Part shown: positions 1-27,573 of the stretch, in pieces | How the letters are laid out: each line of letters starts with the position of its first letter | Numbering within the stretch: the first letter of the stretch is position 1 | Source: a virus | Virus record (IMG/VR): IMGVR_UViG_3300035683_000002 | Location: 73,117-100,689 of that record | Length of the DNA stretch: 27,573 nucleotides | Direction: 5' to 3' (one strand) | Notes under the pieces: generated by a model | Seen by the model: the letters and a program-made list of their open reading frames with translations, nothing else | Told to the model about the DNA's origin: nothing | Databases searched by the model: none | Position numbers and translations under genes: made by a program

Positions 1-93
1 GAGACCGTGCAGTGCCGCTGCACTCTGAAATTCCGGCTGGTCCCGAAGCCGGGCGCGAACCCCATCCGGCGGCTCACCGCCGAGGCCGTCTGA
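1..93 (+). CDS. C-terminal fragment of a phage minor head / head morphogenesis protein (MuF, SPP1 gp7 family); 5'-truncated by the window
   Basis: Frame 1 reads ETVQCRCTLKFRLVPKPGANPIRRLTAEAV* (TGA 91-93). The E-x-x-x-CRC motif is typical of the MuF/gp7 domain end, and the position upstream of the prohead protease fits. Only 30 aa are visible. Confidence 0.65.
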   Translation, partial: ETVQCRCTLKFRLVPKPGANPIRRLTAEAV

Positions 94-103
94 GGAGACC
101 ACC

Positions 104-1324
104 ATGGCGAAGGGCAACTGGCGGGCGCGCCTTCCGCGCGTGCTGCAGGCGATGAGCGTCACCAGCGGCGCGCAGAAGGCGGGCATGATGGCCCGCGAGT
201 TCATGCCGGGCGACAGCGCGGCGAAGCTCGCCGCCCGGGCCGCCAGCACGGCGCGGGCCATCGGGAACGCGGCGACCGGGGCCTATGTCCGCGGCGCCGA
301 TCGCGCGGCGATGCGCGGCGCCCGGAAGACCGGCGGCCAGGCGCGGGAGGGGGCCAAGGCGGCCGTCGCCGGCGCCGAGCGCGAGGCGCGGGACTTCGGG
401 AACAAGATGTTCGGCGTCGACAAGGCGCGGCCCTGGTCCGACAGCCGTCGCCTCTCGAACGTCCAGGGCGGCGTGGACGAGACCCGGGCCGCCGGGGCGG
501 GGATCGTGCGCGGCGCGACCCGGGCCGGCGTGAGGATCGGCGCCGAGCGCGGCGCGGCCGGCTACCACTTCCGCAACGGCGCGGTCGCCGGCGGCGCGGC
601 GGGCGCGGCAGCCGGCTTCGCGGCGGGCCGCAGCGGCCGCGACGAGGAGGTCCGGAAGGGCGTCGGCGCCGGCGAGCTCGGCGAGGAGCCGATGGAGCTG
701 ATGAAGGCCTGGGGCGTGCTGGCGCGCCTCGGCGGCCGCGTGGCCTCCCGCATGGGGGTGGGCCGCGGGGCGGGCATGACGGCGATGCGCGGGGCCTACC
801 GGGGCGCCGCCAACGGCGTCCGGCGCCAGGCGCCCGACAGCGCCAGGGTCGCCGCCGACGACGCCTACCGGGCCGCCCGGAACCCGGTGCTCCCGGTCGG
901 GCCCGGCACCGGCCGCCCCGTCCGCAGCCCGATGATGCGCATGACCGACGAGCGCGGCCAGCGCCTCGAGCGCGTGCCCGGCGCCGGCAACGGGGTCGAC
1001 GCCCGCGCCGCCGGCGACCGCGCCCGCGCGGCCTACATGGCCGGCGTGCCGGGCCAGGCCCGCACCCAGGGGCGCATCGCCGCCCGCTCGGCCGCCCAGG
1101 GCTTCAACGCCGGGGTCCGGCGGAAGGGTGGGATGCTCGCCGCCGGCGCAGGAGCTGCTGCAGCCGGTGGCGGTGCAGCAGCCTTCGCAGCGCCGCGCCG
1201 CCGCGAGGAGCCCGGCATGCGGAAGGCTGTCGCGCTCGCAGACATGCCGCTCGCCAAGCGCGCCCGGCTCGCGCAGGCGATCGAAGACGGAGACGCCGCA
1301 GCCATCGCGGCTCTGCTCGGGTGA
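104..1324 (+). CDS. Ala/Gly/Arg-rich head-region protein (406 aa) with two Gly-zipper modules; putative processed virion cargo
   Basis: RBS GGAG at 94-97, ATG 104. Hydrophobic GxxxG segments GAVAGGAAGAAAGFAAG and GGMLAAGAGAAAAGGGAAAFAA are each followed by R-rich/EE residues and a lysine motif (VRK, MRK). Function is inferred. Confidence 0.75.
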   Translation: MAKGNWRARLPRVLQAMSVTSGAQKAGMMAREFMPGDSAAKLAARAASTARAIGNAATGAYVRGADRAAMRGARKTGGQAREGAKAAVAGAEREARDFGNKMFGVDKARPWSDSRRLSNVQGGVDETRAAGAGIVRGATRAGVRIGAERGAAGYHFRNGAVAGGAAGAAAGFAAGRSGRDEEVRKGVGAGELGEEPMELMKAWGVLARLGGRVASRMGVGRGAGMTAMRGAYRGAANGVRRQAPDSARVAADDAYRAARNPVLPVGPGTGRPVRSPMMRMTDERGQRLERVPGAGNGVDARAAGDRARAAYMAGVPGQARTQGRIAARSAAQGFNAGVRRKGGMLAAGAGAAAAGGGAAAFAAPRRREEPGMRKAVALADMPLAKRARLAQAIEDGDAAAIAALLG

Positions 1325-1617
1325 TCGAGCTCGCGCTGGTGGTGCTGCTCTGCGGCGCCACCGACGAGATGCTCCTCGAGGCGCGCCGGATGGGCGCGCC
1401 CCACGGCCTCCGGCTCGGCGAGACCTTCACCTCCGAGGCTGGGAACGCTGTCACCTTCGAGCGCCGGCCGGCGTCCCTCTGGCCGGCCTGCCTCACGGCG
1501 ACCGTCCCGGTCCACCAGGTGGGATCACCTCGAACGGCGGGTGCTTCCCCACCGGCTCCGCCGGCCACGCGGGGAAGCGGAAGAACCCCTCCAGCATCGA
1601 CATCGCCAGCACGGTGA
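1321..1617 (+). CDS. Small hypothetical protein with hydrophobic N-terminus (98 aa)
   Basis: GTG start overlaps the upstream TGA (GTGA coupling); N-terminus MIELALVVLLC. The 3' 125 bp overlap the convergent minus-strand gene, so the C-terminal part is doubtful. Confidence 0.4.
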   Translation: MIELALVVLLCGATDEMLLEARRMGAPHGLRLGETFTSEAGNAVTFERRPASLWPACLTATVPVHQVGSPRTAGASPPAPPATRGSGRTPPASTSPAR

Positions 1618-2200
1618 GCAGCATCGCGTAGCGGTCCCGGTCGAGCGCCTGCAGGTCCTCCACCGTCGGCGACTTGGCGCCGAACAGCCCGTCGGTGATC
1701 TCGTTCAGCCGCTCCAGCGCCCGCTCATCCGACGGGTATCGCAGGTGAGGGCGCTCCGCGGTGGTCGCCTCCATGAAGGTCAGGACGCTTTCCGGGATCG
1801 GGATGTCGATCCCGAAGTAGTCGAAGCTGCGGTTCAGCGGCTCGGCCTCGCGCATGACGACTTCATGCATGGCGAGCATGTTCGCCAGGAGCGTCGGCAC
1901 CGCCGCCTCCGCCTCCTGCCGCGTCGGCCAGGGTGAACGCACGGGTGTGCCGAAGCAGTCGGCGACGCCGGCGGGCACGCTCTTCAGCTTCACGTCGCAC
2001 AGCCAGCCGCCGAGCTCCCCGCGATTGATCTCCACGAAGGCGAAGTTCTCCTCGGCGAAGTAGCGCGCCTGCGTTCGCGCGGTCTCGGTGAAGAACTCCG
2101 GATCGCCGGGCCGCATGCGCGCCAGCTCCCGCGCCTTCGGCAGCGAGCGCCGCAGCAGCGCCTCCGCCATCCGCCGGTCAATGCGCGCCTGGCTCGCCAT
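1493..2200 (-). CDS. Hypothetical protein (235 aa), antisense moron-like insertion in the head module
   Basis: Globular amino-acid composition (many F/E/L/W), unlike the shadow ORFs. Minus-strand GGAG lies 7 nt before the ATG, and no credible + strand ORF covers 1620-2250. Confidence 0.8.
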   Translation of the reverse strand: MASQARIDRRMAEALLRRSLPKARELARMRPGDPEFFTETARTQARYFAEENFAFVEINRGELGGWLCDVKLKSVPAGVADCFGTPVRSPWPTRQEAEAAVPTLLANMLAMHEVVMREAEPLNRSFDYFGIDIPIPESVLTFMEATTAERPHLRYPSDERALERLNEITDGLFGAKSPTVEDLQALDRDRYAMLLTVLAMSMLEGFFRFPAWPAEPVGKHPPFEVIPPGGPGRSP

Positions 2201-2258
2201 CCACCGCTCCCTTCCAGCGCGTCATGCGCCGCCTGCCCCCATGCCCCGGAGGCTCCCC

Positions 2259-3440
2259 ATGCAGTTCTTCATCCCGCTCGCCAAGATCGACGAGGAGAAG
2301 CGCCTCGTGATCGGCCGCGCCGTCCAGGAGACGGTCGACCGCGCCAACGAGATCCTCGACTACGCCTCCTCCAAGGCGAACTTCGAGACCTGGTCGAAGA
2401 CCATCGAGGAGGCCTCGGGCGGCCTATCGAAGGGCAACCTGCGGTCCATGCACAACCCCCGCTCCGCGAGCGGGAAGATCGTCGACATCGCTTTCGACGA
2501 CGACGCCCGGGCGATCGACATCGTCGCCAAGGTCGTTGACGACCAGGACTGGAAGAAGGTCGTCGAGGGGGTCTTCACCGGGTTCTCGGTGGGCGGCGGC
2601 TACGGGAGGAAGTGGAAGGACCCGGAGACGGGCGCCACCCGCTACACCGCCAAGCCCTCCGAGATCTCCCTCGTCGACCTGCCCTGCATCCACACCGCGC
2701 GGATCGCGGAGTTGCACAAGGCCGACGGCACCCTCTGCAAGGTCTACCTGAGGGGCCGCCCCCGGACCTTCGCCGAGCTCGCGGAGCTGGAGAAGGCGGC
2801 GCCGCCCGCGCGGCCGCGCACCTTCGCCGAGCTCGCCAAGGGCTGGAACGCCTCCGACCACCCGCGCGAGCACGACGGGAAGTTCGCGAAGAAGACCGGC
2901 GAGAACACCGGCATCGGCGTCGGAGCGGTGCTCGGCGGCGCGGCCGGCGCCGCGGCGGGGATGAGGTGGGGCCCGAGCCTCGGCGAGCGGGCCGGCGAGC
3001 GCCTCGCCGGCGGCGGGGCCAAGGGCATCGTCGGCGGGCTGCAGGGCCGGATGGCCGGTGGGAAGTATGGGCCGGCCGTCCTCGGCGTGGCCGGCCTCGT
3101 CGGCGGCGCGCTGGCGGGCGGTTTCCTCGGGGAGGCGGTTGATCGGCGCGGGCGGAATCGCCGGGCTGACGCCGCCTACCAGGCCAAAGCGCAGTCCGGG
3201 CGGATCACCCCGGAGGAGGCGGCCGAGGCCTCGGGCCTCTACCGCCGCAGCAAGGGCTACGGCCTCGAGCAGCAGCGCGCGAAGGAAGCCGATCGGCCGC
3301 TGGGCATCCGCAGCAAGGCCCAGATGGAAGAGTTCGAGGCCGAGTGGAAGCGCCGCGAGGGGCAGTCCCGCATCGTGGAGGTCGACGGCGAGCGACGTGA
3401 GCGCCGCGGCCCACTTGAGCGCCGCGCGGAGAGCCGCTGA
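2259..3440 (+). CDS. Prohead maturation serine protease (HK97/XkdF-like S78 fold) fused to a C-terminal Gly-zipper extension (393 aa)
   Basis: Start MQFFIPLAK at 2259 with GGAGG at 2248-2252. Catalytic-type motifs GNLRSMH (His), FTGFSVGG (Ser) and EISLVDLP. The protease domain ends near LHKADG and is followed by about 235 extra aa. Confidence 0.88.
   Translation: MQFFIPLAKIDEEKRLVIGRAVQETVDRANEILDYASSKANFETWSKTIEEASGGLSKGNLRSMHNPRSASGKIVDIAFDDDARAIDIVAKVVDDQDWKKVVEGVFTGFSVGGGYGRKWKDPETGATRYTAKPSEISLVDLPCIHTARIAELHKADGTLCKVYLRGRPRTFAELAELEKAAPPARPRTFAELAKGWNASDHPREHDGKFAKKTGENTGIGVGAVLGGAAGAAAGMRWGPSLGERAGERLAGGGAKGIVGGLQGRMAGGKYGPAVLGVAGLVGGALAGGFLGEAVDRRGRNRRADAAYQAKAQSGRITPEEAAEASGLYRRSKGYGLEQQRAKEADRPLGIRSKAQMEEFEAEWKRREGQSRIVEVDGERRERRGPLERRAESR
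2766..2836 (+). repeat. 17-bp direct repeat ACCTTCGCCGAGCTCGC (2766-2782, 2820-2836) within a duplicated RPRTFAELA peptide
   Basis: Seen directly; protein reads RPRTFAELAELEK ... RPRTFAELAK. Confidence 0.85.
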
Positions 3441-6400
3441 TGTCCCGCCCGGTGTTCGACGCCGAGACCATCGGCGAGCTGCGCCAGCGCGTCATGGCGC
3501 ACAACGAGGCCGGCCATGCCCGCACCGGGCTGACCGACCTCAAAAAGATCTTCGCACGGGGCTGGGCAGGCGATGCGCCGAAGACCCGTGCCCTCGGCCA
3601 GGTGGACCGCCACCTGGCGCGCCTAGCGAAGAACACGGGCGATTTCGACGAGACGAAGCACCGCCGCGACGGCGACGGGAAGTTCGCCCCACAGGGCCGC
3701 GCGGCCGCCTTCAGCGACGTGCGCTCCCGCCAGGCCGACCGCCAGCTGCGCGACGAGAACAGCGGCTATGCCGCGTCGCAGACGGGCGTCATCCCCGAGA
3801 CCCGCTTCAGCCAGTTCGGCCCGCTGGCCGGTGCGGTCGCCGGCGTCGCCGCCGGCGCGCTGCGCGGTGCCTTCGACGGCGGCGGCCGGCGCTCCCGCGC
3901 GGTGAACCTCGCGATCGGCCGAGGCGCCGCCCGCGTCGTCGACACCGTCGCCGGTAGAGTCCAAGCGGTCCCCGGCATGGCGGCGGACGCGGCCAATGCC
4001 GGTCTCGCGGCCGCGGCGCGCGGCGTGGCCCGGCGGGCCGGCGAGGCCGATCCGCGCGGCTTCGGGCCGGCGGTCAAGGCCCGGGCGGAGCGCTTCGCGG
4101 CCCGCGCCGAGGCCCGGATCCCGGATGAGGTGGGCAAGGGGCAGCGCACGAAGGCGCGCCGCGCGACCGCCCGCGAGAACCTCGGCCTCGTCACCGGCGA
4201 GGCGCTCGACCTGGCCGACCGCGCCGTCATGGCGGCGCCGCGCTTCGTGTCGCGGCACCTGACGGCGAAAGCCAAGCGCATGGACGCCGCCCTCGCCGCG
4301 CGGGGCGCCTCCGACGCCACCCGCCGCGCGGTGCGCGCGGGCCTCGCGATCAAGCGCCCGCTCGCCGCCGGCGCCGTCGGCGCCGTCGTGCCGGGCGCCC
4401 TCTACGGCATCACGAACATGGAGACGATGACAGTGGCCGGTCCCTACCTGGACGCGCTCCTCCCCCGCCGCGTCGAGAAGGGGACCCGCGCCGAGCTCCT
4501 GACGAAGGTCGCGGCGACGCCGGCGAGCCGCGAGGCGCTGGCGAAGATCTCGATGGCGGGCGTGAGGAGCGCGGCGCTCGCGGTCGGGGGCGCGGTGGCG
4601 CGGATGCCGCGCATGGCGATCGCGAGGATGCCGACGCTGCGGGCGCCGAAGCCGCCCGAGCCGAAGCTCTCGTCTAACCAGGCGCGAGGCCGCGAGCGCG
4701 CGGCGACGATGATGGCGCGCAACCCGAACATCGTCCGCGGTGCGGGCAAGGCCGGGCTGATCGGCGCCGCCGCGGCAGGTGCCGGGGGCCTCGGCGCGGC
4801 GGCGGGCTACGGCGCGCGCGAGTACTACCGCGACGAGAACGGCCAGTTCACCTCGAAGGAGCGCGCGGTCCAGCCGGGGATGCGCGGCGCCCTGCAGAGC
4901 GTGGGCGACTTCATCGCGGACAACCCGGTGGGGGTCGGCGCGGCCGCCGGCCTCGTCGCCGGCGCGCTCGGCGCTCGCTCGGCCATCGCCCGCGGCAATC
5001 GCCGCGTCATCCGCGAGATGGCCGACGGCGTGGCGGAGGGCATGACCCGCCGCCTCGCGGTGGTCGGCCGCTTCGCGAAGGCGGCCGAGGAGGCGAAGAG
5101 CAAGGGGGCGTTCGACAAGGTCAACGCCCGGGTGGAGCGGGCCGGCGACGCCATGCGGGCCGCGCGCGACGCCGGCCCCGAGCGCTGGAACGAGTGGAAC
5201 GTCGACAGCGCGCTGCAGACGCGGGTGCGCGGGATGATCCGCTCGGACGCCTTCTGGAAGGCCGAGCCGGTGAAGGCCAACAAGAGGAAGGCGATGGACG
5301 CGCTGCGCGAGAGCGGCGACATCGATCAGCTGAAGCCGCTGGTGAGCGAGGCCGGCTGGACCCGGATCGAGGCGCTGCGCGGCCAGGCGACGAAGCAGAA
5401 GGCGGCCTACAACGCCACCGTCGCGGGCTTCCGCCAGAAGGCGGCCGACGCGATTGAGGACCACAGGGGCAAGTCCAGCCGCGCGGACGACGCGGCCGAT
5501 GCCGCCGAGGCGATCGAGAAGCGGCTCGCGGAGCTGCGCGAGGCCCCCGCGCCGACCACCGCGGCGAAGAAGATCAAGCTCGTCGACACCGAGACCGCGC
5601 TGAAGGCCGAGCTGAAGACGGCCGAGGCGGCCCGCAAGGCGGCCAACGAGACGCGCGACGAGGCGGCCAAGCTCGCCGACGCCTACAAGCAGGTGCTCGC
5701 GAATCCCGGCAAGCAGGTCGACGGCATCAGCTTCCCGGCCGGCGCCGATCCCTGGAACGTCAAGGCGACGCTGCGGCCGCTGCCGTCGAACGTCGACATG
5801 ACCGACCTGCTCGACAAGATGAAGAGCGATCTGCTGGGCGACCTGCAGGGAAAGATCGCCGGGCGGGTGAAGGCGCGGCAGGACGAGGCGCGCCTCATCG
5901 CCACGGCGACGATCGGCGCGCTGCGCCAGGCCGGCGCCGAGCCGGACGGCATCGCCACCCGGGCGATCAACACCTTCGCCGCCCGCCTCTCCGGCCCGAT
6001 GGCGGCCGCGCGGCGCGACATCCGCGCCGCCGGTGGCGTGGTGAGCCGGGCGGTGGAGCGGAAGCTCGGCAGCGCGCCGGGCGCGGTGTCGGCCTATGTG
6101 GGCGACGCGACCAAGCGGGCGCGCAACCTCGTCTACGGGCCGAAGCCGGAGCCGGACGCCGCGGGCAAGGTGCAGCCACGCGCGGGCATTCTGCCGAAGA
6201 TGGCGCGCGCCGCGGCGGACAACCCCCGCGCGGCGATCCTGACGGGGATCACCGGTGCAACCGGCTCCGGCCTGGTCACCTGGGACTCTGCTGACGGCTC
6301 GCTCGACCTGCAGCTGAAGAGCCCGGCCGACATCTGGCGGCGCCTCTCCTCGCCGAAGACGCGGCCGGCGCCGATCATCCGGCCCTTCCACCTCGGTGAC

Positions 6401-8248
6401 ACCCGTTTCCAGCACACGATCGAGGGCCTCGTCGTCACCAACGACAAGAACCAGCGCGTGCTGCTGACCGGCAAGCGGGTGTTCGCGGATGGGCGCGAGG
6501 AGGAGATCCCGCCGCTCACGCCGCTGAAGGACGCGCTCGACTTCTCGGCGGGGCTGCGCAACCGCCAGGGCGGCGGCGGCGGTGGCGGCGGGCAGGGGGC
6601 CCAGCTCAGCGTCGGCAACGACCAGGACAAGGGCACCTGGTCGGCGGCGCTGGGCCGGCTGCGGAACGCGGGCAAGCTCGCCTCCTACGGCGAGGGCGAC
6701 TGGATCTTCTCGGCGCGGAACGACGGCCAGCACGACAGCCAGGACATCAGCGACGCGGACAAGCTGCAGAACGCGCTGCACGCGCAGGCCGCGGCGAAGG
6801 CGAAGGGCGGCAGCTTCGGCTCCGGCTTCGGCAATCCGGGCGAGTGGCACGCCCAGCTCGCCTCGATCGTCGCCGCGCCGGAGAGCAGCATCCTGACGCT
6901 GAAGCAGCGCCAGCGCCTGCTGCTCGGCTCGCAGACCCAGGCCGGCCTCTTCTCCGGGCAGCTGCGGGGCGACGTGATGAAGGCGACCAGCGGCGCTGAC
7001 ACCGCCCGGGCCTTCATGTCCGAGGTCGGCACCGAGCGGCGCGTGCCCTTCGTCTTCAACAACGACCAGCTCGCGAACATGAAGCGCGCGGTCTTCGCGG
7101 TGAACGAGACCCTCGGCTCCGCGAAGATGAACGACGCCCAGCTGCAGACGGTCTTCGACCGGCTGGAGCGCCACCGCGGCGGCGGCGGCCAGCCCGGTGG
7201 CGGGCAGCGCCCGGCGGGCGGCGGCGGCGGCCAGCCCGCAGGCTCTGGCACACCCGGCCCGGCGAGCGGCGGCGCTCGGGCGGCAGGCGGACCGCCGCGG
7301 GCCTCCAGGCAGAGCGCCGATCCCGCGCCCCGCGATCGGATGTCCTACCTCGCCGACGCGGTCACCTTCCGCGAGACCGCCTGGCCGATCACCCAACGGG
7401 ACAGCAAGCGCTTCCTCGCCATCCCGGTCGGCGTCGAGGTCGAGTTCAACAAGGAAGAGGAGGCGCTGCGCCAGCAGCACCCGACCTGGGACGACGACGC
7501 GATCTGGACCGCGGCCACGCGGCGCATCAACGACCGCAGCAACAACCTCACCTTCGGCAAGGCGACGCAGGCGGGGCTGCTGCGGAAGTTCGACGAGGCG
7601 CGCCACGCCCGCGCGCCGCGCGGTTCCGACCGGGGCGGGGAGTTCTCCTCCCGCGCGGGCGGTGCGGCGGCGAGTGCCGCGGTGATGGCGCGCGGTGCCG
7701 CGCCGGTGCGGCCGCCGGGGCGGGAGAACGACGAGCGCTCCTTCTTCGAGCCGACGCGCCTCGGCGCCACGGTCGGCGGCGTCGCCGGCGGCAACGCGGG
7801 CTGGATGCTCGCCGAGCGCTTCATGCCGGGCCCGCTCCGGCGGCTCGGCACCACTGGGCGCCTCGCCTCCCGCCTCGGCGGCATGGCCTCCCGGCTCGGC
7901 TACAAGCTCAGCGGGTCCATGGCCGGTGGCCTGGCGGGCGAGACGGTCGGCGACGCCGCCGGGGCCGGTGTCTACCGCGCGGCCGGCCGACGGGCGCCAG
8001 CGCCCTATGAGCCGCCGGAGCGCGGCGCGGGCGAGGAGGTGGCGCGCACCGCCGGCTCCTTCGCCGGCCTGGCCGCCGGCACCGCCCTCGGCCGAGGCCG
8101 CGGCCGCGCGAGCGCCTTCGGCATCGGCGTCGGCACCACCCTCGCCGGCGAGGAGCTCGCCGGTGCAGCCCAACGGATCGCCGAGCGCCACTACGGCGCC
8201 GAGCGAGGGGGGCGCGCCCGCGCCGCCCTGAACGGGGGTCGCCAGTGA
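3440..8248 (+). CDS. Giant modular head-region protein (1602 aa): Gly-zippers, coiled coil, poly-Gly-linked domains; putative capsid-packaged polyprotein
   Basis: ATG overlaps the protease stop (TGATG). Long ORF with GC-rich third codon positions. Contains three R-(x)n-G-x-F motifs, about 8 GxxxG hydrophobic segments, an Ala/Lys/Glu coiled coil (~5380-5700) and Gly linkers (~6570, ~7180-7290). No recognisable enzyme motif. Confidence 0.85.
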   Translation: MSRPVFDAETIGELRQRVMAHNEAGHARTGLTDLKKIFARGWAGDAPKTRALGQVDRHLARLAKNTGDFDETKHRRDGDGKFAPQGRAAAFSDVRSRQADRQLRDENSGYAASQTGVIPETRFSQFGPLAGAVAGVAAGALRGAFDGGGRRSRAVNLAIGRGAARVVDTVAGRVQAVPGMAADAANAGLAAAARGVARRAGEADPRGFGPAVKARAERFAARAEARIPDEVGKGQRTKARRATARENLGLVTGEALDLADRAVMAAPRFVSRHLTAKAKRMDAALAARGASDATRRAVRAGLAIKRPLAAGAVGAVVPGALYGITNMETMTVAGPYLDALLPRRVEKGTRAELLTKVAATPASREALAKISMAGVRSAALAVGGAVARMPRMAIARMPTLRAPKPPEPKLSSNQARGRERAATMMARNPNIVRGAGKAGLIGAAAAGAGGLGAAAGYGAREYYRDENGQFTSKERAVQPGMRGALQSVGDFIADNPVGVGAAAGLVAGALGARSAIARGNRRVIREMADGVAEGMTRRLAVVGRFAKAAEEAKSKGAFDKVNARVERAGDAMRAARDAGPERWNEWNVDSALQTRVRGMIRSDAFWKAEPVKANKRKAMDALRESGDIDQLKPLVSEAGWTRIEALRGQATKQKAAYNATVAGFRQKAADAIEDHRGKSSRADDAADAAEAIEKRLAELREAPAPTTAAKKIKLVDTETALKAELKTAEAARKAANETRDEAAKLADAYKQVLANPGKQVDGISFPAGADPWNVKATLRPLPSNVDMTDLLDKMKSDLLGDLQGKIAGRVKARQDEARLIATATIGALRQAGAEPDGIATRAINTFAARLSGPMAAARRDIRAAGGVVSRAVERKLGSAPGAVSAYVGDATKRARNLVYGPKPEPDAAGKVQPRAGILPKMARAAADNPRAAILTGITGATGSGLVTWDSADGSLDLQLKSPADIWRRLSSPKTRPAPIIRPFHLGDTRFQHTIEGLVVTNDKNQRVLLTGKRVFADGREEEIPPLTPLKDALDFSAGLRNRQGGGGGGGGQGAQLSVGNDQDKGTWSAALGRLRNAGKLASYGEGDWIFSARNDGQHDSQDISDADKLQNALHAQAAAKAKGGSFGSGFGNPGEWHAQLASIVAAPESSILTLKQRQRLLLGSQTQAGLFSGQLRGDVMKATSGADTARAFMSEVGTERRVPFVFNNDQLANMKRAVFAVNETLGSAKMNDAQLQTVFDRLERHRGGGGQPGGGQRPAGGGGGQPAGSGTPGPASGGARAAGGPPRASRQSADPAPRDRMSYLADAVTFRETAWPITQRDSKRFLAIPVGVEVEFNKEEEALRQQHPTWDDDAIWTAATRRINDRSNNLTFGKATQAGLLRKFDEARHARAPRGSDRGGEFSSRAGGAAASAAVMARGAAPVRPPGRENDERSFFEPTRLGATVGGVAGGNAGWMLAERFMPGPLRRLGTTGRLASRLGGMASRLGYKLSGSMAGGLAGETVGDAAGAGVYRAAGRRAPAPYEPPERGAGEEVARTAGSFAGLAAGTALGRGRGRASAFGIGVGTTLAGEELAGAAQRIAERHYGAERGGRARAALNGGRQ

Positions 8249-8397
8249 GCGACGCGCCCGCGCCAGCCGCGCCAGCTCCGACGACAGCCGGAGCCTGGAC
8301 GCAATCCACCAATGCCTTCGCGGGGCTGACCGCGACCGACCTCGCGCGCAGGCGCAGGCGAAGACAGCCAAAGCCAACCGAACACGCGTCCACCCCA

Positions 8398-8427
8398 GGG
8401 GGCAGGCCAGAGGCCGGCCCCCTTTTT
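8398..8427 (+). terminator. Rho-independent terminator-like hairpin upstream of the scaffold ATG
   Basis: GGGGGC-A-GGC-CAGAG-GCC-G-GCCCCC followed by TTTTT. Confidence 0.6.
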
Positions 8428-8445
8428 CGTTCCCGGAGACCCCCG

Positions 8446-9843
8446 ATGAGCAAGGCCTACACGGACATCCTCGAGCTGCTCGAGACGAGCGTCGGCGAGA
8501 TCGTCACCAGTGACGCGGAGAACCGCGACGAGCTGCTGAAGACCACCTTCGGCGAGGCCCGCGAGGCGCTCGCCAAGCGCGCGGCCGAGGACCTGCCCGT
8601 GCCGGTCGGCGAGGCCGACGCGCTGACGCTGCTGGCCGACCGCATCGGCGGGCTGGAGGAGGTCGTCGAGGCGATCGAGGGCGAGGCCTGCGGCGAGGGC
8701 GTGGTCGTCTCCGTCGCGGCGGTCGGCCTGGCGAAGCGCTTCCTGGCGCATGGCGGCCTGCTGCTGCGTGCGATCGCCTCCGAGCAGGTGGCGCCGCTCG
8801 AGGAGGGCGAGACCGAGGCCCCCGAGGGCATGAGCCTGCTGAAGTTCGCCTTCGGTGAGGGCGAGGGCGAGGAGATCCTGCTCAAGTCCGCGCTGCCGGA
8901 CGAATACGCCCCGCTGGTCGCGGCGCCCGAGGAGATCGCGGCGATGCTCGCCGAGCTCGGCGCCGACCTCATGGAGGATGCCGGCGTGGATCTCGGCCCG
9001 CTCGCCAAGGCGGCGCGCGAGGAGGACGAAGACGAGGACGGTGAGGGCGACGAAGGCGAAGGCGAGGGCGAAGGCGAGGGTGAAGGCGAGGGCGAGGGCG
9101 GCGATGACGTCGACCTCGACGGCGACGACAGCCCGATGGAGGCAGTCGCCAAGCTCGCCACGATGATCCTCATCCAGGTGGACGCGATCCGCCAGGAGAT
9201 GGGCCCCGACGCCGGCGGCGCGGCGATGGAGGGCGGCGAGGGCGAGGGCGGCGAGGGCGAGGGCCCCGACGAGCTCACCGCGCTCGACGCCATCGCGCAG
9301 CACGCCGCCTTCATCGCGGTGCAGGCCGACGCGCTGGAGAGCGTGCTCAACGACGGCGATCTCGGCGCAATGGAGGGCGAGGGCCAGCAGCAGCAGCAGC
9401 CGCCGCGCGCCCCCGCGCCCACCGGCCGCGCCGGCGAGGGCGAGGATGACGGCGCCGCGGCCGAGGCGGAGGAGAAGAACAAGAAGCCCTTCGGCAAGGG
9501 CGTCGACGCCGGCGAGCTCGCCAAGGCGATCGCGGCGAGCCCCGAGGTGGTGGAGCTGCGCAAGCGCGCCGATCGCGCCGAGGTGGCGGAGCGGGAGATG
9601 GCCGAGATGCGCGAGCGCCTGGCGAAGCTCGAGCGTCAGCCCGTCGATCCGAAGGGCGTTCTCTCCGGCCTCGTCACCCTGACGAAGCAGGCCGAGAACG
9701 GTGGCGAGGGCGAGGGCGAGGCGAAGACCACCGACGAGCTCGCGCAGGACCTCGCGAAGCGCGACCCGCAAGAGGTGGTGCACGCCATGTTCAAAATCGC
9801 AGGGGCCAACCCGATCCCCATGCGCACGACCTGGGGCGGCTGA
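8446..9843 (+). CDS. Acidic capsid scaffolding protein (465 aa); possible in-frame longer form from GTG 8245
   Basis: GGAG RBS at 8435-8438. Extremely Glu/Asp-rich, with a C-terminal coiled coil ending LAKLERQPVDPKG. Lies between the protease and the MCP. By my count 15 of 20 lysines are in an [LVMF]-x-K context. Confidence 0.75.
   Translation: MSKAYTDILELLETSVGEIVTSDAENRDELLKTTFGEAREALAKRAAEDLPVPVGEADALTLLADRIGGLEEVVEAIEGEACGEGVVVSVAAVGLAKRFLAHGGLLLRAIASEQVAPLEEGETEAPEGMSLLKFAFGEGEGEEILLKSALPDEYAPLVAAPEEIAAMLAELGADLMEDAGVDLGPLAKAAREEDEDEDGEGDEGEGEGEGEGEGEGEGGDDVDLDGDDSPMEAVAKLATMILIQVDAIRQEMGPDAGGAAMEGGEGEGGEGEGPDELTALDAIAQHAAFIAVQADALESVLNDGDLGAMEGEGQQQQQPPRAPAPTGRAGEGEDDGAAAEAEEKNKKPFGKGVDAGELAKAIAASPEVVELRKRADRAEVAEREMAEMRERLAKLERQPVDPKGVLSGLVTLTKQAENGGEGEGEAKTTDELAQDLAKRDPQEVVHAMFKIAGANPIPMRTTWGG
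9019..9108 (+). repeat. Degenerate hexamer repeat (GGCGAR/GAYGAR) encoding an (ED)n(GE)n acidic tract
   Basis: Protein reads EEDEDEDGEGDEGEGEGEGEGEGEGEGGDD. Confidence 0.8.
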
Positions 9844-10171
9844 TCCAGGGCATCAGGATCCGCTCGGCCATGGCCCCGTGAGGGGAGCGGCCGAACGGCG
9901 GCGGTCCACCGGAGCCCGAAATCCGGTCCCGATCGAGGGCATCGACACGCTCGAGGAGGCGCGACCGCCGTCCGCTCCCCGCGGAGAGGGCGGCCCCGCC
10001 ACGTCCGGCTGAGCACCGGACCCGCTACCTGACCGCGACGCAGTGGGGGCAACCGAACGCGCAATCCAGCGCGTGCGGCGCCTCGTGCTGCGCGCGGTCC
10101 TGGCCCGTCTAAGCCGTTGGGCCGCGGCGATCTCAGCCCCCCGTCATCTGGGGGGCCGGAACCCCGACCAA
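9844..10171 (+). ncRNA. Candidate structured RNA / cis-regulatory leader of the major capsid gene
   Basis: 328-nt intergenic gap almost filled with helices, e.g. 9895-9906/9963-9971, 9908-9927, 10003-10021, 10031-10043/10088-10099, 10057-10074, 10136-10156. GNRA loops GTGA and GCAA. Not matched to any known family. Confidence 0.4.
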
Positions 10172-11689
10172 ATGAATACCGTGGACGTCAACGCGTCGTT
10201 CGACGCGATCAAGGCTGCGCTGAGCAAGGCGCTGCCGCAGTCCGAGCTGCAGAAGGCCTGGACGCAGAGCCAGAACCCCACCACCGGGCTGACGATGTAC
10301 AGCCTGGAGGCGCCCGCCAAGATGGTGGTGCCGCAGGTCACCCCGTTGAGGAATCGCATCCCGCGCGTGACCGGCGGGCAGGGCATCCAGGCCAACTGGC
10401 GCGCAATCACCGCGCTGTCCACCGCCATGCCGGGCATCGGCGTGAGCGAGGGTCGCCGTGGTGGCCTCGTCGAGGGCGTGGTCACCGAGTACTACGCGAA
10501 GTTCGTGCAGCTCGGCGTCGAGAGCGCCGTGTCGTTCGAGGCGCAGCTCGCGGGCGAGGGCTTCGATGACGTGAAGGCTCGCGCCGTCCAGGGCATGCTG
10601 ATGCACCTGATGATGGGTGAGGAGCAGGTCATCCTCGCGGGTCAGGGCACCTTCGGTCTCGGCGTGACGCCGACGCCGGTGCTGGCCACCTCTGTTTCCG
10701 GTGGTACGCTCGCGGCGGCAACCAACGTCTTCGTGCGCGTCGTCGCCCTCACGCTCGAGGGCTACATGGCGGCGAAGGCCGGCATGGTGCGCGGCTCCGT
10801 GGCGCGGTCCAACGCCGACGGCAGCACCGACAACTACGGCTCGGGCGCGGCGGGCGCGTCGAACTCCGCCACCGTGGCGACGGGCGGCGCGGGTGCGGCG
10901 CACAGCGTGACGGCGTCGGTGACGCCGGTGCGCGGCGCGATGGCCTATGCCTGGTTCGTGGGCTCGGTCGACGGCTCCGCCGGCAACCTCCGCCTGCACG
11001 ACGTGACGACGATCAACTCGACCGTCATCCGTGCGCTGCCGGGCGGCGGCAACCTCGCGCTGCCGGCCGACCTCGTCGGCAACGACCGCTCCGCCAACGG
11101 CCTGGTGCACGATGGCTACATCGGCATCGCGGCGCGCGCGGGCAGCGGCTCGTACTTCCGCCACCTCGACACCGGCGTCGCCGGCGTTGGGTCGCCGCTG
11201 ACGAGCGACGGCGCGGGCGGCATCGTGGAGTTCGACGATGCGCTGCGCTGGTTCTGGGACAACCTGCGCCTCTCGCCGAGCGAGATCTGGGTGTCGAGCG
11301 AGCAGGCGGCGTCCATGCGCAAGCTCATTCTCGCGGCCGGCTCTGCGGCGACGCAGCGCTTCACCTTCGTGTCGGCGCAGGGCGACCTGAAGGGCGGCGG
11401 CAAGGTGCGCGGCTACATCAACGTGTTCGGCATGGGTGCGGCGCCCGAAATCCCGATCGAGAGCCACCCGTACCTGCCGCCGGGCACGGTGCTGTTCCTG
11501 ACGCACCAGCTGCCCTACCCGGTGTCCAACATCGGGCAGACGTCGCGAATTCTTTGCAGGCGCGATTATCACCAGCTGGACTGGCCGCTCCGGACCCGTA
11601 TGCACGAGATGGGTGCATATACCGATCAGGTCCTGCAGCACTACTTCCCGCCCAGCATCGGCGTCATTTCCAACATCGCGAAGGGCTAG
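10172..11689 (+). CDS. Major capsid protein (HK97-like fold, 505 aa) with an inserted beta-rich domain
   Basis: Motifs GLTMYSLEAPAK, PQVTPLRNRIPRV, GVSEGRRG, MGEEQVIL and IPIESHPYLPPGT. Follows the scaffold and precedes a strong terminator. Short propeptide ends LSK...LQK. Ser/Thr/Val/Ala-rich insert at ~10660-11090. Confidence 0.88.
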   Translation: MNTVDVNASFDAIKAALSKALPQSELQKAWTQSQNPTTGLTMYSLEAPAKMVVPQVTPLRNRIPRVTGGQGIQANWRAITALSTAMPGIGVSEGRRGGLVEGVVTEYYAKFVQLGVESAVSFEAQLAGEGFDDVKARAVQGMLMHLMMGEEQVILAGQGTFGLGVTPTPVLATSVSGGTLAAATNVFVRVVALTLEGYMAAKAGMVRGSVARSNADGSTDNYGSGAAGASNSATVATGGAGAAHSVTASVTPVRGAMAYAWFVGSVDGSAGNLRLHDVTTINSTVIRALPGGGNLALPADLVGNDRSANGLVHDGYIGIAARAGSGSYFRHLDTGVAGVGSPLTSDGAGGIVEFDDALRWFWDNLRLSPSEIWVSSEQAASMRKLILAAGSAATQRFTFVSAQGDLKGGGKVRGYINVFGMGAAPEIPIESHPYLPPGTVLFLTHQLPYPVSNIGQTSRILCRRDYHQLDWPLRTRMHEMGAYTDQVLQHYFPPSIGVISNIAKG

Positions 11690-11703
11690 GACTTTCGCGA
11701 ACC

Positions 11704-11733
11704 GAGGGGAGGGGGGCAACCCCCTCCCTTTTT
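11704..11733 (+). terminator. Rho-independent terminator after the MCP
   Basis: GGGAGGGGG-GCAA-CCCCCTCCC stem with GNRA loop, followed by TTTTTCTTT. Confidence 0.88.
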
Positions 11734-11768
11734 CTTTCCCATCACTTCCAGATGACCCCGGAGGCCCA

Positions 11769-12113
11769 ATGGCCCGCTACCGCTCCACACCGCAGGTCGG
11801 CGGCTTCTCCGCCGGCGATCTCGGCTCCTTCACCGCCGACGAGGAGGGCATCTTCGAGCTGCCCGACACCACCGACGGCGACATCGTCGCGGTGATGGCC
11901 GGCCACGGCGTCGCGCTCGAGCTCGTCGAGGACGCACCCGCGCCGACGACCGAAGCCGGCACCGACGAGGACACCGGCACCGACGTCGCCGACAAGCGCG
12001 ACGCACCCGCCGAGACCGCGCCCGTCACGGACGGCGAGGGTGAGGCACGCGCCGACGACGGCGAGACCTCCGACAAGCCCGCCCCCACCGCGAAGAAGCG
12101 CAAGGCCGGCTGA
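11769..12113 (+). CDS. Small acidic protein (114 aa) following the MCP
   Basis: GGAGG at 11760-11764, ATG 11769. Folded-looking N-half and a disordered acidic C-half ending AKKRKAG. Stop overlaps the next ATG. Confidence 0.75.
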   Translation: MARYRSTPQVGGFSAGDLGSFTADEEGIFELPDTTDGDIVAVMAGHGVALELVEDAPAPTTEAGTDEDTGTDVADKRDAPAETAPVTDGEGEARADDGETSDKPAPTAKKRKAG

Positions 12114-12652
12114 TGCCCATCGCCCCCTACGTCTCCGCCGCGGAGGCGAAGGCCTGGCTCGGCATCCCAACGGCGGATGCGAGCCAGGACCAGGCGGTCG
12201 ACGCGGCGATCGCCGCGGCCTCCGCGATGATCCAGAAGCACCTCGGCTTCGACATCGGCCCAGGCCAGAGCACCGAACAGGTGTTCGGCCTCGGCGCCTC
12301 ATACCTCTACCCGCGCCGCACGCCGATCGGCGCCGTCGCCTCGGTGACGCGCGACGGCGAGGCCGTGCCCTTCACCTTCGACACCTTCGCGATCCGCCGC
12401 ACCGACGGCCGGCTCTTCGAGCGCCACGCCGCGTACGTCGTCACCTACTCGGTCACCGAGGAGCTGCCGAAGGACGTCGTCCTCGCCGCGAAGATGACCG
12501 TGCAGGCCGTCTTCGGCGCGCCCGCGATGGACCCGAACCTGCTCGGCGAGAGCAACGCCGGCTTCGGCTCCTCCAGCTACCAACCCGGCGGCCCCGGCTC
12601 CCTGCCGCGCTCGGCCGCCTCCCTCCTCGAAGAATACCGGCGGAGATTCTGA
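12113..12652 (+). CDS. Head-tail adaptor/connector (HK97 gp6 / SPP1 gp15-like)
   Basis: YVSAAEAKAWLG...D.AI.AAS..I..HLG, VTY...LPKDV..A and C-terminal LLEEYRR patterns; synteny. Confidence 0.8.
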   Translation: MPIAPYVSAAEAKAWLGIPTADASQDQAVDAAIAAASAMIQKHLGFDIGPGQSTEQVFGLGASYLYPRRTPIGAVASVTRDGEAVPFTFDTFAIRRTDGRLFERHAAYVVTYSVTEELPKDVVLAAKMTVQAVFGAPAMDPNLLGESNAGFGSSSYQPGGPGSLPRSAASLLEEYRRRF

Positions 12653-12654
12653 CC

Positions 12655-13257
12655 ATGGGCTTCCGAGCCGCCCACTACCGCCGCCGCGCGCAGCAGGTCA
12701 TGGCCTCGCGCCCGGGCGACAACCCGCGCGTGACCTATCGCCGCATCAGCCGCCTCGACGGCCCGACGCCCGCGCAGAACCCGCCGCGCTACTCCGGCCC
12801 GCTGACGGTCGCAGGACCGCACGAGGCCGGCGCGGCGACGCTCGCCCTCGCCGGCGCCGGCCTCGTCGGCCGCGTCGTCGCCGGCGACCGCTTCACCGTC
12901 GGGCTGCGCACCTTCACCGCCGCGGCGGAGGCCCTCGACACCGGCCTCGGCACGGTGACCGTGCCCCTGACGGAGCCACTCGCCGCGCCCCTCTCCGGCG
13001 GCTCCACCGCCGCCCCCGCCTGGTCGGCCGACACCGTCCTTTGGTGCCGGAAGCGGGCCTACGGCGAGCGCCTGATCGACGGGCAGCAGATCCTCGCCGG
13101 CGACCACCGGGTCGAGATCGCCGCCGCCGACCTCGCCTTCGACCCCACCGCCCAGGACCTCGTCATCATGCCGAACGGCGACGTCACGGTGGTGGTCGCC
13201 GCCATCCCAACGGAGATGGACGGCGAGGCGGTCACCTGGGCACTCCAGACCCGCTGA
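12655..13257 (+). CDS. Head-closure (stopper) protein with an inserted beta-domain (200 aa)
   Basis: ATG 12655. C-half YGERLIDGQQILAGDHRVEI...P...D.V...LQTR matches the head-closure pattern; synteny. Confidence 0.7.
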   Translation: MGFRAAHYRRRAQQVMASRPGDNPRVTYRRISRLDGPTPAQNPPRYSGPLTVAGPHEAGAATLALAGAGLVGRVVAGDRFTVGLRTFTAAAEALDTGLGTVTVPLTEPLAAPLSGGSTAAPAWSADTVLWCRKRAYGERLIDGQQILAGDHRVEIAAADLAFDPTAQDLVIMPNGDVTVVVAAIPTEMDGEAVTWALQTR

Positions 13258-13258
13258 C

Positions 13259-13915
13259 ATGGCCGAGGATTTCGGCGCCTCGGTCGGCCAGTGGGTCGAC
13301 CGGGCAGGCGGGCGGGCCCGGGAGGCCTTCCTCGCCATCGGCATCGACGTCCTCGCCCGGGTGAAGGAGCTCACCCCCGTCGACACCGGCAATCTCCGGG
13401 CCGGCTGGCAGCTCATGCGCCAGGGGGAGGAACTCCCCGTCGACCGCGAGCTGCTGAAGGACGCCGGCGGCCTCGGCGCAGGCCTCGCCGGCGGCTGGGC
13501 GGGCGCGAGGGCCGGCGCCGCGGCCGGCGCGCGGATCGGCCTCGCGGTCGGTGGCGCGGGCGGCGCCGCGATCGGCGGCACGATCGGCGGCCTCGCCGGC
13601 GGCCTCGCCGGATCCCTCGCGGCCGAAGAGGCGACGGGCGCTGCGATCGACGCGGCGATGCCGGCCGGCACCATCGGCGGCGCCTTCGGCCCGGTCACCG
13701 ACACCCGCCCCGTGGCCGAGGTGCAGCTCGGCGAGACGCTCGTCGTGGTGAACCCCGTCGTCTACGCGCGGCGCATCGAGTTCGGCTGGGAGATCGAACG
13801 GGTGGACGGCACCACTACCACCGTCAGGGGCGCCGGGATGATGGCCCAGACGATGAGCGAGCTCCCCGCCATCGCGGACCGCGCGGTCAAGCGCGTGCTC
13901 GGAGAAGGCGCATGA
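13259..13915 (+). CDS. HK97 gp10-family tail completion / neck protein with an internal Gly-zipper insertion
   Basis: TPVDTGNLRAGW and NPVVYARRIEFG...GMM family motifs, separated by a ~75-aa Gly/Ala tract. Confidence 0.82.
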   Translation: MAEDFGASVGQWVDRAGGRAREAFLAIGIDVLARVKELTPVDTGNLRAGWQLMRQGEELPVDRELLKDAGGLGAGLAGGWAGARAGAAAGARIGLAVGGAGGAAIGGTIGGLAGGLAGSLAAEEATGAAIDAAMPAGTIGGAFGPVTDTRPVAEVQLGETLVVVNPVVYARRIEFGWEIERVDGTTTTVRGAGMMAQTMSELPAIADRAVKRVLGEGA

Positions 13916-14307
13916 TCCTCGACATCGACAGGGCCTTCGAGCCCGCCATCGCGGCGATCGGCGGCGAGATCCACTGGCCCGGGCGCGCCTTCACCCCGAA
14001 GCCCGGCATCCCCTACGTCCGCGCCCGCATGGCTGGCCGCGCGGCCAACACGATCGGCCTCGGCGAGCACGCGCCGCGCATGTGGCAGGGGATGCTCTAC
14101 CTCGTCGTCCACCAGCCCGCGAGCGACGGCCTCTACCCGGCCAGCGGCCGGGCCCAGGCGGTCGAGGCCCTCTTCAAGCGCGGCACGCACCTCATCAGCG
14201 GCCGCGCGAAGGTCACGATCGAGGCGGTCTCGATCCTGGCACCCGAGGAGAGCGCGGATTGGAACCGCGTCCCGGTCGTCGTCACCTGGTTCGCAATGGA
14301 GACATGA
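13912..14307 (+). CDS. Tail terminator protein (131 aa)
   Basis: ATGA overlap at 13912. IHWPGRAFTP..PYVR, G.L...V..P...G, LFKRGT and W.RVPV.V.W pattern; synteny. Confidence 0.75.
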   Translation: MILDIDRAFEPAIAAIGGEIHWPGRAFTPKPGIPYVRARMAGRAANTIGLGEHAPRMWQGMLYLVVHQPASDGLYPASGRAQAVEALFKRGTHLISGRAKVTIEAVSILAPEESADWNRVPVVVTWFAMET

Positions 14308-14660
14308 GGATGCGCGTATTCGTCTGCGAAAGCCGCGGCACCGCCGGCAGCTGGAGCTACTACCCGGGGGAGGTGCTCTCCCATGAGGAGCTCGTCCTCG
14401 GCCGCGATGCGGACGAGCGGACGATCGGTGCGCTGACCCGCCGCGTGGTCCTCACCGAGATCACCGACCCGGCCGAGGTGGACGCGCTCGGCGAGGCCCT
14501 CAGCGCCGAGAAGCGCGCCCGGGTGCTGGAGGTGCTGGCGCTGCCGGCCTTCGAGTTCATCCCCGAGCCGATCGACCTGGGCGGTCCGTCGGACGAGGTC
14601 ATCGAGACCTTCGTCGAGCCCGCCAACGGGGACGAGCCCGCGCGGCGCCGCCGCCGCTGA
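14304..14660 (+). CDS. Hypothetical protein (~118 aa; start 14304 or 14310)
   Basis: ATGA overlap with the previous stop; plausible composition; ends RRRRR. Confidence 0.65.
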   Translation: MRMRVFVCESRGTAGSWSYYPGEVLSHEELVLGRDADERTIGALTRRVVLTEITDPAEVDALGEALSAEKRARVLEVLALPAFEFIPEPIDLGGPSDEVIETFVEPANGDEPARRRRR

Positions 14661-14680
14661 CCCCCGGGGGCTAGGCCCCC

Positions 14681-14740
14681 ACCACCGCACACCACCGCAC
14701 ACCACCGCGCACCACCGCGCACCACCACACACCACCGCAA
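14681..14740. repeat. Tandem repeat, 6 x 10 bp, consensus ACCACCGCAC
   Basis: accaccgcac accaccgcac accaccgcgc accaccgcgc accaccacac accaccgcaa; intergenic. Confidence 0.95.
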
Positions 14741-14745
14741 CCGCG

Positions 14746-14782
14746 AGCCCGGCAGCCGAAAGGCGCCGGGCTTTCGCCTTTT
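14746..14782 (+). terminator. Terminator-like hairpin upstream of the tail tube gene
   Basis: AGCCCGGC-A-GCC-GAAA-GGC-GCCGGGCT then TTCGCCTTTT. Confidence 0.6.
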
Positions 14783-14797
14783 CAGGGACCCCGCCCG

Positions 14798-16030
14798 ATG
14801 TCCACCGACAGCTTCACCCGCGGCGTAAACCGCCAGATCGGCATCAACCGCCAGACCGCCGTCGGCACCCTCGCCGCCGCCGCCGGCGCGAAGGTGCTGC
14901 GCCGCATGTCCGCCAACCCGAACCTCATGCGCGACGTCATCTCGTCGCAGGAGATCCTGCCCTCCCACCAGGTCCGCGACGCCCGCCTCGGCACCAAGCG
15001 CGTGCCGATGCAGTTCAACGGCCAGCTGAGCCCCGGCGCCTACCCCGACTTCTTCGAGGGCATGGTGCGGCGCAACTTCTCCGCCGGCGCCGCCGCCACC
15101 GCCGCTGCCCTCGGCACCGTCACCGCCGCCGCCGGCCCGCCCGGCACCTTCACCCGCTCGACCGGCTCCTGGATCACCGACGGCTTCCGCGTGGGCGACA
15201 TCGTCCGCTTCACCGGCTTCGCCGCCGGCCAGGTGGGCAACAACGACCGCAACTACCGGATCACCGCGCTGACCGCGACCGTGCTGACCACCTCCGGCAC
15301 GGCCAACGAGGTCGTCGTCGCGGGCGCCGGCGGCGCCGCCGCGGTCGCCGCCGCGGTGGTCGGCAAGAAGACCTTCATCCCGCAGACCGGCCACCTCTTC
15401 CACGCCTACACGATCGAGGACTGGATCCCCGACGCCTCGCCGTCGATCAGCGAGCGCTACTGGGACATGCGGATGCAGGCGCTCGCCGTCCGCGTGCCGC
15501 CGTCGGGCATCGTCACCCTCGACGCCCAGATGATCGGCCGCGACCGCACCCGCGCCGCCACGCGCTACTTCACCACCCCCACCGCGCCGACGGCCGACAA
15601 CAGCCTCTCCTCGGTCTCCGGCCGGGTGCGCTTCAACGGCGCCGACATCGCCTCGATCACCGGCCTGGCCTTCCAGCTCGCGTGCCCGACCGATGCCCAG
15701 CCCTGCGTCGGCACCCAGCTCGTGCCCGACAACTTCCAGGGCACGCTGAGCCTGCGCGGGCAGGGGTCCTGCTATCTCACCGACGGCGACTTCGCGACGC
15801 TGTTCGAGAACGAGACCGAGATCGACCTCCACCTGATGCTGACGTCCGACAGCACCAACAACAGCCCGTTCGTGGCCTTCACCATGAACAGGGTGAAGCT
15901 CTTCGGCATGGACCGCCAGGACAGCGACCGCTCCCTGATGCAGAGCTTCCAGTTCCAGGCCCTCGAGCACGTCGGCGCCGCCGCGCCGTTCGAGGCGACC
16001 ACCTTCAGCGTGCAGGACAGCGCCGCCTAA
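14798..16030 (+). CDS. Major tail tube protein (non-contractile, Phage_tube_2-like) with an inserted beta-domain
   Basis: SQEILPSHQVRDARLG, LSPGAYPDFFEG, insert FTRSTGSWITDGFRVGDIVRFTGF, YTIEDW and FQAL. Precedes the chaperones and tape measure. Confidence 0.85.
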   Translation: MSTDSFTRGVNRQIGINRQTAVGTLAAAAGAKVLRRMSANPNLMRDVISSQEILPSHQVRDARLGTKRVPMQFNGQLSPGAYPDFFEGMVRRNFSAGAAATAAALGTVTAAAGPPGTFTRSTGSWITDGFRVGDIVRFTGFAAGQVGNNDRNYRITALTATVLTTSGTANEVVVAGAGGAAAVAAAVVGKKTFIPQTGHLFHAYTIEDWIPDASPSISERYWDMRMQALAVRVPPSGIVTLDAQMIGRDRTRAATRYFTTPTAPTADNSLSSVSGRVRFNGADIASITGLAFQLACPTDAQPCVGTQLVPDNFQGTLSLRGQGSCYLTDGDFATLFENETEIDLHLMLTSDSTNNSPFVAFTMNRVKLFGMDRQDSDRSLMQSFQFQALEHVGAAAPFEATTFSVQDSAA

Positions 16031-16095
16031 GCGCCCCGCCGCTGCTGCCGCCGGCCCCGCGCGGGCCGGCGTGACCACCACCACCCGACAGTCGC

Positions 16096-16129
16096 GAAGG
16101 CCCGGCCCGTCAGAGGGAGCCGGGCCTTC
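16096..16129 (+). promoter_or_regulatory. Intergenic hairpin (CAGA-loop element, copy A) before the tail chaperone
   Basis: GAAGGCCCGGC / GCCGGGCCTTC 11-bp stem; no U-tract. Confidence 0.5.
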
Positions 16130-16158
16130 ACCCATTCCAGGGACAGAGGAACACCCCC

Positions 16159-16575
16159 ATGGACATCGCCGTCACCGACATCTCCGCCGCCTCGGAAGAG
16201 GGCCGGAAGATGCTTCTCATCCACCCCGTCACCGCGATCGCCTTCCTCGACGAGAACAAGAACCCGGTCGGCATCACGCTCCGCGGCCGCCACTCCGACG
16301 TGGCCCGCGAGCTGCTGCGCCAGATCAACGACGAGCGCGCCGCGATCGTCGGCACGGGCCGCGAGATCACCGCGGCGGAGAACGAGGAGTTCAACACCCG
16401 CTACCTCGTCGGCATGACGGTGTCCTGGGATTTCAACAAGCTGCGCGGCGAGGAATTCCCCTGCACGCCGGCCAACGCGCGCCGCTTCTACAACGACAAG
16501 GGGTTCAAGCATTGGCGTGAGCGGGCGCTGTACTTCGTGCAGCAGGACGGCAATTTTTTGGCCGGCTCGGCCTGA
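16159..16575 (+). CDS. Tail assembly chaperone (lambda gpG analogue)
   Basis: HPVT...GITLRGRHSD, SWDF...CTPANARRFY; ends DGNFL at a slippery site. Lies between the tube and tape measure genes. Confidence 0.85.
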   Translation: MDIAVTDISAASEEGRKMLLIHPVTAIAFLDENKNPVGITLRGRHSDVARELLRQINDERAAIVGTGREITAAENEEFNTRYLVGMTVSWDFNKLRGEEFPCTPANARRFYNDKGFKHWRERALYFVQQDGNFLAGSA

Positions 16576-16591
16576 GGGTTCAGGCCTGGGC
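16554..16591 (+). promoter_or_regulatory. Programmed -1 ribosomal frameshift signal
   Basis: Heptamer T TTT TTG (16554-16560) in frame, followed by hairpin GCTC-GGCCTGA-GGGT-TCAGGCC-T-GGGC (16565-16591). Confidence 0.8.
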
Positions 16592-16943
16592 AAAGCCAGT
16601 CTTCAAGCTGGACGCGCCCGGCGCTGACGGCATCCCGCTGCGGCTTCACCTCGAAGCCGCACGGAAGGCCGGAGCGCCCGTCAAGGAGCTCGACACGGGC
16701 CCCGCTCCGCCAGAGCTGCACTTCCTCTGGCCTGTCTTCCTGAAGCTCTCCGCGCGCCGCCCCTACTCGGGCGGCAACCCGCTTCCGATCCCGCACACCG
16801 AGGTCGAAGCCTTCTGCCGGCTGCGCCGCACCCGGCTGAAGTCGTGGGAGCTCGAAGTCCTCGAGCTGCTCGATGCCTGCTGGCTCGAGGTCATGCGCGA
16901 GGCCCTGCGCGCCCTGAACAAGGCGGCCGCCCCGGCCGCCTGA
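16560..16943 (+). CDS. -1 frame extension of the tail chaperone (gpT analogue; expressed as a G-T fusion), not in the ORF track
   Basis: Open -1 frame with no start codon near its 5' end: GRLGLRVQAWAKPVFKLD...LHFLWPVFLKLSARRPYSGGNPLPIPHTEVEAFCRL...SWELEVLELLDACWLE...* (TGA 16941-16943). Typical LW..F..L..R / PI...E..A / WE...LD pattern. Confidence 0.85.
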   Translation, partial: GRLGLRVQAWAKPVFKLDAPGADGIPLRLHLEAARKAGAPVKELDTGPAPPELHFLWPVFLKLSARRPYSGGNPLPIPHTEVEAFCRLRRTRLKSWELEVLELLDACWLEVMREALRALNKAAAPAA

Positions 16944-16946
16944 ACC

Positions 16947-16977
16947 GAAGGCCCGCCCCCCAGACGGGAGGCGGGCC
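16947..16977 (+). promoter_or_regulatory. Intergenic hairpin (CAGA-loop element, copy B) before the tape measure gene
   Basis: GGCCCGCC...CAGAC...GGCGGGCC; sequence-related to copy A. Confidence 0.5.
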
Positions 16978-16996
16978 CCCCCGCGTGAGGTGACGC

Positions 16997-19900
16997 ATGG
17001 ACGTCGCGAAGCTCCAGTTCAGCATCGACAGCACCCAGGCCCGCGACGCGCGCCGGGACCTCGAGGAGATGCGCCGGGCATCCGTCGACGCCGCCAGCCA
17101 GGCGGCGGAGCTGTCGCGCGGCTGGGAGCGCGGCTCGCCCGTCGCCGCCGCCTTCCGCGAGCAGTTGCGGGGCAACGCCGCCGAGGCGCGCGACCTCACC
17201 TCGACGATCGACGGCCTGGTCGACCGCTTCGGCCGCCTCGCCCGCGCCCAGCAGGACGGGCTGGCCACGCTGCGCGAGGTGCAGACCGTCTTCACCGAGC
17301 TGGAAGCGACGGGCCGAATGTTCGGCACCAACGCCTCCGGCCTCGAGACCTTCAACCGCGCCTCCCGCCAGCTCGCCCTCGATGCCGGCCAGTCGGTGAC
17401 CGCGCTGCGCGCCATGACCGCGGCGCTCGAGGGCCTCAGCGCCCAGGGCCAGGCCGCGCGCGGCGTGCTGGAGAACTACGGCGTCCGGGTCGAGGGCCGC
17501 AGCCCGTCCGAGGCCGGCACCGTGCTCCGCGAGTTCCAGAGCCAGGCCCGCCGCTTCGCGCCCGACCCGCTCCGCCGGCAGGAGCTGGCGATGTTCGGCA
17601 TCGACAGCCCCGAGGCCGTCCGCGCCTTCGAGTTCCCGGAATACCGCTCGATCGAGAGCCGCGCCGGCGAGGCCCGCCGCGCCGAGCTCGGCGCCGACGT
17701 CAGCAGGATGCGCGAGCGCCGGCTGTACAACGAGCGCGAGGCCGACACCCGCGCGGCGCGCCTGGCGGACATGGAGAAGGAGTGGGGCGCCCGCGAGAGC
17801 GGCGTTCCCGCCTGGCTCAACGCCATCCCCGGCGTCGGCTCCATCATCCAGGGGATCGACCGCGCCACCACCTCCGACGCCGAGCGCCTCCGCGCGCTCG
17901 AGGCCCGCGCCATCGAGGGCGCCGCGCGCGGCGAGCAGCCCTACTCCGGGACGATGCAGGGCCGCCTCGACGCGGCCACCGGGCGGGCCAGCGACGCCGG
18001 GCTGATCTACAACCCGCTCCGCAACCCGATGGCCTGGGCCATCACGCGCTCCTTCGCGCCCTTCGCCCAGATGGCGGGCGAGTACGCCAACTCCGACGCC
18101 TACGCCGAGCGGAGCGCGGTGCTCGACACCCGCTACCGCCTCGACCGCGAGACCGACACCAGCCCCTTCGGCTTCGCGTCCCGCATCGGTGACGCCGGCC
18201 GGCGCATCCGCCACTTCCTCGGCGACAGCAGCTTCGTCCGCACGGTCGCCGAGGAGATGCCGGAGGACCGGCGCCCGGTGAACGAGCGCCTGCCCGAGTA
18301 CCAGCAGGGCACCCAGAACATCCTCCGCCGCGGCCAGCTGTCGCCGATCGAGGAGGCGCGCCGGAACATCTACATCAGCGCCGCCCGCGAGTTCGGCCTC
18401 GGCACCGATGGCTGGGACCGGATGCGGCCGGAGGAGATCTGGAACCTCCGCCCCGGCACGCCGGGCGTCCGCCAGCCCGCCCCGATCCGCGACGGCGCCA
18501 CCCCGCCCGGCCTCCCGGAGGTGATGTCGCCCGACGGCTGGAGCCCCGACGGGATTCCCGCCAACCCGACCCGCCCGCAGGGGGAGATCGGGCAGGGGGG
18601 CTATTGGGACGGGCAGCGCAGGGCGGTCGAGGGCCGGCTCTACGCGCTCGATTCCGTCGCCAACCAGGAGTTCGACCGCGCCCTCCAGCCGATGCGCGAC
18701 ACCCGCGCGGCCGCGCGCCGCGGCATGGAGGAGACCGGCACGCTGGCCGGCGGCGAGCGCGCCGCCTATCAGGCCGAAGCCGAGGCCCGGGCGAAGAACA
18801 GCCTCTTCACCACCGAGCAGCAGCAGCACCGCCTCCGCATGGAGATGGCGGAGTTCGATGACCGCCGCCGCCTGATCGCCCAGCAGAACGTCACCGTCAC
18901 CGAGGAGCAGACCCGCGCCGTCGAGGCGCAGACGGTCGCCTTCCGCGCGGCGATCGCCGAGGGCCGCACCTTCGCCGAGGCCCAGGGCATCGCCGCCCGC
19001 GCAGGCCTCGACACCCGCGAAGGCCAGAGCCCCGCCCGCGAGGGCATGGCCGGCGCCCAGGCCCGCTCGATGTGGGTCTCGGCCGAGGCCGACGCCTCCT
19101 TCGGCCGCGGCCGGATGGACGACAGCCTCCGCGAGGAGAGCCGCCGGGTGGGCGCCATGCGCACCGGCGGCGCCGACGCGCTGGCCGCGCTCAACGCCGA
19201 ACTCGCCAAGACCGCCGAGCTCGCCCCCCTGATCGCCGCGGCCGAGAAGCTCCGCGGGGAGGAGCTCGAGCGCGCCCGGGCCCGGATCGGCGAGATCTCC
19301 ACCCAGTTCGATGGCCAGCTCGAGCGCGCCCGCGCCCTCGGCTCGGAGATGCGCCTCCTCCAGCTGCGGAGCGACAACGCGGCCCTGCAGGGCAACCTCC
19401 GCACCGAGGACGGGATGCTCGGCGCCGACGGCACCACCGCGCCGCGGAACATCCGCATCCGCCGCTTCATCCAGGACAACGCCGAGACCGCCTACAGCCC
19501 GGCCGAGCTCCGCCAGTTCGAGGGGATGACCGGCTCCACCCGCCGGGACGCGATGTTCCAGCGCCTCGACGAGCCCCGCCGGGCGGAGCTCCGCCGGCGC
19601 TACGAGCTCGGCGAGGAGGGGCGCCTCCTCGATGAGGAGCCGATGCAGGTTGCGCGCAACCGCATCGCGGAGGTCAGCTACGGGGCGAACCCCCTCAACC
19701 GGATCGAGACCGCCCGGGAGCTCGCCCGGATCCGCGGCGAGGCGCGCGGCGCCAGCCCGGCCGAGATCCGCCGCGAGGTGGACCTGGCGGGCATCGAGGC
19801 CCGGGTGCCGATCGAGCAGTCCACCCGGCAGTTCTTCCGCGACCAGGCGAGCGCCCGGGAGACGGCGGAGGCGGACCTCGCCTGGTTCCGCTCCGGTCGC

Positions 19901-22465
19901 GACTCACGCCCCGGCATGCCCTTCTGGGCGCCGACGGCCGACGGCCGGATCCCGAACCGCGGCCTCGACGGCGGCGAGCCGGTGCCGGTCGAGCGGCAGG
20001 AGCCGATGCCCCGGACCCGGGAGGCGGCGGTGACGCCGCCGACGCCGGCCGTGACCCCTGAGTCGGCGCAGGCCGCCGCGGTCCGCTCCTCCACCGAGGC
20101 GGTCACCACCTTCACCACCTCCGTCCGGGAGGCCGCCGAGGCGCTGCGCACCCTCTCGGGGGCCAGGACGCCCGGGGGCGCGCCCGCGAGCCCTGGCGCC
20201 TCGGCCGAAGCGCCCGCAGCCGCCCCGCGCGAGCGCCCCGCCGGCAGCCCGGCGCCCACCGCGCCTGCTCCCCAGTGGCCCGGCCCCGTCACCCCCTTCC
20301 CGGAGCCGGAGGCGGTCCGCGGCTCCCTCGTGCCGCCCACCCGCTTCGATCCGGTGGCCGAGACCACCCGGGCGCTCGGCGGCGACCGCATGGCCGCGCG
20401 CCGCGCCGCGCGCACCCCGGGGCCCTTCGGCCCGCCCGTGCCGCCCCCGCCGGTGCCCGACGCCGAGAACCCGGCCGACCGCATCCAACCGATGCCGCCC
20501 GAGCCCTTCGGCCCGCCGGTGCCCTCCCGCCCGGCCTCGCCGCTGCTGGAGCCCCTCCCGGCCGCGCCGGAGGCCCCGGTGGGCATCGCCCCCCAACGCC
20601 TCGCCGGCCCGCGGGTCGAGGCGCGGCTGCGCGCCATCGCCAGCGAGATGGGCGTGCCGGAGGAGATGGCCGTCCTCCTCGCCCGCCTGGAGAGCGGCGG
20701 CCAACACTGGAAGCAGAACGGCGAGATCACCACCAGCCGCGCCGGCGCCCGCGGCCTCCTGCAGCTCATGCCCGACACCGCGCGGGAGCTGCGGGTCGAT
20801 CCCGACGACCTCGAAGGGAACATGCGCGGCGGGCTCCGCTACTTCCGCGACCAGCTCAACACCGCCGGGGGCAACTTCTACGGGGCCTATGCGGCCTACA
20901 ACGCCGGCCCCAACCGCGACAGCGTCCGCACCTTCCAGGCGACCGGCGACGAATCCCGCCTGCCGCTCGAGACCCGCAACGCCCTCGCCCGCGCCCGCCG
21001 CTACGCCGGCGAGGAGACCGTCGACCGCGGCACCGTCCCGGAGCCCGCCGCCGGCCTCTCGACGGTGCAGCGCGCGGACCTCGGCCGAGGCGGGAACGCC
21101 CGCCCCGCGACGATCGAGGAGATCCGCGCGGTCCTCTACGGCAACACCGACCGCCGGGAGGTCGCCGCCGGGGTCAACGCCCGGATTAACGCCGGCACCC
21201 TCTTGCCGGGCGAGCGCGGCAATGCCGAGGCGGCCGACATCTCCACCCGCGCCACCCGCGCCCTCGCCGACTTCGAGAAGCAGGTCCTCGAGACCTCCCT
21301 CGCGCTGGCGGAGAGCGAGCGGCGGATCGGCGCCGGCTCCGCCTACGAGCGCGGCGCGCAGCGCGCGGAGGCCTCGGCCGACATCGCGGCCGACCGGATG
21401 CGTGGCCTCGCCAGCCGGCTGCCCGAAGGCGACCCGCGCCGCGCCGAGCTGATGGAGGCGGCCGGGCAGCAGCGGCCGCTCGCCCGGCGCCGCTACGACC
21501 AGAACCTCCGCGAGCAGTCCCAGCTCGAGGACCGCCAGCAGCAGGACCAGCTCTCCGACGAGCAGTTCAGCCGCACCCGCTGGTGGCAGTCCTCCTGGGG
21601 CCTGCAGCGCGACCTCGGCATGCGCCGCGAGGACCGCCGCCTCCGCGACACCTACGGCGACACGATGAGCGAGGACGAGCGCGGCCGGCGCGTCCAGCAG
21701 GCCGGCCAGCTCGGCGAGTACTCCGAGCTCAACCGCGTCACCGCGATGGCCCGCGAGAGCTTCCTCGGCCTCGGCCAGGACGCGAGCCAGGCGCTCGGCC
21801 AGATCATCATGCAGGGCGGAAAGGCCAAGGACGTCATCGCCTCCCTGCTGGCCCAGACCGCCGCCCGCGGCGCGCAGCGCGGCTTCGGGATGCTGCTGTC
21901 GATGGGCATCGACGCCGTCGGCGGCTACCTCACCGGCGGCCCGGCCGGCGCGCTCGCGGGCGCCGTCTCCGGCGCCAGCCGCGGCGCCACCGGCGCGGGC
22001 ATCGCGCTGTCCGGCGGCTCCGGCACCACCGCGTCGGGGATCGGCGTCGAGACCCTCGGCCCGATCGCGCCCACCACCGTCGCCGCGGCGCAGGGCGCGG
22101 TGATCGGCCCGGCCGGCCCGCTCCGCCACTTCGCCCAGGGCGGCGTCACCGACACGCCGACCTACTTCGGCATGGGCGACGGCGGCCGCGGCCTCATGGG
22201 CGAGGCGGGCCCCGAAGCCATCCTCCCGCTCACGCGGCTCCCGAACGGGAACCTCGGCGTGCAGGCCGGCGGCGGCGGCGGCGGCGGCGTCACCCAGCAG
22301 ATCAACGTCCACGTCGGCGGCGGCGGCGGCGGCGGGAGCATCAGCGCCGAGGACAGCCGGCGCATGGCCGAGGCCGTCCGCCAGGCCGCCTACCGCGGCG
22401 CCGAAGAGGCCATCGCCAACAACAAGCGGATGGGCGGGATGCTGAACCCCGTCTTCGGAGGCTGA
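16997..22465 (+). CDS. Tape measure protein (1822 aa) with a Pro-rich linker and lytic transglycosylase (SLT) domain
   Basis: N-terminus MDVAKLQFSIDS; long helical body. SLT motifs LES, GARGLLQLMPDTA, AAYNAGP and ETRN at ~20618-20990. C-terminal FAQGGV..PTYF...GLMGEAGPEAILPL motif. Confidence 0.92.
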   Translation: MDVAKLQFSIDSTQARDARRDLEEMRRASVDAASQAAELSRGWERGSPVAAAFREQLRGNAAEARDLTSTIDGLVDRFGRLARAQQDGLATLREVQTVFTELEATGRMFGTNASGLETFNRASRQLALDAGQSVTALRAMTAALEGLSAQGQAARGVLENYGVRVEGRSPSEAGTVLREFQSQARRFAPDPLRRQELAMFGIDSPEAVRAFEFPEYRSIESRAGEARRAELGADVSRMRERRLYNEREADTRAARLADMEKEWGARESGVPAWLNAIPGVGSIIQGIDRATTSDAERLRALEARAIEGAARGEQPYSGTMQGRLDAATGRASDAGLIYNPLRNPMAWAITRSFAPFAQMAGEYANSDAYAERSAVLDTRYRLDRETDTSPFGFASRIGDAGRRIRHFLGDSSFVRTVAEEMPEDRRPVNERLPEYQQGTQNILRRGQLSPIEEARRNIYISAAREFGLGTDGWDRMRPEEIWNLRPGTPGVRQPAPIRDGATPPGLPEVMSPDGWSPDGIPANPTRPQGEIGQGGYWDGQRRAVEGRLYALDSVANQEFDRALQPMRDTRAAARRGMEETGTLAGGERAAYQAEAEARAKNSLFTTEQQQHRLRMEMAEFDDRRRLIAQQNVTVTEEQTRAVEAQTVAFRAAIAEGRTFAEAQGIAARAGLDTREGQSPAREGMAGAQARSMWVSAEADASFGRGRMDDSLREESRRVGAMRTGGADALAALNAELAKTAELAPLIAAAEKLRGEELERARARIGEISTQFDGQLERARALGSEMRLLQLRSDNAALQGNLRTEDGMLGADGTTAPRNIRIRRFIQDNAETAYSPAELRQFEGMTGSTRRDAMFQRLDEPRRAELRRRYELGEEGRLLDEEPMQVARNRIAEVSYGANPLNRIETARELARIRGEARGASPAEIRREVDLAGIEARVPIEQSTRQFFRDQASARETAEADLAWFRSGRDSRPGMPFWAPTADGRIPNRGLDGGEPVPVERQEPMPRTREAAVTPPTPAVTPESAQAAAVRSSTEAVTTFTTSVREAAEALRTLSGARTPGGAPASPGASAEAPAAAPRERPAGSPAPTAPAPQWPGPVTPFPEPEAVRGSLVPPTRFDPVAETTRALGGDRMAARRAARTPGPFGPPVPPPPVPDAENPADRIQPMPPEPFGPPVPSRPASPLLEPLPAAPEAPVGIAPQRLAGPRVEARLRAIASEMGVPEEMAVLLARLESGGQHWKQNGEITTSRAGARGLLQLMPDTARELRVDPDDLEGNMRGGLRYFRDQLNTAGGNFYGAYAAYNAGPNRDSVRTFQATGDESRLPLETRNALARARRYAGEETVDRGTVPEPAAGLSTVQRADLGRGGNARPATIEEIRAVLYGNTDRREVAAGVNARINAGTLLPGERGNAEAADISTRATRALADFEKQVLETSLALAESERRIGAGSAYERGAQRAEASADIAADRMRGLASRLPEGDPRRAELMEAAGQQRPLARRRYDQNLREQSQLEDRQQQDQLSDEQFSRTRWWQSSWGLQRDLGMRREDRRLRDTYGDTMSEDERGRRVQQAGQLGEYSELNRVTAMARESFLGLGQDASQALGQIIMQGGKAKDVIASLLAQTAARGAQRGFGMLLSMGIDAVGGYLTGGPAGALAGAVSGASRGATGAGIALSGGSGTTASGIGVETLGPIAPTTVAAAQGAVIGPAGPLRHFAQGGVTDTPTYFGMGDGGRGLMGEAGPEAILPLTRLPNGNLGVQAGGGGGGGVTQQINVHVGGGGGGGSISAEDSRRMAEAVRQAAYRGAEEAIANNKRMGGMLNPVFGG

Positions 22466-22467
22466 GC

Positions 22468-22914
22468 ATGCCGATCGTCCTCACCATCGGGGGCGCGGTC
22501 GTCACCCTCAACGACGACCGCTCCGCCTCCGTCGCCGGCCCGATGCCCGCGACGATCCGCTCCTTCCCGGTCTGGGTGCCGCCCAAGAACCCCGACCAGG
22601 AGCCCGACTTCCAGGAGAAGCCGAACCTCTACATCTCGCGCTTCGGCGACGGCTACAGCCAGGAATCGCCCGCCGGCCTCAACCACATCGACGGCGACAT
22701 GGCGCTCTCCTGGTCGATGCTCACCGTGACCGACGAGGAGGCCATGCGCGCCTTCATGCGGGAGCGGGGCGGCTACAAGCCGTTCTGGTACGGCCTGCCG
22801 GGCGACAGCGTCATGTGGCTCTGGAAATGCCGGGCCTGGAGCGGCGGCGAGCGATCCTTCGGCATCCGCCGCTTCCGCGCGCAGCTCTCCCGCGCCTACG
22901 ACCTCGGCGCCTGA
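22468..22914 (+). CDS. Minor/distal tail protein (lambda gpM-like, 148 aa)
   Basis: FGDGYSQ...GLN motif and F..ERGGYKPFWY...C..WS; follows the tape measure gene. Confidence 0.88.
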   Translation: MPIVLTIGGAVVTLNDDRSASVAGPMPATIRSFPVWVPPKNPDQEPDFQEKPNLYISRFGDGYSQESPAGLNHIDGDMALSWSMLTVTDEEAMRAFMRERGGYKPFWYGLPGDSVMWLWKCRAWSGGERSFGIRRFRAQLSRAYDLGA

Positions 22915-22917
22915 CCG

Positions 22918-24282
22918 GTGGGCAAGCAGCATCGCCAGGCGCGTCAGGCCTCGCCTGACGCGCTCGTAAGCCTGTACTCGCTCGACATCACCAAGTACGG
23001 CGGCCCCGTGCTGCGCTGGACACCCGGGCCGCTCGGCTCGGCCAGCCGCAACACCATCGCCAACCACAGCCTCGCGCAGAACGGCACCGGCTGGACGGCG
23101 CAGAACCTCACCGCCTTCGGCCCGGCCAATGCCCTCGGCGCCGCCTTCGTCCTCGCCGATTACGGCTCGGGCCACCTCGCGCGCTCGGGCGCCGTCACCG
23201 ACGCCGGCCGCCTGATCTCCTCCGGCGCCTTCAGCGCGACGAACAACGTCGCCGAGGCCGGGCAGAGCTGGGAGGCGCAGGTCCGCGTGCTGCCGATCCG
23301 CGCTCGCGCCCGCGTCGACCTCACCTTCCTCACCGCCGCCGGCGGCGTGATCCTCTCGATCCCCTCGACGGTGGTGACGAACGCCGGCGCCCCGGCCTCC
23401 GCCCGCTCGCTCGACGACTACACCCGGATCCACGCCCGCGGCGTCGCACCCCTCGGCACCGCCCGCGTGCGCCTCGACCTGGTGATGCTCCCCCTCGACG
23501 GCGGCAGCACCGACCCGCGGGTGGTCTTCGCGCTGTCCCAGGTCGCCCGCGTCACCGACCCGCTGGCGCTCACCCCGGAGGACCAGCTCCGCCTCGACGA
23601 CCTCGCCGGCACCTTCCAGATCAACCGCGCGACCGGCGGCGTCGACACCGCCCATGGCGGCCCGATGCCCTGGTCCGAGGGCCGCGGCGTCGGAAAGATC
23701 GCCTTCGGCGGCATCACCTACGAACCCTTCCCGCTGATGATCGAGAGCATCAGCTGGACGGTGCGCGGCGCGCAGCCGCGGCCGCGCGTCACGGTGCCCG
23801 ACATCGACAGCCAGGCCACCGCGCTCGTCGTCGGCTACTCCGAGCTGCGCGGCTGCCCGGTCGAGCGCCGCCAGGTCTTCGCGTCGAACCTCGACGGCGG
23901 GCGCGACCCCGACCCATCGGCCTTCTTCGGGCCGGAGCGCTGGTTCGTCGATCGCCTGGCGCGCCACGCGCCCGGCGAGGAGGTGGTGCTGGAGCTCGTC
24001 AACGCGCTCGACCTGCAGGGCAAGATGCTCCCCGCCCGGCAATGCATCCGCGACAGCTGCACGCATGTCTACCGCCGCTGGAACGGCTCGGTCTTCGTCG
24101 GCGGCACCTGCCCGTTCAACGGCACCCAGAACGGCAACTTCATGTACAAGGCCGACGGCACGGCGACCTTCAACCCGGCCGAGGACAACTGCGGCCGGCG
24201 CGTCGTCGACTGCGACAAGCGCTTCCCGAACGGGCAGCCGCTTCCCACCCGGGCCTTCCCGGGCATGTCCAAATACAGGTGA
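22918..24282 (+). CDS. Tail tip protein L (lambda gpL-like, Fe-S Cys motif) with a ~220-aa insertion
   Basis: LYSLDIT..GG..LRW, FGGITYEPFP, QPRPRVTV, LPARQC, and C-terminal C...CPFNG...DNCGRRVVDCDKRF...FPG. Confidence 0.88.
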   Translation: MGKQHRQARQASPDALVSLYSLDITKYGGPVLRWTPGPLGSASRNTIANHSLAQNGTGWTAQNLTAFGPANALGAAFVLADYGSGHLARSGAVTDAGRLISSGAFSATNNVAEAGQSWEAQVRVLPIRARARVDLTFLTAAGGVILSIPSTVVTNAGAPASARSLDDYTRIHARGVAPLGTARVRLDLVMLPLDGGSTDPRVVFALSQVARVTDPLALTPEDQLRLDDLAGTFQINRATGGVDTAHGGPMPWSEGRGVGKIAFGGITYEPFPLMIESISWTVRGAQPRPRVTVPDIDSQATALVVGYSELRGCPVERRQVFASNLDGGRDPDPSAFFGPERWFVDRLARHAPGEEVVLELVNALDLQGKMLPARQCIRDSCTHVYRRWNGSVFVGGTCPFNGTQNGNFMYKADGTATFNPAEDNCGRRVVDCDKRFPNGQPLPTRAFPGMSKYR

Positions 24283-24287
24283 CCCCG

Positions 24288-24458
24288 ATGGCTGACACGC
24301 TCCCCAGCTTCAACGCGTGCGAGGCCGCCGTGCAGGCCGGCACCGCCACCCTCCTTCAGAGGTTCATTTTCGACAACGAACCGGCCGGCTCGGTCGCCGA
24401 GAGCGAGTTCCGCGCGGGCCTCGCCGCCCTCCTCGCCGAAGCCCGCGCGGGAGGCTGA
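24288..24458 (+). CDS. Small hypothetical protein (56 aa)
   Basis: MADTLPSFNACEAAVQAGTATLLQRFIFDNEPAG...; fills the L-K gap almost exactly. Confidence 0.6.
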   Translation: MADTLPSFNACEAAVQAGTATLLQRFIFDNEPAGSVAESEFRAGLAALLAEARAGG

Positions 24459-24461
24459 CCG

Positions 24462-25208
24462 GTGTTCGACCCGAGCGTGATGGCCGCCATCCGGCGGGAC
24501 GCGGTCGCGCGCTTCCCCGAGGAGAGCTGCGGCCTGGTGATCGAGGGGAGGGGCTACGTGCCCTTCGCCAATGTCGCGCCCGAGCCCGAGCTCGACTTCG
24601 AGATGCCGCTCGCCGCGGCCGAGGCGATCGCCGCCGGCGGCGCCGGGGCGGCGAGCCGCGTGCTCGCGGTGGTGCACAGCCACACCAACGGCCGTGACCA
24701 CCCCTCCTCGGAGGACATCGTCCAGCAGATCGCCCAGGGCATCCCCTACGGCCTGACAGTGACCGACGGCGGCGACGCCACCGAGCCCCTCTTCTGGGGC
24801 GACAGCCTCGCGCTCGAGGTGCCCTACCTCGAGAGGATCTTCCGCTGGGGCCCGACCGGCACCGACGGCAAGGGGGACTGCTGGGCACTCGCCCGCGACT
24901 GGTACCGGCGCGAGCGCGGGATCCTCTTCCCCGATTTCCCGCGCGACGGCGACTGGCAGGACGACCGGCCCGACCAGTACGACGAGAGCTGGGCGCCGCT
25001 CGGCTTCCGCCGCGTGCTCCAGGACGACGCCCAGCCGGGCGACCTGGTCCTCTTCAGCATCCGCCACCGCGGCCGCGCCAACCACGCCGGGATCCTGCTG
25101 GAGGGCGGCCAGCTGCTGCACCACCAGCACCGCCGCCGCAGCTGCTCGGTCTACCTCGGCGACTGGCAGCGTGACGCCGTCGCCTGGCTGCGTCCTCCAG
25201 CCGGATAA
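24462..25208 (+). CDS. Tail tip assembly protein K (MPN/JAB + NlpC/P60)
   Basis: EESCGLV and HSHTNGRDHPSSED (JAMM motif); DCWALARDWY, NHAGI and LLHH (NlpC/P60 Cys-His-His). Confidence 0.92.
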   Translation: MFDPSVMAAIRRDAVARFPEESCGLVIEGRGYVPFANVAPEPELDFEMPLAAAEAIAAGGAGAASRVLAVVHSHTNGRDHPSSEDIVQQIAQGIPYGLTVTDGGDATEPLFWGDSLALEVPYLERIFRWGPTGTDGKGDCWALARDWYRRERGILFPDFPRDGDWQDDRPDQYDESWAPLGFRRVLQDDAQPGDLVLFSIRHRGRANHAGILLEGGQLLHHQHRRRSCSVYLGDWQRDAVAWLRPPAG

Positions 25209-25213
25209 ACCCC

Positions 25214-25849
25214 ATGAACACGATCGTGCTGCACGGCCCGCTGGAGAAATTCGGCGGGCCTTTCTCGTTGGCGGTCACCACCGCCGCCGAAGCCGTCCAC
25301 GCGCTCTGCTCCCTCCTGCCGGGCTTCAGCGAGGAGATCCGCAAGGGCAGCTGGCGCGTGGTGCGCGGGAAGCCCGGGGCGCGGGGCGCGCGGGATCTCG
25401 GCGAGGGCGAGCTCCGCATGCGGCTCGGCGGCGAGATGCACCTGATGGTGCCGCCGAGCGGGTCGGGCGGCAAGAACGGCGGCACCGTCAAGACGGTCGT
25501 CGGCGTCGTGCTCCTCGTCGCCGCAATCTACTTCTCGGGCGGCACCGCCGCCGGCATGGCCGGCCAGGTCGCCGCGAGCAGCTCCTTCGCCGGCCTCGGC
25601 GTCGGGATGACCTACGGCACCGTCGCGCTGCTCGGCCTGACGATGGCCCTGCAGGGCGTCTCGCTGATGCTCTCGCCGCAGGCGAAGGCCTCGTCGAACG
25701 CCGCGCAGGACACGGCCCAGAGCTACCTCTTCAACGGCCAGATCAACAGCCCCGACCAGGGCGGCCCCGTGCCGCTGGCCTTCGGCCGGTGCCGCACCGG
25801 CTCGGTGATCATCTCCCTCGCAGTCGAAACCCAGGACATCCCGGTATGA
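25214..25849 (+). CDS. Tail tip assembly protein I (lambda gpI-like)
   Basis: I.LHGPL..FG, TAAEAVHAL, GSGG junction, hydrophobic helices, SYLFNG..N...QGGPVPLAFG...GS.IIS. Confidence 0.9.
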   Translation: MNTIVLHGPLEKFGGPFSLAVTTAAEAVHALCSLLPGFSEEIRKGSWRVVRGKPGARGARDLGEGELRMRLGGEMHLMVPPSGSGGKNGGTVKTVVGVVLLVAAIYFSGGTAAGMAGQVAASSSFAGLGVGMTYGTVALLGLTMALQGVSLMLSPQAKASSNAAQDTAQSYLFNGQINSPDQGGPVPLAFGRCRTGSVIISLAVETQDIPV

Positions 25850-26193
25850 CCCCTTTCCGTGAAGTCGCGCGGCGCCTCCTCGTGGGCGTCGGGCTCTCGC
25901 TCGCCCTGATGGCTGGCGCGATCGCCGTCCCGCTGGTGATCCTGCTGTCCCGGCGCGGCACCGACGCCGAGGCCGGCTCGGCCGCCTCCTGCCTGCTGAA
26001 CGCGCTGACCGGCGGCCCGCGCACGGCCACCTTCAGCGCCTGGAGCTGGGAGATCTTCCTCCGCGGCAAGCCGCTCTCGCTCCTGCGGCTCCGGGCGGTC
26101 GATGCGGTGAACTTCGAGACCGACCACTGCCGCATCGCCTGGCTCTCGCACGAGCGCCGCGGCCTGCTGCGCGCGGCGGCGCTGCCCGAGTGA
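25846..26193 (+). CDS. Small putative membrane protein (115 aa)
   Basis: ATGA and GTGA overlaps at both ends; N-terminal hydrophobic helix; LLNALTGG...TFSA...VD....DHC pattern. Confidence 0.7.
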   Translation: MTPFREVARRLLVGVGLSLALMAGAIAVPLVILLSRRGTDAEAGSAASCLLNALTGGPRTATFSAWSWEIFLRGKPLSLLRLRAVDAVNFETDHCRIAWLSHERRGLLRAAALPE

Positions 26194-27573
26194 GCCACCT
26201 CATGCCCATCGGGGGCTCCGGCGGCGGCAAGCAGTCGTCGCCCCGGGCCCCCGTCGAAGCGAAGAACACGCTTCGGGCAAAGCAGACCGTGCGCGTGGTC
26301 CACCTCATCTCCGAGGGGCCCGTGGCTGGCCTGATCGACGGCGGCAAGTCGATCTACCTCGACGACACGCCGCTGATCGCCGCCGACGGCACCGCCAATT
26401 TCCAGGGCGTCACCTTCGAGGTGCGCACCGGCGAGGCGAACCAGGAGCCGCTGCTCGGCTACCCGACCACCGAGAGCACCACCGCGGTCAACGTCGCCCT
26501 CACCAAGGGCGGCGGTGCGCAGACCCGCGTCGTCAACCTCACCGGCATCGACCGCGTCCGGGTCACCGTTGCCGTGCAGGCGCTCTATTCGAGCGACAGC
26601 TCCACCGGCGACATCAACCCGACGAGCGTCAACTACCAGATCCAGTGGCGGGTGGCCGGCACCTCCAATGCCTTCGCGGTCCTCTGGAACGACGTCATCA
26701 GCGGCAAATGCGTGGCGCCCTACGCCCGCGCGCTCACCTTCCGCGCGCCGCACAACGGGAACATCGAGCTCCGCCTCGTCAGGATCACCGACGACGCCAC
26801 CAACTCCAGCCTGCAGAACGCGACCGCCTGGCAGAGCTTCGCCACGATCGTCGACCGCAAGCTGATCTACCCGGGCTCGGCGCTCGTCGCGCTCACCTAC
26901 GACGCCGAGCTCTTCGGGGGCAATTTCCCCCAGACGACGTTCGACGGGAACTGGCTCATCTGCCAGGTGCCGGCGAACTACAACCCGACCACCCGCGCCT
27001 ATGCGACCACCGGGCCGGGGACGAGCGGCGGCGTCTGGGACGGCACGTTCAAGGCGGCCCACACGAGCAATCCGGCCTGGATCCTCTGGACCCTCCTCAC
27101 CAACCCCTCCTGGGGCTGCGGCGCCGAGATCCCGGCCTCCTCGATCGACCGCTACCAGCTCTACGTCATCGCCCAGTACTGCGACGAGCTCGTCGACGAC
27201 GGCTTCGGCGGGCAGGAGCCGCGCTACAGCTTCAACCACTGGATCAACGTCCGCGACGAGGCGATGCGCGTCATCGCCGCCATCACCGCCGCCTTCCGGG
27301 GCATGTGCTACTGGGGCGCCGGCACGATCGTCCCCGTGGCCGACATGCCCCTGCCGGTGGTGCAGGACGTGAACCCGAGCAACGTCATCGACGGGAAGAT
27401 CGAATACGAGACCGCCGGCAACCGCGCCCGGCACTCGATGGTGAAAGTCCGCTGGCGCGACCCGGCGACCGGCTTCCGGCAGAGCATCGAGGTGGTCGAG
27501 GACGCCGAGCTGATCGCCGAGATCGGCGTCCGCGACACGGAATTCGACGCCGTCGGCTGCACCAGCCGAGGCC
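26190..27573 (+). CDS. Tail tip / host-specificity protein J (TipJ-like), 3'-truncated by the window
   Basis: GGSGGGK...PVEAKNTL, LISEGPVAGL, SIYLDDTPL, VPANYNPTTRAY, WDGTFK, SNPAWIL and AQYCDELVDDGFGGQEPRY. The frame is open to the window end. Confidence 0.93.
   Translation, partial: MSHLMPIGGSGGGKQSSPRAPVEAKNTLRAKQTVRVVHLISEGPVAGLIDGGKSIYLDDTPLIAADGTANFQGVTFEVRTGEANQEPLLGYPTTESTTAVNVALTKGGGAQTRVVNLTGIDRVRVTVAVQALYSSDSSTGDINPTSVNYQIQWRVAGTSNAFAVLWNDVISGKCVAPYARALTFRAPHNGNIELRLVRITDDATNSSLQNATAWQSFATIVDRKLIYPGSALVALTYDAELFGGNFPQTTFDGNWLICQVPANYNPTTRAYATTGPGTSGGVWDGTFKAAHTSNPAWILWTLLTNPSWGCGAEIPASSIDRYQLYVIAQYCDELVDDGFGGQEPRYSFNHWINVRDEAMRVIAAITAAFRGMCYWGAGTIVPVADMPLPVVQDVNPSNVIDGKIEYETAGNRARHSMVKVRWRDPATGFRQSIEVVEDAELIAEIGVRDTEFDAVGCTSRG

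Follow-up and report, generated by a model that had tools for sequence, protein, structure and literature searches.

Between its MuF gene and its scaffold gene, an uncultured soil phage with a 100-kb genome of 74% GC DNA carries a 406-aa protein (p406), a prohead protease with a long C-terminal extension and a 1602-aa giant (p1602), and the question raised by this locus is what such glycine-zipper proteins do among the head genes. A sequence-only reading had taken them for precursors that are packaged in the prohead, cut into several proteins and ejected as membrane-active agents. From analysis of the 27,573-nt stretch that contains them (the window), we predict, with a probability of about 0.5, that they are head-internal cargo that is loaded, trimmed by the protease and leaves with the DNA.

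Genes of the locus

Features lie on the plus strand unless noted. The window opens with the 3′ end (1–93) of the gene for a 1211-aa MuF/InPase polyvalent head protein (Pfam InPase 8e-39, Phage_Mu_F 6e-12), which starts upstream of the window; the protein has two zipper runs and a leader phi-x-K (phi, hydrophobic) followed by RTPGTPLSEAEL. We note that it and an upstream 672-aa protein also bear zipper modules, which the first reading overlooked. After p406 (104–1324, GC3 0.93) comes a minus-strand gene of 235 aa (1493–2200; GC3 0.91 and GC1 > GC2 on that strand), likewise overlooked, which has an ordinary composition and stands outside the zipper set. It is real and conserved, with a 38%-identical homologue on the minus strand 3′ of MuF in the related contig L131, and has no family, structure or atlas match.

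MQFFIPL (nt 2259) is the probable start of the protease, which then has 393 aa. Its catalytic domain (aa 1–165, 2259–2753; His in SMHNP, Ser in FTGFS) matches phrog_9427, head maturation protease, at 2.5e-11, and is 38–62% identical to the N-terminal domains of protease-scaffold fusions and to the proteases of the clade described below. The first ~160 aa align with the protease domains of relatives, leaving an extension of ~233 aa, very close to the ~235 aa first estimated. It comprises a linker (2754–2843) in which PRTFAELA-x(0-2)-K occurs twice, ending L-E-K and L-A-K, a leader tag (copy 1, WNASDHPREHDGKF, 2844–2894) immediately 3′ of ELAK-G, and two glycine-zipper helices (aa 217–235 and 273–291, 2907–3131). 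Comparable F-x-x-[LA]-x-K linker repeats occur in the proteases of contigs L132, L133 and L135, the last an ORF of only 219 aa; L133 and L132 retain part of the extension, and in L131 the protease match stops ~12 nt before the match to the giant starts.

The protease stop overlaps the p1602 start (TGATG) and the p1602 stop overlaps the start of the acidic scaffold (GTGA; 8245–9843, net charge −63), so that protease, giant and scaffold are translationally coupled in the head-assembly operon. The major capsid protein (MCP; 10043–11689, phrog_13692 8e-119) is 46% identical to that of Brevundimonas phage Polewnik; its true start is likely M44 (nt 10172), and its short propeptide ends at L69-Q70-K71 (nt 10247–10255).

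At such a GC content open frames and Ala/Gly/Arg runs can arise spuriously, as a 1584-aa mirror ORF (3623–8377, minus strand) illustrates, motifs can be over-read by eye, and p406 homologues are absent beyond a sister phage. That the locus is an artefact of this kind is nevertheless scarcely credible: the frames 104–1324, 2088/2259–3440 and 3440–8248 have GC3 of 0.93–0.95 with GC1 > GC2, p1602 belongs to a family of 1399–1665-aa homologues that keep its architecture, and shuffle tests (below) are significant. The ORFs of p406, the protease and p1602 are real genes, and for the latter two the artefact explanation is refuted.

Composition and glycine zippers

The zipper proteins are Ala/Gly/Arg-rich and basic, and p406 (net charge +35) and p1602 (+78) rank with the most basic large proteins that the genome encodes. 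Against composition-matched shuffles the protease has 20 GxxxG (7 expected) and 14 GxxxGxxxG (0.9 expected), and p1602 has 43 (25) and 18 (3.2); in p406, with zipper runs at aa 159–175 and 342–363, GxxxG is marginal only (15 against 10.7). Uncharged zipper runs are concentrated in head genes, and the p1602 zipper positions are kept in homologues at 28–38% identity. The claim of basic Gly/Ala/Arg-rich proteins with non-random GxxxG is thus borne out for the protease tail and p1602. The only homologue of p406 that we found is identical to it and lies on a contig of 100,080 bp; relatives have non-homologous zipper proteins at its position.

Membrane activity of the zippers, as first proposed, stays putative. 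They share GxxxGxxxG in Ala/Gly-rich, mildly hydrophobic helices with transmembrane glycine zippers (Pfam Gly-zipper_Omp, _OmpA, _YMGG and Rick_17kDa_Anti), but the likeness is one of pattern only, with no match to these families even at E ≤ 10. Kyte-Doolittle means are 1.2–1.9 and crude insertion energies are positive; because of this marginal hydrophobicity they are not classical membrane helices.

These properties also bear on a different role for packaged and trimmed proteins, namely action on the genome, with zippers serving for oligomerisation only: they might neutralise the packed DNA or give it order, and shield or accompany it as it enters the cell, as do T4 internal proteins or gp44 of staphylococcal phage 80alpha. 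The high net charges (+35 to +78) and zippers too weakly hydrophobic, on a crude scale, for spontaneous insertion fit this idea, and gp44, described as an ejection protein that binds genome ends, supplies a precedent (PMC7290940). Family and profile searches, however, detected no DNA-binding domain, zipper periodicity is conserved in the family, and such fold hints as the C-terminal module of p1602 gave, all of them weak, point to membrane proteins; we regard a purely DNA-directed role as distinctly improbable.

Architecture of the giant

Alignment of homologues shows that p1602 begins with a conserved domain (aa 1–64, 3440–3631) that ends in a conserved L-A-K and is followed by tag copy 2 (short form, FDETKHRRDGDGKF, 3644–3694) and by a conserved zipper 3′ of VIPETR (aa 123–141, 3806–3862). 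Then come two family-invariant phi-x-K sites, V-E-K347 and L-A-K369 (4472–4546), and a segment (4751–4975) in which zippers at aa 438–459 and 497–512 flank a degenerate tag, YYRDENGQFTSKERAV (aa 461–476; D465, E466, G468 and F470 invariant).

The middle (aa ~530–1380, 5027–7588) has no zipper modules. It consists of a variable helical region (aa ~530–900), a small beta domain (aa ~964–1044) and a helical domain (aa ~1060–1250), together with poly-Gly linkers and one more helical segment. The AF2 model of this part has a pLDDT of 62 overall, with 10-residue blocks of the helical domain averaging 74–91 and one down to 51; it gave no significant fold match, and the region has no Pfam, PHROG or NCBIfam match. 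The description of all three proteins as strings of zipper modules therefore fails for p1602, whose central 850 aa are coiled coil plus a globular fold.

Tag copy 3 (long form, FDEARHARAPRGSDRGGEF, 7589–7654), immediately 3′ of LLRK, leads into a conserved C-terminal zipper module (aa 1433–1602, 7736–8248) with five predicted helices and a disordered tag; its fold search returned only weak rows, for Tim17/22/23-type proteins (E 0.4–2.5). No homologue of the giant was found in cultured phages.

Relatives and the position of the giant

In the MCP relatives L011–L028 and Polewnik a single 444–700-aa protease-scaffold gene adjoins the MCP gene, and we found no zipper giant among them. Protease and scaffold are thus one fused gene in relatives of ~60–65 kb, whereas in a 93–106-kb clade that includes a Rhodovarius crocodyli prophage the fused gene is split, and the zipper-bearing protease extension and the giant lie in between; the C-terminus of the scaffold here still matches that of one relative's fusion. 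The order MuF, protease, giant and, where sequenced, scaffold/MCP is kept in L131–L136 and L138 (L137 is a 5′-truncated contig), and the position of the zipper proteins is conserved in every clade member. The clade comprises ~100-kb temperate siphophages whose hosts are probably Acetobacteraceae, and the host here, judged from the Rhodovarius prophage, is likely Gram-negative.

This distribution could mean that the giant and the other zipper proteins form an internal core used only in assembly, as extra scaffold or core components or as a head-size determinant without which the larger capsids of these ~100-kb phages could not be built. Zippers and charge would make them associate with one another and with the scaffold. 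They would then be degraded or expelled, at the latest while DNA is being packaged, and the host would never receive them. The restriction of giants to the clade, their place between protease and scaffold with coupling to both, the long variable helical middle and the pairing of a basic giant with an acidic scaffold agree with such a role. The conserved globular and C-terminal modules, on the other hand, suggest more than space filling, and two further observations given below lead us to consider it unlikely.

Probable lysine-directed cleavage

L-x-K is invariant ahead of the conserved N-arm, at the propeptide boundary, in 12 related MCPs. In the scaffold 15 of the 21 Lys residues lie in phi-x-K (4.4 expected), an enrichment that could partly be helix periodicity. 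The motif is enriched in all 11 related protease-scaffold fusions, in which phi-x-E shows no enrichment (1/11 marginal), and in six distinct clade scaffolds (five at p ≤ 0.004, one at 0.057). Since the MCP site is invariant and related scaffolds are enriched, the prohead protease probably cuts after Lys, as judged from these comparisons.

Among the zipper proteins, p406 has six phi-x-K (2.1 expected, p 0.007) and the protease six L-x-K (1.6 expected), whereas p1602 has 16 against 14 expected and no homologous giant is enriched. The phi-x-K pattern of the first reading thus does not extend to p1602 as a whole. Within p1602, phi-x-K is conserved only at sites 34, 62, 345 and 367, with LAK64, VEK347 and LAK369 conserved in the family; the N-terminal LAK/LRK is kept in 4/4 homologues that have an N-terminus, and the L-x-K ahead of tag 3 in 1/5 only. 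With only about three to four conserved candidate sites in the giant, the 6–8 mature products first envisaged are not supported. That family scaffolds and not giants are packed with phi-x-K also speaks against wholesale digestion of the giants and against an assembly-only core.

The leader tag

The (F/W)..H-x-R..G-x-F motif noticed in the first reading is a diverged copy of a tag, WDESKHPR-x3-G-x-F, that is present in exact form in >102 IMG/VR contigs, where its carriers are portal, MuF, prohead-protease and polyvalent-effector proteins. Among 72 carrier ORFs, 18 have a portal-family domain, 12 LPD3, six PBECR1, five DUF2213 prohead protease, four MuF and four ART-PolyVal. A phmmer search with p1602 found proteins with 2–6 tag copies and ART-PolyVal, Acb1, MuF, TopoIB or Peptidase_S78_2 domains, the copy 3 segment being the part of p1602 that matches. 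In the carriers of L050, L045 and L031, examined protein by protein, the tag precedes the effector domain and lies outside every Pfam model; we found no paper that describes it.

There are three real copies in this genome, at protease aa 196 and p1602 aa 69 and 1384, and p406 has none; a fourth regex match, in an unrelated ORF, reflects an Arg-rich stretch and was rejected. As first noticed, all three modules start right behind a phi-x-K: the tags lie 0–5 residues 3′ of L-x-K (chance ~1e-4). Similarly, 51% of 94 tags of other phages have phi/A-x-K just upstream, compared with 12% in a control window. Together with the MCP and fusion data this gives indirect support to cutting next to tags. The proteases that accompany the tag belong to different families, so protease recognition is not necessarily its role.

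The presence of the tag elsewhere on effector-type modules (ART, PBECR, Acb1, TopoIB) is the second point against an assembly-only core. It also touches the notion that these are membrane-associated non-structural proteins that merely sit in the late operon, with roles such as superinfection exclusion, lysis timing or a membrane assembly platform. Their hydrophobic Gly/Ala segments do look like membrane anchors, JGI labels a sister protein ElaB/YqjD/DUF883-like, and morons exist in the operon, for example the antisense gene at 1493–2200. Yet the label has no NCBIfam or Pfam match in its support, one zipper part is the protease's own C-terminus, and the coupling to protease and scaffold, the tags in common with portal, MuF and protease proteins and the conserved position all make a non-virion function very improbable.

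Comparison with known packaged proteins

Packaged cargo has several precedents. Polyvalent effectors and those anchored to portal or MuF proteins, MuF toxins among them, are large multi-module proteins encoded beside portal, MuF and protease genes and are predicted to be head-packed and delivered with DNA (Iyer et al. 2017, PMC5512222; Jamet et al. 2017, PMC5576092). For their processing Iyer, Burroughs, Anand, de Souza and Aravind propose an MPTase domain, not the prohead protease (PMC5512222), and term searches of both papers turned up neither the tag nor a Lys-specific cut. The proteins described here are likewise large multi-module head-operon proteins, with a bona fide InPase and MuF protein as upstream neighbour, and the same tag separates ART-PolyVal, Acb1, TopoIB and MuF modules in polyvalent effectors. 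They differ in having glycine-zipper helices and a globular fold without a significant match in place of recognisable enzymes; neither p406 nor p1602 nor the protease tail matched any domain of the polyvalent inventory.

T4 IPI–III and Alt are basic, carry a short targeting leader and co-assemble with an acidic scaffold core. The gp21 prohead protease trims them where a simple phi-x-charged motif occurs, after which they remain with the DNA and are ejected. They have no sequence relation to the proteins here, are 4–15 times smaller, lack zipper helices and belong to a T4-like myovirus, not a siphovirus; gp21 cuts after Glu (L/I-x-E) and the leader is removed, whereas here the cut is predicted after Lys and the tag would be left on the product. 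The phiKZ group cleaves at A/S/G-x-E, and SPN3US and phiKZ-like phages, jumbo myoviruses with an inner body as opposed to a 100-kb siphovirus, show no homology; we know of no tag shared by their E proteins. Many SPN3US ejection (E) proteins are large and head-internal, and they are described as cleaved by prohead protease gp245 at a short consensus, some being cut into several fragments, kept in the head and ejected (PMC7411985, PMC10052503, PMC5694885).

P22 gp7/gp16/gp20 and T7 gp14/15/16 are described as stored in the capsid, leaving through the tail and assembling in the Gram-negative envelope, where they make a trans-envelope conduit (PMC8402733, PMC6702177). Capsid storage and, likely, a Gram-negative host would be shared here, but those podovirus proteins are not protease-processed polyproteins, have no homology to ours and come from phages without a tape measure. 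The present phage has a tape measure of 1822 aa with an SLT domain.

A model for tagged cargo

Several points weigh against the packaged-cargo reading: giants lack phi-x-K enrichment, p406 lacks both a tag and homologues beyond the sister phage, and the tape measure already serves envelope crossing. Because the leader tag is shared with presumed capsid-packed enzymes, the zipper proteins are nonetheless likely to be taken into the head and trimmed by its protease. The prohead loading proposed earlier gains indirect support from the tag's carriers, from a locus placed within the protease-scaffold fusion, and from coupling and charge.

Inside the procapsid these strongly basic proteins would assemble together with the scaffold, which is strongly acidic, the tags, the conserved N-terminal domain or both serving as their loading signal. 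The protease, cutting after Lys at L/phi-x-K, would then digest the scaffold, remove the MCP propeptide and make a few cuts in the cargo, most likely just 5′ of each tag and at V-E-K347/L-A-K369. The giant would thereby yield some three to four products, and the tail of the protease would be set free. Basic zipper-bearing products would remain with the DNA and exit through the tail at infection. In the weakest step of the model, the zipper helices may associate with or insert in the host envelope, or oligomerise, and so aid entry or act on the host.

Gene content of the head module

The IMG/VR virus record is a complete genome of 100,689 bp with terminal repeats and a GC content of 72%, of which the window is the final 27.6 kb. 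Because the GC content is so high, genes were called by codon-position GC, which places the 406-aa protein p406 at 104–1324, the prohead protease at 2088/2259–3440, the 1602-aa giant protein p1602 at 3440–8248, the scaffold at 8245–9843 and the major capsid protein (MCP) at 10043–11689, all on the plus strand. The p406, protease and p1602 ORFs agree with their description in the sequence-only reading. By the same measure, the minus-strand mirror ORF of 1584 aa is spurious, and the true start of the scaffold is uncertain because GC3 is weak at 8101–8400.

Upstream of the window lie the genes for the large terminase, the portal, a 672-aa protein (p672) and the MuF protein, which is 1211 aa long and bears InPase and MuF domains. 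Downstream of the head genes are those for a head-tail adaptor, the tail tube, an 1822-aa tape measure protein with an SLT domain and the lambda-type tail tip. The MCP shares 46% identity with its counterpart in Brevundimonas phage Polewnik. p406, the C-terminal tail of the protease and p1602 are encoded amid the head-packaging genes (portal, MuF, protease). We considered p1602 as a tape measure protein, or a second one, and rejected this: it has no PHROG match and sits in the head module, and the tape measure is a separate gene at 16997–22465 with phrog_1716 and the SLT domain.

A 235-aa gene on the minus strand at 1493–2200, set within the late head operon between p406 and the protease, had been overlooked; by codon-position GC it is real, and its composition is ordinary. 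A counterpart with 38% identity lies on the minus strand directly after MuF in a related locus (L131). The protein had no match among the Pfam, PHROGs and NCBIfam families, in a PDB sequence search or in the ESM Atlas, and a promoter and terminator scan found no consensus near the gene. The gene may be a moron, or may serve the adjoining cargo in immunity or regulation.

The prohead protease and its predicted specificity

The protease domain, the first ~160 aa, matches phrog_9427 ("head maturation protease", E 2.5e-11) and is 38–62% identical to the domains of relatives and clade members; it has no Pfam match, and its E of 0.055 to NCBIfam proheadase_HK97 falls short of the cutoff of that model. 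Both the pairwise and the clade alignments conserve the catalytic residues, His in (S/V)MH and Ser in TGFS. The 393-aa protease most likely starts at nt 2259, the remaining tail being ~233 aa, and the linker 3' of the domain holds two PRTFAELA-x(0–2)-K repeats, with comparable repeats in three clade loci (L132, L133 and L135).

Several observations bear on where this enzyme may cut. L-x-K is invariant just ahead of the conserved N-arm in 12 of 12 MCPs (32–55% identity), and in the window MCP this boundary reads L69-Q70-K71, followed by A72. In the scaffold, 15 of the 21 lysines lie in phi-x-K (a hydrophobic residue, any residue, Lys) where 4.4 are expected. Relatives show the same enrichment in each of their 11 protease-scaffold fusions (p≤0.0135), as do the six distinct scaffolds of the clade, with p≤0.004 for five of them and 0.057 for the other. 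The pattern phi-x-E is not enriched (only marginally so in 1 of the 11 fusions), and the control genes of the window phage have 91 phi-x-K against 90 expected. Furthermore, L-x-K lies 0–5 residues ahead of all three copies of a leader tag (see below), with a chance probability of about 1e-4, and [LIMFVA]-x-K ends no more than 6 residues upstream of 51% of 94 tags from other phages, compared with 12% for a control window. The MCP boundary, scaffold enrichment, linker repeats and tag-adjacent sites, all of them features of sequence, make cleavage after Lys the likely specificity of the protease, and a cut just ahead of the tags is plausible.

The giant proteins behave differently. Those of the clade have no phi-x-K enrichment (p 0.12–0.99), and only four such sites in p1602 are conserved (34, 62, 345 and 367), so that a few specific cuts are to be expected rather than a polyprotein of many pieces. 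The proposal that these proteins are cut at phi-x-K sites like those of the scaffold and MCP is supported indirectly as to the site itself, which is enriched in scaffolds and fusions and recurs as L-x-K at the MCP boundary and the tags, and does not extend to frequent cutting of the giants. On site counts, site conservation and the alignment we rejected the view that p1602 is throughout a chain of protease-delimited zipper modules.

Two points on gene ends may be added. The MCP ORF as listed probably begins too early, since the alignment with its relatives opens at residue 44 (nt 10172), where M-N is conserved. Counted from there, with 10043–10171 as the lead-in, the propeptide is only ~27 aa and contains three phi/A-x-K sites (AIK, LSK and LQK). 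The N-terminus of the scaffold ORF (8293–8343) has AWTQSTNAFAGLT, resembling the MCP stretch AWTQSQNPTTGLT that lies right after L-Q-K (10256–10306).

Charge and glycine zippers

p406, the protease and p1602 are Ala/Gly/Arg-rich and strongly basic, with net charges of +35 for p406 and +78 for p1602, and the scaffold has a net charge of -63; p406, p1602 and the two upstream proteins are the most basic proteins above 400 aa in the genome. A role of the zipper proteins as escorts of the DNA, in favour of which these charges speak, appears quite unlikely. GxxxG helices had been described in p406, the protease tail and p1602, and GxxxGxxxG counts exceed what composition predicts in the protease (14 against 0.9 in shuffled sequences) and p1602 (18 against 3.2), and only marginally in p406. 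p672 has 6 against 0.9 in shuffles; its zippers, and those of the MuF protein, had been overlooked. Long uncharged zipper runs concentrate in five consecutive head genes, those of p672, MuF, p406, the protease and p1602. A role outside the virion for p406, the protease tail and p1602 seems improbable to us.

Outside the head module, zippers occur only in a small ORF near the tail tip and in the gene for an HK97-gp10-like tail-completion protein (13259–13915, plus strand; Pfam E 1.7e-4), whose long inserted Gly-rich hydrophobic stretch consists of two zipper runs, one 15 aa and the other 30 aa long. The scaffold (8245–9843) has no zipper; its GxxxG count is inflated by long (GE)n and acidic runs at aa ~250–290 and ~320–400.

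The zipper segments have Kyte-Doolittle means of 1.2–1.9 and positive crude insertion energies, and the Pfam glycine-zipper HMMs (PF13488, PF13436, PF13441 and PF05433) do not match any of p406, p672, p1602 and the protease, even at E≤10. The segments may be helices that remain soluble in the capsid and act on membranes only under certain conditions; equally, they may serve for oligomerisation. A literature search on glycine zippers in phage ejection proteins gave nothing relevant.

The leader tag

The genome has three real copies of the tag, at aa 196 of the protease and aa 69 and 1384 of p1602; a fourth regular-expression match falls in an unrelated ORF, in a run rich in Arg. The local copies have diverged (HPR, HRR and HAR), with H-x-R and G-x-F present, and each stands at the N-terminal edge of a module, with a zipper within the next 5–40 aa. 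A logo of 112 instances gives the consensus [WF]-D-E-S-K-H-P-R, then x3-G-x-F or x-P-x-G-S-x2-G-G-x-F, then a Gly/Ser-rich linker.

The tag extends well beyond this phage. By phmmer, the C-terminal tag region of p1602 finds two to six copies each in ART-PolyVal, Acb1, MuF, Hint, topoisomerase IB and XkdF-type protease proteins, and the matches between the region of the third tag and the multi-copy tags of polyvalent proteins have E values from 5.9e-14 to 9e-4. A back-translated pattern of its first eight residues occurs in more than 102 IMG/VR contigs among the matches listed. The 72 carrier ORFs among the matches listed include 18 with a portal-family domain, 12 with LPD3, 6 with PBECR1, 5 with DUF2213 (by annotation the head maturation protease of many cultured phages), 4 with MuF and 4 with ART-PolyVal. 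In the carriers examined protein by protein the tag precedes effector domains and lies outside every Pfam model. The 35-aa consensus had no match in 50,697 cultured phages, probably since the query is short and was filtered. A literature search for the tag turned up no paper that has it, nor was it met by term searches in the polyvalent-protein paper (Iyer et al. 2017) and the MuF-toxin paper.

A second leader, comprising phi-x-K, RTPGTPLSEAEL-x-QRR and a glycine zipper, is present in p672 (8746–10764 of the upstream locus L009, aa 211) and in MuF (L009, 10575–14210, aa 67). It occurs three times in clade locus L133, at 1278, 3341 and 4160, which is the sole other IMG/VR contig with the exact motif, so it is rare and limited to the clade.

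The giant family and its conserved locus

Relatives of p1602 were reached only by an exhaustive phmmer search and an alignment-based scan. With aa 520–1420 the former found a 98%-identical protein in a sister phage and five distant homologues of 1399–1665 aa (25–34% identity), none with a Pfam domain. An IMG/VR close-relative scan with p1602 peptides and tblastn of p1602 against the 50,697 cultured phages found nothing, and a word-indexed search found only the sister phage for both p1602 and p406. Pfam, PHROGs and NCBIfam have nothing for p406, p1602, p672 or the scaffold. The JGI name of the sister protein, ElaB/YqjD/DUF883, has no Pfam or NCBIfam match behind it and is probably a low-complexity artefact.

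In the alignment the giants share one plan. The first 64 aa form a conserved N-terminal domain with L-A-K at its end, and there follow a short tag, a conserved zipper, the invariant pair V-E-K347 and L-A-K369, and a zipper - YYRDENGQFTSKERAV - zipper unit in which YYRDENGQFTSKERAV is a degenerate tag with invariant D465, E466, G468 and F470. A variable helical region, a globular part, a long tag and a conserved C-terminal zipper module complete the protein. The AlphaFold model of aa 900–1380 (14-row alignment) is of moderate confidence (pLDDT 62); besides a small beta domain it has a helical domain, whose 10-residue blocks average pLDDT 74–91 with one dip to 51. Foldseek against PDB and BFVD and a wide VIA-align search with it found nothing above background (best Z 6.2, a helical hairpin), and aa 955–1255 gave no usable ESM Atlas match. 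The C-terminal module is modelled as five helices (pLDDT 65) with the tag disordered; Foldseek against PDB found nothing significant for it, the sole hints being non-significant rows for Tim17/22/23-type glycine-zipper membrane proteins, to which we give no weight.

The family is known from seven IMG/VR loci (contigs up to 93–106 kb) and a prophage of Rhodovarius crocodyli CCP-6 (Acetobacteraceae). Wherever sequenced, the gene order is portal, p672-like, MuF, variable zipper protein(s), protease, giant, scaffold and MCP. p406 has no homologue beyond the sister phage, phmmer against the clade ORFs included, and other, non-homologous zipper proteins take its position in relatives. In Polewnik and the 18 MCP relatives at a greater distance, whose genomes measure ~60–65 kb where complete, the giant is absent and a single protease-scaffold fusion gene (444–700 aa) adjoins the MCP gene. 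The window scaffold still aligns to the C-terminus of such a fusion, and TGATG and GTGA overlaps link protease, giant and scaffold. In this clade the ancestral protease-scaffold gene has thus been opened, with the zipper tail and the giant inside it. The main rival to a cargo function is a role in assembly only, as a core or size determinant tied to the larger capsid of the clade, which we regard as fairly unlikely.

The Rhodovarius prophage (NZ_SACL01000004.1:388599–409423) lies in a cultured strain, and its matches are identical to those of an IMG/VR locus on a 103-kb contig (L134). Both facts point to a temperate lifestyle for the clade and to Acetobacteraceae as its hosts.

Proposed head-internal cargo and its relation to known systems

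Our preferred reading, to which we give a probability of roughly 0.5, is that p406, the protease tail and p1602 are head-internal cargo. They would be loaded into the head together with the scaffold and trimmed by the prohead protease at a few L-x-K sites, and the products would stay with the DNA; after ejection the zipper products might act on the envelope, the least supported step. More tentatively, tailed phages in general may use the tag with its adjoining protease site, L-x-K in this case, as a portable "load and cut" signal, by which the module behind the tag would enter the procapsid and be freed there as a separate protein. This clade, with its opened protease-scaffold gene, would then use it for membrane-active zipper modules instead of enzymes.

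T4 internal proteins, the E proteins of the phiKZ group and polyvalent proteins are known packaged, protease-processed head proteins. From these three systems the present case is set apart by the putative zipper cargo, its position within a split protease-scaffold gene, and the pairing of a predicted Lys-specific site with a leader tag for which we found no published description. p406, the protease extension and p1602 lack any Pfam domain, and so fall short of the two or more distinct effector or LPD domains in one polypeptide that mark polyvalent proteins (Iyer et al. 2017); the upstream MuF protein, with InPase and MuF, is a textbook case.

The protein content of phage heads and its selection are understood in few model phages only. 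The conserved tag, the deduced protease rule and the natural "insertion experiment" in the protease-scaffold gene suggest a general cargo-loading route, and because cultured R. crocodyli CCP-6 holds a prophage of the clade the idea is testable at the bench. If true, the tag would play for phages the part that cargo-loading peptides play for encapsulins, polyvalent proteins would be split into working parts by a head protease cut beside each tag, and there would be a sequence rule to predict the virion cargo of metagenomic phages and a handle to load chosen proteins into capsids. The zipper cargo would then add a new kind of protein to those delivered by siphoviruses, a class that is ejected and acts on the envelope.

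Follow-up and report, generated by a model that had tools for sequence, protein, structure and literature searches.

A conserved L-x-K motif in the head proteins of a roughly 100-kb siphophage as the probable cleavage site of its prohead serine protease

The prohead protease gp21 of phage T4 cuts at the motif L/I-x-E, and the proteases of phiKZ and SPN3US cut at S/A/G-x-E. In these phages one short motif is common to the capsid protein, the scaffold and the packaged internal proteins, the site is defined by P3 and a charged P1, and the ejection proteins lose their propeptides. In T5 the scaffolding domain of the capsid protein pb8 is 159 residues long, and the pb8 sequence reads H-L-K159|A-V-N-Q-S. 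The HK97 capsid protein is cut at F-N-K103/S104 (PMC10275583). According to a secondary citation in PMC13517437, lysine is the residue after which the S78 proteases of HK97 and T5 cut, in T5 as the pair pb11/pb8; the lysine cut-site rule itself is already known from these two phages.

The window analysed here is a stretch of 27,573 nucleotides (positions 73,117 to 100,689 of the IMG/VR virus record IMGVR_UViG_3300035683_000002), and all of its features described below lie on the plus strand. The phage is a siphophage with a genome of roughly 100 kb, which distinguishes it from T4, phiKZ and SPN3US, as does Lys instead of Glu at P1 of the motif described here. It belongs to a family with more than 1,399 capsid homologues, almost wholly uncultivated, that includes roughly 100-kb phages with internal proteins of 1500–1660 aa. 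An L-x-K motif, often paired, recurs in the head proteins and is real and conserved; judging from sequence, it is probably where the prohead serine protease encoded by the phage itself cuts.

The first-pass annotation had described the motif as a 12-residue pair, phi-x-K-x6-L-x-K (phi, hydrophobic), and every peptide that it had cited was found in place. The strict pairs are LSKALPQSELQK in the capsid protein (10220-10255), FGKGVDAGELAK in a scaffold-like protein (9490-9525), and VEKGTRAELLTK (VEK...LTK, 4472-4507) and FGKATQAGLLRK (FGK...LRK, 7553-7588) in a 1602-aa protein. A 406-aa protein carries the degenerate copy VRKGVGAGELGE..LMK (650-706; VRK at 650-658, LMK at 698-706) and the looser pair MRK-x8-LAK (1217-1258; MRK at 1217-1225, LAK at 1250-1258). 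Another looser pair, LEK-x12-LAK (2787..2840), is located in a duplicated RPRTFAELA linker of the protease extension; L015 and L031 retain it in part. Across all 100,689 bp of the genome there are five strict copies, each in a head-internal protein, and the fifth, FLKAIGAGDLAK, forms the C-terminal end of a 672-aa protein encoded upstream of the window. A chance or compositional origin, which a pattern defined after the data were seen invites, is extremely improbable: the five head proteins contain four strict copies against 0.088 expected, 0 of 20,000 shuffles reached that count, and the pattern is independently conserved across hundreds of homologues. This cross-genome conservation effectively refutes such an artefact.

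A rigid 12-mer is the wrong description: what recurs is a single site, [D/E]-L-x-K with A/S/G after it. The protease would recognise Lys at P1, Leu or a different hydrophobic residue at P3 and a small P1' (Ala, Ser, Gly); P4 would often be Asp or Glu, and the sites would be located within flexible linkers. Enrichment in head over tail proteins, which the first-pass annotation had anticipated for phi-x-K, is weak in that form and clear for L-x-K. Of the lysines in the head-internal proteins 33% are in phi-x-K, compared with 25% elsewhere in the genome (P = 0.03). For L-x-K the counts are 39/216 (18%) in the head-internal proteins, 38/463 (8%; P = 2e-4) elsewhere in the genome and 6/119 (5%) in the tail proteins (P = 4e-4 against the head-internal proteins). 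Within the head-internal proteins, Leu occupies position -2 of 18% of the lysines and of 6% of the arginines; it follows at +2 of 5% of the lysines, and the background is 7%. In 57 non-redundant relatives, 20.5% of the lysines and 8.8% of the arginines have Leu at -2 (P = 1e-27). The -2 enrichment is absent for Arg, Glu and Asp, and Lys alone shows it. The capsid, scaffold, protease and internal proteins all carry L-x-K and the motif is depleted in the mature shell and tail, a distribution in line with the T4-type logic of one shared head-protein cleavage motif.

The major capsid protein (10172..11689; PHROG 13692, E = 8e-119) has an HK97 fold, and its AF2 model (mean pLDDT 79) was matched by Foldseek to the capsids of SU10, Pa223, SPO1, HK97 and D3. 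Its sites are LSK (10220-10228) and LQK (10247-10255), with a predicted scissile bond at 10255/10256 and AWTQSQNP as the predicted mature N-terminus. Residues 21-44 are predicted to be disordered in the model, and K28 is invariant among 118 homologues. In all 118, the P3 position of this lysine, which precedes the conserved N-arm, is hydrophobic (Leu in 110); P1' is A, S, T or G in 114 of the 118, and the segment upstream of the lysine is variable, with 11–68 residues. The site is kept in phages with less than 30% identity, as I-K-K|A in Mufasa8, I-A-K|T in THSA-485A and F-K-K|T in MMB025. Among the lysines of the predicted propeptide of the capsid protein 86% are in phi-x-K, versus 17% in the mature part; for the other lysines upstream of the N-arm site in the homologues the values are 76% and 17%. 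The predicted arrangement, with a cut after Lys, a hydrophobic P3, a small P1' and an unstructured stretch before the N-arm, is similar to that of HK97, although the predicted propeptide here has only about 28 residues. The A-V-N-Q-S that follows K159 in T5 pb8 resembles A-W-T-Q-S here, while Leu is at P2 of the established T5 site and at P3 here.

The scaffold-like acidic protein (8245..9843), whose C-terminal part is homologous to protease–scaffold fusions, is separate here and protease-fused in relatives, whereas the scaffolding domains of HK97 and T5 are fused to the capsid protein. As first counted, 15 of its 20 lysines have L, V, M, F or I at -2 (15/21 if translation starts at GTG 8245; binomial P ~1e-6), against only 5/20 with one of these residues at +2. 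Ten orthologues conserve the paired site at the equivalent position, its spacer being ~4–9, and E-L-x-K and D-L-x-K sites are likewise scattered within the HK97 scaffolding domain. It is quite unlikely that the motif is left uncut and serves as a structural or binding element, for example as an amphipathic or coiled-coil periodicity or a shell or portal contact motif. Scaffolds are helical, the capsid LSK is at the end of a predicted helix, and the K-to-K spacing in relatives has a roughly 3.5-residue periodicity (peaks at ~8–9 and 11–12, a dip at 10), pointing to a contribution of helical structure to the pattern of pairs. With a helix, however, -2 and +2 should be enriched alike and Arg should behave as Lys does, neither of which was observed; moreover, the key capsid site is in a predicted disordered stretch and the sites are at domain boundaries. 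An amphipathic helix or coiled coil was rejected as the main cause since the enrichment is confined to position -2 and Lys is the only residue to show it, in contrast to Arg, Glu and Asp.

The prohead serine protease (2259..3440; PHROG 9427 head maturation protease, E = 2.5e-11) has GGAGG 7 nt upstream of its ATG at 2259 and consists of a catalytic domain of ~150 residues and a C-terminal extension with glycine zippers. His66 (2451-2453) and Ser111 (2586-2588), the latter in G-F-S-x-G-G, are invariant in 37 homologues and form a putative catalytic pair in the order His then Ser of clan SH (S78, S77, S21). The serine aligns to G-M-S-V-G of HK97 gp4, a serine protease of MEROPS S78 whose His and Ser come in this order and at almost identical positions. 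The AF2 model has an assemblin-like fold with a core pLDDT >90; its best PDB match is T4 gp21 (5jbl; probability 1.0, E = 6e-4), followed by the herpesvirus assemblins (HCMV, KSHV, EBV and HSV proteases). Unlike HK97 gp4, the protease stays below the curated thresholds of the S78 family profiles (TIGR01543, PF04586 or PF14550), with E = 0.012 and 15.7 bits for TIGR01543 (cut-off 59) and E = 0.08 and 13.4 bits for PF14550 (cut-off 24), and the hhalign profile comparison with HK97 gp4 gave a probability of only 5%. Because the family profiles are below threshold, the protease is filed as S78-like by fold and motifs and not as a proven member. Just beyond the confident fold core, L-H-K (2712..2720) followed by A-D-G is the predicted self-cleavage site. 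Its lysine is invariant in 37/37 homologues and the Gly three residues on is nearly invariant, while the sequence downstream is unalignable. The protease domains of THSA-485A and MMB025 also end with phi-x-K.

The 406-aa protein (104..1324; supported by the GC3 frame plot) is rich in Ala, Gly and Arg and contains glycine-zipper segments; it has no Pfam or PHROG family and no homologue among 80 related loci. The 1602-aa protein (3440..8248; GC3 at least 0.9 throughout) is head-internal and, besides its two strict pairs, has candidate sites at LAK 3623-3631 and LAK 4538-4546, although the protein alone shows no overall phi-x-K enrichment (16/71). Its orthologues, of 1493–1665 aa in 8 related loci, keep L-x-K ahead of an F-D-E-x2-H-x-R-x3-G-x-F motif, and also keep FPRRV-x-K and V-L-x-K with a variable spacer between them. 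Searches of Pfam, NCBIfam, PDB sequences and the ESM Atlas gave no match for the scaffold, 406-aa and 1602-aa proteins. A MuF polyprotein encoded upstream has L-x-K sites 11–12 residues either side of its InPase domain. In being a multi-domain packaged protein with InPase and MuF domains, whose gene adjoins the portal gene, it is similar to polyvalent MuF-type head proteins, but the L-x-K of the capsid and scaffold proteins recurs at the boundaries of its domains, which suggests that it is processed by the prohead protease instead of being delivered as one chain.

The MuF polyprotein also bears on which enzyme would cut, as it has an H-E-L-T-H segment between L-x-K sites. Cleavage by such a zincin-like (HExxH) segment or by a host trypsin-like protease would be compatible with the fact that sequence does not establish membership of the protease in S78, for which cleavage after Lys is reported. 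Another enzyme is nonetheless highly unlikely: the motif is kept in the protease–scaffold fusion loci and in distant phages, always adjoining this protease, the protease domain ends precisely with an invariant lysine, and Pfam recognised no peptidase domain in the MuF protein. Recognition by the prohead protease, as the first-pass annotation proposed, is the best-supported explanation because the enrichment is specific to Lys and to direction, distant relatives keep the sites in equivalent places while the flanks diverge, the sites fall between domains or within disordered linkers, and the protease has an assemblin fold with closest studied relatives that cut after lysine. The copy of the capsid N-arm in the scaffold, which starts with the residue following the predicted cut, also speaks for it. 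The motif, its statistics and conservation and the folds of protease and capsid protein are shown directly, and cleavage, the enzyme and the exact bond are inferred from them; the literature search, which covered proteomics of Polewnik, Strzyga, Mufasa8 and THSA-485A, found no mature N-terminus or virion proteome for this phage or a relative.

In the proposed mechanism, the protease would be incorporated in the prohead and would release itself by a cut after the invariant lysine that closes its catalytic domain. The scaffold would then be chopped at many sites into fragments able to exit the shell, the capsid protein would lose its 28-residue propeptide, and the packaged internal proteins (1602-aa, 406-aa, upstream MuF polyprotein and 672-aa) would be cut at inter-domain linkers. 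If this is true, the sequence by itself would suffice to predict where mature proteins begin and end, with [D/E]-L-x-K and a subsequent A/S/G as the rule, for capsid propeptides and scaffold fragments as well as for the self-release of the protease and for cargo domains that are packaged. The habit of the HK97 and T5 proteases of cutting after lysine would also reach a distant branch of assemblin-fold proteases, with an added P3/P4 preference. Routine tryptic proteomics is blind to the predicted cuts because trypsin yields identical peptide ends.

The motif had further been proposed to act as a portable double-cut linker of 12 residues. The five strict x6 copies in this genome hold, but this idea is only weakly supported, and in relatives the spacers vary. 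In the 57 non-redundant relatives, enrichment of phi-x-K pairs extends over all spacings between 4 and 15, without a significant excess of x6 over the adjacent ones; the x6 pair is kept by only 28 of the 118 capsid-protein homologues. The orthologues of the scaffold and 1602-aa proteins retain both lysines at equivalent positions, with spacers of ~4 to 16 residues. A rigid x6 spacing as a conserved module thus finds no support in the spacing statistics or the orthologous spacers of relatives. Because x6 is not significantly favoured and the spacers are variable, the 12-mer is two adjacent single sites without a fixed module, and in the proposed mechanism the paired form would be two such cut sites side by side. 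That the 12-mer is a distinct module freeing a nonapeptide and spread among genes by recombination is conceivable but doubtful. The strict copies are exclusive to head-internal proteins, and positions not used in the selection are biased in relatives (Ala after the first K in 23/46, Asp or Glu before Leu in 28/46), but these biases match the single-site preferences. Two copies, at 656-680 and 9496-9520, differ by one base as had been noticed (24/25 identical), and their seven common residues have identical codons, for which P is ~0.02 under the genome codon bias before correction for multiple pairs. Codon bias largely explains this near-identity, recombination is unnecessary as its cause, and codon identity is weak evidence for it. 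A broader scheme, which we consider unlikely, would join L-x-K, the motif F-x-E-x2-H-x-R-x3-G-x-F that often comes next and the N-arm copy of the scaffold into a "package and release" grammar, in which cassette-flanked domains are loaded into the prohead and freed by the maturation protease; this phage lineage would then deliver more than 10 processed cargo products (pyrophosphatase-like, zincin-like and glycine-zipper modules) encoded by a few polyprotein genes, and the pairs would indeed work as double-cut linkers.

The scaffold gene probably starts at GTG 8245, overlapping the stop codon of the gene for the 1602-aa protein. ATG 8446 had been considered as the start on the basis of weak GC3 and a hairpin with a T-run seen by eye; this was revised, as the in-frame upstream extension of the N-terminus is conserved in all type-B loci, and the hairpin was not called by the terminator scan. 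An internal start at ATG 8446 is possible. The N-terminus of the scaffold protein is a conserved copy of the capsid N-arm, and the copy starts right after the predicted cut point.

The source record is a complete phage genome of 100,689 bp with direct terminal repeats, and the window (bases 73117–100689, GC ~74%) contains siphophage head and tail modules. Encoded on the plus strand are a Gly/Ala/Arg-rich protein of 406 aa (104–1324), a prohead protease (2259–3440), a 1602-aa protein (3440–8248), an acidic scaffold-like protein (8245 or 8446 to 9843) and the major capsid protein (10172–11689), followed by adaptor, neck, tube, tape-measure and lambda-like tip genes on the same strand. A minus-strand gene of 235 aa (1493–2200), supported by GC3 phase, separates the 406-aa protein from the protease and gave no family match. 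Terminase and portal genes lie upstream of the window, as do those for a protein of 672 aa and for a MuF-type polyprotein of 1148 aa that carries InPase and Mu F domains. The closest isolated relatives are the Brevundimonas phages Polewnik and Strzyga, at 45% identity in the capsid protein; remoter ones (27–29%) are the Arthrobacter phages Mufasa8 and Sonali, Thermoanaerobacterium phage THSA-485A and Alicyclobacillus phage MMB025. Most of 80 related loci encode a protease-scaffold fusion immediately 5' of the capsid gene. The subclade that includes the present phage (type B; loci L004/L005, L012, L015, L016, L022, L024, L031 and L042) has a short protease and a separate scaffold with a 1500–1660-aa protein between the two halves, and several members lie on contigs of 82–111 kb.

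The pattern phi-x-K-x6-L-x-K (phi, hydrophobic residue) occurs four times in five head proteins, where 0.088 copies would be expected. Shuffles that preserve composition never reached four in 20,000 trials; the motif is real and well outside what chance would give. The peptides and positions given by the first-pass annotation (capsid protein, 10220–10255; scaffold, 9490–9525; 1602-aa protein, 4472–4507 and 7553–7588; a degenerate form in the 406-aa protein, 650–706) were all correct on re-check. All five strict copies in the whole genome are in head-internal proteins, the fifth, FLKAIGAGDLAK, forming the C-terminal end of the 672-aa protein. As that annotation had counted, 15 of the 20 scaffold lysines carry a hydrophobic residue at −2 (P ~1e-6), compared with only 5 of 20 at +2. 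Its expected excess in head proteins was marginal for phi-x-K (33% of lysines in head-internal proteins vs 25% elsewhere in the genome); for L-x-K the corresponding shares are 18% and 8%, with 5% in tail proteins. The DNA at 656–680 and 9496–9520 does differ by one base, which is mildly unusual (same codons at seven shared residues, P ~0.02 under the genome's codon usage).

The AF2 model of the capsid protein shows an HK97 fold (mean pLDDT 79), in which residues 6–20 form a low-confidence helix with LSK at its end and residues 21–44 are predicted to be disordered. Across 40 diverse homologues, K28 (in LQK) is invariant and no residue before it is. The site could be recognised in 118 homologues. 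All of these have a hydrophobic P3 (Leu in 110), and P1' is most often Ala (86), then Ser (19), Thr (6) and Gly (3); the site is also kept in phages of other phyla (slash, predicted cut: Mufasa8, I-K-K/A; THSA-485A, I-A-K/T; MMB025, F-K-K/T). The segment upstream of it is unalignable and 11–68 residues long; 76% of its other lysines are in phi-x-K, compared with 17% in the mature part. Only 28 of the 118 retain the x6 pair.

Unit statistics were obtained from 57 non-redundant protease, scaffold and giant (1602-aa type) proteins of related loci. Of the lysines, 42% have a hydrophobic residue at −2 (background 23%), with Leu enriched 2.6-fold there, Asp/Glu enriched at −3 and −4, and Ala/Ser at +1. 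Site pairs are enriched at every spacing from 4 to 15; x6 has the top value, yet is not significantly above its neighbours. Scaffold and giant orthologues retain both lysines at matching positions across spacers of ~4 to 16 residues. Since the spacing is not fixed and both lysines are kept, the 12-mer is read here as two neighbouring putative single sites, [D/E]-L-x-K followed by A/S/G. A fixed double-cut module, the portable linker proposed earlier, is doubtful.

The K-to-K distances show a periodicity of ~3.5 residues, so part of the pair pattern probably comes from helical structure; this periodicity would also suit a purely structural origin of the motif in an amphipathic helix or coiled coil. 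We consider that origin improbable, because such a structure should favour Arg as much as Lys and +2 as much as −2, whereas the Leu bias is confined to Lys and −2. In the genome's own head-internal proteins Leu is found at −2 of 18% of Lys (background 7%), at +2 of Lys in 5% and at −2 of Arg in 6%; in the relatives Leu stands at −2 of 20.5% of Lys, against 8.8% of Arg, 6.6% of Glu and 9.6% of Asp. The best explanation of the motif is a prohead protease cleavage site, as first proposed; it is likely though unproven. In T4 (L/I-x-E) and phiKZ/SPN3US, similarly, one short motif is common to shell, scaffold and packaged proteins; this type of system is already known, and the consensus deduced here from sequence is sharper. 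The T5 pb8 sequence contains H-L-K159/A-V-N-Q-S, and the established cleavage site of HK97 gp5 reads F-N-K103/S104 (PMC10275583). According to a 2026 paper (PMC13517437, citing Duda 2013 and Zivanovic 2014), both HK97 and T5 have S78 proteases that cut after lysine.

The N-terminal domain of the protease (~150 residues) matches PHROG 9427, and its model (pLDDT >90) is nearest in fold to T4 gp21 and herpesvirus assemblins; sequence comparison did not establish S78 membership. H66, S111 and K155, the last in L-H-K/A-D-G directly past the domain, are invariant in 37 homologues, which are unalignable downstream of the K155 site.

An in-frame extension 5' of the scaffold ATG at 8446 starts at GTG 8245 and overlaps the stop of the giant gene, as do matching extensions (~56–67 codons in most) in all type-B loci. 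It encodes (8245–8445) a copy of the capsid N-arm at about 8293–8343, and this conserved arrangement makes 8245 the likely scaffold start. The copy matches the locus's own capsid protein significantly in 5 of 10 loci (z 4 to 15). The loci concerned are L003, L005, L006, L031 and other type-B loci, together with L087 and L088; in L005 and L031 it starts no more than 2–3 residues from the scaffold's own N-terminus. THSA-485A and MMB025 have a similar copy, preceded by a lysine, within the protease-scaffold fusion. The match, where one can be detected, starts in most loci 1–2 residues past the predicted cut, which marks the residue after K28 as a natural start of the N-arm element. The scaffold copy may mimic either a substrate or the N-arm. 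Inside the extension, an imperfect GC-rich hairpin with a T5 run (8398–8427), not called by a consensus terminator scan, is followed by GGAGA and ATG 8446 (8434–8448), an arrangement that could yield long and short scaffold products.

Other modules recur as well. An F-x-E-x2-H-x-R-x3-G-x-F-like motif is present at 2856–2885, 3659–3688, 4820–4840 and 7589–7650; in giant orthologues its N-terminal copies lie 6–14 residues after an L-x-K site, and internal copies follow glycine-zipper segments instead. Glycine-zipper-like G/A-rich segments are found in the 406-aa protein (104–1324), the protease extension (2900–3150), the giant protein (3800–3880) and, as an insertion, an HK97-gp10-like neck protein (13480–13640). 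The 672-aa protein and the MuF polyprotein (11746–17201 of L085, the genome's own stretch upstream of the window; genome 67745–73209) share a repeated module, L-x-K then R-T-P-G-T-P-L-S-E-A-E-L, and L-x-K sites lie 11–12 residues from both ends of the MuF InPase domain (PF18823, residues 477–613).

Follow-up and report, generated by a model that had tools for sequence, protein, structure and literature searches.

The window, by which we mean the whole 27,573-nucleotide stretch of phage DNA analysed here (out of a genome of 100,689 bp), encodes a protein matching the head maturation protease family (2088-3440), and further downstream it carries a 1602-aa 'giant' gene of the head module (3440-8248), a scaffold gene and the gene for a 505-aa major capsid protein with an HK97 fold (10172-11689; phrog_13692; P0004), the last identified by modelling and fold search. 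These three genes, like the features described below, lie on the plus strand. Gene-caller annotation in this phage starts the scaffold at an internal ATG (8446-8448), which yields a 465-aa acidic and helical protein (8446-9843) and leaves a seeming gap between two head genes (8245-8445). Judging from comparison with relatives, this seeming gap is very probably the coding 5' part of the scaffold gene. On translation, stop codons are absent from the scaffold frame between 8245 and 9843, and a longer reading frame of 532 aa plus stop (8245-9843) opens at a GTG that overlaps the TGA of the giant gene (8246-8248) as GTGA, with GGGGG 6 nt upstream of it. The internal ATG has a Shine-Dalgarno (SD) site of its own, GGAG (8435-8438), which lies 7 nt upstream. 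A scan of 7600-10400 found no sigma-70-like promoter. The scaffold, extension included, has no sequence family match in Pfam/PHROGs. In an AlphaFold2 model of the long form, residues 1-67 mostly have pLDDT <50, the first helix starts at residue 68, a C-terminal helix-turn-helix is seen at 496-521, and no docking of the N-terminal tail on the scaffold core or C-terminus is apparent.

The extension itself is composite. It starts with an Ala/Pro-rich leader of 16 residues (8245-8292), which in the alignment of scaffold extensions varies in relatives from none to ~30 residues. There follows, in the frame of GTG 8245, an arm-like short linear motif of 17 residues (8293-8343; AWTQSTNAFAGLTATDL), which is conserved across lineages, then an Ala and six Arg (8344-8364), a basic run that comes after the motif in nearly all lineages. 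The remainder is a variable basic linker (8365-8445), poorly conserved and predicted to be disordered, which is always in frame and without stops. Within the coding sequence of the linker, folding gives a GC-rich hairpin (8398-8422, one mismatch in the stem) with TTTTT (8423-8427) directly after it. The terminator consensus scan made no call on it, no equivalent of hairpin and T-run was found in seven relatives, and the linker RNA of relatives folds no better than shuffles (Z -1.7 to +1.9); from these comparisons, the hairpin is lineage-specific. Transcripts arriving from the giant gene might be truncated by it, which counts against the long form.

The extension has atypical codon usage, with a GC3 of 0.73 versus 0.92-0.95 in this phage's genes and rare codons (AGG, AGA, CGA) for 6 of its 10 Arg, and this atypical usage is a point against the explanation that we favour below. 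So is the behaviour of gene callers, which pick the short form in this phage and in L025; they pick the long form in L026, L028, L030 and the P0023 contig.

What the motif resembles is a segment of the capsid N-arm (10256-10306), which lies directly after a lysine (K28) that is invariant in 27 capsid proteins, an invariance that is the sole backing for the presumed cleavage of the capsid protein after this residue (the 'LQK site'). An ungapped alignment of the two 17-mers (8293-8343 and 10256-10306) has 10 identical residues out of 17 and 31 identical nucleotides out of 51; five of the identical residues use different codons. When the extension is compared with the capsid protein, the best ungapped score is 54, to be set against a mean of 28.6 (sd 4.0) and a maximum of 50 in 3000 shuffles. 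A search of the window in all six reading frames with the arm peptide gives a score of 47 at the scaffold site, against 41 and 39 for the best chance matches, which is no more than a moderate margin. Profiles built from ten other lineages give reciprocal unique matches in the 100,689-bp genome (7.7 and 7.6 bits, E about 1e-3), the next match being at -4.5. Put differently, the capsid arm is the sole other match of the scaffold-motif profiles of other lineages in the six-frame translation, the reverse also holds, and the genome contains exactly two arm-like copies, one in the scaffold and one in the capsid protein. A sequence-only reading of this region had described the ungapped 10/17 copy, the five codon differences, and the passage from RRRRRR through a hairpin and a second ribosome-binding site into the scaffold without a stop, and each of these was found again here. 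As for the capsid protein, its model (mean pLDDT 74) has the SU10, Pa223, SPO1 and HK97 capsids as top Foldseek matches, with E down to 1.7e-10. In this monomer model, the N-arm is flexible on its own and the segment resembled by the scaffold motif is disordered, while a helix is predicted at 6-20, upstream of the shared motif.

Relatives were reached via the capsid protein. Residues 1-130 of the long form, used as a query against a collection of 5.8 billion proteins, gave no match at E 0.01 or better, because this region is too short and too low in complexity. All 19 loci that have the scaffold core (14 distinct lineages, with 48-65% capsid identity) carry the motif upstream of it, in the same frame and stop-free, and five further loci found through the motif have the same layout, although these were selected by the motif and are thus unable to show exceptions. 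The giant gene occupies the same place in every relative and its stop falls at the scaffold start, where a start codon for the long form is present at the junction in all lineages (ATGA, GTGA, TGATG, TAATG, or 2 nt past the stop). This junction start is followed by the arm-like motif, the basic run, the variable linker and, where the folded scaffold begins, an internal ATG with its SD. Extension length varies across lineages, from 47 to 67 aa, and the frame is always kept. A Met is found at the internal-start position in the 13 lineages analysed and in 4 of the 5 added loci (that of L198 lies two residues upstream), and an SD precedes it in 11 of 13 lineages, versus a 19% background in the same genes (binomial 7e-7, phylogeny being ignored). 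The extension has a lower GC3 than the core (13/13 lineages) and is basic, whereas the scaffold core is strongly acidic.

The motif, whose consensus is [WF]-T-Q-S-x3-F-x-G-L-T-x-T-D-L, is maintained as a peptide. Its conserved residues are encoded by varied synonymous codons (11 lineages) and, in L041, 17 of 22 residues match the arm of its own capsid protein, whereas the match in nucleotides is limited to 46 of 66. The conserved positions (the aromatic, T, Q, G, L, T and the final L) coincide in the scaffold and capsid families. In six loci (L026, L028, L030, L033, L111 and L112, the last two being prophages of Rhodovarius crocodyli CCP-6 and Falsiroseomonas sp. CW058), the aromatic falls within the first four residues of the scaffold, so that its position near the N-terminus resembles that in a capsid protein N-terminus, much as it would look once cut after K28. 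There is no sign of a co-evolved specific contact, because the resemblance of the motif to its own capsid arm is no stronger than to the arms of other lineages (mean 32.8 versus 32.4, permutation p = 0.44), and the agreement between motif and own arm in the choice of W or F (8/11 lineages) is not significant. At greater distance the organisation is different: in most relatives with <=51% capsid identity, protease and scaffold are fused upstream of the capsid gene and the arm-like motif is absent, and the IMG/VR relatives at <=47% (L002-L019) and Brevundimonas phages have such a fusion and no second copy of the arm. The arm motif is equally conserved in the capsid proteins of this fused-protease clade.

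From the shared layout and the reciprocal profile matches, it is very likely that the scaffold gene has two in-frame starts and produces a 532-aa long form and a 465-aa short form. Three features make the long form the probable minor product: the coupling of its start to the giant gene, the conservation of the SD at the internal ATG, and the lower GC3 of the extension. These results bear out what the sequence-only reading had proposed, i.e. conservation at the protein level (seen here in the varied synonymous codons across lineages) and a low-abundance long scaffold isoform (the frame being kept with the core). Conservation in relatives, the lack of which would have spoken for a decayed duplication or a chance match, is clear. 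The further suggestions of that reading, an N-arm groove (e.g. at the portal vertex) filled by the peptide and DNA binding by the Arg run, are conjectural.

How might such a gene work? Ribosomes ending the 1602-aa gene would restart at GTG 8245 and make the 532-aa scaffold, the first 67 residues of which would form a disordered basic tail with the 17-residue linear motif and then the Arg run. Independent initiation at GGAG/ATG 8446 would generate the short form, a folded acidic protein of 465 aa that is probably the more abundant of the two. The motif could then allow a minor part of the scaffold population to engage whatever normally receives the tip of the capsid N-arm, the likeliest partner being the arm docking site on the adjacent capsid subunit in the procapsid, with the long form acting as an anchor or a placeholder. 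Taken whole, an explanation that combines a two-start scaffold gene with a role of this kind for the motif is likely to be right. The role itself, that is, the long form engaging the receiver of the capsid N-arm tip, most likely a docking site on a neighbouring subunit, is put forward tentatively. A more specific version, which we consider rather unlikely, is that the tail plugs the procapsid pocket meant for the mature capsid N-terminus until the prohead protease, by cutting the capsid protein after K28, frees arms that displace it; the freed arms would out-compete the scaffold tail, and maturation cleavage would therefore be mechanically coupled to scaffold release.

Nested scaffold genes have precedents. 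In lambda C/Nu3 and Mu I/Z, a single frame is read from two starts, the upstream one yielding a rare long form and the internal one the abundant scaffold. Herpesvirus UL26/UL26.5 are likewise nested in-frame genes for long and short scaffolds (PMC11565193). Because the two forms have the scaffold body in common, the additional N-terminal module, which in these systems is the maturation protease domain, travels with it into the procapsid. The gene described here resembles these systems in having two in-frame starts and a shared C-terminal scaffold body, as far as sequence signals tell, and differs from them in that the extension is a 67-aa disordered basic tail with an arm-like motif rather than a protease domain, the protease being in a separate gene (2088-3440). 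Moreover, herpesviruses use separate transcripts, whereas here the overlap of stop and start codons and the SD within the frame are signals for translation.

Sharing of a short sequence between scaffold and capsid protein has also been seen before. In the Staphylococcus phage 80alpha, the two proteins share an N-terminal motif, the N-terminal sequence of the scaffold is essential for assembly, and the shared sequence, which matches ribosomal protein L27, straddles the site cut by the host protease Prp and is lost from both proteins (PMC5744158). As in 80alpha, similar short sequences lie near the N-termini of the scaffold and the capsid protein here. Unlike in 80alpha, the similarity begins past the presumed cut site, the scaffold copies are without the L-x-K side, and the motif begins at residue 2 or 3 in L028, L030, L033, L111 and L112; since it starts at residue 2 in several lineages, there would be nothing to remove from the scaffold N-terminus there. 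The internal proteins of T4 provide another parallel, in that many cargo proteins bear a short N-terminal tag, the capsid targeting sequence, which is cut off by gp21. Here too, a short N-terminal peptide would serve to direct a protein in the prohead or to dock it there, but it has no sequence relation to the T4 tag and occurs in two copies only in the 100-kb genome, in the scaffold and the capsid protein. In other respects the system looks like those of the P22/80alpha type, with a separate, mostly helical acidic scaffold that has a helix-turn-helix-like C-terminal end in the model, and an HK97-fold capsid protein with a flexible N-arm in the monomer model. In 80alpha, the scaffold C-termini bind the capsid N-arm (PMC5644958). 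We found no report, in the literature searched, of an N-arm copy on scaffolds of this type. What would be new here, by comparison with both nested scaffold genes and the motif shared in 80alpha, is that the module specific to the long form is a capsid-arm-like tail.

Other partners for the tail can be envisaged. The motif could be a non-cleavable look-alike of the sequence past the cleavage site, which would bind the prohead protease and carry it into the procapsid, a non-covalent link replacing the covalent protease-scaffold fusion of more distant relatives. This would account for the mostly fused, motif-less scaffolds at <=51% capsid identity and for the presence of the motif in all loci with a protease-free scaffold core, and it fits with the similarity beginning exactly past the invariant K28 and with the family match of the 2088-3440 protein. 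However, half a cleavage site would be mimicked, because the scaffold copies are without the L-x-K side and some start at residue 2, and the arm motif is no less conserved in the capsid proteins of the clade with the fused protease, as would suit an element with a structural role in the shell; we find this reading doubtful. It is improbable that the tail is instead a decoy, gripped in place of the capsid N-arm by the C-terminal helix-turn-helix of the scaffold, with auto-inhibition or head-to-tail scaffold links that nucleate or terminate the core as the outcome. The binding mode known from 80alpha, the helix-turn-helix in our model and the opposite charges of tail and core speak for it, but the model has the tail docked on neither core nor C-terminus, and in solved systems the scaffold binds the N-arm helix, which is predicted here at 6-20, upstream of the shared motif.

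The remaining readings deny the peptide a role or make it differently. A coupling or attenuation device, in which ribosomes that arrive from the giant gene open the hairpin (8398-8427) and thereby control read-through or exposure of the internal SD while the peptide has no function, is suggested in this phage by a strong hairpin with a T-run 8 nt upstream of that SD and by rare codons within the linker. It is very improbable, given that these RNA features are not conserved and that a pure leader would neither keep a 17-residue peptide under synonymous change nor need in-frame continuity with the core. We rejected a -1 frameshift by which ribosomes at the end of the giant gene would pass into the scaffold frame and make a giant-scaffold fusion instead of restarting: the scaffold frame is indeed -1 relative to the giant gene in all lineages and is open for 78 codons upstream of 8245 in the window, but every lineage keeps a start codon precisely at the junction, and L033 has only four open codons upstream with no slippery heptamer among them, making such an event highly improbable. 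Read-through of the TGA of the giant gene would give an unrelated 26-residue tail. A separate small gene, which had been envisaged alongside a fusion, was rejected because no lineage carries a stop after the motif, the arrangement in relatives being a fusion. Finally, a chance match, or an untranslated and decaying relic of a duplicated 5' end of the capsid gene, might be argued from the moderate margin over the six-frame background when the window is taken alone (47 versus 41 and 39) and from the atypical codon usage. This is hardly credible in view of the presence of the motif in every lineage with this scaffold type (48-65% capsid identity), the protein-level selection and the reciprocal profile matches; by these comparisons, the match between scaffold and capsid protein is neither chance nor relic.

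The two-start scaffold gene with a capsid-arm-like tail corrects the annotation of a whole clade of ~100-kb Alphaproteobacteria phages and prophages, in which a 200-nt 'gap' is coding. It also offers a testable handle on two questions, what sets a few special scaffold molecules apart from the rest (here, a tag of 17 residues that copies the arm of the capsid protein), and how the capsid matures in step with the release of the scaffold, since the motif can be deleted, swapped or used as bait. If the tail is indeed a placeholder for the capsid arm, the same logic may recur in other phages.

The head module on the window, the right-hand 27.6 kb of this 100,689-bp virus contig (73.6% G+C), lies on the plus strand, as does every window feature described here, and comprises a 450-aa protein (2088-3440) with a head maturation protease family match in its N-terminal part, a 1602-aa protein without family match (3440-8248, the giant gene), an acidic scaffold and the major capsid protein (MCP; 505 aa, 10172-11689; phrog_13692; a structure model and a fold search give it the HK97 fold). 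The protease-family match is limited to residues 61-212, and the C-terminal ~240 residues are without match. Scaffold stop and capsid ATG are separated by a 328-nt non-coding gap (9844-10171); the public gene call and PHROG coverage place the capsid start at ATG 10172, and a GTG-started ORF listed from 10043 is merely an upstream extension of the capsid frame. Gene callers annotate a 465-aa scaffold (8446-9843, the core). On translation of the window, the frame from GTG 8245, which overlaps the TGA of the giant gene as GTGA, is open without a stop up to 9843. It begins with a 16-residue Ala/Pro leader, followed by the peptide AWTQSTNAFAGLTATDL (8293-8343), an alanine and six arginines (8344-8364), and a basic linker in which a hairpin (8398-8422) is directly followed by TTTTT (8423-8427); GGAG (8435-8438) and an internal ATG (8446-8448) come next. 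All these elements, described in the sequence-only reading, are indeed present. From the comparisons below, the region 8245-8445 is predicted to be translated and to extend the scaffold protein at its N-terminus.

The peptide resembles the capsid arm AWTQSQNPTTGLTMYSL (10256-10306), which directly follows K28 of the MCP: 10 of 17 residues are identical, five of them by different codons, with 31/51 nt identical. The extension scores 54 against the capsid protein, a value reached in 0 of 3000 shuffles (maximum 50), and in the six frames of the window the arm peptide scores 47 at the scaffold motif, the best chance hits reaching 41 and 39. Judged on the window alone, the case for similarity above chance is moderate; what is decisive is the comparative evidence. 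Profiles of the scaffold motif from ten other lineages gave two hits only in the six frames of the 100-kb genome: one at 22.4 bits on the scaffold motif and one at 7.7 bits (E 1e-3) on the capsid arm, with the next-best match at -4.5; conversely, capsid-arm profiles from ten other lineages match the arm and have the scaffold motif as their sole further hit (7.6 bits, E 1e-3). The conserved positions of the two families coincide (aromatic, T, Q, G, L, T, final L). Synonymous codons for conserved motif residues vary across lineages, and in one relative (L041) the scaffold copy shares 17/22 residues with its own capsid arm but only 46/66 nt, which indicates that selection has acted on the peptide and speaks against recent copying of the DNA. 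The L041 copy (L041:1-190) is longer and closer to its own arm, extending into an L-E-x-P-A-x-T-L-Y-P part; that contig ends inside the motif, with the start codon outside it.

Relatives were gathered by protein search with the capsid protein (48-65% identity) and their contigs then fetched. In the two with 64-65% capsid identity (L025, L023), the same gap encodes G-W-T-Q-S-x3-F-x-G-L-T-A-T-D-L-A-A-R-R-R-R from an ATG or GTG overlapping the giant gene's stop, in frame with the scaffold, and public gene calls in four others (L026, L028, L030 and the contig of protein P0023) begin the scaffold gene right at that stop. Among all loci fetched, a scaffold-core profile assigned 19 to this scaffold type; they represent 14 distinct lineages including prophages of Rhodovarius crocodyli and Falsiroseomonas sp. 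The upstream motif, whose conservation the sequence-only reading had left to be sought in relatives, is kept in frame in 19/19. Five further loci have an identical layout, the motif itself having been their search pattern, so that exceptions could not appear among them. The comparative data contradict a separate small gene (there is no stop between motif and core in 19/19 loci), as well as fusion to the giant protein by frameshifting, a relic origin and similarity by chance. In most capsid relatives at ~51% identity or less (L002-L019, L035-L037, L044-L110 and most of L113-L190), one gene immediately 5' of the capsid gene encodes a protease-scaffold fusion, and giant gene and arm-like copy are lacking. 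Loci in which the acidic scaffold is separate and a giant gene is present form a distinct clade. Two relatives (L026:7605-8408, L030:5608-6483) have GIY-YIG/NUMOD3 homing-endonuclease-like genes inserted at different sites of the head-tail connector module; the window phage has none.

Across lineages the extension varies from 47 to 67 residues with the frame kept in every case, and its start codon is always at the giant gene's stop (ATGA, GTGA, TGATG, TAATG, or 2 nt downstream), frequently without a preceding Shine-Dalgarno (SD) sequence, a signature of termination-reinitiation coupling. At its downstream end, all 13 lineages analysed keep the ATG, with an SD before it in 11/13; elsewhere in frame within these genes the SD frequency is 19% (binomial 7e-7, without phylogenetic correction). 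In an AlphaFold2 model of the long form, residues 1-67 are mostly at pLDDT < 50 and the first helix starts from residue 68, the internal Met. That model ends (residues 496-521, window 9733-9840) in a short helix-turn-helix at pLDDT ~58-72, which is reminiscent of the end with which P22-type scaffolds bind the coat. Every lineage pairs a basic extension with a strongly acidic core. In 13/13 lineages, G+C at third codon positions drops in the extension relative to the core (0.73 vs 0.94 in the window, with 0.92-0.95 in flanking genes), and 6/10 Arg codons of the window extension are the rare AGG, AGA or CGA, vs 14/218 in genes, as expected if the core were translated much more often. These signals indicate one gene with two predicted products, a 532-aa long form (8245-9843) tied to giant-gene translation and the 465-aa form, and the long isoform with a capsid-like peptide proposed from sequence has good support from conservation. 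The hairpin-T-run element (8398-8427) was not called by a consensus terminator scan, and nothing comparable was found in seven relatives examined; being specific to the window phage, it is not part of the conserved device and may modulate expression locally.

Nested protease/scaffold genes are familiar from lambda (C/Nu3) and Mu (I/Z). Herpesvirus UL26/UL26.5 is arranged likewise (PMC11565193). The two-start layout, here predicted from sequence signals, is shared with all three, but the long-form module is not a protease, which sets this scaffold gene outside that class. In phage 80alpha, scaffold and capsid protein also have a short N-terminal sequence in common, the scaffold's copy being essential, but that sequence is a host-protease site removed from both proteins (PMC5744158), whereas the similarity here follows the presumed cut and scaffold copies have no cut site. 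A T4-type targeting tag does not fit either, because the genome holds two copies only. Full-text literature searches found no description of a scaffold bearing a capsid N-arm copy.

How might the motif work? The tail would be a disordered segment bearing a short linear motif and a basic run. K28 is invariant in 27 capsid proteins, and the motif aromatic, within the first four residues in six lineages, would be placed as at the capsid N-terminus if the MCP is cut after K28. The arm has no ordered structure in the model of the capsid monomer, so it probably finds its partner in the assembled shell. Our preferred, though tentative, reading is that the long form would use the motif to fill, as an anchor or placeholder, the site where the arm tip of a neighbouring capsid protein docks. 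Two alternatives are serious. The motif might tether the separately encoded protease, in line with its absence from more distant relatives in which protease and scaffold are fused, or it might be a decoy aimed at the coat-binding C-terminus of the scaffold itself, as 80alpha scaffold C-termini bind capsid N-arms (PMC5644958). No co-variation of the motif with its own capsid arm was found, nor any self-docking of the tail in the AlphaFold2 model of the long form, and the computed results discriminate among none of the anchor, tether and decoy readings. A binding role for the motif is plausible overall; the earlier suggestions that the peptide acts at the portal vertex and that the Arg run binds DNA are conjecture.

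In Alphaproteobacteria this capsid family often occurs in prophages, many of the loci coming from MAGs (L113-L190), and the window-type scaffold has two cultured carriers, Rhodovarius crocodyli CCP-6 (L111) and Falsiroseomonas sp. CW058 (L112), both named as Acetobacteraceae-like genera, which hints at the host range of the window phage and offers culturable test systems.
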